A DNA stretch of 59,463 nt from Patescibacteria group bacterium (GTDB taxonomy: Bacteria > Patescibacteriota > Minisyncoccia > Moranbacterales > UBA2206), in contig JAKLFF010000005.1 in NCBI GenBank assembly GCA_022711335.1, positions 1 through 59,463 of the forward strand, written 5' to 3'. The position numbers and the translations under genes are program-made. Every line of letters starts with the position of its first letter. Position 1 is the stretch's first letter. This document shows positions 1-59,463 of the stretch, in pieces. The notes under the pieces are model-generated. The model had not been told where the DNA came from. It worked only from the letters and a program-made list of their open reading frames with translations, and did no database searches.

Positions 1-1
1 A

Positions 2-1372
2 AAAAATAAAATTCCTTTTTATGTTGCCGCCGATCGGCCGGGAACTTATCTTGAAACAACGGTCGGAGAATCGGCCTATGCCAACGGCGAACCGGATGCG
101 AATACAGTCGGGCTCTGGCATCTGGATGAAAAAAACGGATCGGGAGCATATATCCTTGATTCGTCCGGGAACAACAATAACGGAACTCTTGGATCGGGAA
201 CGTCTGCTCCTTCTTTTACGCAAGGAAAAATTGGAGGCGCCAGGAGTTTTGACGGGAGCAATGATTATATTTACATAAGTAGTGATTCTATGCTTCCTTC
301 CGGGACATCAAACAGAACTGTGGATTTTTGGATCAGGCCTGATTCTGCTACTTCTGCGACCAGAATTATTTCTTATGGTTCTTGGTCTGTCAATAATGCT
401 TTTGATATAACATTTTATACTAATAACAAAATAAGAGTAGTCAGCCATACTAATAATTATTGTAGTACCAATGGAGTTACATTGGATGCGTGGAATTATA
501 TTGCACTTTCACTTGATAGCCAGGTTTTATCGATTTACATAAACGGCAAGCTTGATTCCGTACACTCGACATCTATTAATACTGTTCTTAATAGTGGGGA
601 ATGGCGAATTGGTCATGAATTGTCCACACGTGAAGGTTATACGCCGTTTAACGGTATTATCGATGAAGTCCGCATTGATAACACCGCCCGCACCCCCGAC
701 GAAATCCGCCAAGCTTACGAAGTCGGAAGAAGAACCCATCCTATCACTATTAATTTTGCCGCATCTTTGGATTCCGGCAATCTCATTTCCGGAACAGCCG
801 ACACTTCTTTCACCATCAACTCCCAAACCTACGGAGCCCAAAACAAAGGAGACAACATATATGTAGGAGAAAAAATAATAGTCAAAGAAAACTATGACGG
901 AACGGAATATATGGCTCAAGGTACAGTCTCCGGAGTGAATGTTTTAACCGGGGCCATTACCGTCCAATCCTGGGACAGCGGATCCACCGCTCCATCCGGC
1001 GGATATACCACCGGAGCGGTGCTTTTCAAATGGCAAAGGGAGTATTGGGACATCACCGGACCGATGGATGACCAGATCAATGAGACAACCAGGCTGACAA
1101 TCAGGCAGACTGACGGTGGCGAAGGGCGGACCGTATATCTCGATGATTTTGAATCGCTGGACAATTATCTCACTGATCCGGCCGCGTCCGGCAATATTGC
1201 ATCGTCATTTAACCGCTATTTCCAATACCGCTCCATCTTTTCAACTTCGGATACCAATGTGAGCCCGTATCTTTCCAGCGCTTCCGCATATTATGCCGAT
1301 GAATATGGAGACAAGAATGTTTATAAAGGCCGGGGGAATTTCCAGATGCGGGGAAATATGAAAGCGCATTGA
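2..1372 (+). CDS. LamG / concanavalin A-like lectin domain protein; 5' end lies outside the window
   Basis: Frame 2 is open from nt 2. Upstream of the tracked ATG (290) it reads ...GLWHLDEKNGSGAYILDSSGNNNNGTLGSGTSAPSFTQGKIGGARSFDGSNDYIYISS. It continues into TSNRTVDFWIRP...WNYIALSLD...IYINGKL...FNGIIDEVRIDN, a typical LamG signature. Stop is TGA 1370-1372. Confidence 0.65.
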   Translation, partial: KNKIPFYVAADRPGTYLETTVGESAYANGEPDANTVGLWHLDEKNGSGAYILDSSGNNNNGTLGSGTSAPSFTQGKIGGARSFDGSNDYIYISSDSMLPSGTSNRTVDFWIRPDSATSATRIISYGSWSVNNAFDITFYTNNKIRVVSHTNNYCSTNGVTLDAWNYIALSLDSQVLSIYINGKLDSVHSTSINTVLNSGEWRIGHELSTREGYTPFNGIIDEVRIDNTARTPDEIRQAYEVGRRTHPITINFAASLDSGNLISGTADTSFTINSQTYGAQNKGDNIYVGEKIIVKENYDGTEYMAQGTVSGVNVLTGAITVQSWDSGSTAPSGGYTTGAVLFKWQREYWDITGPMDDQINETTRLTIRQTDGGEGRTVYLDDFESLDNYLTDPAASGNIASSFNRYFQYRSIFSTSDTNVSPYLSSASAYYADEYGDKNVYKGRGNFQMRGNMKAH

Positions 1373-1397
1373 GCTCATTTAACATTGACCTCGCTTT

Positions 1398-1473
1398 GTC
1401 ATTCCCAACTTGATTGGGAATCCAGTGAATAAGCCAAAATATCAGACTAGGTTCCCGCTTTCGCGGGAATGAC
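1398..1473. repeat. REP-like nested palindromic element
   Basis: GTCATTCCC (1398-1406) pairs with GGGAATGAC (1465-1473). Inside are two local hairpins: ATTCCC-N9-GGGAAT (1401-1421) and TTCCCGC-TTTC-GCGGGAA (1452-1469). Confidence 0.7.
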
Positions 1474-1566
1474 AATTAAGTACAAACTTATTTTTATATA
1501 ATGGCTTATTCCAGATAAGGAATGAGAATTAATTAAAATCAGTTAATTAATAATTGAAAACATTTT

Positions 1567-2010
1567 ATGCTGAAAGTTGAATTTAATAATCTTTCCAAAA
1601 GCCCGATAAGGAAAATCTTTTTGGAAAAAATAGCTGGAGAAACTATCATAAAGAGCGGCGTTTTAGACGCCAAAAAAAAGGAAATTTCCATAAGCTTTGC
1701 GGATGTTGGCGAAGAAAAAATAAAGAACCTCAATAAAAATTTCCGGAAAAAAAACAGCCCGACGGATGTCCTGACATTTGCGGAATATGGGAATCAGGGG
1801 GAAATAAAAAAAATTGTGGATAAGAAAATATTTCTTGGAGAGATAATTTTGTGTTATAATGACATAGCCAAATATTGCAAAAAGAATAAATTGGTTCTTG
1901 AAAAGGAGCTGGCCAAAGTCGTGTCTCACGGCGTCTTGCATTTGCTTGGGTTTCGACACGGAAAGAAGATGTATAAAATACAATTTTTAATTTCGAATTT
2001 TGAATTTTGA
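1567..2010 (+). CDS. ybeY: rRNA maturation endoribonuclease YbeY
   Basis: 147 aa. The C-terminal HGVLHLLGFRH matches the YbeY zinc motif H-G-x-L-H-L-x-G-x-x-H. The last ~10 codons (KIQFLISNFEF) are encoded by the heptamer array. Confidence 0.8.
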   Translation: MLKVEFNNLSKSPIRKIFLEKIAGETIIKSGVLDAKKKEISISFADVGEEKIKNLNKNFRKKNSPTDVLTFAEYGNQGEIKKIVDKKIFLGEIILCYNDIAKYCKKNKLVLEKELAKVVSHGVLHLLGFRHGKKMYKIQFLISNFEF

Positions 2011-2140
2011 AATAAATTCGAATGAATGAATTTTAAAACATGAATTACGATAGAGTGTCAGGGATTAGTGTTGATTTTTGGAAAAATTGTTTCTAAATTA
2101 AAAAATTAAATCATTATTTCAAAATTCGAAATTCAAAATT
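1984..2140. repeat. opposed heptamer-unit arrays (TTTTGAA-type arm, then CAAAATT-type arm)
   Basis: AATTTCG AATTTTG AATTTTG AAATAAA TTCGAAT... at 1984-2034. The complementary TATTTCAAAATTCGAAATTCAAAATT lies at 2115-2140. Confidence 0.85.
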
Positions 2141-2148
2141 ATCCATCT

Positions 2149-2514
2149 ATGAATCGTTTCCAACAATTCAAAAAAAGTTTTGCGCATGCCGCGCGCGGAT
2201 TGACATACGTGGTAAAGCATGAAAAAAATTTCCAAACCGAGCTGGTTGCAGCCCTGCTGGTTATTTTGGCGATTTTGTGGTTTGAAGTGACACGTGCGGA
2301 AATGGTCGTGCTTCTTTTGGTTATTGCCGGAGTTTTGGTTATGGAGCTGTTCAATACCGTTGTGGAAAGGGTAGTGGATATTTTAAAGCCCCGGGTCCAT
2401 CCGTATGCCCGGCTGATCAAAGATTTGATGGCGGCGTCGGTTCTGGTCGCGTCGATTCTGGCTCTCCTTGTTGGAATTTTGATATTTTTTCCGTATATCG
2501 CGGAAATGTTTTAA
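2149..2514 (+). CDS. dgkA: diacylglycerol / undecaprenol kinase family membrane protein
   Basis: 121 aa with three hydrophobic helices. MELFNTVVERVVD resembles the DgkA E-x-x-N-[ST]-x-[IV]-E motif. Confidence 0.7.
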   Translation: MNRFQQFKKSFAHAARGLTYVVKHEKNFQTELVAALLVILAILWFEVTRAEMVVLLLVIAGVLVMELFNTVVERVVDILKPRVHPYARLIKDLMAASVLVASILALLVGILIFFPYIAEMF

Positions 2515-2652
2515 AAAATTTTATAATTTTTGAATTTTTAATTTTATAAATAAATCTTAATTTTATAATTTTTAAACCAAGATGCGGGTTGCCATTAAAA
2601 ATTCGGATATTAAAAATTATTTAAAAATTACAAAATTACAAAATTAAAAATT
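2515..2652. repeat. opposed AT-rich heptamer-like arrays
   Basis: TTATAATTTTTGAATTTTTAATTTTATAA... is followed by ...TTAAAAATTACAAAATTACAAAATTAAAAATT, which ends 9 nt before the ftsA ATG. Confidence 0.75.
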
Positions 2653-2660
2653 ATTGCATC

Positions 2661-3920
2661 ATGTCCAAAAAAGATACAATTTGCGCTATTGATGTCGGTT
2701 CATCCAATATACGGACAATTATCGCCCAGCTGGTTTCGGCTGAAGAAAAACCGAGAATCATCGGAGTCGGGGTTGCGCCTTCGGCTGGGGTGAGGAAAGG
2801 CGTGATTGTCGATCTTGAGGAAACGGTAAAATCAATAAACAGCTGCGTCGAGCAGGCGGAGCGGACGGCCGGATTGAACGCGGAAAACGCAATCATAAGC
2901 GTCGGCGGAAGCCATATCGTTTCCCAATATTCAAAAGGCGTCATTGCGATCGGACGGGCGGACGGAGAGGTGACGGAAGACGATATTTCCAGAGTAATTG
3001 GAGCAGCCCAGGCTATTTCTATTCCGCCGAACAAAGAAATTCTGCATATCATTCCAAGAGATTATTCGCTGGATGACCAAAAAAATATAAAAGATCCGCT
3101 GGGGATGAATGGCGTAAGATTGGAAGTGGATGCCATGATTGTCGAGGGATCTTCGCCTTTCATAAAAAATCTGGTTAAATGCGTAGAGCAGGCCGGAATA
3201 TCTCCGGACAATCTGGTGCTTTCTTCGCTGGCTGCGTCCAAAGCAGTCCTTTCCAAAAGGCAAAAAGAGCTGGGCGTGGTGCTTGTCGACATCGGAGGAG
3301 GAACGACGTCAGTCGCGGTTTTTGAAGAAGACGATCTTCTCCATGTGGCGGCTATTCCAGTTGGAGGAAACCACATAACGAACGATATCGCCATTGGCTT
3401 GCGCACTTCCATTGAAGTGGCGGAAAGGGTGAAGCTGGAATATGGCAGCGCCCTTCCCCTGGAGATCGGAAAAAAAGAAAACATAAACCTTTCCAATATC
3501 GATTCCAACGAGGAAGGAATGGTTTCCCGCCAGCATGTTTCGGAAATTATCGAAGCGCGGCTTGAGGAAATTTTCAGCCTGGTCAATAAGGAGCTGCGCA
3601 TAATCAAAAAAGACAAGCTTCTTCCCGGAGGAGCGGTTCTTGTCGGCGCGTCCGCCAAGCTTCCTGGCGCGGTCGATTTGGCCAAAAATTGTCTGGGGCT
3701 TCCGGCGCAAACCGGCTTCCCGATTCCTTTGGGAGGGCTTGTGGATAAGGTGGATGACCCGTCTTTCGCGGCCAGCGTAGGCTTGATTATGTGGGCGTTT
3801 GAAAACCGGGAATCCGGAAGAAAAGGCAGGTTTGGCAACAAAATAGCCGGAAATATATCAGGAAACGTCGGCGAGACAATGACAAGCATAAAGAAGTGGA
3901 TGGGGAAGTTTCTACCGTAA
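2661..3920 (+). CDS. ftsA: cell division protein FtsA
   Basis: 419 aa with actin-fold motifs ICAIDVGSSNIRT and VDIGGGTTSVAVF. It lies upstream of ftsZ. Confidence 0.9.
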   Translation: MSKKDTICAIDVGSSNIRTIIAQLVSAEEKPRIIGVGVAPSAGVRKGVIVDLEETVKSINSCVEQAERTAGLNAENAIISVGGSHIVSQYSKGVIAIGRADGEVTEDDISRVIGAAQAISIPPNKEILHIIPRDYSLDDQKNIKDPLGMNGVRLEVDAMIVEGSSPFIKNLVKCVEQAGISPDNLVLSSLAASKAVLSKRQKELGVVLVDIGGGTTSVAVFEEDDLLHVAAIPVGGNHITNDIAIGLRTSIEVAERVKLEYGSALPLEIGKKENINLSNIDSNEEGMVSRQHVSEIIEARLEEIFSLVNKELRIIKKDKLLPGGAVLVGASAKLPGAVDLAKNCLGLPAQTGFPIPLGGLVDKVDDPSFAASVGLIMWAFENRESGRKGRFGNKIAGNISGNVGETMTSIKKWMGKFLP

Positions 3921-4014
3921 AGGCGATATGCAGCTAATTTGACATGATATGTTGCAATGTGTTAAATTTAACTACCGGAGAATTTATAGATGTGATTTAA
4001 AATTCTTCGCCAAA

Positions 4015-4157
4015 GGTGGATCAGCCTATGGCTGAAAAAATCAAAAATCAAAAATCAAAATTACAATTCAAAATGTAAAATTTGAATGATAATTTGGGTT
4101 TTTCTTTTTGATTTTTTATTTGTCATTTTGACTTTTGCATTTTGCATTTTGATTTTG
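4015..4157. repeat. composite element: GGTGGATCAGCCTATGGCTGA hairpin motif plus opposed CAAAA/TTTTG heptamer arrays
   Basis: The motif is at 4015-4035. It is followed by AAAAATC AAAAATC AAAAATC AAAATTA CAATTCA AAATGTA (4036-4085). The complementary TTTTG-type arm is at ~4096-4157. Confidence 0.85.
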
Positions 4158-4232
4158 AAAAAAATAATTTTTTCTAACATTTTTAGTTATTGCTTTTGAC
4201 TTTAAAATAAGCAGGAACTATAAACTATAATC

Positions 4233-5441
4233 ATGGCCGAAATAAAACCACCCGTGGAAACATTTGCGAGAATAAAAGTCGTTGGCGTCGGAGGATCCGG
4301 CGGCAGCGCGATAAGCCGGATGATCGAATCAAAACTTCGGGGTGTTGAATTTGTGGCGATCAACACGGACGCGCAGGCGCTTCATCACAACAAGGCGGCG
4401 GAGAAAGTGCATATCGGAAAAAATCTGACCAAAGGCCTCGGTGCCGGAATGAATCCGGATATCGGGCGCCAGGCGGCCGAAGAAAATCGCGATGAAATCC
4501 AGGACGTGCTCAAAGGCGCCGATATGGTTTTTGTTACTTGCGGATTGGGCGGCGGCACCGGTTCCGGCGCGGCGCCGATTGTAGCGGAAACGGCCAAGGA
4601 AATCGGAGCGCTTACAGTCGCTGTTATCACAAAACCTTTCAGTTTTGAAGGGGCGCAAAGAAGAGCGATTGCCGATGAAGCGCTGGAAAATCTCAAAGAG
4701 CGCGTTGATACTTTGATCACAATACCCAATGACAAGCTTCTGCAAATTATCGATAGGAAAACAACCTTGATAAACTCGTTTAAAATCGTGGACGATGTTC
4801 TCCGCCAGGGCGTGCAGGGAATTTCCGATCTTATCACCAAGCCGGGAATTGTGAATGTGGATTTTGCCGATGTCCGGGCGATTATGGCGGACAGCGGTTC
4901 AGCGCTCATGGGAATCGGAATTGGAACGGGGGAAAACCGTTCGGCTGAAGCGGCCAAGGCGGCCATCAACAGCCCGCTTCTCGAGCTTTCCATCGATGGC
5001 GCCAAGGGAGTGCTTTTCAACGTCAGCGGTTCAGTCGATCTTACCATGCTTGAAATCAACGAAGCGGCCAATATTATCACCGAGTCGATCGATCCCAATG
5101 CCAAAGTGATTTTCGGCGCGGTGATCGACGAAACGATGAAAAAAGGCGAAGTGCATATTACCGTCGTAGCAACCGGATTTGACGCGGAGCGGGTAAAAGA
5201 ATCCCCCCTTGAAAAAATGAGCCGCATGACTATTGAAGATATGCGCGGCAAGGAAAAAGAAGAAAAAAAAGAAAGAATAACTTATCCGGAAAAAATGGAG
5301 CCGAAGATGATTATTCCGGAAAAAGTTCCGCCCAAACCCCAAAGAACTATCAATGTTTCCAATGATACAAGAAATCTTGAAGAAGATGATGACGATGAAC
5401 TGGAAATACCGGCTTTTATCCGCAGAAAAATGGGGAAATAG
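4233..5441 (+). CDS. ftsZ: cell division GTPase FtsZ
   Basis: Tubulin signature [13 protein letters not shown] and NTDAQAL. The C-terminal conserved peptide is [13 protein letters not shown]. Confidence 0.95.
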
Positions 5442-5575
5442 AAACATGCAACATAAAGCATAAAGCATAAAGCAAGAAGCAAATGCCGCCATCCTGAGCT
5501 TCGACCCAAGTCGCTGGACCTAAGGTTCAACCTTTGGCATACTGCAGGAAAATAGGAATGATTCTTGAGATTTCA

Positions 5576-5603
5576 GGCAATGCCAATCAAGCATTGCCTT
5601 TTT
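5576..5603 (+). terminator. intrinsic terminator after ftsZ
   Basis: GGCAATGC-CAATCAA-GCATTGCC followed by TTTTT. Confidence 0.7.
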
Positions 5604-5615
5604 AAATCCAAATAA

Positions 5616-5624
5616 TTATCCACA
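5616..5624 (+). promoter_or_regulatory. perfect DnaA-box 9-mer TTATCCACA
   Basis: Exact match to the consensus TTATCCACA, ~30 nt upstream of a TGgTATAAT extended -10. Confidence 0.3.
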
Positions 5625-5649
5625 GGGTGTTTTTTTTCTGCTGATTTTA

Positions 5650-5658
5650 TGGTATAAT
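5650..5658 (+). promoter_or_regulatory. extended -10 promoter element TGGTATAAT
   Basis: TGGTATAAT lies 29 nt upstream of the ATG at 5687. The same 9-mer occurs at 8942-8950. Confidence 0.45.
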
Positions 5659-5686
5659 AAAATAAGACATAACCTTAAATAAAAAA

Positions 5687-8600
5687 ATGAAAAATAAATT
5701 TATACTGGGAGTGGTATTTTTTACTCTAGCGGTTTTTTGTGCTGGAAGCGTTTTGGCGCAAGAAGCTGAAAATTCTTCCTCTGTTCCGGAAAAAGATTCT
5801 GTTCAAAAAAATGAAGAAGGGGAGAAGGAGCGCAATCCGGATGAAGTTGAAAAACTCAGTCCGGAAGAAATAGAAAAACTCAGTTTCAACGAAATGAGGC
5901 TGGTGGCGCTGGTTAGCGCCGGAAACGTAAAAGTTGAAGAAAAAGGCGGCAATAATTTTGAAGTTTCTTTTGACATATTGAATCAGGAGGGCATCCAGCC
6001 TTATGTCAAATATGCTGTTAACCTTGTCAGCAGAGAAGATGACCGGGAAACGGTTTTAGACCAGAAAATTTATGACGAGATTCTCACTATCGGAAACGGG
6101 GAAATAATTCACCGAGCTGTGTCTTACGAAGCCCCCGAATATTTGAAAAGCGGAAATTATGCTTTGTTTCTCGAAGCGCGAAACAAAAGCGGTCTCCGCC
6201 TGGCTTATGTTTCGGCGGGAGAAATCAATCTTTCTGGCGGGGAGTCTAAAATAGAAATAGAAAATGACTCCTGCGTCATATTTTTTGGAGACGTCGATTT
6301 TCGCCTTAGCGGAAAAATTCCTTCTCAGGATGATTTGGAAAAACCGAATCTCAGGTGCAAAGCAAAAAATGTTTTTGGAAACAAAATTGAAGCTTATCTT
6401 GGAGTTGACATTCGTGAAAAATCATATCTTGGCGATTTAGGCGAACGTAAAATTTCGGAGAAAAAAAATCTTAATCCCGACGAAGAAAGAGAATTCAGGA
6501 TAGATCTTGGATGCATTGATAAGATGAAAAGCCCTGTGCTGACGGTTTCCGTTTTTTCTGGAGAGGATCGGCAAATTTCCAGGATTGTCAACATTCCTTA
6601 TTTTGGAAGCTCCGTATCTTTGTTTTATAACACCCGTCTTGACAAAGATTATTATTTGAGAAATGAAACGGCTAAAATAATTTTTGATATCCGTCCGTTT
6701 TATCCGGAAGGATCCGTTATTTCCTACAGCCTTAAGGAAAAAAACGGACAAAGCTGTTTGGAAGAAAAAAATCGGGAAAAGACTCTCGATAACTCGGGAA
6801 TTATAAAAGAAGAGGAAAAAATTGCCAAAAATTGTTTTGATTTTACGCTCCATGTTTTCGTAAAAGACAAAGACGGGAATATTCTGGACGAAGAAAAACA
6901 TTTCATCGAAAGCCGATCCAAGGAAGCCAAAGAAAAAGCGGAAGAATCAGCCAAAAAATCAAAAAGAAACAATATTATAGTTATTTCTTTTTTGGTAATC
7001 ATCCTTCTTTTTGCTCTAGGCTTTTCCGTTTATAAAAAAATAAAATTCAGAAATATCAAATTTCCCTTGTTTTTGTTTTTTGTCTTTGGCGCTCTTTTTC
7101 TGGCGGTGTCTGAAGCAAAAGCGGCGACATATGTTTATACTGATGATATGGGAACTTTCAGTTATTCCTGTCATCCTAATTATGGAACAGCTCATTATGG
7201 AAACAGATTTATTGTCAATACCTATGACAATATTCCTCCTCGCGACGGCAATACTACCTATCATCATCCTGACGATAAGAAGATTTCTTTTTCCGCGAGT
7301 GTTGAAAGAGAGCCATTGGTTTGGGATTATGGGTGCTGGCGATATTACGGGGACTATTATGACTATCTTTCAAGGGCTGCGGCAAAAACATATGACATAA
7401 AAATAGGCGCTTACACCGTACGTGATGAGGAGTCAGATCCCAAAATGTGTCTAGCATATATTCTAACGGAAGAAAGCTACAATTGGTTTGCGTTAAATAA
7501 TCATAGATATTATTCTGTTTTAGAAAAAACATCTCCCAGTTCGAACTGGTGGTCAGATTCAACGTTATCAAACACTGCTAATTTTATTTTCACAAGAAGC
7601 GGCATGGCCAATCCAAGATCCTGTAATTTTCCAATGTGGATTGTTTCCATAGGAGGAAAAATTACTGCCCAGTGGGTTTATAATGGAACCGGATCGTGCG
7701 GAAATAGAAATTGCAAGGGCGATTTTAAAATTATACCGGTGCCCAAATGCACGAGTTCAATTAGATCTGAAGGTGATCCCTTTTGTATTAATGGAACATC
7801 CTTTAATGAATGGACATACGATTGGGATCATGAATGTACCGGAACCGAGCTAAAATCAAAATGTAGGGGTACCGAAACGATAAATTGCTCTTACCCATTG
7901 AATCAAGGAGCATGCGGTTCGGCGGCCGGAGTGGCGTCAGCGACAAAACCGTTGTCCAACTTGTGTTCCGTGGGAACAAGCGGAGTGGGGCTTTCGTACG
8001 GTTGCGATAGTTGGATTTGGAAATGCACAGAAGATCATTCAACACGACGGTATTGCTCCCAGGATTGTTCCGCTCCCGTGATCCATAATCTTTGCAGCGG
8101 AACGGTTCCTTTGGTCGGTAATTTTGAAAAATGTCCTGAAGATGGCGTGGCGACTAATCCTGATAAATATTATTCATCTTGGCATTTTGCGGAAACTGGT
8201 TATTGCAATACGGGTTGCACTAAATCTTGCGAATATAAATGCAAGCCCGGGTTTGTTTTTGATGATTATACCAGGGGGCCGAACATAAGGTGCATTGTGC
8301 CTTATTGCAAAGGTTCTAATAATTTTCCAAACGCATATTTTTGTCCGGGAAGCGACACCGGTTTGTCCAGAATAGAATACTATGAATTGTACAGTTCCTG
8401 CGGAAGCAATAAATGCGCTTATGTTTGCAATCCCGGGTATTTTTATTATTCGGGAGTATGCAGGGAAAAACCAAAATGCGGATCGGCCGCCGGAGTTCCT
8501 ACTTGCAACAAGCCTTCTGAAATCGGTCTTTGTACCCCACCTAATAAACTATACGGTACTATTTCCCAGGTTTCAGGTAACTGGCAATGGTCTTGCAGAT

Positions 8601-15256: not shown

Positions 15257-16117
15257 ATGATCAATAATAAAAAATTATACTTTATTCTTCTATTCCTATT
15301 CGTCCTTTGCCTCATTCTCCTTGGCATAATTTTTAGCTCCCAAAAACAGGAACTCTCTGTCAATTTTTTCGATGTCGGGCAAGGGGATGCGATTTTAATA
15401 TCGCAAGGCAATAAACAAGTTTTGATTGATGGCGGGCCGAACGGGCAAATATTATTAGAGAAGCTGGGAGAATATATTCCTTTTTGGGACCGGAATATTG
15501 AAGTGATGATTGCCACTCATCCGGATCAGGATCATATTGATGGCCTTATCGATGCTATGAAAGCGTATGGCGTCAGCGAAATAATCGATAATTCTGCCCA
15601 GTCTGATTCGCAGGTGTATAAAAAATATCGGGAAACTATCGAAGAAAAAAACATTCCAAGACTTAAAGGGCAGGCAGGAATGAACATCAAAATCAGCAAC
15701 GAAGCAAATCTGGAAATATTATATCCGGGAGAGAATCTGGAAAACAATCCCAAAGATACCAACGCGGACAGCATTGTTTCAAAATTATCATTTGGAGATA
15801 ATTCATTTCTGCTGACCGGAGACCTTCCTGATAATAAAGAGCAAGAGTTGGCCGATAAAAATATTAATTTAAAATCAGGCGTATTAAAAGTCAGCCATCA
15901 TGGTTCAAAATACGCCACCACTTCAGAATTTCTGGAAAAAGTCATGCCGGACGATGCGGTTATCTCCGCTGGAAAAAATAACCGTTATGGCCACCCATCC
16001 CAAGAAGTTCTGGATAGATTGAATGAGAAAAAGATAAATATTTTAAGAACTGATGAAAGAGGAGACATTAAATATATCTGTGATAATACTGGAGAACTGT
16101 GCATATTAGATTTATAG
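15257..16117 (+). CDS. membrane-anchored MBL-fold hydrolase (ComEC C-terminal domain type)
   Basis: Start moved to ATG 15257, because the 34 upstream codons are repeat sequence. It has a TM anchor, then FFDVGQGDAILI, ATHPDQDHIDGL, VSHHGSKY and NRYGHPS. Confidence 0.8.
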   Translation: MINNKKLYFILLFLFVLCLILLGIIFSSQKQELSVNFFDVGQGDAILISQGNKQVLIDGGPNGQILLEKLGEYIPFWDRNIEVMIATHPDQDHIDGLIDAMKAYGVSEIIDNSAQSDSQVYKKYRETIEEKNIPRLKGQAGMNIKISNEANLEILYPGENLENNPKDTNADSIVSKLSFGDNSFLLTGDLPDNKEQELADKNINLKSGVLKVSHHGSKYATTSEFLEKVMPDDAVISAGKNNRYGHPSQEVLDRLNEKKINILRTDERGDIKYICDNTGELCILDL

Positions 16118-16126
16118 AGAAATAAA

Positions 16127-16249
16127 CAAGCCAATAAATCCCAATGCCAAAATCCAAATTTCCAATCAAATCTCAAGCTCAAAATCCAAAAATTTGGAAT
16201 TGGGATTTTAGATTTTATTTGATATTTGAAATTTGGATTTGGGATTTGA
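16127..16249. repeat. opposed heptamer arrays (TCCAAAT/TCCCAAT dialect)
   Basis: AATCCCAATGCCAAAATCCAAATTTCCAATCAAATC... is followed by ...TTGGAATTGGGATTTTAGATTTTATTTGATATTTGAAATTTGGATTTGGGATTTG. Confidence 0.85.
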
Positions 16250-16326
16250 CAATTATTTTCTTGCCAAAACCTAATTTTAATGATAAATTAAATTTATTGA
16301 TAATTACTTAATTTAACGATAATCCT

Positions 16327-16527
16327 ATGCCAGTAGCCAGACAACGCCATACCAAAGCCAGGCGCGACAGAGCGAGAGTGTTTTTGAAACTCAAGCCGAA
16401 AAAATTAGTCGAGTGTACAAATTGCAAGACAGAAATAGTGCCGCACAAAGCCTGCCCTAAATGCGGATATTATAAAGGCAAAGAAGTAATTGACACGATG
16501 AAGAAGGTTAATAAAAAGAAAAAATAA
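16327..16527 (+). CDS. rpmF: 50S ribosomal protein L32
   Basis: MPVARQRHTKARRDRAR... with CTNC...CPKCG. Confidence 0.9.
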   Translation: MPVARQRHTKARRDRARVFLKLKPKKLVECTNCKTEIVPHKACPKCGYYKGKEVIDTMKKVNKKKK

Positions 16528-16538
16528 AATAATTTCAT

Positions 16539-16655
16539 ATCCTCCTCTCCCTTAGGGAGAGGATGCCCAAAGGGCAGGAGAGGGAAGGAGTTTTGGAGGT
16601 GCCTCCCTTATCCGGCCTACGGCCACCTTCTCCCGAGGGGAGAAGGGGAAAAAGA
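16539..16655 (+). repeat. GC-rich ~115-nt hairpin element, full copy 3
   Basis: Lies between rpmF and nusB and is near-identical to copy 2. Confidence 0.9.
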
Positions 16656-16669
16656 AAAAACTAGCTTAT

Positions 16670-17176
16670 ATGGCAAATCGGCACCTTTCAAGATCTATCG
16701 CAATGCAATCGCTCTATGAGTGGGACTTTAACGGACAAAATAAAAGCAAAATTGATGCGATAATCAAAAAAAATGTAGCCGAATTCGGACCGGGAATGGA
16801 GGATACGCAGTTTGTGGAAAATCTTGTAAAAAATACGATTGAAAATCAAGACAAGATAGATCCGCTTATTGAAAAATGCGCGCCGGAGTGGCCTCTTGAC
16901 CAGGTTACTATTGTTGACCGTAATATCTTGCGCCTCGGCATATATGAGCTTCTTTTTGGAAATTATGAAGAAGTTCCTCCTAAAGTGGCCATCAATGAAG
17001 CCATAGAATTGGCTAAGTCTTTTGGGGGAGGAGCGTCAGGACGGTTTGTAAATGGAGTGCTTGGGACGATATATCGCGAGCTGGGGGAGCCGATGAAGGA
17101 CGACACCTCAAAAAAGGATAAAATTGGTAAAAACTTGGAAGAGAGTGACAATTCCAAGAAAAAGGGTAAAAAATAA
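16670..17176 (+). CDS. nusB: transcription antitermination factor NusB
   Basis: [38 protein letters not shown]...FVNGVLG. Confidence 0.85.
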
Positions 17177-17182
17177 CATTTT

Positions 17183-17298
17183 TAATTTACAATTTACAAT
17201 TATCAATTTTCAATCAATTTACAATTTTCAATTATTTAATTTTTAAAATTATTAAATTGAAAATTGATTGTAAATTGTGAATTGATAATTGAAAATTG
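17183..17298. repeat. opposed heptamer arrays (TTACAAT dialect)
   Basis: TTTACAATTTACAATTATCAATTTTCAATCAATTTACAATTTTCAAT... is followed by ...ATTGAAAATTGATTGTAAATTGTGAATTGATAATTGAAAATTG, which runs into the rnc start. Confidence 0.85.
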
Positions 17299-17997
17299 CT
17301 TAGTATTGTGCTTGAAAAGCTTTCTAAAAAACTAGGTGTAAAATTCAATAATCTTGATCTTTTGAAAACAGCCGTCACTCACCGGTCCTATTTGAATGAG
17401 CACCGGAGCTACAAATTGGAACACAACGAACGTTTGGAATTTTTGGGCGACGCGGTTTTGGAACTGGTTGTGACCGAATATCTTTATAAAAATTATAAAA
17501 ATCCCGAAGGTGAGCTGACTAATTGGCGGGCAGCTTTGGTAAACGGAGAAATGCTGGCCAAAATTTCCAAAAAACTGGGAGTAGAAGAGTTTCTTATGAT
17601 GAGCCGGGGAGAAGCGAAAGATACGGGACGGGCGCGCCAATATCTTCTGGCCAACGCCTTTGAGGCCATTGTTGGAGCGATTTATCTGGATCAGGGGAAA
17701 GATGGATACAAAGAGTCAGAAAAATTTATCACAAAAAATGTAATCGTGGAACTTCCGGAAATTTTGGAAAATAAGTCTTATCAGGATCCCAAAAGCCGCT
17801 TTCAGGAAGAAGCGCAGGACAAATCCGGCGTTACTCCTTCATATCGCGTTCTCAGCGAGTCTGGTCCGGATCATGATAAAAAATTCGTAGTAGGCGTATA
17901 TTTAAATGACGAATTAGTGGCCAAAGGTGAAGGGCAATCCAAACAGGAAGCTCAAAGGAAGGCAGCGGAAGAAGGATTAAAAATAAAGGGATGGTAG
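17296..17997 (+). CDS. rnc: ribonuclease III
   Basis: ERLEFLGDAVLE signature plus a C-terminal dsRBD (...GEGQSKQEAQRKAAEEGL). TTG start. Confidence 0.9.
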   Translation: MLSIVLEKLSKKLGVKFNNLDLLKTAVTHRSYLNEHRSYKLEHNERLEFLGDAVLELVVTEYLYKNYKNPEGELTNWRAALVNGEMLAKISKKLGVEEFLMMSRGEAKDTGRARQYLLANAFEAIVGAIYLDQGKDGYKESEKFITKNVIVELPEILENKSYQDPKSRFQEEAQDKSGVTPSYRVLSESGPDHDKKFVVGVYLNDELVAKGEGQSKQEAQRKAAEEGLKIKGW

Positions 17998-18039
17998 CAT
18001 AATTTGCAGATGACGGAGAATATATATTTATACAGAAAT

Positions 18040-18092
18040 AAAGTCAAAAGTCAAAAGTCAAAATGCAAAATTACAATCCAAAATTCAAAAGT
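18040..18092. repeat. CAAAA-type heptamer array (left arm flanking the four-helix-bundle gene)
   Basis: AAAGTCAAAAGTCAAAAGTCAAAATGCAAAATTACAATCCAAAATTCAAAAG. It also encodes the first 10 codons of the ORF. Confidence 0.85.
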
Positions 18093-18437
18093 GATTTGAA
18101 ATTCAGATGCTATAAATTCAGCCTTGATATAATTGCTTTAGCTGATACTTTACCAAGCAAGAAAAGCGCTTGGATAATAATCGACCAGTTAATAAGATCC
18201 GCTACTTCAATTGGAGCTAATTTAGTTGAAGCCAAAGCTTCTAGCTCCAGGCTGGAATTCAAAAAATTCTACGAAATATCTCTTAAATCAGCTAATGAAA
18301 CCAAATACTGGTTATGTTTGTTGCGTGATACAAGATTAACTAAAAAAGAAACAATAGAAAAGTTATTGAAAGAAGTAGCAGAGCTGGCTAACATGCTGGC
18401 CAGTGGAGTCTTAAAATTAAAAAACAAGAAATTTTGA
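18063..18437 (+). CDS. four-helix-bundle protein (23S rRNA intervening-sequence protein family)
   Basis: 124 aa: ...IDQLIRSATSIGANLVEA...EFKKFYEISLKSANETKYWLCLL..., the family pattern as I remember it. Confidence 0.7.
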   Translation: MQNYNPKFKSDLKFRCYKFSLDIIALADTLPSKKSAWIIIDQLIRSATSIGANLVEAKASSSRLEFKKFYEISLKSANETKYWLCLLRDTRLTKKETIEKLLKEVAELANMLASGVLKLKNKKF

Positions 18438-18482
18438 CTTCTGACTTGCATTTTTGACTTTTGCCTTTTGAATTTTGAATTA
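18433..18482. repeat. TTTTG-type heptamer array (right arm flanking the four-helix-bundle gene)
   Basis: TTTGACTTCTGACTTGCATTTTTGACTTTTGCCTTTTGAATTTTGAATT. Confidence 0.85.
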
Positions 18483-18486
18483 ACTT

Positions 18487-20814
18487 ATGTATTTAAAAAA
18501 GCTCGAAATCTCCGGTTTCAAATCATTTGCCAGCAAAACTACGCTGGATTTTTGTGGCACTAAAAACGGCAATGTTTTAGGCGTGACAGTGATTGTTGGG
18601 CCGAACGGAAGCGGGAAATCGAACGTGGCCGATGCCATGCGCTGGGTGATGGGCGAGCAGTCCATGAAAAATCTCCGCGGGAAAAAATCCGAGGATATTA
18701 TTTTTGCCGGCAGCGGAAAAAAAGCGCGTCTTGGAAGCGCCGGGGTTACGATGTATCTCGACAATTCCGACAAAAAAATCGCGCTTGATTTCAATGAAGT
18801 GGCGATTTCCAGAAAAATTTACCGGAGCGGCGAAAGCGAATTTCTTATCAACGGTTCGCGCGTCCGGCTTCAGGACATTGTTGATACGCTGGCAAAGGCG
18901 GGAATCGGAAAAGAAAGCTATACGATAATCAACCAAGGCATGGCAGACGCAATTCTTTCAGCTTCACCTCTCGAGCGGAGGGGCATAATCGAAGAAGCGG
19001 CGGGAGTGAAACAATATCAGATAAAAAAAGAGCGCTCTATCCGGAAATTGGATTCAACCAGGGAAAATCTGGCACGGGCCAGGGATTTAATTGAGGAAAT
19101 AAAGCCGCATCTCAAGATGCTTAAAAGACAGGCGGATAAAGCGGCTCAGAGCAAAGAAGTGGCTGATGAACTAAAAAATAAGCAAAGCAGGCTCTATTCT
19201 TATCTCTGGCATAATTTCCAGTCGGAGAAAAGCAAATTTAATGAAGAGAAGGAAGAAGCGGGAAGGCGGATGATGAACATCCAGCGGGAAGTGGACAGAC
19301 TGTCCGACGAGATCGGCAAAGAATCGAAAGAAAACACCCAAAACACCCGTTTGGCTGAACTTGAAAAGAAATTGCGCGAAGAAAAAAGCCTTCTCAGCCA
19401 GCTGGATCGGGATCTGATTATTACAGAAGGCAGAATTGAAATCGAGAAAGAAAAGGAGAAAAATCGGGCCATGCTCGAAGAGATTCAGATAAAAAGCATC
19501 ACGGTCGATTCAAACTACATTAAATCGGGAATCGATGAGATAAAAAAGGACCAGGAAACGCTTATAAAAAAGCTGGAGCAGGCGGAAAAAATGGAAGATT
19601 TACAGGATATAAGGGAGTTTGCGAGGGTTATTGCCCAAAAGATTCACGATTTAAGAACGGACATCGAAAAAGGGCGGAAGGAAGAAAAAATTGGGAAAAA
19701 AGAAGCAACTCCAAAAATAGAAGAAAAAAGAGATAATTCAATTTTGCTTGAGCTGAAAGAAAAAACGATAAAACTAAGAGAGGAGATAAAAAAAACAGAA
19801 GAAGAAATTGCGAAAACGGAAAAAGAAATTCAGGAAGAAGTGGCCAGCGATAGGGAGAAAAGGCAGAAATTTTTTGAACTGGAAAGAAAATTGCGGATGA
19901 AACAAGACGAATTAAATAAGCTTAAAGATCTGTTCAACGAATCTAAGATAACCCTGGCCAAGATTGAAGTTCGCGAAGATGATTTGCGTGCGGAAGTGAA
20001 AAACGAGCTGAAAAAAGGAGCTTCGGAACTTGAAAGGCTGGAAGGAAGTGTTAACCGAGCGGAACTGGAGCATGAAATATCCAAATTGAAAGTCAAGATG
20101 GAGCAAATCGGCGGGATTGATCCTTTGGTTGTTTCGGAATATGAAGAAACCAAAAACAGATTCGAATTTCTTACTAGCGAATCAGCGGATCTTGAACGGG
20201 CGATAGTTTCTTTAAAAGAAGTTATCCGGGAAATGGACGGAAAAATAAAAAAATCATTCGAGGAAACATTTTCTGAAATAGACAAGGAATTTTCCAAATA
20301 TTTCCGGATAATTTTCGGCGGAGGGCAAGCGGAACTTAGGAAGTTCAAAGTTCAAAGTTCAAAGTTAAAAGTTAAGGAGAAAGATTCAATTAATGATGAA
20401 AATAGTGATGATGTGAATGAGAATGAAGAGGAAAGGGAGGAAGAAGACAAGATTGGAATAGAAATATATGCCTGTCCGCCGGGAAAAAGGATTTCCAGCC
20501 TTTCCATACTTTCCGGAGGGGAGAGATCGCTCACATCTCTGGCGCTTCTTTTTGCCATCATTTCCCATAATCCTCCGCCTTTTTCCATTCTTGACGAAGT
20601 GGAGGCGGCGCTTGATGAAGCCAATTCCAAGCGCTTCAGCCGGATTCTTTTTGAACTTTCCAAAAACACCCAGTTCATAATTATTTCCCACAACCGCGAA
20701 ACTATGCGCCAGGCTTCGCTTCTCTACGGCGTAACGATGGGCGAAGACGGAATTTCCAAGCTTCTTTCCGTTCGGCTGGATCAGGTGGGACAGGGAGGAA
20801 AGATCGTGGAATAA
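18487..20814 (+). CDS. smc: short SMC-family chromosome partition ATPase without a recognisable hinge
   Basis: SMC head N-terminus FKSFASKT...GPNGSGKSNVADAMRWVMGEQS. C-terminal head has LSGGERSL and ILDEVEAALD. It is only 775 aa, and the middle is uninterrupted K/E-rich coiled coil. Confidence 0.8.
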   Translation: MYLKKLEISGFKSFASKTTLDFCGTKNGNVLGVTVIVGPNGSGKSNVADAMRWVMGEQSMKNLRGKKSEDIIFAGSGKKARLGSAGVTMYLDNSDKKIALDFNEVAISRKIYRSGESEFLINGSRVRLQDIVDTLAKAGIGKESYTIINQGMADAILSASPLERRGIIEEAAGVKQYQIKKERSIRKLDSTRENLARARDLIEEIKPHLKMLKRQADKAAQSKEVADELKNKQSRLYSYLWHNFQSEKSKFNEEKEEAGRRMMNIQREVDRLSDEIGKESKENTQNTRLAELEKKLREEKSLLSQLDRDLIITEGRIEIEKEKEKNRAMLEEIQIKSITVDSNYIKSGIDEIKKDQETLIKKLEQAEKMEDLQDIREFARVIAQKIHDLRTDIEKGRKEEKIGKKEATPKIEEKRDNSILLELKEKTIKLREEIKKTEEEIAKTEKEIQEEVASDREKRQKFFELERKLRMKQDELNKLKDLFNESKITLAKIEVREDDLRAEVKNELKKGASELERLEGSVNRAELEHEISKLKVKMEQIGGIDPLVVSEYEETKNRFEFLTSESADLERAIVSLKEVIREMDGKIKKSFEETFSEIDKEFSKYFRIIFGGGQAELRKFKVQSSKLKVKEKDSINDENSDDVNENEEEREEEDKIGIEIYACPPGKRISSLSILSGGERSLTSLALLFAIISHNPPPFSILDEVEAALDEANSKRFSRILFELSKNTQFIIISHNRETMRQASLLYGVTMGEDGISKLLSVRLDQVGQGGKIVE

Positions 20815-21073
20815 AGGGTAATCTTATAATATCAAGATCTTTTCATTATGAAATACTTAGACAACTTCTTGACAAAAGACTTTGTGTTTTTTGAAAAAAT
20901 GTGGTAATATGCAAATATGAAAATAGAACAAAAATAAGAGTATTAATCTTAATGACGGACAATTTTTAAAAATTTTCCATAAAAAATTAGAAATAAATTA
21001 AAAAAACTTAATTTTTTTAGAATAACTATTCCGGAATTCAATTGGGTCGAATAGTATTCAAAAAAACAAAAAA

Positions 21074-23989
21074 ATGAAAAACAAAAAAAGAGCGATAGTA
21101 ACCGGATTGATATCTCTGATGTTGCTTTTTAGCGCCGCTGCGGCCTTGGCGCAGGAAGATCCTCCAATAAATTCAAATCAGGAAGCAATTGTTCTGGCTA
21201 CCGTAAATATTGACAATGCCAAAATTATTTCCAGAAATGGAAATGATTTCAAAATAAGTTTTGATTTAAGCAACACCAGGAACGTCCAGCCGGATGTCCG
21301 TTATGGAATTCAGGTTTATCGGAAAGAAGGCAATGAAAAATTCGTAGTTTATCAAAATATTTATAAAGAAGTCCTTTCTTTGTCGGAAAACTTCGAAGAA
21401 ACCAAGCAGATAGATTTCAGCTTGCCTTCTTTTCTCAAGGGTACCTATAATTTGAGCCTTATTGTTTCTGGCACTTCCGGGCTTGAATTTGCCGAAGAAA
21501 AATTGGGCGAAATCAATGCCGAAGGATCGGCTGAATATATTGAAATAGCGCCTGAAAAATGCAGTTTATTGCTTAATGACGGATCAAAAATATATAAATA
21601 TCCTTTAGATTATGGAGTCGATGTCGGACAAAATGACCAGCTCTATTTCAGCTGCAAAACAGACAGCCATTACGCTAAAGATATGGAAGCGACGGTTTCT
21701 CTCACCACTTTTTGGAGAAATATGTTTGGAGAGAAGATTTCCGAAGAAAATGGAGGAACTTTGAAAATTATTCCAGGCGAAAGCGAAACAGGAAAAATAA
21801 ACATCAATAAAATAAGCAAGCCCCAGGCATATGACTTGGTTTTTCAGCTAAAGGACAAGAGGGGAAATGCTGTATCTAATCCGGTGGTTTTTCACTATGT
21901 CGTTCAGGGGCCAAGCGCTACGATTCAAAATATCCGATCTGATAAAACCAGTTATGCGAAGAACGAAATTGCCAATGTATATTTCAATTGCACGTCTTCG
22001 GCTGATTCATATGCCGGTTCCCGATCCGGGGGGACAAAAATAGAGAAGGCCAGTGTGGAGATAGATATTGTTGATGGGAAAAAAAATAAATGCTCAAACG
22101 CGATTGTGAAGGAAATATATCCGACTGCGGACATGGAAAATGTCAATTTCCAGGTGCCTATAACAAGGGACTGCCCTGATCCGATTGCTCAAGTGAAAAT
22201 TAAGGATGGCGATAATGTTTTGGACGGGCGGTCATTCGTTTTATTTAGCAGCAAAATTGAGCAACCTGAATCTGGAAAAATATCCCCGGAAACAGTTTTA
22301 AAAATCTTAATTTATCTGATTTGTATTTTGTGTTTTTTAATAGTCGCTTTTATCTTAGTTAAAAGAAAAATTCCCGGTTCCCTAAAAAGTTTTATAATTT
22401 TGGCAATAGTGTTGTCAGGCATGGTTTTTTTCGGTTCTGAAAACGCACGAGCTGATATTTTTGATGTTTCAGGAGGGGATTTCGGATCTGCAGTTTATCA
22501 AGTCAGATCGCCAGCAAGAGTCAATAGCGGAGGAACTCTTAATGTTTATGGAAAGGCTAATAGGTCCAGTGTATGTGATAACGGAGGCGGTGATGCTTTC
22601 GCTCGCTTGCTGGTTGATATTAGGGTTCCCGGATATGAAGGAGAAAGAACTCTCTTTGAATGGGAATATTATGGAGAAGGAGGGCCAGAAATTTGTTATA
22701 TGCAATTGGGGGAATTAGTATGTTATAAGACGCCCTCATCAACAGGAAATACAGAAGGCAGTTTCTCGATTCCTTTGAATACCGTCCCCCCGGGGGATTA
22801 TAATGTTGTTTTTCGCGGTTTTGCCGGCTTTAAGAATTGGAATTATGGATATTATACAATGCCTCTGAAAGTAAGATGCAATCAGCCGCCAATGCCAAGC
22901 CCGACTTATTGGATAAGCAATACCGAAGTCGGAACGGGCGAAAACTTTACTGTTACCTGCAATTATGGAGTTGCAACAGAGGCGATTGACGCTACGGTCG
23001 GGGGAGGAGAATGTTCTCGAAGTTATTTTGAGGGCACCTCGGCTGTATTCAATTGCACGGCCGGAAAGATACCTGCCACCCGTACCGTAAGATGCGTTAT
23101 GAATTCAGTTTCTCCCGAATATTATTGCGCCGGAAAAGATATAATAGGCACGATTAATGTTGTGGGCAACAACGCCCCAGCCGCAATGATTGAATATCCC
23201 TTAGAAGGCGTCGAACTTGATAAGAACGACACAGCCACAAACCTGGAATTAAAAGGCATAGGAACCGATCCGGACGGATCGATAACAAAGCACCAGTGGT
23301 TTTTGAAAAAATGCGATACAGATCCTTCTACAGGGGAGGTTGTTTGCAATTGTAACGAAGATGCTGAAACAGGCGAAATAAGTTGTACCGGAAATCCCAA
23401 ATATTCCAGTGATGTTAATGAAGTCGGAACTTCCTATAACACCCAAGGCATCAGCAGTCTGGCGGTGAGAACAGATCCTTACGTTTTTTATTACCGGGTA
23501 CGGGACAATGACGGAAGATGGTCTGCGTTTGCTAAGCGGTCGTTTAAAATAATTCAAAAAAACACGCTGACTGTCGGCATAAATCCGGCCGGATACGGGA
23601 GAGTTTCTTCTGTAGACGGATATATTAATTGTTCAGGATCGGGAGAATCGGGGGATATATGTTCATATAAATATCTTGACGGAACATCTGTCATGCTTCG
23701 AGCTACTTGGACAAGCGGGCGCGTATTTAAGAATTGGACTATTGATGGAGTTCTTTCAGGAAAAGTTAATCCAAGAAGTATAGTTTTAGGAAAAGATAAA
23801 GCCGTGGTAGCTAATTTTGAGGAAGAACCGAAATCTGTTTGCGTTCCTCGTACTTCCGATAGCAATTATTGCAAGGAAAATGCATCAAAATATTGCATTG
23901 GTACCAAATTTCCCGAAGACATTTGCAACTCCTATGTTTGTGAAGGAACCAAAGACTGCACCAGCTGGATAGAAACAGGTCCGGAATAA
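21074..23989 (+). CDS. large secreted/membrane surface protein, paralog of 5687..8860
   Basis: 971 aa. It has the same layout as 5687..8860: signal peptide ending ALAQE, a related N-domain (FKISFDLSN...VQPDVRYGIQV vs FEVSFDILNQ..IQPYVKYAVNL), a TM helix, a basic loop, then a second SP-like helix ending ARA-D. The C-terminal half has a PKD-like segment (GIGTDPDGSITKHQWF) and an InlB-B-repeat-like segment. Confidence 0.7.
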   Translation: MKNKKRAIVTGLISLMLLFSAAAALAQEDPPINSNQEAIVLATVNIDNAKIISRNGNDFKISFDLSNTRNVQPDVRYGIQVYRKEGNEKFVVYQNIYKEVLSLSENFEETKQIDFSLPSFLKGTYNLSLIVSGTSGLEFAEEKLGEINAEGSAEYIEIAPEKCSLLLNDGSKIYKYPLDYGVDVGQNDQLYFSCKTDSHYAKDMEATVSLTTFWRNMFGEKISEENGGTLKIIPGESETGKININKISKPQAYDLVFQLKDKRGNAVSNPVVFHYVVQGPSATIQNIRSDKTSYAKNEIANVYFNCTSSADSYAGSRSGGTKIEKASVEIDIVDGKKNKCSNAIVKEIYPTADMENVNFQVPITRDCPDPIAQVKIKDGDNVLDGRSFVLFSSKIEQPESGKISPETVLKILIYLICILCFLIVAFILVKRKIPGSLKSFIILAIVLSGMVFFGSENARADIFDVSGGDFGSAVYQVRSPARVNSGGTLNVYGKANRSSVCDNGGGDAFARLLVDIRVPGYEGERTLFEWEYYGEGGPEICYMQLGELVCYKTPSSTGNTEGSFSIPLNTVPPGDYNVVFRGFAGFKNWNYGYYTMPLKVRCNQPPMPSPTYWISNTEVGTGENFTVTCNYGVATEAIDATVGGGECSRSYFEGTSAVFNCTAGKIPATRTVRCVMNSVSPEYYCAGKDIIGTINVVGNNAPAAMIEYPLEGVELDKNDTATNLELKGIGTDPDGSITKHQWFLKKCDTDPSTGEVVCNCNEDAETGEISCTGNPKYSSDVNEVGTSYNTQGISSLAVRTDPYVFYYRVRDNDGRWSAFAKRSFKIIQKNTLTVGINPAGYGRVSSVDGYINCSGSGESGDICSYKYLDGTSVMLRATWTSGRVFKNWTIDGVLSGKVNPRSIVLGKDKAVVANFEEEPKSVCVPRTSDSNYCKENASKYCIGTKFPEDICNSYVCEGTKDCTSWIETGPE

Positions 23990-24010
23990 TCCTAAAGCAT
24001 CTTCAAAAAA

Positions 24011-24034
24011 AGGAACACCCGCGTGTTCCTTTTT
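24011..24034 (+). terminator. intrinsic terminator
   Basis: AGGAACAC-CCGC-GTGTTCCT followed by TTTT. Confidence 0.75.
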
Positions 24035-24059
24035 AGTCTTTGTGTGATATAATTATTTT

Positions 24060-25676
24060 ATGGAGGAAAAAGAAATAAAAATTGAAAACAGTCCTTGGAA
24101 TATTTACGGAAACGGTCCAAAAAAAGATGTTAAAAATGAAGCGGGGAATGAGGATAAGAATAAAAATATGCCGGAAAGCGGGACAAATTCCCGTCCTTTC
24201 GGATCTGCGCCTGGCGCGGCGGAGCCGTTTGCGCCTCGCGTTTCCAGCCATTCGTCTTCGCATTTGCACGCGGATAATTCTGGCGCGGAGGCGGAAATGA
24301 AAGGCAGCGATGTGAAAAAACCGATTATCGAGGTTCAGGATCTGAATGTCATATACAACCAGGGAAAATCCAATGAGGTGCGGGCGCTGGAAAATGTCAG
24401 CGTTACAATCGATCCGCAAGAATATGTGATTATTTTCGGTCCGTCCGGATGCGGAAAATCTACTTTGCTTTATGCTATTTCCGGCCTTCAGGGTCCGACC
24501 AGCGGAATGATAAAAGTTGATGATGAAGATATTGCGGGCTATAAAAAAAAACAGATGGCCGAGTTCCACCAGAAAAAGATAGGCATGGTTTTTCAGGCCT
24601 TCCACCTTATAAACTCCATAACAGTGAAAGACAATGTGTGTCTGCCCAAAGTTTTTCGGTCTGAAAAAGAAGACGCGAGAAACCAAAAATCAACTACTCT
24701 TCTTGAGCGATTTAATATTTTGAACCAGGGGGATAAATTTCCCGTAGAGCTTTCCGGCGGGCAAAAGCAGCGCGTTTCCATAGCAAGAGCGCTTGTAAAC
24801 GATCCTGATATAATCCTGGCTGACGAACCGGTGGGGAATTTGGATTCAAAGTCCGCCCACAATGTGATGACAATTCTCAAAGAGCTTAACGAAGTGGATA
24901 AAAAAACGGTTGTGCTGGTTACCCACGATCCGTCCCATTTGGTTTATGGAAACAAAATAATCCATATGAAGGATGGAAAGGTGGTAAAAATTGAAATTGT
25001 CCGGAGAAAAGAAATGGCCAAAACAGAACAGGACGAAGGCAGTTTCATATTCAAAGACGGAAAGGTGCGCGAAGAGTTCAGAAGGATGGGACTGGTCAAA
25101 GAAGAATTTATCCCGGCGGATATTAAATTGCTCATCAAGGCTTTCAAGGATCTTAACATTAATCAGGTTGGAGCGCTTATCGTTCCTTTCAAGGCTGACC
25201 AGCTTTTTTCGCACGTTTTCTTTTCCATAACCAACGAACAGATGGAAACAGCCAAAAAAAGGCTGCAAGACTACATGTATGGCCGGTTAGAATTTGACAA
25301 GTTCGAGGAAGAATTGGATATTCCTCCGGAAAAAGGAGGGGCTGGCTGGGACAAGCGAATCGCAGAAAAATTTTCCTTGAACGTGAAAAGGATAATCGAT
25401 GAAGCCAACAAGATTGATTTTTCAAGAAAAACCCAGTCGGCCGCGAAACTCGGAGATTATCTGTCTTCTTACTTTGGTTTGAAACTGGAACAGGGCAAAA
25501 AAGACAAAATGGATAAATTGATTTTAGACCGGCTGGAAAACCGGATCGGGGTGGACGAATTTACCAAATTTTTAGATATGCCGGAAAAAAAGAATGGATT
25601 GGATTTTAATAAAAAAATGGCCCAAAAAATTGCCAGAGAGCTGGAAATGCTCTTGCTTATTAGATATTCAGCATGA
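24060..25676 (+). CDS. ABC transporter ATP-binding protein (MacB/LolD-like) with long terminal extensions
   Basis: Walker A GPSGCGKST, signature LSGGQKQRV, Walker B ILADEPVGNLD. It has a ~95-aa N-terminal and a ~220-aa C-terminal extension. Confidence 0.85.
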   Translation: MEEKEIKIENSPWNIYGNGPKKDVKNEAGNEDKNKNMPESGTNSRPFGSAPGAAEPFAPRVSSHSSSHLHADNSGAEAEMKGSDVKKPIIEVQDLNVIYNQGKSNEVRALENVSVTIDPQEYVIIFGPSGCGKSTLLYAISGLQGPTSGMIKVDDEDIAGYKKKQMAEFHQKKIGMVFQAFHLINSITVKDNVCLPKVFRSEKEDARNQKSTTLLERFNILNQGDKFPVELSGGQKQRVSIARALVNDPDIILADEPVGNLDSKSAHNVMTILKELNEVDKKTVVLVTHDPSHLVYGNKIIHMKDGKVVKIEIVRRKEMAKTEQDEGSFIFKDGKVREEFRRMGLVKEEFIPADIKLLIKAFKDLNINQVGALIVPFKADQLFSHVFFSITNEQMETAKKRLQDYMYGRLEFDKFEEELDIPPEKGGAGWDKRIAEKFSLNVKRIIDEANKIDFSRKTQSAAKLGDYLSSYFGLKLEQGKKDKMDKLILDRLENRIGVDEFTKFLDMPEKKNGLDFNKKMAQKIARELEMLLLIRYSA

Positions 25677-26866
25677 AACTTAGGGATCTTACAAAATTAT
25701 CAACCAGAATGTTCAAAGCTAGGACGACCAGGACGCTCCTGACTATTTTGGGTATGGGCGTAGGCATGGCGGCCATACTTTTTCTTGTGGCGCTCGGATA
25801 TGGAATACAGCGGGAAATGCTCAAAACCATAACTACTGCCGATTCGCTTCTTTCCCTGGATGTTTATCCGGTGAAAGTCGGGGATTATATAAATCTGGAA
25901 ACAATTGAAAAAATAAAATTAAAAGAAGAAGTAGCGCACATTAGTCCGGTTTTCAGCACTAAAATCCAGGCCAAATATGAAAATGTCGTGTCTGATGCCC
26001 AGGCGGAAATCGTGGATGACCAGTTTCTAAATCTTAACGGAACGAAGATAACTGACGGAAAAGGAATAACCGGGGAGAATAAAAATGGAGTGGTTATTTC
26101 TTCGACTTTTGCCAAGCTTTTCAACAAAAATCCCGTTGATATGATCGGGGGAGAGCTAACTTTTTCGATGGCTTCTCCCGAAAACAAAAGTGATTCCAAA
26201 AAAGGAAAGGTCGTGAACATTGAAAAAATTTTTACAATTATCGGCGTCGTGGACAGTAAGGAAAACAGCCTTTACATAAACAAAGAAGGAATTTCCGAAG
26301 CGGTAAATATTTTCGAATTTTCCCAGCTAAAAATAAAATGCCGGACAGCCGAAGTTCTGGAAAAAGTCAAGAGCGATGTGACGGAAATGGGATTTTACGT
26401 CTCGGCTGTTTCGGATATGGTAAAGCAAACGGACAAATTTTTTGCAATGGTGCGGATTGTTCTCGGTTTTTTCGGAATGATTGCCCTTATCGTTAGCTCC
26501 ATTGGAATGTTCAATACTATGACAGTGGCCCTTCTCGAACGGACGGAAGAAATAGGGATAATGAAAGCCATTGGCGCTTACAATAAAGATATTCTGGCCA
26601 TGTTCGTCTTTGAATCGACGGTTATGGGTTTTTTGGGAGGGGTTTGCGGGGTCATTCTGGGAATTTTGGGAGCGGAAACTTTTAATTTTTTGCTAAATAT
26701 CGTGGCAAAAAGGATGGGCGGAAGCGCTATTTCCATTTTTTATTTTCCCGTTTGGTTTTTGGGATTTATCGTTCTTTCTTCCACATTTGTCGGTTTTCTA
26801 ACCGGCATAATTCCAGCCAGAAAAGCCAGTTCGACTGATCCGCTGGACGCGTTGAGATATAAATAG
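25673..26866 (+). CDS. ABC transporter permease, FtsX/MacB type
   Basis: 397 aa: one N-terminal TM, a large external domain and three C-terminal TMs. It overlaps the upstream gene by ATGA. Confidence 0.8.
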   Translation: MKLRDLTKLSTRMFKARTTRTLLTILGMGVGMAAILFLVALGYGIQREMLKTITTADSLLSLDVYPVKVGDYINLETIEKIKLKEEVAHISPVFSTKIQAKYENVVSDAQAEIVDDQFLNLNGTKITDGKGITGENKNGVVISSTFAKLFNKNPVDMIGGELTFSMASPENKSDSKKGKVVNIEKIFTIIGVVDSKENSLYINKEGISEAVNIFEFSQLKIKCRTAEVLEKVKSDVTEMGFYVSAVSDMVKQTDKFFAMVRIVLGFFGMIALIVSSIGMFNTMTVALLERTEEIGIMKAIGAYNKDILAMFVFESTVMGFLGGVCGVILGILGAETFNFLLNIVAKRMGGSAISIFYFPVWFLGFIVLSSTFVGFLTGIIPARKASSTDPLDALRYK

Positions 26867-26905
26867 AAAAAGCGCAAAGTTTAAGGCGCAAAGTGCAAAA
26901 AGACC

Positions 26906-27517
26906 ATGAAAGATTTTATTAAAAAACATTCAGCTTTTATCCTAAAAATAGCATTGGTGCTGGCAGTTATTTTGGGATTGGCTGATTTTGCGGATAAAAA
27001 GTTTAGAAGCGATGCAAAAACAGTCCAAAAAACAGTTTTAGGGGAAGAATCTATCGGTGAAATTGAAGATAAAACCATGGTGTCTGAAGATTACCGTATA
27101 AGCTATTTGACTACTAACGGCGACACCGGCCTTGATCTCAACAGCGAAGATCAGTCGCTTCCTTTGGACATTGTGGACATAAAAAGCGAGGTCTATAGCG
27201 TAAAAGATAAAAATGAAACCAGAATGGTTTTATCATGGAAAACCAATAAAACGGCGTTTTCTCAAGCGAATTATTCCAAAAAAGGGGAGCCGATAGCCAA
27301 AGTTGTCCAGGAAAATAATTTCGGGCTGGATCATTCCATTACTCTCTCGGGGCTCGACGCCGATTCGGTCTACTGGTATAAGATAAAAAGCCGGGATCGC
27401 TGGGGAAATGAAAAAACTTCGGATGAGTTTGTTTTTTATACCGGCGCGCCCAACATTTCTTTTATGGACGTGCTTACTAATGCTTTCGGGAAAATATTCG
27501 GTTGGGCGAAGATTTGA
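26906..27517 (+). CDS. membrane-anchored protein with FN3-like beta-sandwich
   Basis: N-terminal TM. ...VLSWKTNKTAFSQANY...ITLSGLDADSVYWYKIKSRDRWGN... resembles FN3 / purple-acid-phosphatase N-domains. Confidence 0.4.
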   Translation: MKDFIKKHSAFILKIALVLAVILGLADFADKKFRSDAKTVQKTVLGEESIGEIEDKTMVSEDYRISYLTTNGDTGLDLNSEDQSLPLDIVDIKSEVYSVKDKNETRMVLSWKTNKTAFSQANYSKKGEPIAKVVQENNFGLDHSITLSGLDADSVYWYKIKSRDRWGNEKTSDEFVFYTGAPNISFMDVLTNAFGKIFGWAKI

Positions 27518-27581
27518 CAATTTTCTCGGGTTGATATAATCTGTACTAGTAACAAAAAAGCCTTTATAGGGCATAATAAAT

Positions 27582-27995
27582 ATGCTAAGTATTAGATTTG
27601 CAAGAGTCGGAAAAAAGAATAAGGCCTATTTCAAAATAATGCTTCAGGAACACACTGCTGCTCCGGGAGGGAGGCACGTGGAAATTTTAGGTTCTTATGA
27701 TCCGCATAAAAAAGAAGCTCTTCTCAAGGAAGAAAGGATAAAATACTGGATTTCAAAGGGCGCTAAAGCTTCCGATACCGTCCATAATCTTTTAGTTTCA
27801 AAGGGAATAGTTTCCGATAAAAAAAGAGCGGTTAAAATTCCCGAAAAAACCGGAGAAGCTAAGCCGAAAGAAGAAACAAAGGCTGAAGAAAAAAAGCCGG
27901 AGGGAAAAAAAGAAGTGAAAACTGAAGAAATTAGGGAAGAAAAGGCGATCGAAGAAACGAAAAAGGGAGAAAGCAAATCTGAAGCCAAGGAATAG
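27582..27995 (+). CDS. rpsP: 30S ribosomal protein S16 with K/E-rich C-terminal tail
   Basis: MLSIRFARVGKKNKAYFKIMLQE...GSYDP. Confidence 0.9.
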   Translation: MLSIRFARVGKKNKAYFKIMLQEHTAAPGGRHVEILGSYDPHKKEALLKEERIKYWISKGAKASDTVHNLLVSKGIVSDKKRAVKIPEKTGEAKPKEETKAEEKKPEGKKEVKTEEIREEKAIEETKKGESKSEAKE

Positions 27996-28118
27996 CAAAT
28001 TGAATATTGAATATTATTTTCCGCAGACAGCAGGCAGCATGAAATGCATAATTCCTGCCGAGGAAATAACGCTTGAAGCGTTGTTTTATCCGCGGTAAGT
28101 ACGCGGATTGTTTGTTTA

Positions 28119-28224
28119 TTCTCTACGAATTACGAATCTGTACGAATATACCAATGTGAATTAAGTATGATTTAAAAAATTTACAGAGAATTAGTATATT
28201 CGTAATTAATTAGTAATTAGTAAA
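28119..28224. repeat. opposed heptamer arrays (TACGAAT dialect)
   Basis: TTCTCTACGAATTACGAATC (28119-28138) is identical to 39757-39776. The complementary arm is ...TAGTATATTCGTAATTAATTAGTAATTAG. Confidence 0.85.
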
Positions 28225-28231
28225 GAAATCC

Positions 28232-28753
28232 ATGCAGACAAAAAAGCAAAAAAAAGAAATAGTGGCTGATCTTTCCGAGAAGCTTAAAAATTCCAAAGCA
28301 GCGGTCTTTTCAGATTTCAAGGGTCTTTTAGTGAAGGACATGATGGCCCTTAGGAAAGAGCTGAGGAAGGAAAAAATTGATTTTAAAGTTGCGAAAAAAA
28401 CTCTCATCGAGTTAGCGCTTAAAAATGCCAAAATAGATGCAAGTGTAAAGAATATGGAAGGCCAGCTGGCTGTGGCTATTTCGCAGGAAGATGAAGTGGC
28501 GGCGGCCAAAATTATGGCGAAAGTTGCCAAGGGGAACGAAAATTTGAAAATTTTAGGCGGAATTTTGGAAATGAAATTTTTGGGAAAAGAAGAAATCATG
28601 GCGCTTTCGAAGCTTCCTTCTAAAGACGAACTTCTGGCTAAATTGGTGGGAACGCTGAATGCCCCGGTTTCCGGATTTGTAAATGTTCTCGCTGGAAATA
28701 TCCGCGGACTGATTAATGTTTTGAAAGCGGTAGCTGATAATAAAGCTAATTAA
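28232..28753 (+). CDS. rplJ: 50S ribosomal protein L10
   Basis: 173 aa with the L10 pattern (KKEIVADLSEKLKNSKAAVFSDFKGL...). It lies upstream of rplL. Confidence 0.9.
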   Translation: MQTKKQKKEIVADLSEKLKNSKAAVFSDFKGLLVKDMMALRKELRKEKIDFKVAKKTLIELALKNAKIDASVKNMEGQLAVAISQEDEVAAAKIMAKVAKGNENLKILGGILEMKFLGKEEIMALSKLPSKDELLAKLVGTLNAPVSGFVNVLAGNIRGLINVLKAVADNKAN

Positions 28754-28782
28754 TTTTTTTAAATAATTAATAAGTGTGCGAA

Positions 28783-28890
28783 TTCCTCCACTCCCCTGGG
28801 GAGAGGATGCCCGAAGGGCAGGAGAGGGATAAAATTAAGATTCTTCCCTCATCCGGCCTACGGCCACCTTCTCCCTAAGGGAGAAGGGGT
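28783..28890 (+). repeat. GC-rich ~110-nt hairpin element, full copy 4 (inside the rplJ-rplL spacer)
   Basis: TTCCTCCACTCCCCTGGGGAGAGGATGCCCGAAGGGCAGGAGAGGGAT...TTCCCTCATCCGGCCTACGGCCACCTTCTCCCTAAGGGAGAAGGGG. Confidence 0.9.
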
Positions 28891-28909
28891 ATGAGCAAAG
28901 TAAACAACT

Positions 28910-29323
28910 ATGGCTGAAGAAAAAAAAGAGGAAGTAAAAGTTCCGGAAAAATTCCAAAAACTCGTAGGCGAGATCGAAAAAATGAGCGTTTTGGAGCTTT
29001 CGGAACTGGTAAAAATTCTTGAAGACAAATTCGGTGTGAGCGCGGCGGCTCCTGTTATGATGGGGGCAATGCCAGCTTCAGCCGGCGCTGAAGGCGGCGC
29101 AGCTGAAGAAAAAAGCGAATTTGACGTGGAAGTGACTGCCGCTGGAGCTTCCAAAATCAATGTAATCAAGGCCGTTAGAGAAGTTACCGGGCTTGGGCTT
29201 AAGGATGCCAAGGATTTGGTTGACGCAGCTCCGAAAGTGATTAAGGAAAAAGCGGCCAAAGCGGAAGCGGAAGAGATGAAAAAGAAGCTGGAAGCGGCGG
29301 GAGCGACAGTGACGCTGAAATAA
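28910..29323 (+). CDS. rplL: 50S ribosomal protein L7/L12
   Basis: ...[24 protein letters not shown]...[24 protein letters not shown]... Confidence 0.95.
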
Positions 29324-29345
29324 TTCTGAAATATAGAGTATGAAA

Positions 29346-29375
29346 AACATCCTCGGGATTCGGGGATGTTTTTTT
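29346..29375 (+). terminator. intrinsic terminator after rplL
   Basis: AACATCCTCG-GGATT-CGGGGATGTT followed by TTTTT. Confidence 0.75.
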
Positions 29376-29742
29376 ATAATCATAGCCAGAGGATTGCATC
29401 AGATAGCAGGCTATAAAAAAGTATAAAAATAAAGTAAAGAGCATGAGTTCAACCATCTGGCGCCGAAACCAGGTATGGCAGAGTGGAGCTATGTCGGGCA
29501 AAGTTTTGGCGTGGTCGATGTTAAAGGGAAAAAAGTGGAAGTAGAAACTTATTCCGTCGACGGAAAGCTGCTAAAAATGGTGTCCTTTTTTTTGATGCGG
29601 ATTTATAGTTTTGGCTCTTTCTTTGATGAATTTGTTTCTAAAAGCTAAAATTAAGTAAGATATCTGAAAGCAATGAAGACAACAACATTTCTTCTAAGAA
29701 TGTAACACCGATTCATTAATTTATATTCAGTTGCGCAATTGA

Positions 29743-29768
29743 TTGCTTGTACAAAAAAACAGCCTTGA
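29743..29768. terminator. bidirectional hairpin terminator
   Basis: AAAAAAA-CAGCC-TTGA-GGCTG-TTTTT, downstream of the minus-strand ORF 29799..30068. Confidence 0.6.
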
Positions 29769-29798
29769 GGCTGTTTTTGTGTATAATTATATGGGTTT

Positions 29799-30068
29799 TT
29801 ACCCGATTGCTTTTATTTCAATTCCCAGTTTTTCTTTGATAATCTGTTTCATTTGCTTGAATTCCTCCCTCATGATGGTAAATTCTTGTTTAAAATCTTC
29901 CTGTGCTTTGACATATCCGTCAATTAAAGCTTGAACATTATTGATATCAGTCCTAAGCCTATCTTCCATTTGATTCAAACGGTTATCCAAAGCACTTAGA
30001 AGAATTTGTGTTTGTTCTTCCAAATCTTTTCTTGTTACATATTCATTTTTATTGGTTTCTTCGTTCAT
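29799..30068 (-). CDS. hypothetical coiled-coil protein
   Basis: 89-aa ORF with heptad-like charged sequence and its own downstream terminator. I recognise no family. Confidence 0.45.
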   Translation of the reverse strand: MNEETNKNEYVTRKDLEEQTQILLSALDNRLNQMEDRLRTDINNVQALIDGYVKAQEDFKQEFTIMREEFKQMKQIIKEKLGIEIKAIG

Positions 30069-30127
30069 GGCTATATTCTAAATCAAGCTATCATATACGT
30101 CAAACACGACAAAAATGTAAGAATTTG

Positions 30128-30199
30128 TTGGGGCGGTAGGATTCGAACCTACGCATAACGGAGTCAAAGTCCGTTGCCTTACCGCTTGGCTACGCCCCA
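30128..30199 (-). tRNA. tRNA-Gln (anticodon TTG)
   Basis: The reverse complement folds as a cloverleaf: acceptor TGGGGCG/CGCCCCA (U1-A72), anticodon arm ACGGA-CTTTGAC-TCCGT, T-arm GTAGG-TTCGAAT-CCTAC. No CCA is encoded. Confidence 0.85.
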
Positions 30200-30299
30200 T
30201 TTGGAAATTTTTAATTTAAAATTTTCAATTTTTAAACAATTTTCAATGAATTAATTTTCTAATTTCAAATTAGGCTATTGGAAAATTAGAACTTGTTTA

Positions 30300-31934
30300 T
30301 TATTCCTCTACAATTTTTCCGCCCATAATCTCCAGCGCTGAAGCCAGGAGGGGATCCTGGGTGCTGGATTTTTTCAGTTTCTTATTTTCCGTGTGCTCCG
30401 ATTTTCTTATGGCAATCGACTTGTTAGTTATTATCGAAACGGAAACTTTTGACCCTAAGATACTACTAAAGACCTTTTCAATTGTCAATCGATTGCCCGG
30501 TTCGTCCAGCTTTTCGCGGTAGAAATCATAGGGCGTGGCGATGATGATAGCGGCGCCTTCAACTTTTATAACTTTACAATTGGAGAGGAGGGCGTTTAGG
30601 GAATGATTGTATGGTTTAATTTCAACAAGCAATTTGTTCCAATTGTTTTTGACAAAATCAATATCCAAATCATTAATTTGTTGAAATTTTCTGGTTTGTT
30701 CGGGTGTCGGCTCATTATTTGTGATTTTTGATTTTTCCACCAAGGGCGGATCAGCCTTTGGCTGAGAATTTTGAATTTTAATCCTTGAATTTTGAGCTAT
30801 CTTTTCATCAAATGTTTCATGTTTCATGTTGTATGTTGTATGTTTTATGTTTTGCGTTGCCATAATAATCGCTATTTCCAATGGCAATTGCGGAAGAATG
30901 AAAGAATTTATCTTGTTTTGCGCTTCCAAAAACAAATTGATTGCCAATAAAATATCGGGAAGTTCGGCAGATATTGCGATTTTTTTCATGTTTTCAATCT
31001 GTTCCTTGGTCATTTCGTAAGTGAAAAAATCCGACAGTTTTTCGTTGATTTTGAGAAGCATCAGCTGGCGGAAATAATTGATAAGGGACTTATTGAAAAC
31101 TGAAAGGTCATAGCCGCTATCCAGCAATTTGTTTATTTGCCCTATGGCTTCAGCCGTATTTTTTTCAATTACCATTTTAGCAATATTTTCCGTATATTTT
31201 CGATCCGCCGTTCCTAAAATTTCTTCTACCTCTGCAGTGGTTATGTCCTTGTCTTCGAGGGAAATTATTTGGGAAAGAAGCGATTCAGCGTCGCGCATTC
31301 CGCCTTCGGCGGAAATAGCAATCATCTCCAATGCCTCTTTTCCTATTTTTATCTTTTCGCTCTTAGCGATCAGCGACAGTTTTTCGATTATATTTTCGAT
31401 AGGCAGCCGGGCGAAATCAAAGCGCTGGCAGCGGGAAATTATCGTGGCCGGAACCTTATGGATTTCCGTTGTTGCCAAAATGAAAATAACGTGAGGCGGC
31501 GGTTCTTCCAGAGTCTTGAGAAGCGCGTTGAAAGCGCCGGTCGAAAGCATATGCACTTCATCTATGATATACACTTTGTATTTCAATTTTGTCGGCTGAA
31601 GCGCTACGGTTTCACGAAGCTCGCGGATATTATCTACGCCGGTGTTTGACGCAGCGTCGATTTCAATGATATCGAGCGTTTTGTTTTCCGAAATCAGCTT
31701 GCAAGTTTCGCATTTTTCGCAAGTTATGCCATCCCTGGGCTTTTCGCAGTTTACTGTTTTGGCAAGAATTCTGGCAATAGAAGTTTTTCCGGTTCCGCGA
31801 GGACCGGTAAAAAGATATGCCTGTCCGACACGTCCGTTTTTTACGGCATTAGTCAGCGTTCGGACAATGTGGGTTTGTCCTATAATTTCGGAAAAATTTC
31901 CGGGGCGGTATTTTCGATAAAGAGTTTCTTTCAT
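30300..31934 (-). CDS. dnaX: DNA polymerase III subunit gamma/tau
   Basis: GPRGTGKTS, IIDEVHMLS, zinc module CEKCETC, SRCQRF. The linker (…HTTYNMKHETFDEKIAQNSRIKIQNSQPKADPPLVEKSK…) is encoded by repeat sequence at 30722-30856. Confidence 0.9.
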   Translation of the reverse strand: MKETLYRKYRPGNFSEIIGQTHIVRTLTNAVKNGRVGQAYLFTGPRGTGKTSIARILAKTVNCEKPRDGITCEKCETCKLISENKTLDIIEIDAASNTGVDNIRELRETVALQPTKLKYKVYIIDEVHMLSTGAFNALLKTLEEPPPHVIFILATTEIHKVPATIISRCQRFDFARLPIENIIEKLSLIAKSEKIKIGKEALEMIAISAEGGMRDAESLLSQIISLEDKDITTAEVEEILGTADRKYTENIAKMVIEKNTAEAIGQINKLLDSGYDLSVFNKSLINYFRQLMLLKINEKLSDFFTYEMTKEQIENMKKIAISAELPDILLAINLFLEAQNKINSFILPQLPLEIAIIMATQNIKHTTYNMKHETFDEKIAQNSRIKIQNSQPKADPPLVEKSKITNNEPTPEQTRKFQQINDLDIDFVKNNWNKLLVEIKPYNHSLNALLSNCKVIKVEGAAIIIATPYDFYREKLDEPGNRLTIEKVFSSILGSKVSVSIITNKSIAIRKSEHTENKKLKKSSTQDPLLASALEIMGGKIVEE

Positions 31935-32014
31935 AGCACTAAAAAATAATTAAGAGTACCTTCGGTACCCCCCTATAGCTAACTTAAATTAATTCTCGCT
32001 TTGCTTTTTAATAA

Positions 32015-32107
32015 GGCTTGGTTTAACAGCAGCTTTGCAATCATTCGTTATTCCACCTGCCAGCGAGGCAGGAAAATGAGGATCCAGGCTGCATTTTTGG
32101 CCTAGCC
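32015..32107. other. ~93-nt long imperfect hairpin upstream of dnaX (candidate structured RNA, identity unknown)
   Basis: GGCTTGG/CCTAGCC, GCAGC (32029-33)/GCTGC (32088-92), and apical CCTGCC-AGCGA-GGCAGG (32056-32072). Confidence 0.3.
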
Positions 32108-32149
32108 GTAAGATTCTCAGACGAGCTCTTATAAGGATATTATATAACC

Positions 32150-32176
32150 AAAAAAAGACAGGCACAAGGCCTGACT
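32150..32176 (-). terminator. hairpin terminator after the GtrA-like gene
   Basis: CAGGC-ACAAG-GCCTG is flanked by an A-run on the + strand, which is a T-run on the minus strand. Confidence 0.5.
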
Positions 32177-32198
32177 TTTACAATAAATATGCGAATAG

Positions 32199-32825
32199 CT
32201 ACTTTTTAAATACAATAAACTTATATCCTAAAAAATTCCAGACCAGTCCGGCGATTGATCCCATGGCGGCTCCAATAAGTCCGGCTTGATCGGCGCTGAA
32301 TCCGGAAATTGATTTGAAAACCAAAGAAGCGACCAGGACATTTATCACAAAGCCGACGACGCTGACGATAAAAAATTGGACAAACTCGGTTTTTTTCCCG
32401 CCCTCCTGATTGAAAGTCCAATACTTATTCCAAAGGTAGCTGTTAATGTTAGCTACTATAAAAGAGATGGATTTAAAGATAGAATAAAAGGTCAGGAAAG
32501 ACAATGCTCCAAAAATTGCCGTTTTGGAGTCGATGGAAAAATAAGCGCGAAACATAAAAGTCATAATGGACAATACTCCCATATCAACAAGAACATTAAG
32601 AACGCCGGTAACGCCGAATTTTCCAATCTGCCAAACGACGGTAATTTTTCTTGAAATGAGATGTGCGATTGCCAATCCGAAAGGAACGGCAATTATAAAG
32701 AAGGGGATTATAAAAAGTGAAAATTTGGCATAAAGCTCGGGTTTTGCGGCATATAAAACCGGCAAAAATAAAAGGCCGATAAAGAGGCCGGCGATAAAAG
32801 AAAGAGAGTAGTCTTTTTTAGACAT
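32199..32825 (-). CDS. GtrA-family membrane protein
   Basis: 208 aa, multi-TM. ...FGVTGVLNVLVDMGVL... and ...FFIVSVVGFVINVLVASLVF... resemble the GtrA-like family. Confidence 0.6.
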   Translation of the reverse strand: MSKKDYSLSFIAGLFIGLLFLPVLYAAKPELYAKFSLFIIPFFIIAVPFGLAIAHLISRKITVVWQIGKFGVTGVLNVLVDMGVLSIMTFMFRAYFSIDSKTAIFGALSFLTFYSIFKSISFIVANINSYLWNKYWTFNQEGGKKTEFVQFFIVSVVGFVINVLVASLVFKSISGFSADQAGLIGAAMGSIAGLVWNFLGYKFIVFKK

Positions 32826-32841
32826 ATAGTTTTTATTTTGT

Positions 32842-33549
32842 TTATTCTTTATGATTGTTTAATTCTTCCTTGAGTTTTTCGAGATCCGGCGTCCACTCAT
32901 CAAGAATGGAAGCGCCTTGAAAATCCTCTTTTTTATTTTTGGGATTTTTTTTGCCGGAAATAATTTCATCAATGTCCTTGGCAGGAGAAAAATCTTCAGA
33001 AATTTTATGGTCGCGTCCTTTTTGCAAAACATTTTCAATTGCTCCCCAGTCGGATTCGATATCACGCGGGATTACCAGCGTCACTTCGTCGCCTGGCTCT
33101 ACCTTGAAATATGTAATGGATGCCAGGAGGACTTTGTAGGCTTTCCCTTCAGAGGCAATAAAATAGTTTCCATCTGCGTCTTGGCTGGCGGTTCCAATCA
33201 GCCTCTTTTTTTCTACCGGACCGATTTGCTTGTAAACAAAAGAGCCGTCTGGCGTGATTGTCAGTTTGAGCATGTCTCCCTCGACAAGTTTTGATTTAGA
33301 TGCGTAGTTTGCCGGAACAGGATATTGTCTCCCGTCTGACCCGATCATTATCTGCCCGTCAAATGTTCCTTCGATTATTTTTCCTTCTTCTCCCTGGGCG
33401 ATTTCGGTTTTTTTCTTGCGGCCGACTTTTTTCTTTCCTTCGAGCTGGAGGAGCATAGCTTTAGCTCCTTGCAAAGTTTTTTCGGCGTTGTATATCATCT
33501 CGCGAAGCGCTTGAATTTTTTCAGAATTCTTGTTTTCTTTTTCTTCCAT
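32842..33549 (-). CDS. hypothetical protein with N-terminal coiled coil and two beta-rich repeats
   Basis: 235-aa ORF with internal repeat GTFDGQIMIGSDGRQYPVPANYASKSKLVEGD / ...DADGNYFIASEGKAYKVLLASITYFKVEPGD. I recognise no family. Confidence 0.55.
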   Translation of the reverse strand: MEEKENKNSEKIQALREMIYNAEKTLQGAKAMLLQLEGKKKVGRKKKTEIAQGEEGKIIEGTFDGQIMIGSDGRQYPVPANYASKSKLVEGDMLKLTITPDGSFVYKQIGPVEKKRLIGTASQDADGNYFIASEGKAYKVLLASITYFKVEPGDEVTLVIPRDIESDWGAIENVLQKGRDHKISEDFSPAKDIDEIISGKKNPKNKKEDFQGASILDEWTPDLEKLKEELNNHKE

Positions 33550-33564
33550 AGTGGTTTTTATTTT

Positions 33565-33595
33565 TCAGCCATAGGCTGATCCGCCTATGGCGGAT
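33565..33595. repeat. GGCGGATCAGCC hairpin motif, inverted copy
   Basis: TCAGCCATAGGCTGATCCGCCTATGGCGGAT forms two mini-hairpins, AGCC-ATA-GGCT and CCGCC-TAT-GGCGG. Confidence 0.8.
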
Positions 33596-33904
33596 ATTTT
33601 TGCATAATTTAATTTTTGTTTTTTCTTCTGCTGTCAGTTTTAATTTCAATTAAATTATACAACGTTAATAATTAACAGGCAATAGTCCAAAATTGCCAGA
33701 AGCTACAGATTAATACAAATATCCGTGCGCTGTCAAGTCCTACTACACGCGGACGAATAAGTTTCTTTCAATTAAAATTGGCAAAAAATTATTATTTTTA
33801 GATTTGGGGCGTAAAAAACTGTTCTGTTAACAGTCTGTGTATAACTTATAATTTGATGGCTTTTAAAAGCCATTTTTTTGAAGGTTATTAAGGCAGAAAA
33901 AGTG

Positions 33905-33933
33905 TTGACCAATGAAGTGCGGTGGAGTAAAAT
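33905..33933 (+). promoter_or_regulatory. sigma70-type promoter of the mraZ (dcw) operon
   Basis: TTGACC, 17 nt, TAAAAT. Confidence 0.55.
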
Positions 33934-33948
33934 AGAGTTATTGAATAT

Positions 33949-33968
33949 AAAAGTGGTTAAAAGTGGAG
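33949..33968 (+). promoter_or_regulatory. tandem MraZ-box-like repeats AAAAGTGGTT AAAAGTGGAG
   Basis: Two AAAGTGG units with an exact 10-nt period. A further GTGGAG at 33922-33927 is roughly in helical phase. Confidence 0.5.
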
Positions 33969-33990
33969 GATGCGCTTAGCGCTTTGTTTG

Positions 33991-34117
33991 CGGACTGCGA
34001 ACTGCGAATAAGTACAAATATACAAATATACGAATATACGAATAACGAAATATTAATAGTGGTTTTATTGATTCACACTAGTATATTCGTAAAAAATTCG
34101 CAATTCGTAGAGAATTC
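33991..34117. repeat. opposed heptamer arrays (TACGAAT/TGCGAA dialect)
   Basis: CGGACTGCGAACTGCGAATAAGTACAAATATACAAATATACGAATATACGAATAACG... is followed by ...TATATTCGTAAAAAATTCGCAATTCGTAGAGAATTC, which abuts the mraZ ATG. Confidence 0.85.
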
Positions 34118-34552
34118 ATGTTTATAGGAGAATATTCACATTCTATCGATCCCAAAAAAAGATTGGCGGTTCCGTCAAAGTTTAGAGCTGAACTTAAGAA
34201 TAAAGTTGTGGTGACGAGAGGGCTCGACAAGTGCTTATTCGTGTATCCGATGAAAGTTTGGGAGGATCTGGCGGGAAAACTGGGAACCTTGCCGGTTGGA
34301 GAATCAGCAACGAGAAGTTTTATACGGCTTCAGCTTTCAGGAGCGATTGATTGTGAGATAGACAAGCAAGGAAGAATTTTGGTTCCGGATTTTTTAAAAA
34401 GCTATGCCGGACTTTCGAGAAATGTGGTGATCGCCGGAGTTTATAACCGTTTGGAAATCTGGGATGAAAAGAAATGGAATGAGTACAAGAAGAATGCGGA
34501 AAAAAATACAGACGAGATAGCGGAACAGCTGGGGAAGCTGGGAGTATACTAA
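34118..34552 (+). CDS. mraZ: transcriptional regulator MraZ
   Basis: MFIGEYSHSIDPKKRLAVPSKFR... and a second half with DKQGRILVP. It is the first gene of the dcw cluster. Confidence 0.9.
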   Translation: MFIGEYSHSIDPKKRLAVPSKFRAELKNKVVVTRGLDKCLFVYPMKVWEDLAGKLGTLPVGESATRSFIRLQLSGAIDCEIDKQGRILVPDFLKSYAGLSRNVVIAGVYNRLEIWDEKKWNEYKKNAEKNTDEIAEQLGKLGVY

Positions 34553-34556
34553 TAAA

Positions 34557-34686
34557 CTCGAAGCACTAAATCCGAAATTCGAAACAAATTCAAAATTCTA
34601 AATGATAAAATCTAAAAATGTTTTGAATTTAGAATTTTATAAATTTTGATATTGTTTAGGATTTCGATATTCGAATTTCGAATTTT
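34557..34686. repeat. opposed heptamer arrays (TCGAAAT dialect)
   Basis: ...AAATCCGAAATTCGAAACAAATTCAAAATTCTAAATG... is followed by ...GGATTTCGATATTCGAATTTCGAATTTT, which abuts the rsmH ATG. Confidence 0.85.
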
Positions 34687-35652
34687 ATGAGTTTGCATAA
34701 ACCGGTATTACTGAAAGAAACTGTCGAACTGCTTAATATCAAAGAAGGAAGTATTGTTGTGGACGCCACTCTGGGGGGAGGCGGACACTCCCGCGAAATA
34801 TTAAGAAAAATTGGTGAAAAAGGCACCCTGGTTTCTATTGATGCAGATGCCGAGGCAATAAAAAATTTCACGGAATTTCCAATTTCCAATTTCCAATTTC
34901 CAAACAATTTTCAAATTCCAATTTTCAAATTTCAAAACGTATATCTGGTCAATGATAACTTTTCTAATTTGGGAGCTATTTTGGAAGCAGCGAGCATAAG
35001 AAAAGTGGATGCGATTTTGGCGGATTTAGGATGGTCGTCGGATCAGCTCGAAGGAAGGGGGATGAGTTTTTTAAAAGACGAGCCCCTGGATATGCGATTT
35101 GACAGCAATCAAAAATTGGCTGCCAGAGAGGTAGTCAATGAATATTCCCAAGAAGATTTGGAGCGGATATTGAAAGAATACGGAGAAGAGAGGTTTGCAA
35201 AAAATATTTCCAGAAAAATTGTCGAATATAGGAAAGATAAAATAATTGAAACTACGGGGGAGCTCGCGGAAATAATAAAAAGCGCGGTTCCGGAAAAATA
35301 TAAGCATGGAAAAATAAATTCGGCCACCAGAACTTTTCAGGCCATAAGAGTGGAAGTTAACGGGGAGCTCGATAATCTCGAAAAATTCATCCCGAAATCC
35401 ATAGAAGCGCTAATTTCAGGAGGAAGGCTGGCGATAATTTCATTTCATTCGCTTGAAGACAGAATTGTTAAAAATATTTTCAGGGAAAATGCAGGGGGAT
35501 GCATTTGTCCCAAAAATTTTCCCCAGTGTATCTGCGGGAAAATTCCGAAGGTTAAAATAATTACAAAAAAACCAATCGTTCCAGAAGAAAAAGAATTAGA
35601 AAACAATCCAAGAGCAAGAAGTGCGAGACTTAGAATTTGTGAGAAGATTTGA
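34687..35652 (+). CDS. rsmH: 16S rRNA (cytosine1402-N4)-methyltransferase RsmH
   Basis: VDATLGGGGHS, ADLGWSSDQL, SFHSLEDRIVK. It contains an in-frame heptamer-repeat segment at 34874-34937. Confidence 0.9.
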   Translation: MSLHKPVLLKETVELLNIKEGSIVVDATLGGGGHSREILRKIGEKGTLVSIDADAEAIKNFTEFPISNFQFPNNFQIPIFKFQNVYLVNDNFSNLGAILEAASIRKVDAILADLGWSSDQLEGRGMSFLKDEPLDMRFDSNQKLAAREVVNEYSQEDLERILKEYGEERFAKNISRKIVEYRKDKIIETTGELAEIIKSAVPEKYKHGKINSATRTFQAIRVEVNGELDNLEKFIPKSIEALISGGRLAIISFHSLEDRIVKNIFRENAGGCICPKNFPQCICGKIPKVKIITKKPIVPEEKELENNPRARSARLRICEKI

Positions 35653-35818
35653 TTTTTTTCTGGACCCAAAAAATAAAATAAAAAAACAATTAGAATTTTC
35701 AGGGGGCTGAAAATTAATGCAGAGGATAATAACTCTAAATAGCTGCAGTTTTCGGTCGGCCGGTTTTTCCGAAAAACCGGCTGCCAGGGAAAGAATGAAT
35801 CCTTCTCGGGTTTTGTCT

Positions 35819-36151
35819 ATGGGCGACAAAAAAATACCAAAAAACGAATCGAAATCCAAGGGAAGCGCCAAAATAGTCTTTCTGGCTTTGTTTTCTGTTT
35901 TAGTTGCGGCGATATTTTTCGGAGGAGCGCTGTATCTTTACCAGGTCAATGATCTGGCGACCAAAGGATATGAGATAAAAGACATTGAAAAACGGATCCA
36001 GGATCTGGAAAGGGAGGGCAAGAAAATGAAAATAAAAGAAGTGGAGCTTAAATCAATGTATAATATAGAAAAATCCACCGAAGAGCTCGATCTGGTCAGC
36101 CCTCAAAATATCACTTACGTAGAAATGGATAGTTCCGTAGCCATGAAATAA
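35819..36151 (+). CDS. ftsL: FtsL-like single-pass coiled-coil division protein
   Basis: Position is between rsmH and ftsI. It has a basic N-terminus, a TM (IVFLALFSVLVAAIFFGGALYLY), then a coiled coil. Start chosen at ATG 35819; the upstream codons cover a perfect hairpin CCGGTTTTT-CCG-AAAAACCGG. Confidence 0.5.
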   Translation: MGDKKIPKNESKSKGSAKIVFLALFSVLVAAIFFGGALYLYQVNDLATKGYEIKDIEKRIQDLEREGKKMKIKEVELKSMYNIEKSTEELDLVSPQNITYVEMDSSVAMK

Positions 36152-36168
36152 GGCGGAGAAATTCCAAT

Positions 36169-38034
36169 ATGAAAGTCATTCAAGGAAAAAAAAGCAATAC
36201 CGGAGCGAGTCCGCAAAAAAAAGCTTCATTAGAAATCTGCATTGTCCGCATATATATTCTGGCCTTCTTCATATTTTTATTTTTTGGAGCGATAGTCTTG
36301 CGGCTTTTTTCTCTGCAGGTTGCTTCTTATGAGGCCTACAAGGCTTTGGCTTATGACCAGCATTCCATATTCAAGAGTCTGATTCCAAAAAGAGGCGAAA
36401 TTTTTTTGAGAGACAGGGAAGGCGTATACCCGGTAGCAGTCAACCGGGAGACTAAAATGGCCTATGCGGTTCCCAAAGAAGTGGAAAATTTGGATGAAAC
36501 TGCCAGCCGAATTTCTGAAGTTTTGGGCTTAGATAGAAATGAGTTGAGGGAAAGGTTGGACAAGCCGGAAGATATGTATGAAATTTTGAAACACCGCCTT
36601 AGTGACGAGGAGATTGAAAAAATAAATTTGCTGAAGATGAAGGGAATCCGCCTGGCTGATGAAGACTATCGCTATTATCCGGCCGGTGAATTAGCTTCCC
36701 ATATTCTGGGCTTTGTCGGCTGGAAAGATAATAATTTCGGCGGACGATATGGAACGGAACTTTATTTTGAAGATAGCCTCAAGGGAGAAGAAGGCAATAT
36801 TTTTCACAAAAAAGACGCCTCCGGAGGATGGATTTCAACGATGGAAAAAGAAATTACCCAAGCGAAAGATGGAGACAGTCTGGTTCTTACTATTGATCAT
36901 ATAATTCAGTACGAAACGGAAAAAATTTTGAAAAGCGCTGTGGAAAAGCATGGAGCGGATAGAGGAGCAATAATCGTCATGGAGTCGGGGACGGGGAAAA
37001 TCTTGTCGCTGGCCAATTATCCGGCTTTTTCGCCCAACGAATATTCCAAAGTGGAAAATATGGAAGATTTTAGAAATATTGCAGTGAGTGATTCATATGA
37101 ATGCGGAAGCGTTTTCAAGACCATTACTTTAGCGTCGGCAGTTGATGCGGAGAAGATCAATCCGGATACGACTTACATTGACACGGGGCTGGTCAGCCAG
37201 TCAGGATATAATATTGAAAATTCCGACGGAAAATCCTACGGCAGGCAGACCATGACGGAAGTTTTGGAAAAATCCCTGAATACCGGGGCGATATATGCCG
37301 AAAAAACTATTGGAAACAGGAATTTTTCCGATTATGTCAAGCGGTTTGGTTTTGGAGCGCCGACAGAAGCAGAAATTTACGGTGAGGCCGCCGGAAACAT
37401 AGCTAACCTTAAAAATTTAAAAAGCGATATTCAATTTTTCACTGCTTCTTTCGGCCAGGGCATAACAGTGACTCCCCTTCAGCTGATAAATGCTTATAAC
37501 GCAATTGCTAACGGAGGGAAGCTTATGAAACCGCAGATTCTGGAGAAGGTAGTCAAAAGCGATGGGGCAGAAGAGGAAATAGCGCCTCAGGAAATAAGGC
37601 AGGTGATATCCAAAAGAAGCGCCAGCGAAGTTTCTCAAATGCTTCTTAGCGTTGTGAAAAATGGGCATGGAAAAAGAGCTGGAGTGCCGGGATATCTTGT
37701 TGGAGGAAAGACTGGAACGGCGCAGGTTGCCAAAAGAGGCGAGAAAGGCTATGAAGAAGGGAAAACCATCGGATCTTTTGTCGGATTTGCTCCGATTGAC
37801 AATCCGCGCTTTACTGTTCTTGTGAGAATTGATGATCCGAAAGATGTAGAGTGGGCTGAATCGAGTGCAGCTCCGACATTCGGCGAGCTTATGAAATTTC
37901 TTCTGGAATATGCCAATATTGAACCAACAGAAAAATTTACTGAAAAAGAACTGTCAGAATTTTATGCTACGCATACGCTCAGCACTAATTTTATAAAAAA
38001 GAAAGAAGACGACAAAAAAGAGGATAAAGAATAA
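36169..38034 (+). CDS. ftsI: penicillin-binding protein (class B transpeptidase, FtsI/PBP2 type)
   Basis: N-terminal TM, SVFK (SxxK), SLN (SxN), KTGTA. Confidence 0.9.
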   Translation: MKVIQGKKSNTGASPQKKASLEICIVRIYILAFFIFLFFGAIVLRLFSLQVASYEAYKALAYDQHSIFKSLIPKRGEIFLRDREGVYPVAVNRETKMAYAVPKEVENLDETASRISEVLGLDRNELRERLDKPEDMYEILKHRLSDEEIEKINLLKMKGIRLADEDYRYYPAGELASHILGFVGWKDNNFGGRYGTELYFEDSLKGEEGNIFHKKDASGGWISTMEKEITQAKDGDSLVLTIDHIIQYETEKILKSAVEKHGADRGAIIVMESGTGKILSLANYPAFSPNEYSKVENMEDFRNIAVSDSYECGSVFKTITLASAVDAEKINPDTTYIDTGLVSQSGYNIENSDGKSYGRQTMTEVLEKSLNTGAIYAEKTIGNRNFSDYVKRFGFGAPTEAEIYGEAAGNIANLKNLKSDIQFFTASFGQGITVTPLQLINAYNAIANGGKLMKPQILEKVVKSDGAEEEIAPQEIRQVISKRSASEVSQMLLSVVKNGHGKRAGVPGYLVGGKTGTAQVAKRGEKGYEEGKTIGSFVGFAPIDNPRFTVLVRIDDPKDVEWAESSAAPTFGELMKFLLEYANIEPTEKFTEKELSEFYATHTLSTNFIKKKEDDKKEDKE

Positions 38035-38040
38035 AGAACA

Positions 38041-39375
38041 ATGGCAAAGTCGAAAAAATTATTATTTTTGGAAAAATCGCTTCGAGCGATGTCTTCTTTG
38101 GTTCTTAAAAAATACCATCCGTTTATTATCGGGATAACCGGATCAGTTGGAAAAACTTCTACGAAAGAAGCTGTGTTCATAGTTTTAGCCAGCCATTTCC
38201 GGGTGAGGAGAAGCGAGAAAAATTATAACAACGAAATCGGCTTGCCTCTGACCGTTATTGGCGCGGAAAGCGGAGGAAATTCTTTCTGGGGATGGATGGC
38301 AGTTTTTCTTAAATGGCTGGGAATCATGATTTTTCCGATAAGCTATCCGGAAATACTTATTTTAGAAATGGGAGCCGATCGGCCGGGCGATTTAAAATAC
38401 CTAACCGGGTTTATCCGTCCTGAAATTTCCATTCTTACTGATATTTCCGGGAGCCATCTGGAATTTTTCAAGTCAATCGACGGCGTAGCCAAAGAAAAAG
38501 GAATTCTGGCAAAAAGCCTTCGGGAAAAAGACTTGGCAATTTTGAATGTAGACAATCCGCAGATAAAAAAAATAGGAAGCCAATTGAAAGCCAGGACATT
38601 AACTTTTGGCTTTTCTCCGGAAGCTGATATAAGGGCTTCGGATGTCGCATTCAATTATGTCAATGGAGAAGATTCTTCCGTTCTTTATTCGCAAAGCAAA
38701 AAAATAAAGGGCCTGAGCTTCAAGTTGAATTTCAAGGGTTCGACAATGCCGGTAAGGCTTAATAATATTTTGTCCAGGCACAATATTCATGCCGCTTTAG
38801 CTGGAATTTGCGTGGGGATTGAAATGAAAATTAATCTGGTTGAAATCGGAGCGGCACTCGAAAATTTCTGCTTGCCTTTCGGCCGGATGAATCTCATAAA
38901 GGGGATAAAAAACAGCTTCATTATAGACGACACTTACAATTCTTCTCCGGTTTCTGCCCGGGCGGCGCTTGATGTTTTGGGCGAGGTGGAAGCGGGAAGA
39001 AAAATAGCGGTAATGGGGGATATGCTGGAACTTGGAGCTGACAGTGAACGGGGGCATCGGGAAGTGGCCAAAAAATTCGCGGAAACAGGCGGAAATATTT
39101 TTTTTGCTGTCGGAGAAAGAATGAAAGCAGCGGCTGACGAGCTCAAAAAGCGCAATTTTGATCCGGGAAATTTGTATGTTTTTGAGGATCCGATGTCGGC
39201 TGGAAAAAAACTTCAGGAAATAATCCGCGAAGACGACCTTATTCTCATCAAGGGTTCGCAGGGGATGAGGATGGAAAAAACAGTCGAAGAAGTGATGGCC
39301 GATCCGCAAAAATCCGGCGAGCTTCTCTGCCGCCAGAGCCGAAAATGGAAAGAAAAACCGTGGGTCAATGTATAA
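38041..39375 (+). CDS. murF: UDP-N-acetylmuramoyl-tripeptide--D-alanyl-D-alanine ligase
   Basis: GITGSVGKTSTKE P-loop and DDTYNSSP, with the Mur ligase layout. The murF versus murE assignment is based on overall pattern only. Confidence 0.75.
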   Translation: MAKSKKLLFLEKSLRAMSSLVLKKYHPFIIGITGSVGKTSTKEAVFIVLASHFRVRRSEKNYNNEIGLPLTVIGAESGGNSFWGWMAVFLKWLGIMIFPISYPEILILEMGADRPGDLKYLTGFIRPEISILTDISGSHLEFFKSIDGVAKEKGILAKSLREKDLAILNVDNPQIKKIGSQLKARTLTFGFSPEADIRASDVAFNYVNGEDSSVLYSQSKKIKGLSFKLNFKGSTMPVRLNNILSRHNIHAALAGICVGIEMKINLVEIGAALENFCLPFGRMNLIKGIKNSFIIDDTYNSSPVSARAALDVLGEVEAGRKIAVMGDMLELGADSERGHREVAKKFAETGGNIFFAVGERMKAAADELKKRNFDPGNLYVFEDPMSAGKKLQEIIREDDLILIKGSQGMRMEKTVEEVMADPQKSGELLCRQSRKWKEKPWVNV

Positions 39376-39407
39376 AATGCATAAATTCTTTTCAGGGAAT
39401 TTTTAGA

Positions 39408-39438
39408 TAAAAAAAACAGGCTTGCGCCTGTTTTTTTT
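39408..39438. terminator. bidirectional terminator between murF and rpmE
   Basis: AAAAAAAA-CAGGC-TTGC-GCCTG-TTTTTTTT. Confidence 0.8.
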
Positions 39439-39453
39439 GGTTTCAAAAATAAT

Positions 39454-39753
39454 CTATTTCTTCTTTTTTGACTTCACCGTTTTTCTTACAATTTTGGTCT
39501 TTCTGGCTTTCTTTTCTTCTTCTCTTTTCGCCTTAACAATCTTTCTTTCCGTCGCTTTTTCTTTGAGCTTCTTGAATCGGTCTACTCGCCCCGTGGCATC
39601 GATAAGCTTCTTTTTTCCGGTATAGAAAGGATGGCAGGCGCTGCAAATTTCCACTTTCATTTCAGAAACAGCCGCTCCGGTTGTGATTATATTTCCGCAT
39701 GCGCAGACTATTTTTGCTGCCGGATAATATTCGGGATGGATGTCTTTTTTCAT
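39454..39753 (-). CDS. rpmE: 50S ribosomal protein L31 with K-rich C-terminal tail
   Basis: [21 protein letters not shown]...[13 protein letters not shown]. Confidence 0.9.
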
Positions 39754-39754
39754 G

Positions 39755-39806
39755 AATTCTCTACGAATTACGAATCATATACGAATATACGAATTACGAA
39801 TTCCTA
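39755..39806. repeat. TACGAAT heptamer array abutting the rpmE start
   Basis: GAATTCTCTACGAATTACGAATCATATACGAATATACGAATTACGAATTCC. Confidence 0.85.
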
Positions 39807-39853
39807 TTTAGATATGTTTTGTTACTAAAACAATCTATCACAGAATGTCGAAA

Positions 39854-39882
39854 TTGACAAGAGGGGAAAGCATTGTTATAGT
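39854..39882 (+). promoter_or_regulatory. sigma70-type promoter upstream of rpsB-tsf
   Basis: TTGACA, 17 nt, TATAGT. Confidence 0.55.
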
Positions 39883-40054
39883 AGCTATATTCGCTTCAAT
39901 AGGAGCGAAACTCATATTTTTCGAGCTTTTCCTGCCCCTGCCTTGCGGGGGATAATAAGCCGGAAGGGCGGATTATTCTGCCGTTTCAACGAAAAATAGC
40001 GGATCCTGTCTCCGTTTGGCGGAATCAGGATATAAACAATTAAGGAATAAAATT

Positions 40055-40879
40055 ATGAACAGAGAAAAAGAATCTCCGAAAAAGGAGAAAGACGGCAAAG
40101 ATCGTTCTGCCGGACTTTCCGCTGAAAGCGGATCAGCCTCAAGCGGCGATTTTGGTGTTGATTTTGGCAAACTGGAAATCAATATCGAAAACATGTTTAA
40201 AAGCGGCGTCCATTTCGGCCATCATAAGTCAAGAAAAAATCCGAAAATGAACGATTATATTTTCGGGACCAGAAGCAACATAAATATTTTCAATCTCGAA
40301 ATTACGGCTGAAAAAATAAAATCTGCCACAAATTTCATTTCCGGGATTGTTGCTTCCGGGCAGGAAGTGGTTTTTGTTGGAACTAAAAAGCAAGCCAAAA
40401 ATCTAGTTGAGTCGGCCGCAAAAGCCTGCCAGATGCCTTATGTGAGCGAGAGATGGCTGGGAGGCACGTTTACCAATTTTTCTGAAATTTCCAAAAGGAC
40501 TCGATATCTTCGCGACGGGCAGGAAAAAATGAAGAAAGGGGAATTTGGAAAATATACTAAATTTGAACAAATGAAAATTGCCGAAGAGCTCGATCGCCTG
40601 GAAAGAAAAATGGGCGGAATAAAAAATATGCTTAAATTGCCAGGAGCAATTTTTGCTGTGAGCGCCATTGATGATTCTTTGGCAATCAAAGAAGCGGCAA
40701 TTAGGAATATTCCGGTTGTAGCGCTGGTTGACACCAATGCTTCTCCGGAAGGAATAAATTATCCGATTCCGGCCAATGAAGACGCAGTTTCTTCAATCAA
40801 ACTGATGCTGGCTTATATGGCAAAAGCGGTTTTGGACGGAAGAAAAAGAATAAATGAAAAAATAGATAAAAAAGAATAA
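40055..40879 (+). CDS. rpsB: 30S ribosomal protein S2
   Basis: Conserved core starts ...NMFKSGVHFGHHKSRKNPKM. Start placed at ATG 40055, which has AAGGA 8 nt upstream. The ~45-aa N-terminal extension includes a degenerate copy of the GATCAGCC hairpin motif. Confidence 0.85.
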   Translation: MNREKESPKKEKDGKDRSAGLSAESGSASSGDFGVDFGKLEINIENMFKSGVHFGHHKSRKNPKMNDYIFGTRSNINIFNLEITAEKIKSATNFISGIVASGQEVVFVGTKKQAKNLVESAAKACQMPYVSERWLGGTFTNFSEISKRTRYLRDGQEKMKKGEFGKYTKFEQMKIAEELDRLERKMGGIKNMLKLPGAIFAVSAIDDSLAIKEAAIRNIPVVALVDTNASPEGINYPIPANEDAVSSIKLMLAYMAKAVLDGRKRINEKIDKKE

Positions 40880-40899
40880 AAAAATAATTGCCAAAATTT

Positions 40900-41478
40900 A
40901 TGCTTAATAAAATAAAAAACTTGAGAGAAAAAACCGGAGCTGGGATAGTGGATGTAAAAAAAGCGCTGTCTGAAGCCGGCGGAGACGAAGCAAAGGCAGT
41001 CGAGATGCTCAGAAAACTCGGACAGGCAAAAGCATCCAAAAAATCGGAAAGAACGGCGCAGGAAGGCGTCATCGTTTCCTATGTCCATTCCAATAAAAAA
41101 GTGGGGGCGATGGTAAAACTTTGCTGTGAAACTGATTTTGTGGCCAGAAATTCCGAGTTTATTGAGCTGGCGAGAGATATCGCCATGCACATAACGGCAA
41201 TGAATCCGAAATACATAAATTCGGAGGATGTTCCCGCTGAAATTGTTGAAAAAGAAAAAGAAATCTGGACGGCCCAGGCGGAAAATGAAAAAAAACCTCG
41301 CGAAATAATGGAGAAAATATTGGAAGGCAAGGAGAAAAAATTCCGCGAAGAAATTTCTCTCATGAGCCAGCCGTATATTAAAAATCCGGAGATTGCCGTT
41401 TCGCAGCTGATTGCTGAAAAAATCGGGAAAATAGGCGAAAATATCCAGATCGCCGGCTTTTCGCGCCTGGAGCTTTAA
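40900..41478 (+). CDS. tsf: elongation factor Ts (short form)
   Basis: MLNKIKNLREKTGAGIVDVKKALSEAGGDEAKAVEMLRKLG is the UBA-like N-terminus. The gene follows rpsB. Confidence 0.85.
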   Translation: MLNKIKNLREKTGAGIVDVKKALSEAGGDEAKAVEMLRKLGQAKASKKSERTAQEGVIVSYVHSNKKVGAMVKLCCETDFVARNSEFIELARDIAMHITAMNPKYINSEDVPAEIVEKEKEIWTAQAENEKKPREIMEKILEGKEKKFREEISLMSQPYIKNPEIAVSQLIAEKIGKIGENIQIAGFSRLEL

Positions 41479-41543
41479 GGTGAAATGGAATAAGGGCTGA
41501 AAAACGGTGGTCGTGCTCTATTTTAAATTAAAAAGAAGCAAGC

Positions 41544-42323
41544 ATGTTAAAATATTTAGTCAGGATATATCAGTGGGAAGATCCCAGGCTGTGCGAAAGC
41601 GATTTGGAACTTCCGCGGGGGGAAATGGTCATTGCAACCGGAGAAAATTCCAATGAGTTGGGCGTGATTGAAGAAAAAGCGAAAGAAACTTCAGAAGACA
41701 AAGTTGAAGGAAAAATAGTCCGGGTTGCAACCGCAAGAGACCGGAAAGTTTTTGAAGAATACCAGAAACAGAAAAATGCCATGCTGGAAAAATGCAAGGA
41801 GATTGTCAAGAAATCAGGATTGGAAATGAAAATGGTGGATGCCAGGATAGGATTGGATGGGAAGCAGGCGATATTTGTTTTTACGGCTGACGGACGAATT
41901 GATTTTCGGGAGCTTGTAAAAGATCTGGCCAAAGAATTTAAAAAAATAATAAGAATGCAGCAGATCGGAACCAGGGATGAAGCAAGAAGCCTGGGAGGAT
42001 ACGGTATTTGCGGACGGGATCTCTGCTGCGCTAAATTTCGGGGAAGCATTCAAAGCATTACCACCGACATGGCCCGTGTCCAGCAGATTGCCCATCGGGG
42101 AACGGAACGGATTTCGGGGCTTTGCGGGAGGCTTATGTGCTGCCTGGCTTATGAAGCTTCCCAATATAAGGAAATGCTTTCCGGTATGCCGGAAATTTAC
42201 AGCGTGGTGAATACTCCCGAAGGAAAAGGGACAGTTGTGGAAGTAAATGCAATCTCGCAGAAAATAACCGTTAAGATGGAAAAAGGCGATTATTTATCTT
42301 TTGGTAAAAATGAAATAAAATAA
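41544..42323 (+). CDS. PSP1 domain protein (YaaT/RicT-like)
   Basis: ...GGYGICGRDLCCAKFRGSIQSITTDMARVQQ...SGLCGRLMCCLAYE is the PSP1 Cys pattern. Confidence 0.8.
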   Translation: MLKYLVRIYQWEDPRLCESDLELPRGEMVIATGENSNELGVIEEKAKETSEDKVEGKIVRVATARDRKVFEEYQKQKNAMLEKCKEIVKKSGLEMKMVDARIGLDGKQAIFVFTADGRIDFRELVKDLAKEFKKIIRMQQIGTRDEARSLGGYGICGRDLCCAKFRGSIQSITTDMARVQQIAHRGTERISGLCGRLMCCLAYEASQYKEMLSGMPEIYSVVNTPEGKGTVVEVNAISQKITVKMEKGDYLSFGKNEIK

Positions 42324-42330
42324 TTTTATT

Positions 42331-43086
42331 ATGTCGTATTCAATAATACCGCCTATAGCATTGATACTGAGTCTTATAGGCATTATCATATTTTTGTCGA
42401 GAAGAGCTTCCAAAATTGCCCTTCTGGAGGACAGCAGCCGGATGGGAAGCAGGAATGAGCAAGCGTTTCCAGGAAAAAGGACGTTTTGGAGCAGAATATT
42501 TTTTTGGTCAAACGGAGAAGGCGGAGGATTGAAACACGGATTTTTGTTTTTTTTGGAAAAATTTACCAGAAAGCTGCGCATATTTTTTCTTAAATTTGAG
42601 AATTTATTCACCCACTGGAGCGAAAGCATCAGAAAAAAAAGAAAAGATTACATCGAATCGGCGGCTTCTGAAGAGAGAAATGACGAGACAGGGCGCCTTG
42701 AAGCGAATCCGGATATTATTGAAAGAGTGCGGATGCACGGAGAAGGCAATGTTTATGTAAGGCGCGGCGCCGAGGAAAATAATGCAAGGCTGGCGGAAAA
42801 ACGGCTTGATGAGAAAAAAATTATTCGGCCGATAATCAGCGATAAGGTAATAACTCCCAGAGTCAAGCCGGAAATAAAAAACCGCCTGGAGAGGATCCTA
42901 ATCGAAAGAATCGCGGCCAATCCGAAAGATACGGAAGCCTATGAGCGGCTCGGCGAATATTATTTTGAAATTGAAAATTACCAGCATTCAAAAGAGTGCT
43001 TTAAGCAGGTAATCAAGCTGGATCCGATGAATGTTAACGTGAAAGACAAAATGAAGAGGCTGGAACGGCTGCTTGCGAGAAGGTGA
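42331..43086 (+). CDS. membrane-anchored TPR-like protein
   Basis: N-terminal TM. The C-terminal AYERLGEYYFEIENYQHSKECFKQVIKLDP looks like one TPR unit. Confidence 0.5.
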   Translation: MSYSIIPPIALILSLIGIIIFLSRRASKIALLEDSSRMGSRNEQAFPGKRTFWSRIFFWSNGEGGGLKHGFLFFLEKFTRKLRIFFLKFENLFTHWSESIRKKRKDYIESAASEERNDETGRLEANPDIIERVRMHGEGNVYVRRGAEENNARLAEKRLDEKKIIRPIISDKVITPRVKPEIKNRLERILIERIAANPKDTEAYERLGEYYFEIENYQHSKECFKQVIKLDPMNVNVKDKMKRLERLLARR

Positions 43087-43095
43087 ATTATTTTC

Positions 43096-43120
43096 GCCGA
43101 AGTAGCTCAATGGTAGACTC
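43096..43120 (+). pseudogene. tRNA-like 5' fragment (acceptor plus D-arm only)
   Basis: GCCGAAGTAGCTCAATGGTAGACTC copies the first ~23 nt of the neighbouring tRNAs (GCCNNNNTAGCTCAATGGTAGAGC). No canonical anticodon arm or T arm follows. Confidence 0.35.
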
Positions 43121-43187
43121 GCCTCGATTCGACGAAATGTCTCATTGAGTCGAAGCGGGGCAATTGTTTTGCCCGCCCGCTTGACGC

Positions 43188-43259
43188 GCCACCCTAGCTC
43201 AATGGTAGAGCAACTGTTTTGTAAACAGTAGGTTATCAGTTCAAATCTGATGGGTGGCT
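43188..43259 (+). tRNA. tRNA-Thr (anticodon TGT)
   Basis: Perfect cloverleaf: GCCACCC/GGGTGGC, GCTC/GAGC, ACTGT-TTTGTAA-ACAGT, ATCAG-TTCAAAT-CTGAT. Confidence 0.9.
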
Positions 43260-43411
43260 CAAACGTGTCGGGCGGGTAAACAGTAGATTGCCAGTTCCCG
43301 CCAGAGGCGGATTCCGGTTTATACCAAAATTTTCTTCGAAAATTTTGACAAACCGATAACAAATCTGGTCTTCGGCTCAAAAAATAAAAAAAATAGTGAA
43401 ATTTAAAAAGC

Positions 43412-43494
43412 GGGTCGGTGGCAGAGCGGTCAATTGCACCTGACTGTAAATCAGGCGGCTTACGCCTACGGCGGTTCGAATCCGTCCCGGCCCA
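43412..43494 (+). tRNA. tRNA-Tyr (anticodon GTA), long variable arm
   Basis: GGGTCGG/CCGGCCC, CCTGA-CTGTAAA-TCAGG, variable arm CGGCTTACGCCTAC, GGCGG-TTCGAAT-CCGTC. Confidence 0.9.
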
Positions 43495-43567
43495 CGTAAA
43501 ATTAGTAGACCAATACCTTTTCATCATAGTGGTTGACTAGTTGCGATTGTTATTTTACAATGGAAAT

Positions 43568-44158
43568 ATGAACAAATCATCAATTTCTAAGATTAGTAGG
43601 TTGTATGTTGGCCAGAAAAAATCTGTTTCAGAAATTGCAAAAATATTTGGATGTTCGGAAAATAGAATTAATTATTGGCTAGCAAAGGAAGGAATTAAAA
43701 AGAGGTCTATTAGTGAAGCGATTTATATCAAACATAATCCTAACGGTGATCCCTTCCGGTTTATTTTACCAAAAAATGTCGATGAAGCGGTTTTATTTGG
43801 TATGGGATTGGGACTTTATTGGGGGGAGGGCACTAAAGCAAATAAAACTTGCGTAAGACTCGGAAACTCCGATGCAGCATTACTGAATGTTTTTATTGAT
43901 TTTTTGATTAAGTTTTTTCATATTAAAAAGAAAGATCTAAGATTTCATTTGCATGTTTTTACTGACATTGATTTAAATGAGGCATATGGGTATTGGATAA
44001 AAAAATTAAAAATTAAAAAAGAACAATTTTATAAACCGATTATAACAAAAACCGGAAAGCTAGGGACATATAGAAAAAAGAGTAAATATGGAGTGGTTAC
44101 TGTTTATTACTCCAATAAGAAATTGAGAGATTTATTAATAGGGAATTTGCCGTTGTAG
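43568..44158 (+). CDS. LAGLIDADG-type homing endonuclease-like protein with N-terminal HTH
   Basis: HTH-like KKSVSEIAKIFGCSENRINYWLAKEG, then LFGMGLGLYWGEGTK (LAGLIDADG-like) and a basic C-terminal half. The stop TAG (44156-44158) lies inside the first nucleotides of tRNA-Thr(GGT). Confidence 0.55.
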   Translation: MNKSSISKISRLYVGQKKSVSEIAKIFGCSENRINYWLAKEGIKKRSISEAIYIKHNPNGDPFRFILPKNVDEAVLFGMGLGLYWGEGTKANKTCVRLGNSDAALLNVFIDFLIKFFHIKKKDLRFHLHVFTDIDLNEAYGYWIKKLKIKKEQFYKPIITKTGKLGTYRKKSKYGVVTVYYSNKKLRDLLIGNLPL

Positions 44159-44415
44159 CTCAGTTGGTAGAGCAACTCCATGGTAAAATTATTGCCCGCT
44201 ATCCGGGAAACTGGGTGGTGAATCCCGAATTACGGTTAAAGGCCTGTCTCAGGTTAAGACCGTGGCCTTGCCTTTGTGGAGGCCCGAACGACTGACAAGG
44301 GGAGCTAAATCTTAGGATATGCTTAAGATACAGTCTAATCCTCTAATAAGGACAAAAAAGAAAATAGAGGTGCAAATGAAGGAGTAGGTCTCCGGTTCAA
44401 ATCCGGACAACGGCT
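44149..44415 (+). tRNA. tRNA-Thr (anticodon GGT) interrupted by a group I intron
   Basis: The 5' exon is GCCGTTG TA GCTC AGTTGGTA GAGC A ACTCC ATGGT (44149-44184). The 3' exon is AA GGAGT AGGTC TCCGG TTCAAAT CCGGA CAACGGC T (44379-44415). Joined, the exons give a perfect 73-nt cloverleaf. Confidence 0.85.
44185..44378 (+). ncRNA. group I intron (small, IC3-like) between tRNA positions 36 and 37
   Basis: The 5' exon ends in U and the intron ends in G. P7 is GACTG...CAGTC, with a P8 hairpin (TCTTAGG-ATATG-CTTAAGA) between its strands. AAGATACAGTCTAATCC resembles the group I S element. P9 hairpin is CCTCT...AGAGG. There is also a GGGAAAC hairpin. Confidence 0.75.
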
Positions 44416-44442
44416 CAGTTTAATAAGTAAAGAAAAAATTTT

Positions 44443-44598
44443 ATGGCGCGAGAAAATCTGGTGAAAATGAGATGCGATGCGTGCAAAAGCATAAATTATT
44501 TCACAAAGAGAAACAAGAAAAAAATCAAGGAAAAACTGTCGCTCAAGAAAATGTGCAAAAAATGCAAAAAGCACACAGTTCACAAAGAGATGAAATAA
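44443..44598 (+). CDS. rpmG: 50S ribosomal protein L33 (51 aa, below the ORF-track cutoff)
   Basis: MARENLVKMRCDACKSINYFTKRNKKKIKEKLSLKKMCKKCKKHTVHKEMK has two CxxC pairs and the L33 pattern. Confidence 0.85.
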   Translation: MARENLVKMRCDACKSINYFTKRNKKKIKEKLSLKKMCKKCKKHTVHKEMK

Positions 44599-44609
44599 GT
44601 CTCTTTTTG

Positions 44610-44680
44610 GCGGGTGTCGTACAGTGGTAGTACGGGAGTCTCCAAAACTTCTAACGGGGGTTCGATTCCCTCCACCCGTG
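44610..44680 (+). tRNA. tRNA-Trp (anticodon CCA)
   Basis: GCGGGTG/CACCCGT (G1-U72), GTAC/GTAC, GGAGT-CTCCAAA-ACTTC, GGGGG-TTCGATT-CCCTC, discriminator G. Confidence 0.85.
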
Positions 44681-46267
44681 CATAGTGCTAAGAAGTGGGC
44701 TTGATTGCCCGCTTTTTGCTTTTATACAGCCACTTTTCATCGGTTCTAACCTTTCAAATTCTCGCTGTATATCATCGTGCTTATTTACTACGGGCAAAAA
44801 CCATTCTTTGGCTTGTATAGCGGTTATTTTGTCTTTTATTGCGTGGTTCGAACCTAAATGAAATATAAGCTCTCTTCGTGTCTCATCGTCTCCAGTTAAA
44901 AACGCTTTGTGTGCGTAAGCGTAAAAGGCAAAAGTTTTTTCAGTCAGCTCCAAAGTTTTTTCTTTTCGGTCTTCGGCACTCATAGGCTCTTTGCTTAACT
45001 TTTCAATCTCTTTTTTTATCGGTTCGCTTTGGATTCTAAATTCTTCATCATCAATCATATCATTGCTACGCATTCGTATAAGATTTGACTGCTGGTTTTT
45101 CAGTTTTTCCAAAGTTTGTTGGCGAGTGTCCGCTATTATTTTTTCATCGTCCGCTTTGGTATCTTTTCTACTTTCAATTATTTCTAAAGCCAAAGAAAGC
45201 AACTCTTGGGGTATGGTGTATTTTGCAAGCTCAAATTCAAGCTGTTCAAAAAGTTTGCCTTCTTCCAAAACTTTATTTTGGGTGCATTTTATTTTTCTGC
45301 TTCTTCTGGTGCAATGATAATAGGTGTATTCTTTGATTTTACCAGTTTTCTTGTTGATTTTCCGTTTGGTTTCCGCGGTATAGGAACAACCACATTCGGG
45401 ACAACGGAAAAGCCCTGTGAAAGCGAAATGATGTTTTTTAGGTCTCGGTTTTCCCTTATATCCCAAAATAATTTGAGTTCTATCAAATTCATCCATCGTA
45501 ATCATTGCTTGGTGCTTTCCTGGGTAATGCGTTCCATTGTGCTCAATGATTCCCGCATAAAAGATATTGGTAAAAATCTTATACATTCCGCTCAATGCCA
45601 ATGGTTTGTCTCCAAGTCGTTTTTTCTTGATTGTTCGGAATCCCCATTCATTATTAAGTTTATCGGCAACTTGTGGCACTGTATAATTTCCAGTGAGTAT
45701 CAAATCCCACGCTTTGCGTAATAATCTGAACCGCAATGGGTCTATGGGCATTGTATGTGTTGCTAGGTCGTTTAGATAGCCTGTGGGTGCAATTCCAGGT
45801 CTCCAGCCGTCCTCTCGCTTCTTTTGGTTGCCTCGCTTCACGTTCACGCTCAATTCTCGGCAAAACTGATTTGCCATTCCGCTTTCAACGCTGAAAAGTA
45901 AAACATTGTCTTCAGGCTTAAATTCCTTTTCCATTGTCTGGATTGATTTTATAACTTCCTGTTGCAAAAGCCAGCTTATCTTTCCGCTATCTATCGGATT
46001 TCGAGATAAGCGGTTAAGATGCCAGCACAAAATTCCGTTTGCTTCGCCATTTTCAATTCTCCTCATCATTTCATCGAAGAGGGGACGATTGTTTGGTTTT
46101 TTGGCTGATTTCGCCTCGGTGTAAATGTGCTTGATGTGTAATCCCATATCTTTGGCTATTCGCTCCAATCTGCCTACTTGGTCGTCAATTGATTGCACCT
46201 GGCGGTCTTCGCTTTCCGAAGATTTTCTCGCATAAAGGAAATATTTTATTTGTTTGTCGTTTTTCAT
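44651..46267 (-). CDS. large serine recombinase
   Basis: The N-terminal resolvase domain is YARKSSESEDRQVQSIDDQ. It also has a recombinase domain, a zinc ribbon (CPECGCSY...YYHCTRR) and a coiled coil. The last 10 codons (HGWRESNPR*) are the reverse complement of the tRNA-Trp 3' end. Confidence 0.85.
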   Translation of the reverse strand: MKNDKQIKYFLYARKSSESEDRQVQSIDDQVGRLERIAKDMGLHIKHIYTEAKSAKKPNNRPLFDEMMRRIENGEANGILCWHLNRLSRNPIDSGKISWLLQQEVIKSIQTMEKEFKPEDNVLLFSVESGMANQFCRELSVNVKRGNQKKREDGWRPGIAPTGYLNDLATHTMPIDPLRFRLLRKAWDLILTGNYTVPQVADKLNNEWGFRTIKKKRLGDKPLALSGMYKIFTNIFYAGIIEHNGTHYPGKHQAMITMDEFDRTQIILGYKGKPRPKKHHFAFTGLFRCPECGCSYTAETKRKINKKTGKIKEYTYYHCTRRSRKIKCTQNKVLEEGKLFEQLEFELAKYTIPQELLSLALEIIESRKDTKADDEKIIADTRQQTLEKLKNQQSNLIRMRSNDMIDDEEFRIQSEPIKKEIEKLSKEPMSAEDRKEKTLELTEKTFAFYAYAHKAFLTGDDETRRELIFHLGSNHAIKDKITAIQAKEWFLPVVNKHDDIQREFERLEPMKSGCIKAKSGQSSPLLSTMHGWRESNPR

Positions 46268-46390
46268 AATTTTTTTGTGGTTATGCTTATAAATATATTT
46301 ATTATAATTTTAACAAATTAAATATATTTAAAAGCAAAGCTTTGGGTAAATATATATAAATATATTTATATATATATTTATTTTTAATGC

Positions 46391-46663
46391 TTACGAATTT
46401 AATTTTTTTAGATACTCGCTCTTTATTTTTGCCGTAATCTTTTTCCATAAATTGTCGCTAGCTCTACACATAAGGGAATCTTTGATTATCGGGGGCGTAA
46501 TACTGGGTCTATCAGGTTTTCCGCCCTCCCAAATGGAAAAGCCGATAATTTTGATAAATTCATTGCCTTCAAATTGAAGTGTTAAATCAGCGTGTGCCCG
46601 CAAGTTTGGATATTCGGTATTTTCAGAAATTCTCACCTCAACGAATATTCTTTCATTTTCCAT
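46391..46663 (-). CDS. hypothetical small protein
   Basis: 90-aa ORF co-directional with the recombinase. VEVRISENTEYPNLRAHADLTLQFEGNEFIKIIGFSIWEG has only a faint SpoVG-like flavour. Confidence 0.45.
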   Translation of the reverse strand: MENERIFVEVRISENTEYPNLRAHADLTLQFEGNEFIKIIGFSIWEGGKPDRPSITPPIIKDSLMCRASDNLWKKITAKIKSEYLKKLNS

Positions 46664-46677
46664 ATTTTTATTGATTG

Positions 46678-46941
46678 TTATTTCTTAATTTTCTGCCACA
46701 GTTCTTTTGAGGGCTTGTTGAGCGATTCTGAATTGCTCTCAGGGACGAAATTTAGGGGGACAGTTGGCATAGCTCTCCCGCCAGATAGAAAGTCTCGTCC
46801 GTTTATGTTTGCCTTTTTGGTCTCCCTTGAAAAAGGGCACTTGTCTTGTTTCTTTCCGCTTCTCAAGTGGAGGTCTGGGTCTAAAGGGCAAAAGTTTTTC
46901 CGACATCCATCGTATCTTGGGCATTTTTTCATATTATCCAT
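46678..46941 (-). CDS. hypothetical Cys-rich small protein
   Basis: 87 aa: CPRYDGCRKNFCPLD...KCPF, a possible metal-binding cluster. Confidence 0.45.
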   Translation of the reverse strand: MDNMKKCPRYDGCRKNFCPLDPDLHLRSGKKQDKCPFSRETKKANINGRDFLSGGRAMPTVPLNFVPESNSESLNKPSKELWQKIKK

Positions 46942-46944
46942 AGT

Positions 46945-47145
46945 TTATTTTCTAAGATTCTTGGAAAGTTTTTTTCTTCTTTTTTCCACTAATCTCATTT
47001 CTTTTTGAGTCATTGGTTTATATGTGAGCTCGACCATTCTCACAAGGCTTTCCGCTTTTTCACACACTTCCGCACGACTAAGTTCAACCCCGAATCGTTC
47101 GTGGTAGAGGACTTGATATTTTTTGATTTGGTCGTCAGAAAGCAT
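46945..47145 (-). CDS. hypothetical small helical protein
   Basis: 66 aa, 3 nt upstream of the next ORF, in the same operon-like string. Confidence 0.4.
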   Translation of the reverse strand: MLSDDQIKKYQVLYHERFGVELSRAEVCEKAESLVRMVELTYKPMTQKEMRLVEKRRKKLSKNLRK

Positions 47146-47220
47146 AAAAAAATCAAAGCTTTTACGCTTCGATTCTATAAAACGGACAGGTGATTCACCT
47201 TAGAATCACTAGAAGATTTG

Positions 47221-47895
47221 CTAAAATATTCTTTTTACAGTGTTATTTCTCCTGATAAAAAGCTCATCCTCTGTGGGAATATCAGCTTTAATCTTTTTGT
47301 TTACTGCTCGCATTGTATCATAAACACCTCGTCTTATTCTGGGGTCTCGTAAATCAGCATCTTCCCCATAAATTTTGTCAGCTATTTCTGACCAGTCGAT
47401 TTGTGTGTTTGGCTGTCTTTCAAAAACGAATTTGCAAAAGTAAAATTCGTGGGTATCAGGAGTAATTTCACTTTTTCTCGAGTCTACATAGATAGAAGAT
47501 TCATTCTCCACAAATTTTATTTCTCTTCCTTCTAAGCTTATCGGTTTGTTTTTTTCAAATAAAATAAAGTAAATTTCCTTTATTTTTTCTATGTCCAAAA
47601 TTTTAATCGTATTTTTACCAGGAAAAACTAATGGATTTTTTTCTTCCATATTAGGAAATTCGATTATGGAAGATTCTGATTTTGCAAGCTCAATCGCTTT
47701 TTCTTTTTCCAGATATTGCCAAAAAGAATCATTCATAGTAACTGATTTGTCGGTAATATCTTCATTTGGTAGGAAGCTTTCGATGGATATCACAAGAGGA
47801 GAATCAGAAAAGAAATTATCGCTTGAATATAAAATTTCTTCCAGGTACCTCTTAATTTGAGGCATTGGCTCGAATGGGAATTCCCCGATATTCAT
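47221..47895 (-). CDS. hypothetical protein with OmpR/PhoB-like winged-helix C-terminus
   Basis: The C-terminus ...DWSEIADKIYGEDADLRDPRIRRGVYDTMRAVNKKIK...FIRRNNTVKRIF resembles trans_reg_C winged-helix domains. Confidence 0.5.
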   Translation of the reverse strand: MNIGEFPFEPMPQIKRYLEEILYSSDNFFSDSPLVISIESFLPNEDITDKSVTMNDSFWQYLEKEKAIELAKSESSIIEFPNMEEKNPLVFPGKNTIKILDIEKIKEIYFILFEKNKPISLEGREIKFVENESSIYVDSRKSEITPDTHEFYFCKFVFERQPNTQIDWSEIADKIYGEDADLRDPRIRRGVYDTMRAVNKKIKADIPTEDELFIRRNNTVKRIF

Positions 47896-47999
47896 ATTGA
47901 TTTTACTAGATTTTTATTCTAGCTAAAGTTTATCAGATATAGCCGCTAAATCAAGCCTAAACGCTTGTATTTTAGGGCTATTTATATTATGATTTAGGT

Positions 48000-48135
48000 G
48001 TTCACCTATAGAGAAGTTTCCGTGAAGAAACTGCTTTTTCTATCCAGTTGTGGGTGGAAATGGGCAGTCGAGTTCCATAACTGGACGTCTTCACGGATAT
48101 CCTCTATGGGTGAACAGCTCGGCTGTCCTTTTTGT
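48000..48135 (+). ncRNA. candidate structured RNA: four nested helices plus small terminator-like hairpin
   Basis: H1 is 48000-48013/48102-48115 (13 WC pairs plus 1 U-G). H2 is 48020-48028/48088-48096 (9 bp perfect). H3 is 48044-48049/48079-48084. H4 is TGGAA/TTCCA. ACAGC-TCG-GCTGT then follows, with TCCTTTTTGTTTT. Confidence 0.4.
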
Positions 48136-48161
48136 TTTGGCTAAATATTATTTTCAATATA

Positions 48162-48719
48162 ATGAAAACTAAAATCATAATCGCAGTAGTGGCTTTGGTA
48201 ATCGGAGCAGTGACGTTCCCCGTTTTGGGAATGAAAATAAGCCCGACCAGAAATTTGATGATGAAACTCGCTCCTCGAGAAGCTATCCTAAATTTGGCAG
48301 ATAACATCAAACAGAAGGAACTAGGAGAACAACAAAAAATAGACTCAGAGGCAAAAGCCCAGGAAGTAATCCAGGAAGAAGCCCAACCAGAAGAAATTAT
48401 TTCAGAACCACAGCCAGAAATTATCCCCGCAGTTCAATCAGGAAACAATAAGGAGCAGATAGAAGCCTGCCAAAATACCAAAACCGAGTGTGAGAAAAAA
48501 ATAAAAAAAATCAAAAATGAAATTGATGATTTGGAAAATCAGGTTGAGGAACAGGAAAAAATTTACGATGAGGCAAAGGGTGGGAGCAGTAGCAATGAAA
48601 AAGCATTAAATTATCATAAGGCTATCTTAGAAAAATCAGAAAAAGACCTAAAACTTAGAAAAGCCGAACTTCAAAATATTACTAGCGGAGAATGTAAAAA
48701 TTATAATAAACCCTGCTAA
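48162..48719 (+). CDS. hypothetical membrane-anchored coiled-coil protein
   Basis: ATG 48162, N-terminal TM (IIIAVVALVIGAVTFPVLG), then an acidic/coiled-coil region. Confidence 0.5.
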   Translation: MKTKIIIAVVALVIGAVTFPVLGMKISPTRNLMMKLAPREAILNLADNIKQKELGEQQKIDSEAKAQEVIQEEAQPEEIISEPQPEIIPAVQSGNNKEQIEACQNTKTECEKKIKKIKNEIDDLENQVEEQEKIYDEAKGGSSSNEKALNYHKAILEKSEKDLKLRKAELQNITSGECKNYNKPC

Positions 48720-48723
48720 AAAA

Positions 48724-49056
48724 ATGGAAAAAAGTAAATTAGACAAAGCCGTAAAATGGAGTGTGATTATTTCCGCCTCATTATTCTTGCTTCTTGTTAT
48801 TTTTCTTCCTTCTTATTTTTTCCTCTATCTGCCCAGAGTTCATAAGCTGAATGAAAAAAAAGTTAATGAGTGTTTAAGAGACGTTTCTGATAGAAAAATT
48901 AAATTTTTGGAAAATAGAATAGCGGAAGAAGAAAGCGGGACTAAAACATATACCACAGAAGAAAAAACGGATATAACCACAACCTTAGAGGGATTAGAAA
49001 AACAGGAAGAAAAAGAGTGTTATAAAAAATACCCCACTAAATTTCAATTGCCATAG
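48724..49056 (+). CDS. hypothetical single-pass membrane protein
   Basis: 110 aa with TM WSVIISASLFLLLVIFLPSYFFLYL. It starts 5 nt after the previous stop. Confidence 0.5.
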   Translation: MEKSKLDKAVKWSVIISASLFLLLVIFLPSYFFLYLPRVHKLNEKKVNECLRDVSDRKIKFLENRIAEEESGTKTYTTEEKTDITTTLEGLEKQEEKECYKKYPTKFQLP

Positions 49057-49113
49057 ATTCATTTACTTTTTTAGATAATTGTCTTATATTTAAGGCGAAC
49101 TTCACAAAGAAAA

Positions 49114-49313
49114 ATAAACAAGTATCCCGAATGGGAGGCGGGGCGGAAACCGACCCCAGAAGCCATTAACGAGGCTGGCTTGACTAGACCTCACCGCTCT
49201 TAAAAGAAAGCCGACAAGGATAATCTGCACGTAGGAGGAAAAAACTAAGGCACACGGAGTCTAATGAACAGAGCTAGGATTCCCCAGGAAAAAGTAAAGG
49301 CTATCTTGTTTAT
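49114..49313. ncRNA. candidate structured RNA (GC-rich non-coding block in an AT-rich island)
   Basis: The closing helix is ATAAACAAG (49114-22)/CTTGTTTAT (49305-13). Inside is a strong hairpin GGGGCGG-AAA-CCGACCCC (49140-57) and several further GC helices. There is no ORF. Confidence 0.3.
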
Positions 49314-49417
49314 CAGGATATTTATATTTCTTCCCGCAGATGTAGGGTTATAGTTTGTTTATCCAAATTTATCTTTTCGAGCTGTATAGCTTTTTATAAA
49401 ATAATCCAATAAAGCAA

Positions 49418-50707
49418 ATGGACATATTGAACCAGTCAATTAAATCACTTAATTTTGCTGATATTATTGCTTTTTGCCAAGAAAAAAATCGTGAAGGAAT
49501 TCAAATTGATTACAAAAAAGAATATCCCCAAAAAGGAATAGCGAAACATTTCGCCTCTTTCTCAAATACCCGAGGAGGGATATTGATTATCGGAGTCGAG
49601 GAAGATAGAAAATCCGGAGTTCCTATTGCTTGGGAGAGCATAGAATGTGATGCAAAAATAATAGAAAAAATAAATCAGGAAGCAAGTAATGTTGAACCTA
49701 TTCCCGCCTTCGACGTTCACATTACCGACGAGATAAATGGAAAGAGATTTGTTTTAGTTCGAGTATATGAAGGAGATAAGACGCCATATTATGTACAAAA
49801 TGATTCCAATGTTTGGGTAAGAACGGGAAATATAAGCAATTCAATCGACATTGCCTCTCCTGATGGATTAGAATTATTGTTTGGAAAAAAAGAAAAGGCA
49901 GAAAAAGCCAGAAATAATTTTTTATCAATAAGCGACGAATTACACGAAGCAGCAATCGGAAAGGAAGAGAAAAGAATCAGGGAGGAACTGAGAAAAGAGG
50001 CAGAAAAAGAAGGAAGCACGACTATTTTTAGATATGAAAAAACAATAGGAGTTTATGACTCCATATGCAAGATAACATTACAGCCATATTTTCCAGGTAA
50101 ATCCCTCACGACCCCAAAGAAAATCAAAGATGACATTGATTCAATCCGTTTTAGAAATCGCAACTTCGTATTTCCGGATTTAAATGTCGAGCCATCGCCA
50201 AAGGGAATACGATATTTTTCTTATCAAAGAAGCAGAGAAATACTTGAATCTCAAGTAGTGTTAGGGCAAGGGCTAATTCAAGATATTTTTACGGCTTCAA
50301 GAAAGAGTCCGGATGAAAAATCTAGAATAATAAGCCTTCGGGCAATTGCCGTTAGAATTTTCGGAATATTCAAATTTGCCGATAGATTCTACGATAAATA
50401 TGGTTATCAAGGCGTGCTCCTTGGAAATATAGAAATAAACGGAGCTACAGATGTGCTTGAAGACGTTTTAGTCAGAAGGATGGTACCAATAGGTTCGGAT
50501 TTTTGGGAGGAGGATAAAACAAAAGAAAGTTTATTGTCCGATTATTTATGGGAAATAAAAATTGATACAAGGATATTGAAAGAAAAAGATGAACTGAGAA
50601 AATATTACGAGGAACTTTTGGAAGAAATTTACTGGGACTTTGGATTTGAAGAAATTGGCGATGGCGTTTTAGATAAATTTTTGGAGGAAAATGGGTTCAC
50701 ATTCTAA
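49418..50707 (+). CDS. AlbA_2 (Schlafen-like putative DNA-binding) domain protein
   Basis: The N-terminus ...FADIIAFCQEKNREGIQIDYKKEYPQ..IAKHFASFSNTRGGILIIGVEED... is the AlbA_2 pattern. I do not recognise the C-terminal ~280 aa. Confidence 0.6.
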   Translation: MDILNQSIKSLNFADIIAFCQEKNREGIQIDYKKEYPQKGIAKHFASFSNTRGGILIIGVEEDRKSGVPIAWESIECDAKIIEKINQEASNVEPIPAFDVHITDEINGKRFVLVRVYEGDKTPYYVQNDSNVWVRTGNISNSIDIASPDGLELLFGKKEKAEKARNNFLSISDELHEAAIGKEEKRIREELRKEAEKEGSTTIFRYEKTIGVYDSICKITLQPYFPGKSLTTPKKIKDDIDSIRFRNRNFVFPDLNVEPSPKGIRYFSYQRSREILESQVVLGQGLIQDIFTASRKSPDEKSRIISLRAIAVRIFGIFKFADRFYDKYGYQGVLLGNIEINGATDVLEDVLVRRMVPIGSDFWEEDKTKESLLSDYLWEIKIDTRILKEKDELRKYYEELLEEIYWDFGFEEIGDGVLDKFLEENGFTF

Positions 50708-50805
50708 TAGCTTATTAAAGCCAGTCTTAGGGAGTATTCCCGGCGGTAGTTTATATTCTTATCCCCCTCCCGCTCATAGGGAATTTATGTTATAATTTGT
50801 TTATA

Positions 50806-51789
50806 ATGTTCTCATCAGAAACTAAAACTAAAGAAATAATTGACAGCCTAGTCCGTCTATCCAGAGAAGTCGAAATTTGTAATGGGGCGGGCTTTTTTGA
50901 TGGTAACAAGTGTGCCGAAGATTTTTTTAAGGGCATTTTGAACCGAGTTTATGATTGTAATCTTATCAATCTTAATTTGGAAAAAAATAATTTTCCTGCA
51001 ATTGACTTAGGTGATAAATCTAAGAAATTAGCAATTCAAGTTACGGCGAGCATAGGAAGAACAAAAATTTCAAATTCTATAACGAAATTTGTAAATCATA
51101 ACCTCTGTGATACTTACAAAAAGCCCATATTTTTAATTATTGGAAAAAAACCAAAATACTCCAAAAATTTCGATACCGACACGAAGGGAAAATTTATTTT
51201 CAATCCGTCCGAAGATATTTTAGATATTACCGATTTGATAAAAATAATTTCATCTTTGCCCATTGAAAAAATCACAGACATCAATAAGTTTATTATTTCT
51301 AATATTACAGAAGTACTATCTGTTGACCCGATTAAAATTAACGAGCAGGATATCAAAAATTTAATTCTAGGCATAAGAGATGTTATAAATGACGATACCT
51401 CGTTTAAACCAAAATATTCCAGTGATATTCCGATGAGATTCCAAGATTATATTGTAGAAAAAAATAAGCTAAATGAAATTGATAAATTGTTTTTCGAACA
51501 GGTGTTCGCCAGAAGCCTGAAATATAGTGATGATATTAAGAATTTTTTATCCGACCCCATAAACGTAGAGATAAAAGAGTGGTATTTTACTATTAGCAGT
51601 GAACTCCAGAATGAGTATGTAAAAAATAGAGAGAAGTTCGATTTGCTGGAATTTATAGATAAAATTTATGATAAGGTCTGCGAGAAATTTAAGGCGGATT
51701 TGTCATATGACAAAAGAAAAATCAAAGTAATGCTTCATTGTATGTATTTTCATTGTGATTTAGGAATAAATCCAGAGAAAAAAACATAA
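50806..51789 (+). CDS. SMEK-like domain protein (putative effector component of an ABC-3C system)
   Basis: ...NKCAEDFFKGILNRVYDCNLINLNLEKNNFPAIDLGDKSKKLAIQVTASIGRTKISNSITKF... matches my memory of the SMEK N-terminal domain. ATG 50806 is preferred over TTG 50797. Confidence 0.55.
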   Translation: MFSSETKTKEIIDSLVRLSREVEICNGAGFFDGNKCAEDFFKGILNRVYDCNLINLNLEKNNFPAIDLGDKSKKLAIQVTASIGRTKISNSITKFVNHNLCDTYKKPIFLIIGKKPKYSKNFDTDTKGKFIFNPSEDILDITDLIKIISSLPIEKITDINKFIISNITEVLSVDPIKINEQDIKNLILGIRDVINDDTSFKPKYSSDIPMRFQDYIVEKNKLNEIDKLFFEQVFARSLKYSDDIKNFLSDPINVEIKEWYFTISSELQNEYVKNREKFDLLEFIDKIYDKVCEKFKADLSYDKRKIKVMLHCMYFHCDLGINPEKKT

Positions 51790-52031
51790 TGATAACACCA
51801 AATAAATATACAAATTTAGACTTATCGGTCTTGAATATCGGGGCTGAAATTGTTAAAGTGCTTCAAAAAAGCAGAATTCTTAAATATGATGACCTACTGA
51901 GTCAGATTTTATTAAAGAAAGGAAGGGGGGCAAAAGAAATTTTTGTCTATTCCTTAAATTTTTTATTTGTCCTGAATATAATTAAATATCATAGTTCTGA
52001 GGATATAATCGAATTTTATGAAACTCGTTAA
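51789..52031 (+). CDS. small helical protein (putative ABC-3C middle component)
   Basis: 80 aa. Its start overlaps the upstream stop (TAATG), and its end overlaps the next ATG by 14 nt. Confidence 0.5.
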   Translation: MITPNKYTNLDLSVLNIGAEIVKVLQKSRILKYDDLLSQILLKKGRGAKEIFVYSLNFLFVLNIIKYHSSEDIIEFYETR

Positions 52032-53778
52032 AATATATTCTAATATCTCTAGTATGAAGCCAGTTATTTTTAATTCTGGCTTAAATATAATATATGGCGA
52101 TGTAAACCAATACGAAGGAGACAGTAACGAGCATAATTTAGGAAAAACTTCGCTTGTCTACCTGATAGACTTCTTATTATTAAAAAAAATAGATAAAAAT
52201 AATATATTCAGGAAAAGAAGAAGTAATTTTTTAGGCTGGGATTTTTATTTGGAAATAGAGCTGGATGATAAATCGTATCTTACGATTAAAAGAAATCTAG
52301 TTAATGATTCTAAAATATCAATTAAACTCCATAAGGAAGGGAATCAGGATTTGTCGTCGGAGATATTTTGGGACTATAAAGATAAATCAATAAGTGCAAA
52401 AAAAGAAGAGGAAAATGCGGTTAAGATTTTAAAAAATATATTAAAATTCGATGTCTTAAACGAATATAATTTGAGGCATTTTCTTTCCTATCTTCTAAGA
52501 ACCCAAAATGATTATACGGATGTTTTTAGATTAAGTACATTTAAAAAAGATAAAAATTGGAAACCACCTCTTCTTTCCCTATTTGGATATAACGGTCAGC
52601 TATTTGAGAAAAAGTATGATTTAGAGCAGGAAATTACAATTCGCAGAGAATTGATTGCAAAAATGAAGTCTGATAATCTCATAGATAAATCAGAAGAGGC
52701 TTTTAAATTGCAAGCCGCCATTAAAGTTAGGGAAGATGAAAAAAAATCAATAGAAAAAAATCTTGAAATGCTAAATTTTTTTACTAGGGATGAACAAATG
52801 ACGGAAAAAATAGTGAAAGAATTTGAGACAAAAATTAGTATTCTAAATTCTGAGGAATACAGTCTAAAATACGAGATTGATAAGATTAAGAAATCATTAG
52901 AAAACAATGTTTCCGTTAAAGTTTCTGATGTTAAAAAGATATATGAAGAGGTGGAGATATTTTTTCCGGATAAGCTTACTAAATCTTATGAGGAATTAGC
53001 CAATTTCAATAAACAAATTTCTGACGAGAGGTCAAAGTACCTTAAAAAAGAGTTGGACAGTCTGGATGATAGACTGATGATTATTAAAAAAGACCTCAAG
53101 GAATATAATGATAAATTATCAGAAGCCCTATCAATAATAAAGGAGAAGGATGCATTCATAAAATTCAGAAAATATCAAAACGAGCTTATAAAAATCGAAA
53201 CAGACATCGCTATATATAAACAAAAAATTGATAGTATTGACACTATAGAAAATTATAGTAATGCAATTAGCGAGATAAGAGAAAAATCTAAAGAAATATC
53301 CTCAATAATTAAGGGAGATTTGGCGGAAGAAAAAAATCCATTACAAGAAATACGTGAGATGTACACTGAGATTTTTAAAAAAACTATGGATGGAACTGCT
53401 ACTTTTGCCATAACTCCAAATAAATATGGCTATTTTGATTTTGAGCCGTTTGTTATAAGTGGCGGTGATTTAACAGGACAAGGAGATGGATACACTGCTA
53501 CAAAAGTTCAATGTGCCGCGTTTGTCATAGCGGCATTAGCTTATTATTCAAAAAATTCTTTTTATAAATTTGCCTATCACGATGGTATTTTTGAAGGCTG
53601 GGGAGATAATCCTAAGATAAATTTTATCAATCTAATTAGGGAATATTGTGATAAATATAAGATTCAGTATATCGCAAGTATGATAAAAAGCGATATCCCT
53701 AAAAACTTTGATTTTGAAAAAGAAGAAATAGTGATTACCTTAGACAAGAGTCAGCCATTATTTGGTATTCGATTTTAA
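52018..53778 (+). CDS. DUF2326-type ABC ATPase with long coiled-coil insert (putative ABC-3C ATPase)
   Basis: The N-terminus is MKLVKIYSN...VIFNSGLNIIYGD...NEHNLGKTSLVYLIDFLL (Walker A-like). It is followed by ~350 aa of coiled coil and a C-terminal head with ...FAYHDGIFEGWGDN... Confidence 0.6.
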   Translation: MKLVKIYSNISSMKPVIFNSGLNIIYGDVNQYEGDSNEHNLGKTSLVYLIDFLLLKKIDKNNIFRKRRSNFLGWDFYLEIELDDKSYLTIKRNLVNDSKISIKLHKEGNQDLSSEIFWDYKDKSISAKKEEENAVKILKNILKFDVLNEYNLRHFLSYLLRTQNDYTDVFRLSTFKKDKNWKPPLLSLFGYNGQLFEKKYDLEQEITIRRELIAKMKSDNLIDKSEEAFKLQAAIKVREDEKKSIEKNLEMLNFFTRDEQMTEKIVKEFETKISILNSEEYSLKYEIDKIKKSLENNVSVKVSDVKKIYEEVEIFFPDKLTKSYEELANFNKQISDERSKYLKKELDSLDDRLMIIKKDLKEYNDKLSEALSIIKEKDAFIKFRKYQNELIKIETDIAIYKQKIDSIDTIENYSNAISEIREKSKEISSIIKGDLAEEKNPLQEIREMYTEIFKKTMDGTATFAITPNKYGYFDFEPFVISGGDLTGQGDGYTATKVQCAAFVIAALAYYSKNSFYKFAYHDGIFEGWGDNPKINFINLIREYCDKYKIQYIASMIKSDIPKNFDFEKEEIVITLDKSQPLFGIRF

Positions 53779-53996
53779 TATTTTGAATATGAAGTTTCAG
53801 GAAGAATTTCTGGCTACACCTCATTTTTTAGACCCCCTCCCCCTATTCGGCGGGTTTGGAATTAGCTTTTTATAAAAAATATAATAGTGGGTAGGGGATA
53901 GCGATTTACTGGTAGTTTTTTCTTAGGTCAGGTATATAAATATATTCATTCTTGTTTTCGAAGATAGTTATGACTTCTTCGACTACTGCGTGCTAA

Positions 53997-54027
53997 TAAA
54001 AAAATGGCTGTTTAAAGCCATTTTTTT
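53997..54027. terminator. bidirectional hairpin terminator at the right edge of the AT-rich island
   Basis: AAAAAAA-ATGGCT-GTTTAA-AGCCAT-TTTTTTT. A similar ATGGCT...AGCCAT hairpin occurs at ~33856-33880. Confidence 0.65.
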
Positions 54028-54063
54028 GATGGGGGAAAAGGAAAGTTAGAACTAATTTATTAG

Positions 54064-54091
54064 TTGACTTTTTTACTAGTAGTGATAGTAT
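54064..54091 (+). promoter_or_regulatory. sigma70-type promoter of the sugar operon
   Basis: TTGACT, 16 nt, TAGTAT. Confidence 0.45.
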
Positions 54092-54173
54092 TTACTGTTC
54101 CTTTAAAATTGAATAAAAAGTTAAAAAATAAGGCTTTCATAAACCGAAACGATATGATTAGGAGGGCAAAAAG

Positions 54174-54944
54174 ATGAAAATGACAGCCATAATTCTTGCT
54201 GGCGGCTTGGCTACCAGAATGGGCGAAATTTGTTGCGAAATTCCAAAATCAATGCTTCAGTTTGCTGGTTGTCCGTTTCTTCAATATCTGGTTAGCTGGC
54301 TAGTGAGGCTTGGATTGAATGAAATTCTGATTTCAACTGGAAAGTTGAGTGACAGAATTGAATTCTTGTTTGCAACTAATTTTTGGAGCTCTAAAGGCGT
54401 GAGGATTGTTAGAGAAGACGAACCTCTTGGAACAGGCGGAGCAACAAAATTTGCTTGCCAGAATTGTTCCAATGAAGATGTTTTTCTCTGCAATGGCGAT
54501 ACGCTTGTGTCCCTAAGCCTTGTCCGTCTTTATGAAATTCACAGAGTCTTAAATGTGCCGATAACATCTGTTCTCACCTTGAGCAAGGAAGTTCCCAATC
54601 AAGGAGCTGTTTCCGTTGAAAACGGAATTGTAGTTGAGTTCCGCGAAGGCGAGGAAGCAAGAGAGCCGATTGACGGAGAAAATTATTTTCGCGGAAGTAG
54701 CACTGGTTGCTACTTCCTGAAACGTTCATCGGTTTTGTCATTGTTTCCTGCTGGAATTTCATCGCTTGAAAGAGAGATTTTGCCGAATTTAGTGTCGGCA
54801 AAAATGATTGGTGCGATTAACAATGGGTTTGGTTTTTTTCTGGATTATGGAATTCCTCAAAGATACGAAATTCTCAAAAACAATCTGTGGATTCTCAAGA
54901 GAATCTACGGCGAACCGATTACAGGAGGTAATAAGAATGAGTAA
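54174..54944 (+). CDS. sugar-phosphate nucleotidyltransferase
   Basis: MTAIILAGGLATRMG...IPKSML is the N-terminal NTP-transferase motif. Confidence 0.75.
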   Translation: MKMTAIILAGGLATRMGEICCEIPKSMLQFAGCPFLQYLVSWLVRLGLNEILISTGKLSDRIEFLFATNFWSSKGVRIVREDEPLGTGGATKFACQNCSNEDVFLCNGDTLVSLSLVRLYEIHRVLNVPITSVLTLSKEVPNQGAVSVENGIVVEFREGEEAREPIDGENYFRGSSTGCYFLKRSSVLSLFPAGISSLEREILPNLVSAKMIGAINNGFGFFLDYGIPQRYEILKNNLWILKRIYGEPITGGNKNE

Positions 54945-56340
54945 GATTAATCTTCGTTCTACATCTGATGGTTGGCGGGGCAAGATAGCAGACTCTTTCA
55001 CGTTTGATTTTGTTGAAAGAGTTGCTATGGCTATCGGTAGTTATACCCTAAAACATGGCGGAACGGAAACATTTGTTGGTTATGACACCCGTTTTCTGGG
55101 TTTTGAATTTGCCAAGCAAGCTGGTCAAGCGTTGAGTCAATTCGGACTCAATGTGTCCATCAGCTCAAGGCCTATTCCTACGCCGATGGTTTCATTCCGA
55201 ACAAACCAAAAGGAAATGGTCTGCGGTATTACCATAACCGCATCTCATAATCCTTATTATTACAACGGCGTTAAAGTTCGCATGGGTTACGGTGGTGCTC
55301 CTGGTGAAGAATTTGTTGTGGAAATTCAGAATTTAATGGATTCCCCCAAAAATAACATTCTTCAAGAGAGACTGGATTTTCAGAATGACGACCCTATTGC
55401 GGACTACTGCCAAAAACTGTGGACGATAATTGATTGGCAGTCATTCAATCGTCGTCCCCTGAAGGTTGCCGTAGATACTATGCATGGAACGACAAGCGGC
55501 GTTTTGAGGAATGTGCTTTCGGGAACTAAAGCTAAAGTTATAGAAATCCACAGTGACATTGACCCGTATTTCGGCGGAATTGCTCCCGAACCAATGGAAA
55601 GCAATACCCAGGAACTTCAAATGCTAATAGCTGGCGGTCAGTGCGACTTAGGGATTGCTCACGACGGAGACGGAGATAGAATTATGGCGGTTATCCCGAG
55701 AGTGGGTTATTTGTCACCACACGATGTGGCAGTGATTCTGCTGTGGTATTTGGCAAAAGCAAGGAAACAAAACGGAATTGTTATAGGCAGCGTGACAATG
55801 AGCAAACGGTTGTCTTTCGTGGCGAATTATCTGGGCCTTGCTTATAAGGAAGTCCCGATTGGATTCAAGAATGCCTGCGAAATAATGAGAAACGAAAAAG
55901 TTCTCATTGCGGGGGAAGAAAATGGCGGAATAGGATTCGGATTTTACCTGCCAGAACGAGATGCCACACTAGCGGCCGCTTTGCTTTCCGAAGCCGAGAT
56001 AAACTACAGCGGAGGAATCAATGCGATTCTTGCGGAAGTGGAAAAAGTGGCGGGAGAGTCTGGTTTTTCCAGACTCAATCTGAAACTTACCACTTCACCG
56101 AAAATTGTCATGGAGAAACTCAAGGAAGAACCACCAGAAAGAATCGCTGGTCAAAAAGTTTCAAGAATAAGCGAGACTGATGGACTAAAGTTCTTCTTTG
56201 TGTCGGGAGACTGGGTTAACATTCGTGCTGCTGGCACCGAAGAACTTTTGCGTGTTTATGTGGAATCTAGCAATAAGCAAAAGGCTTTAGAAATTGTCAA
56301 AGCAGCCGAAGAAATAATTAGAAAGATTGAAAGGAGATGA
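54937..56340 (+). CDS. phosphohexomutase (phosphomannomutase/phosphoglucomutase family)
   Basis: ATG 54937 has AGGAGG 9 nt upstream. The active-site loop is TASHNPYYYNG and the Mg site is AHDGDGDR. Confidence 0.85.
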   Translation: MSKINLRSTSDGWRGKIADSFTFDFVERVAMAIGSYTLKHGGTETFVGYDTRFLGFEFAKQAGQALSQFGLNVSISSRPIPTPMVSFRTNQKEMVCGITITASHNPYYYNGVKVRMGYGGAPGEEFVVEIQNLMDSPKNNILQERLDFQNDDPIADYCQKLWTIIDWQSFNRRPLKVAVDTMHGTTSGVLRNVLSGTKAKVIEIHSDIDPYFGGIAPEPMESNTQELQMLIAGGQCDLGIAHDGDGDRIMAVIPRVGYLSPHDVAVILLWYLAKARKQNGIVIGSVTMSKRLSFVANYLGLAYKEVPIGFKNACEIMRNEKVLIAGEENGGIGFGFYLPERDATLAAALLSEAEINYSGGINAILAEVEKVAGESGFSRLNLKLTTSPKIVMEKLKEEPPERIAGQKVSRISETDGLKFFFVSGDWVNIRAAGTEELLRVYVESSNKQKALEIVKAAEEIIRKIERR

Positions 56341-56343
56341 GAA

Positions 56344-57471
56344 ATGATAAACTGGAATATGACAACTCCGAGAAAGTTGATTTCGGGCAGGAGCAGTGTT
56401 TCCTTCTTGCCCGAACTATTGAAAGAACTGAACCTCAAGACACCCTTTGTGGTAATTGACCCGAAAGTCAAAAAAGCAAATTTCATAAAGCAACTTTCTG
56501 ATTTTTGCGAAAATTCGTTTGACGATTTTGGGACGAACCCGACCTTTGCTCAAGTAAGTGATGGAGTTCTTCTCTTCCGTGAAGGTGAGTATGATTCTAT
56601 CATTGCGGTCGGAGGTGGAAGTGCCATTGATTTGGCTAAAGTTGTTGGTTTGACTGCTGCAAACGGAGGAGTGGCCGAAGATTATTTTCAAGGCAAAAAG
56701 GCGGAAATTCAGCCAGTGCCCGTCGTAGCTGTTCCTACGACCTGTGGAACAGGGGCGGAAAGCAGCCCGTTTGCTGTTATCATGAGTCCTGATGTTCCCA
56801 AAAAGCGGGGCATAGAAAGTAGCTTTCTTATGCCCACTGCGGTAATTCTTGACCCCGAGTCGCTAGTATCTCTTGACAGGGTCATGATTGCTGCAACAGG
56901 AATGGACGCCTTTACCCATATTCTGGAATCGCATATTTCCAGAAAGGCGACGGCTCTGACTCGGATTGTGAGCAAAGGACTTCTTTGCTCCGTTCGTGAA
57001 TCATTGGAAAAGGCCGTAAAGGACAAAGATATTTCTGCACTGGAAACATTGCAGTCCATTGCCTTTACAGCACGATTGCTTTATCCGAGAACTGGGTTGA
57101 GCATAGCCCATGCCCTTTCACACCCTCTGGGTGCGTTTACTGGCATGCATCATGGCTTGGCAGTTGCAATGTTCCTTGAGGCTTCAATGAAATTCAACTT
57201 GCCGAGTTGCACGGATTCTTTCCAAGAGGCGGAAAAAGTTATGGGGTTTTCCTGCGGTGGCGGATTACTGTCATGGGTTCGCTCAATCATTGAAGAATCT
57301 GGGATGATGGCGGAAATCTCTGACTACCTTGCTTCGTTTCACAGTCTGTCCATTGAAAGAATCGCTTCGGAGGCACTGGAGAGCAGCAACATTCCTTCCA
57401 ACCCGAGAAAAATTGGGTTGACGGAAACTTGCGAAATTATAAACGAATCACTGGCAGATTTTGGGAGGTGA
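56344..57471 (+). CDS. iron-containing (group III) alcohol dehydrogenase family protein
   Basis: ...IIAVGGGSAIDLAKV... is followed by a His-rich metal site (FTHILESH...HALSHPLG...HHG). Confidence 0.7.
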   Translation: MINWNMTTPRKLISGRSSVSFLPELLKELNLKTPFVVIDPKVKKANFIKQLSDFCENSFDDFGTNPTFAQVSDGVLLFREGEYDSIIAVGGGSAIDLAKVVGLTAANGGVAEDYFQGKKAEIQPVPVVAVPTTCGTGAESSPFAVIMSPDVPKKRGIESSFLMPTAVILDPESLVSLDRVMIAATGMDAFTHILESHISRKATALTRIVSKGLLCSVRESLEKAVKDKDISALETLQSIAFTARLLYPRTGLSIAHALSHPLGAFTGMHHGLAVAMFLEASMKFNLPSCTDSFQEAEKVMGFSCGGGLLSWVRSIIEESGMMAEISDYLASFHSLSIERIASEALESSNIPSNPRKIGLTETCEIINESLADFGR

Positions 57472-57472
57472 C

Positions 57473-58285
57473 ATGGGAACTGAAAAAAAGATTCTGGAAG
57501 CGTTTCATGCCTTGGCGAATGTTCTGGAAACGTATTTCAGCTTTGAACGTCAGGTAATGGCGACCGCATCTTTCAAGACAGGTGCGAGTGGAAGCAAAGA
57601 AATAGTTACTGAAGTTGATAAGGAAGTTGAAGAAATCTGCATCAAATTTATCACATCTTTCTTCCCAGAAATTCCAGTCCTTGCTGAAGAGCATTATGAA
57701 AATGGAAATACTCTTCCCAATGATGGCTGGGTTTTCATCATTGACCCAATTGATGGCACAGCTGAATTTTCCAGAGGAAGCCATGAATGGTCAATTTCTC
57801 TTTCTGCTGTTAAGAATCTGAAGCCTTCTGTTGGCATGCTTTTTATGCCGCAGGACAATTTGAGGTTATCAGCTCGCAGGGGAGAGGGGGTGGTTTGTAA
57901 CGGAGAAGTATTGTCTTCAAAGACTCAAATCGGTGAAACAAGGAAAATCGCAGTGAGTCCTAGGCAAATTCAAATTCCTGAATTCAAGTCCAGGATTCAA
58001 AGAAGCGGATTGAAGCCCATTCCTGTTTCAACACTGACCATCAAAATCGTTTCTATCCTTATGGGAAAGGCTGATGCTGGAATATATTTTCCCCAAGAAG
58101 GGAAATCGGCGAATATCTGGGACTATGCAGCCGCCATCTTGTTGCTTGAAGAGTTCGGGGGCAAGATGACTTCGCTTGACGGTTCAGCTATGCCATTTGG
58201 TGGTCAAAGGATAATTCACAGGGAAGGCTGGTTCGCTACCAATAGTTCTTGCGACCACGATGAACTTTTAAGGAAACTGCAATGA
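57473..58285 (+). CDS. inositol monophosphatase family protein
   Basis: ATG 57473 has GGGAGG upstream. Motifs are VLAEE...WVFIIDPIDGTAEF and WDYAAA. Confidence 0.8.
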   Translation: MGTEKKILEAFHALANVLETYFSFERQVMATASFKTGASGSKEIVTEVDKEVEEICIKFITSFFPEIPVLAEEHYENGNTLPNDGWVFIIDPIDGTAEFSRGSHEWSISLSAVKNLKPSVGMLFMPQDNLRLSARRGEGVVCNGEVLSSKTQIGETRKIAVSPRQIQIPEFKSRIQRSGLKPIPVSTLTIKIVSILMGKADAGIYFPQEGKSANIWDYAAAILLLEEFGGKMTSLDGSAMPFGGQRIIHREGWFATNSSCDHDELLRKLQ

Positions 58286-58407
58286 AATTGCAGAAGAAGG
58301 TAGAAATATGATATGCCCTGACTTTAAATGGAGTTGGGGCATTTTACTTTTTATTGAATTATGGGTATTATAATTTCAAGATTGCATTAACCATTAAAAC
58401 TAATCTC

Positions 58408-58947
58408 ATGGCAAATAAAATTGAAAAATGGGAGGAATTATCACGGGAAATTGCTTTCCAAAAATATAGCCGAAAAATTGAGAAGGTGATGTATAAAATG
58501 CCTGACGGCAAAGAAAGTGATTTTTATCTAAAAAAAGAAGGACCCGCCACGGGAATTTTAGCTCTTACCAAAGACCAGAAAGTTATACTAGTTAAGCAAT
58601 TTCGCCCAGGTCCAAACGAAATACTGAACGAACTTCCAGGCGGATATGTTGATTCCAATGAAACTCCCGAACAAGCGGCCGAAAGAGAACTTTTAGAGGA
58701 AACTGGATATAAGGGCAATGCTAAATTAGTTGCCACTGCTTACGATTGTGCTTATTCCACAATGAACAGATATTGCGTAGTGGTCACTGATTGTGAAAAA
58801 GTTGCCGAGCAAAATTTGGAAAAAAATGAGTTTGCGGAAGTTGTTTTGGTGTCGCTTTCAGAATTTAGAGAACTACTAAAAAGTGGAAAGAATACGGATA
58901 TTGAAGTTGGGTACATTGGATTGGATTATTTGGGGTTATTGAAATGA
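58408..58947 (+). CDS. NUDIX hydrolase (ADP-ribose pyrophosphatase-like)
   Basis: Nudix box GGYVDSNETPEQAAERELLEETGY. Start is ATG 58408. Confidence 0.8.
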   Translation: MANKIEKWEELSREIAFQKYSRKIEKVMYKMPDGKESDFYLKKEGPATGILALTKDQKVILVKQFRPGPNEILNELPGGYVDSNETPEQAAERELLEETGYKGNAKLVATAYDCAYSTMNRYCVVVTDCEKVAEQNLEKNEFAEVVLVSLSEFRELLKSGKNTDIEVGYIGLDYLGLLK

Positions 58948-59053
58948 TAATAGTGAGCAGGACAGTGGGGTAATTTATATCCACGGGCTCAAATCAGGAA
59001 TATAAATATATTCTTCTTTCTTTTTAAATAAAGTTCTAACGTCCATGACTAGC

Positions 59054-59160
59054 CCGTGCGAGAATCAAACTTTCCGGTTTTTCGGAAGAAGGTTTGTGGG
59101 CGGCGCTTCGCGCCGCCCACCAAATCCGGTCGCAAAAACCGGAAAGTTTGATTCTCGCAC
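59054..59160. repeat. 107-nt near-perfect palindrome
   Basis: The 28-nt arms CGTGCGAGAATCAAACTTTCCGGTTTTT (59054-81) and AAAAACCGGAAAGTTTGATTCTCGCACG (59133-60) are perfect complements. The inner 11-bp GC hairpin is GTGGGCGGCGC/GCGCCGCCCAC (59095-59119). Confidence 0.9.
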
Positions 59161-59222
59161 GAATTTACCACCAGGCTCGAACCTTTTTCCAAGAAAACCT
59201 TTGAAGAAAGTTTTCGAGTTTG

Positions 59223-59421
59223 GCCTCCGCCCCGCTTCCGCCCGCAAATTCTTCCTAGAAGAATTTGCGTCCCAAAACTGAAAATTTTTCTATTCCTTTT
59301 AAAAAGAAAAAAAACGGGTGCGCGAAATCAAAAAAGAGTGGAAAAAATTTTCATTTTTGGCAGTCCAGTTCTTTTTCCGAAAAGACTGGACGGCGGAAGC
59401 GGGGCTTCGGCGCGGGGCGGA
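59223..59421. repeat. cluster of GC-rich perfect hairpins and a 14-nt long-range inverted repeat
   Basis: CGCAAATTCTTC-CTA-GAAGAATTTGCG (59243-69). GTCCAGTTCTTTT...AAAAGACTGGAC (59363-91). GCCCCGCTTCCGCC (59229-42) is the exact complement of GGCGGAAGCGGGGC (59393-406). Confidence 0.85.
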
Positions 59422-59463
59422 AAAACGGCGGCGACGGAACTCTTTTTTTATTCTTCTTTTGTG

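What the first reader, a model, noticed from the sequence alone, without database searches (positions are those of the whole stretch)
50806..53778. Three-gene SMEK-like / small middle component / DUF2326 coiled-coil ABC ATPase operon: an ABC-3C-type conflict system on the island
Seen in sequence:
- Three ORFs are translationally coupled. 51789 shares TAATG with the upstream stop, and 52018 starts 14 nt before the previous stop.
- They sit in the most AT-rich part of a recombinase-bearing island.
- ORF3 (586 aa) has an ABC/SMC-like head split by ~350 aa of coiled coil. Its N-terminus (IYSN...FNSGLNIIYGD...HNLGKTSL..LIDFLL) is what I remember for DUF2326.
- ORF2 is an 80-aa helical protein.
- ORF1 carries the AIDLGD...LAIQVTAS...K block that I associate with the SMEK domain.

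Established knowledge, from memory: the Aravind-lab classification of ABC ATPases (Krishnan et al., NAR 2020) predicted 'ABC-three component' systems made of exactly these parts: an ABC ATPase, a small middle component and a variable effector. As far as I know no member has been characterised biochemically or shown to protect against phage.

Inference: this is a compact ABC-3C locus in a probable CPR-type genome. The ORF1 D...Q-x-T...K spacing might be a degenerate PD-(D/E)xK nuclease site.
Basis: partly seen in the sequence, partly recalled or inferred. Interest (0 to 1): 0.8.

Follow-up and report, generated by a model that had tools for sequence, protein, structure and literature searches.

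The report
Lamassu defence operon, SMEK nuclease type
This is an intact three-gene Lamassu (ABC-3C) anti-phage/anti-plasmid operon with a SMEK nuclease effector, recently acquired by a CPR (Patescibacteria) bacterium; the system type is already catalogued and its relatives are mechanistically understood, so it is a correct but ordinary finding.

Summary
The three coupled ORFs are present as described.
- ORF1 is a SMEK_N nuclease head plus the ABC-3C CTD12 tail.
- ORF2 is an ABC-3C middle component (MC8/MC6).
- ORF3 is a DUF2326/YydD ABC ATPase, about 590 aa, with a roughly 265-aa coiled coil.

The ORF3 model is closest to B. subtilis YydD. Solved Lamassu LmuB chains are among the next best matches, and its N-terminal head hits PADLOC LmuB models.

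The same triad recurs in Bacteroidota, Bacillota, Proteobacteria, CPR genomes and 35 plasmids. The tail stays constant while the effector head varies. All three genes are under strong purifying selection (dN/dS 0.03–0.10).

The cassette is 97% identical in protein to one in a Parcubacteria MAG lineage whose ribosomal protein S2 is only 62% identical, which points to recent horizontal transfer.

ABC-3C is now treated as (type II) Lamassu, with phage and plasmid defence data and cryo-EM structures. SMEK is listed as a short-Lamassu effector (PNAS 2025). No experiment on the SMEK/DUF2326 subtype itself was found.

Verdict: new member of a known kind, low interest.

The parts
50806..51789 (+). lmuA-like effector gene (327 aa). 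The SMEK_N nuclease head is aa 10-148 (nt 50833-51249). The ABC-3C CTD12 tail is aa 175-320 (nt 51328-51765).
   Evidence: Pfam SMEK_N 1.5e-42 and CTD12 2.7e-15. NCBIfam SMEK_N 7e-27. PDB 26bh_D 'Mrr domain' of Kordia Mrr-APAZ at 6.5e-21. D67, Q78, T80 and K87 are invariant. AF2 model pLDDT 85. dN/dS 0.098 against L001.
51789..52031 (+). lmuC-like middle component gene (80 aa).
   Evidence: Pfam MC8 7e-11 and MC6 8.3e-9. TAATG overlap with ORF1. An equivalent 78-87 aa gene sits between effector and ATPase in L002, L003, L005, L006, L007, L009 and L011. dN/dS 0.041.
52018..53778 (+). lmuB-like SMC/Rad50-type ABC ATPase of the DUF2326/YydD family (586 aa). N-terminal head aa 1-192 (nt 52018-52593), coiled coil aa 193-457 (52594-53388), C-terminal head aa 458-586 (53389-53775).
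   Evidence: Pfam DUF2326 3.5e-16. PADLOC PDC-M68B 2.3e-50. The N-terminal head alone hits PADLOC LmuB at 2e-8 and 2e-4. AF2 pLDDT 85.5. Foldseek: YydD 9a6c_A 3.9e-23, LmuB 9uxh_F 8.4e-13, LmuB 9hqu_A 4.9e-11. Walker A K43 and Walker B D522 are invariant. dN/dS 0.034.
50755..54035 (+). Block shared at 91.5% nucleotide identity with a Parcubacteria MAG (L001). This is the transferred cassette: the operon plus its short flanks.
   Evidence: blastn of L001 against the window. The flanks outside the block are unrelated, apart from the AlbA_2 gene.
50763..50771 (+). CCCCCTCCC motif, upstream copy, 43 nt before the ORF1 ATG. Function unknown.
   Evidence: The 9-mer occurs only twice in the 59-kb window, at both cassette flanks and in the same orientation. 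It is conserved at the equivalent positions in L001 and absent from the flanks in L002-L007.
53833..53841 (+). CCCCCTCCC motif, downstream copy, 55 nt after the ORF3 stop.
50788..50796 (+). Possible extended -10 promoter element TGTTATAAT, about 10 nt upstream of the ORF1 ATG. This would imply a very short leader or a leaderless mRNA. Inference only.
   Evidence: Read directly from the sequence. The generic promoter scan was not above background.
53998..54030 (.). Hairpin with flanking A and T runs (AAAAAAATGGCTGTTTAAAGCCATTTTTTTG), a likely terminator at the end of the shared block.
   Evidence: Read directly from the sequence. It lies inside the block shared with L001. The consensus scan did not call it.
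49418..50707 (+). Neighbouring gene for a Schlafen/AlbA_2-domain protein (429 aa). It is linked to the cassette but is not shown to be part of the system.
   Evidence: Pfam SLFN_AlbA_2 2.1e-15. It lies next to the cassette in the window, in L012, L013 and L015, and, with three extra ORFs in between, in L001. Its dS is 0.91 against 0.40 for the operon.
44651..46267 (-). Large serine recombinase whose 3' end overlaps tRNA-Trp (44610-44681). It is the possible integrase of the low-GC region from 44.6 to 54.1 kb.
   Evidence: Pfam Resolvase, Recombinase and Zn_ribbon_recom. tRNA-Trp. No att duplicate was found.

Best explanation
The operon is a short, type II Lamassu (ABC-3C) defence system. ORF3 is the LmuB-like SMC/Rad50-type ABC ATPase of the DUF2326/YydD clade. 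ORF2 is the LmuC-like middle component. ORF1 is the LmuA-like effector, with a SMEK (Mrr-like PD-(D/E)xK) nuclease head fused to a CTD12 tail.

Shown here:
- the domain identities;
- the SMC-like fold, which is closest to YydD, with solved LmuB chains among the next best matches;
- conservation of the triad across phyla and plasmids, with a constant tail and swappable heads;
- strong purifying selection on all three genes;
- recent horizontal acquisition by a CPR bacterium.

Inferred by analogy with the solved Vibrio, Salmonella and Bacillus Lamassu complexes:
- An ORF3 dimer holds one ORF1 monomer, through CTD12, and one ORF2 on its coiled coils. This keeps the nuclease inactive.
- Binding of free dsDNA ends, or of replication intermediates of a phage or plasmid, together with the ATP state of the heads, releases ORF1.
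- Released ORF1 oligomerises through CTD12. This brings SMEK heads together into an active nuclease that degrades DNA indiscriminately and aborts the infection.
For: Domain identities:
- Pfam SMEK_N and CTD12, MC8/MC6, and DUF2326.
- PADLOC PDC-M68B at 2.3e-50 over the full length.
- The ORF3 N-terminal head alone hits PADLOC LmuB at 2e-8 and 2e-4.

Structure:
- The ORF3 AF2 model (pLDDT 85.5) has a split ABC head and a coiled coil of about 265 aa.
- Its best PDB matches are YydD (3.9e-23), then LmuB from type II Lamassu (8.4e-13) and from Salmonella Lamassu (4.9e-11), alongside SMC and Rad50 heads.
- The two best hits of the ORF1 model are YydB (0.018, prob 0.99) and LmuA (0.34).
- The SMEK head matches the solved Mrr domain of the Kordia pAgo partner. 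D67, Q78, T80 and K87 are invariant.

Conservation and selection:
- The triad is conserved in Labilibaculum, Gracilibacteria, Minisyncoccia, Stutzerimonas and Bradyrhizobium.
- It is also found on 35 plasmids, where RefSeq already labels the genes ABC-three component system.
- The heads on CTD12 vary: SMEK, Mrr-like, none, or an unknown head next to a metallo-beta-lactamase gene.
- dN/dS is 0.098, 0.041 and 0.034 for ORF1, ORF2 and ORF3.

Literature:
- ABC-3C is treated as Lamassu (PMC10586767).
- BcLmuA carries CTD12. LmuB proteins have a naturally deviant Walker B. The LmuA-LmuB2-LmuC complex senses DNA ends and releases LmuA, which tetramerises (10.1101/2025.06.23.660979).
- SMEK is listed as a short-Lamassu effector, and short LmuB proteins are about 600 aa (PMC12663957).
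Against: - No experiment on a SMEK-type or DUF2326-type Lamassu was found. Only one paper mentions both SMEK and Lamassu.
- The sequence-level link to LmuB is limited to the N-terminal head. Neither the full-length protein nor a 31-sequence profile hit any solved LmuB by sequence. PADLOC v2 files the ATPase under a candidate system (PDC-M68), not under Lamassu.
- The ATPase motifs deviate from the published short-Lamassu consensus. Walker A lacks the first Gly (NEHNLGKT). Walker B is hhhHD-G/N rather than hhhhD[Q/S/T/E], with an acidic residue at +4. ATP hydrolysis is therefore uncertain.
- The CTD12 and ORF2 folds could not be tied to the solved LmuA CTD or LmuC with significant scores.
- Complex stoichiometry could not be modelled.
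- ORF3 found no match in 50,697 phage records, and nothing here identifies a trigger.
Confidence: 0.8

Rival explanations
1. The operon mainly serves the mobile element that carries it, rather than protecting the host from phage. It could act in plasmid or MGE exclusion, as DdmABC does, or as an addiction-type module that stabilises the island.
For: - The cassette moves horizontally: ORF3 is 97% identical between lineages whose S2 proteins are 62% identical.
- It sits in a low-GC, recombinase-bearing region.
- 24 of the 35 plasmid hits are on conjugative plasmids.
- In Bradyrhizobium it lies next to a serine recombinase and an IS21 gene. In Citrobacter it lies next to an integrase, a RelE/ParE toxin gene and an IS256 transposase gene.
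- Vibrio DdmABC is known for eliminating plasmids (cited in PMC12663957).
Against: Known Lamassu systems do both, so this is a difference of emphasis rather than of mechanism. In Stutzerimonas the triad sits beside a type I restriction-modification system, a typical defence-island context.
Confidence: 0.12
2. The ATPase is a degenerate remnant, and the operon is a decaying or non-functional copy.
For: Walker A is non-canonical. The catalytic Glu after the Walker B Asp is missing. No His was seen in the H-loop region.
Against: The same deviations are invariant across 31 homologs and across distant DUF2326 proteins, so they are family traits. All three ORFs are full length relative to their homologs. 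dN/dS is 0.03-0.10. Characterised LmuB proteins also have a deviant Walker B yet hydrolyse ATP.
Confidence: 0.03
3. ORF3 is a housekeeping SMC/RecN/RecF/SbcC-type repair or chromosome-maintenance protein, and the neighbouring genes are incidental.
For: SMC, Rad50, MukB and JetC heads are significant structural matches, at 1e-12 to 1e-7.
Against: NCBIfam gave no match to any housekeeping family. YydD is the best structural match and LmuB chains are among the next best. The gene always travels with an MC gene and a CTD-bearing effector. It is horizontally transferred and low in GC.
Confidence: 0.02
4. ORF1 is the nuclease partner of a short prokaryotic Argonaute, making this a SPARMA-like, guide-directed system.
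For: The SMEK head is closely related to the Mrr/SMEK domain of the Kordia Mrr-APAZ protein and to SMEK proteins of about 495 aa, such as P0135. P0135 lies in a restriction-gene neighbourhood, next to a 476-aa gene with no Pfam hit.
Against: The C-terminal half of ORF1 is CTD12, not the longer tail of the ~495-aa proteins, and it does not align with that tail. The adjacent genes are MC8 and DUF2326, not an Argonaute.
Confidence: 0.01

Closest known systems
Short type II Lamassu / ABC-3C (Vibrio cholerae DdmABC = LmuACB; Salmonella enterica LmuACB; PDB 9uxh, 9hqu, 9hqx, 9nxx)
   Same: The gene order is effector, small middle component, then an SMC-like ATPase of about 600 aa, on one strand with overlapping ORFs. 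The effector is a variable head plus a helical CTD. The ATPase has a split ABC head, a coiled coil, no Zn hook and a deviant Walker B. The ORF3 fold matches LmuB at 8e-13 to 6e-10.
   Different: The effector head is SMEK rather than Cap4. The tail is CTD12 and the middle component is MC8, against CTD7 and MC3 in Vibrio. The ATPase belongs to the DUF2326 clade, and only its N-terminal head detects LmuB HMMs. Walker B is D-G, not D-[Q/S/T/E]. This subtype has no experimental data.
Type I Lamassu BcLmuAB (Bacillus cellulasensis)
   Same: The BcLmuA tail is described as CTD12, the same Pfam family as the ORF1 tail. The proposed activation, release followed by CTD-mediated tetramerisation, should therefore transfer best from this system.
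   Different: BcLamassu lacks a middle component and uses a Cap4 nuclease head.
Bacillus subtilis YydB-YydC-YydD (YydD is the DUF2326 prototype; PDB 9a6c is an integrative model of YydD-YydB)
   Same: YydD is the best structural match for ORF3 (3.9e-23) and YydB is the best match for ORF1 (0.018, prob 0.99). Many ORF3 homologs are annotated 'YydD (DUF2326 family)'.
   Different: ORF3 is only 16% identical to YydD in the structural alignment. That YydB carries a different effector head (a metallophosphoesterase) is from my own memory and was not tested here. No paper linking yydBCD to Lamassu was found.
SPARMA / Kordia jejudonensis Mrr(SMEK)-APAZ plus short pAgo
   Same: It has the same SMEK nuclease domain, with E = 7.4e-42 for the profile against PDB 26bh_D and the same invariant D...QxT...K block. 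A SMEK-APAZ/short pAgo heterodimer, which other papers identify as the Kordia system of Kim et al. 2020, was reported to mediate guided target DNA cleavage (as cited in PMC10810196 and 10.1101/2025.04.08.647717).
   Different: The sensor is an Argonaute with an APAZ domain, not an SMC-like ATPase. ORF1 has no APAZ domain.
PADLOC candidate system PDC-M68
   Same: ORF3 matches PDC-M68B over its full length at 2.3e-50.
   Different: ORF1 did not hit a PDC-M68 partner model. It hit Aga_REase-PNTD1-PNTD2 at 1.5e-41 instead, so the effector differs from the one in the PADLOC seed. PDC-M68 is a candidate system, not a validated one.
SbcCD / Mre11-Rad50
   Same: It has the same ABC head plus coiled-coil architecture and is a significant structural match. 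It is the proposed evolutionary source of Lamassu (PMC12663957).
   Different: ORF3 has a much shorter coiled coil and no CxxC zinc hook. There is no Mre11/SbcD phosphoesterase partner. The gene is carried on mobile, low-GC DNA.

Membership tests
Lamassu / ABC-3C (short, type II) | An SMC/Rad50-like ABC ATPase of about 600 aa, with a coiled coil inserted between the N- and C-terminal head halves (LmuB) | tested here: met
   The AF2 model (pLDDT 85.5) has heads at aa 1-192 and 458-586 and helices at 193-457. Foldseek matches LmuB 9uxh_F at 8.4e-13 and 9hqu_A at 4.9e-11. PADLOC LmuB models hit the N-terminal head at 2e-8 and 2e-4.
Lamassu / ABC-3C (short, type II) | A small middle-component gene (LmuC / an MC family) between the effector and the ATPase | tested here: met
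   ORF2 matches MC8 at 7e-11 and MC6 at 8.3e-9, both above the Pfam cut-offs. The position is conserved in other loci.
Lamassu / ABC-3C (short, type II) | An effector protein with a variable N-terminal enzymatic head and a conserved ABC-3C C-terminal domain | tested here: met
   ORF1 is SMEK_N plus CTD12. In other loci the same CTD12 carries an Mrr-like head, no head or an unknown head. BcLmuA is described as carrying CTD12.
Lamassu / ABC-3C (short, type II) | Conserved co-directional, tightly spaced operon across unrelated genomes and mobile elements | tested here: met
   The ORFs overlap by 1 and 14 nt. The triad is found in 5 phyla and on plasmids.
Lamassu / ABC-3C (short, type II) | The ATPase motifs reported for LmuB: Walker A Gx4GK[S/T] and, for short LmuB, Walker B hhhhD[Q/S/T/E] | tested here: inconclusive
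   G42-K43-T44 and D522 are invariant. However, the first Gly of Walker A is absent (NEHNLGKT), and the residue after the Walker B Asp is G (N in the proteobacterial members), with a conserved acidic residue at +4. This is deviant in the same spirit as LmuB, but it is not the published pattern.
Lamassu / ABC-3C (short, type II) | Called as Lamassu by dedicated detection models (current DefenseFinder Lamassu models, which include a SMEK subtype) | not testable with these tools
   DefenseFinder is not available here. PADLOC v2 assigns full-length ORF3 to PDC-M68B rather than LmuB. The PNAS supplement listing the detected systems is not held.
Lamassu / ABC-3C (short, type II) | An LmuA1:LmuB2:LmuC1 complex, with activation by DNA ends and effector release and oligomerisation | not testable with these tools
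   No multimer prediction or biochemistry is available. This is inferred.
Lamassu / ABC-3C (short, type II) | Protects against phage or plasmids | not testable with these tools
   This needs an experiment. No published test of a SMEK or DUF2326 subtype was found.
SMEK (Mrr-like PD-(D/E)xK) nuclease domain | Match to the SMEK_N profile and to the solved domain | tested here: met
   Pfam 1.5e-42. NCBIfam 7e-27. PDB 26bh_D at 6.5e-21 and, with a profile, 7.4e-42.
SMEK (Mrr-like PD-(D/E)xK) nuclease domain | Conserved putative catalytic residues on a PD-(D/E)xK-type core | tested here: met
   D67, Q78, T80 and K87 are invariant in 33 sequences, and E38 is mostly conserved as E or Q. In the model, D67 sits immediately before strand 68-70, Q78 and T80 lie in strand 75-80 and K87 lies in helix 85-97. 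Their catalytic role was not tested.
Short pAgo system (SPARMA) | An APAZ domain fused to the nuclease, with an adjacent short Argonaute gene | tested here: not met
   The ORF1 C-terminal half is CTD12 and does not align with the tail of the ~495-aa SMEK proteins. The neighbouring genes are MC8, DUF2326 and AlbA_2.
Housekeeping SMC / RecN / RecF / SbcC | Match to the curated family models | tested here: not met
   NCBIfam returned no family for ORF3 at E <= 1. Pfam found only DUF2326 above its cut-off.

The most novel reading that the evidence does not exclude
The DUF2326/CTD12/MC8 clade may be a mechanistically distinct branch of Lamassu. Its ATPase lacks the first Walker A glycine and any catalytic residue directly after the Walker B Asp (D-G/N, with an acidic residue at +4). 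It might therefore act as an ATP-binding switch, or use a relocated catalytic base, rather than follow the hydrolysis cycle described for Vibrio, Salmonella and Bacillus LmuB. Separately, in CPR bacteria the cassette may move between distantly related lineages as a discrete unit bounded by the conserved CCCCCTCCC-containing flanks, by a transfer or insertion mechanism not yet described.
Probability: 0.1. Interest if true: 0.5.

Novelty: new member of a known kind. Interest (0 to 1): 0.2.

Why it matters
The finding adds a well-supported, intact Lamassu system of the SMEK subtype to a CPR/Patescibacteria genome, a group that is poorly represented in surveys of defence systems. The main Lamassu census used only complete RefSeq genomes.

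It also documents recent horizontal transfer of the cassette between divergent CPR lineages. Because the SMEK/DUF2326/CTD12 subtype has not been tested experimentally, this compact 3-kb operon would be a reasonable construct for such a test.

It does not open a new question. The architecture, the family names and a detailed mechanistic model for related systems already exist, and RefSeq annotation already labels such genes as ABC-three component system proteins.

Tried and rejected
- **Sequence searches of the PDB.** Full-length ORF3 and a 31-sequence profile returned only coiled-coil noise. The link to LmuB appeared only through fold comparison and after the coiled coil was removed.
- **ORF2 and the CTD12 half of ORF1.** Neither had a significant match to PDB sequences or PADLOC models. 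The full-length ORF1 model gave only weak fold hits, although the top two were the expected partners.
- **Genome scan.** I spent the single genome-contig scan on a single-protein query, which retrieved only the near-identical Parcubacteria locus. I obtained neighbourhoods through the look-up of encoding contigs and plasmid tblastn instead.
- **Island borders.** No direct repeat of the tRNA-Trp 3' end was found, and no convincing att repeat.
- **Promoter and terminator scans.** Counts were at background level.
- **Krishnan et al. 2020.** The paper is not held, so its content is cited only through papers that cite it.
- **PNAS supplement.** The table of detected Lamassu systems is not held, so I could not check whether the Labilibaculum locus is on the published list.
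- **Literature on yydBCD and Lamassu.** Nothing relevant was found. One broader search was mostly noise.
- **Phage records.** ORF3 has no homolog in the 50,697 phage records.
- **CCCCCTCCC as a general feature.** Rejected: the motif is absent from the flanks of L002-L007.

Full report
**1. Observation**

The three ORFs exist as described. ORF1 runs from 50806 (ATG; an alternative TTG lies at 50797) to 51789 and encodes 327 aa. ORF2 is 51789..52031 (80 aa) and ORF3 is 52018..53778 (586 aa). All are on the + strand.

The ORF1 stop and ORF2 start share TAATG, and ORF3 starts 14 nt before the ORF2 stop. GC falls to 0.28-0.31 between 51 and 54 kb, the lowest in the window, against about 0.40 elsewhere.

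A large serine recombinase (Resolvase, Recombinase and Zn_ribbon_recom domains) lies at 44651..46267 on the - strand. Its 3' end overlaps tRNA-Trp at 44610-44681. Housekeeping genes resume at 54174: a nucleotidyltransferase, then a phosphoglucomutase/phosphomannomutase.

I could not define the island ends. There is no second copy of the tRNA 3' end and no convincing direct repeat.

**2. What the proteins are**

- **ORF1.** Pfam gives SMEK_N (1.5e-42, aa 10-148) plus 'C-terminal domain 12 of the ABC-3C systems' (2.7e-15, aa 175-320). NCBIfam independently calls SMEK_N.
- **ORF2.** Pfam gives ABC-3C middle component MC8 (7e-11) and MC6 (8.3e-9).
- **ORF3.** Pfam gives DUF2326 (3.5e-16, aa 460-586 only). 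PADLOC assigns it over its full length to the candidate system PDC-M68B (2.3e-50).
- **PADLOC on ORF1.** The hit is an Argonaute-associated REase model (1.5e-41).

ORF3 homologs are uniformly about 590 aa, and many are annotated 'YydD (DUF2326 family)'. A profile search of 1.84 billion cluster representatives finds 693 clusters at E <= 1e-30 and 1671 at E <= 1e-10. The family is moderately large and uniform in length.

**3. Relationship of ORF3 to Lamassu LmuB**

By sequence, neither ORF3 nor a 31-member profile hits any solved structure apart from coiled-coil noise.

The AF2 model (pLDDT 85.5) shows an ABC head split by helices spanning residues 193-457. Its best PDB matches are:
- B. subtilis YydD, in an integrative YydD-YydB model (3.9e-23);
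- LmuB of a type II Lamassu (9uxh_F, 8.4e-13);
- an SMC head (8.6e-12);
- Salmonella LmuB (9hqu_A, 4.9e-11);
- Rad50, MukB, cohesin, condensin and JetC heads after that.

When the coiled coil is removed, the N-terminal head alone hits two PADLOC LmuB models (2e-8 and 2e-4).

There is no CxxC zinc hook in ORF3 or in the coiled coils of 30 homologs. This is compatible with short LmuB proteins, which carry zero to two hooks.

The ATPase motifs are conserved but deviant:
- Walker A is xHNLGK[T/S], or NGVGKS in distant members, and lacks the first Gly of Gx4GK.
- Walker B is hhhHD followed by G (or N), with a conserved acidic residue at +4.
- Q163 is invariant in the 31-sequence alignment; in the two most distant members the aligned residue is E.

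A naturally deviant Walker B is also a stated property of characterised LmuB proteins, which still hydrolyse ATP. However, the published short-Lamassu pattern is hhhhD[Q/S/T/E], not D-G.

**4. The effector**

The SMEK head matches the solved 'Mrr domain from Kordia jejudonensis Mrr-APAZ pAgo' (26bh_D), at 6.5e-21 with the single sequence and 7.4e-42 with a profile.

In an alignment of 33 SMEK proteins, N62, I66, D67, L68, A76, Q78, T80 and K87 are invariant. The alignment includes ~495-aa members (P0135, P0142, P0164), which I take to be the SMEK-APAZ type.

In the AF2 model (pLDDT 85), D67 sits immediately before a strand at 68-70, Q78 and T80 lie in the next strand (75-80), and K87 lies in the following helix. 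This geometry fits a PD-(D/E)xK variant in which the lysine has moved onto the helix. That reading is an inference.

SMEK is treated in the literature as a nuclease domain of short-pAgo partners, and a SMEK-APAZ/short pAgo pair was reported to mediate guided target DNA cleavage (PMC10810196; 10.1101/2025.04.08.647717).

Residues 180-315 of ORF1 form a helical bundle. The two best fold hits of the whole model are YydB (0.018, prob 0.99) and LmuA (0.34). These are weak, but they are exactly the partners of YydD and LmuB.

**5. Co-occurrence elsewhere**

- SMEK_N+CTD12 / MC8 / DUF2326 occurs in Labilibaculum antarcticum, a Gracilibacteria genome and a Minisyncoccia MAG. In the Minisyncoccia MAG the middle gene is uncalled but present; in the Gracilibacteria locus it could not be read with table 11.
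- SMEK proteins of 319 aa with a different tail sit upstream of a ~80-aa gene and a DUF2326 ATPase in Stutzerimonas, next to a type I R-M system, and in Bradyrhizobium, next to a serine recombinase and an IS21 gene.
- tblastn finds ORF3 relatives on 35 plasmids, 24 of them conjugative. RefSeq already annotates the neighbours there as 'ABC-three component system protein' and 'middle component 8/6'. No phage record matches.
- On the constant CTD12 tail, the head is SMEK (this window), weakly Mrr_cat-like (Citrobacter), absent (183-200-aa proteins in B. mycoides and Agrobacterium), or unknown and preceded by a metallo-beta-lactamase gene (Paenibacillus).
- ORF3 is 30-47% identical to the ATPases paired with CTD12 proteins. 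It is only 16-17% identical to those paired with the other SMEK tail. The ATPase therefore co-varies with the tail and middle component, while the SMEK head has been shuffled.
- In every locus examined, the operon GC is 5-11 points below that of its flanks.

**6. Function and history in this genome**

A Parcubacteria MAG (L001, JBAZUU010000003.1) shares window 50755-54035 at 91.5% nucleotide identity, with otherwise unrelated flanks.

Between the two copies, dN/dS is 0.098 for ORF1, 0.041 for ORF2 and 0.034 for ORF3, with the same dS of about 0.40 for all three. All three genes, including the 80-aa one, are therefore under strong purifying selection as a unit.

The window's ribosomal protein S2 has only Patescibacteria, Moranbacteria and Parcubacteria among its named relatives.

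The S2 protein that I attribute to the L001 lineage (P0288) is only 62% identical to the window's, against 97% for ORF3. P0288's longest contig is 172,883 nt, the same length as the L001 contig, but this attribution was not directly confirmed. The contrast argues for recent horizontal transfer of the cassette.

The window's ORF1 occurs identically on at least 10 metagenome contigs from several samples.

**7. Comparison with what is known**

Reviews and primary papers now treat ABC-3C as part of the Lamassu superfamily (PMC10586767). Type II Lamassu is stated to be the same thing as ABC-3C (10.1101/2025.06.23.660979). That paper also reports:
- that the tail of the type I effector BcLmuA belongs to CTD12, the family found in ORF1;
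- that Lamassu complexes contain an LmuB dimer with one LmuA, plus one LmuC in type II;
- that DNA ends and ATP state trigger release of LmuA, which tetramerises through its CTD into an active nuclease.

The PNAS study divides Lamassu into short (~600 aa LmuB) and long (~800 aa) forms. It lists SMEK, with HNH and lipase, as effectors specific to short Lamassu (PMC12663957 / 10.1101/2025.04.02.646746).

So the kind of system is known and catalogued.

What remains untested is this particular subtype. I found no experiment on a SMEK-bearing or DUF2326-type Lamassu.

**8. Mechanism proposed**

The parts and their conservation are shown. The rest is inferred by analogy:
- A dimer of ORF3 sequesters one ORF1 monomer through CTD12, together with one ORF2.
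- The complex senses dsDNA ends or replication intermediates of an invader.
- ORF1 is released, oligomerises through CTD12, and its SMEK heads form an active nuclease that degrades DNA. The infection is aborted or the plasmid eliminated.

The main uncertainty is whether an ATPase with a D-G Walker B hydrolyses ATP or only binds it.

**9. Verdict**

The operon is a new member, in a CPR genome, of a known kind: short type II Lamassu with a SMEK effector. Interest is low, because both the architecture and the mechanistic framework are already published and the genes are recognised by standard annotation.

Residual curiosities are the deviant ATPase motifs of the DUF2326 clade, the conserved CCCCCTCCC motif on both cassette flanks and the linked AlbA_2 gene.

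Noticed in passing
window 50763-50771 and 53833-53841; L001 4746 and 7816: The 9-mer CCCCCTCCC occurs exactly twice in the 59-kb window, on the same strand. One copy is 43 nt upstream of ORF1 and the other 55 nt downstream of ORF3. The same two positions are conserved in the 91%-identical cassette of L001. By eye, the ~55-nt contexts align ungapped at roughly 60%. The motif is not found flanking the triad in six other loci. It could be a cassette-border repeat or a regulatory site. It remains unexplained.
   Followed up: partly
window 49418-50707 (+); L001 1012-2289: A 429-aa Schlafen/AlbA_2-domain protein lies immediately upstream of the Lamassu cassette here and on other metagenome contigs (L012, L013, L015). 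In L001 it is also upstream, but three unannotated ORFs (2569-4603) are inserted between it and the cassette. Its dS against L001 is 0.91, compared with 0.40 for the operon, so it has a different history. It may be an independent defence or regulatory gene of the same hotspot.
   Followed up: partly
window 40016-40879 compared with P0288; window 52018-53778 compared with L001 6001-7761: Ribosomal protein S2 is 62% identical between the window and the Parcubacteria MAG lineage that carries L001. The Lamassu ATPase is 97% identical. This indicates recent horizontal transfer of the cassette between divergent CPR bacteria.
   Followed up: partly
window 44610-46267: The 3' end of a large serine recombinase gene (- strand) overlaps the 3' end of tRNA-Trp (+ strand). 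No duplicated tRNA fragment or att repeat was found anywhere in the window, so the far border of the presumed island is undefined. Four ORFs without firm Pfam assignments (46391-49056) lie between the recombinase and the AlbA_2 gene.
   Followed up: partly
window 50788-50796: An extended -10-like element, TGTTATAAT, ends about 10 nt before the ORF1 ATG. No Shine-Dalgarno sequence is visible, which suggests a leaderless or very short-leader transcript. This is inference only.
   Followed up: no
L010 2730-3281 (B. mycoides plasmid); L011 2670-3272 (Agrobacterium plasmid): The 'effector' proteins upstream of DUF2326 at these loci are only 183-200 aa and consist of CTD12 alone, with no enzymatic head. 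This resembles the effector-less short-Lamassu clade mentioned in the PNAS paper.
   Followed up: partly
L003 2361-4782 (Paenibacillus sp. HWE-109 chromosome): A four-gene variant: a metallo-beta-lactamase-fold gene, then a 380-aa protein with an unassigned N-terminal domain plus CTD12, then an MC gene, then DUF2326. The region is followed by small HTH-type genes and other short ORFs.
   Followed up: no
L002-L007, operon compared with flanks: In all six other loci the three-gene operon has 5-11 percentage points lower GC than the surrounding 8-9 kb. This holds whatever the genome GC, with operon values from 0.19 to 0.54.
   Followed up: no
L008 4001-6927 (Anaerolineales MAG): A 499-aa SMEK protein is followed by a 476-aa gene with no Pfam hit, presumably a short pAgo. 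The pair is embedded between an MmeI-like methyltransferase/restriction gene and a GmrSD-like gene, forming a defence island.
   Followed up: no
L001 9780-10667: Downstream of the cassette in the Parcubacteria MAG lies a 295-aa protein containing an HPFxDGNGR Fic motif. This was read from the translation and not checked against a profile.
   Followed up: no
window 28003-28122 (+): Rfam ribosomal protein L10 leader, 59.3 bits against a gathering score of 44. It is unrelated to the finding.
   Followed up: no
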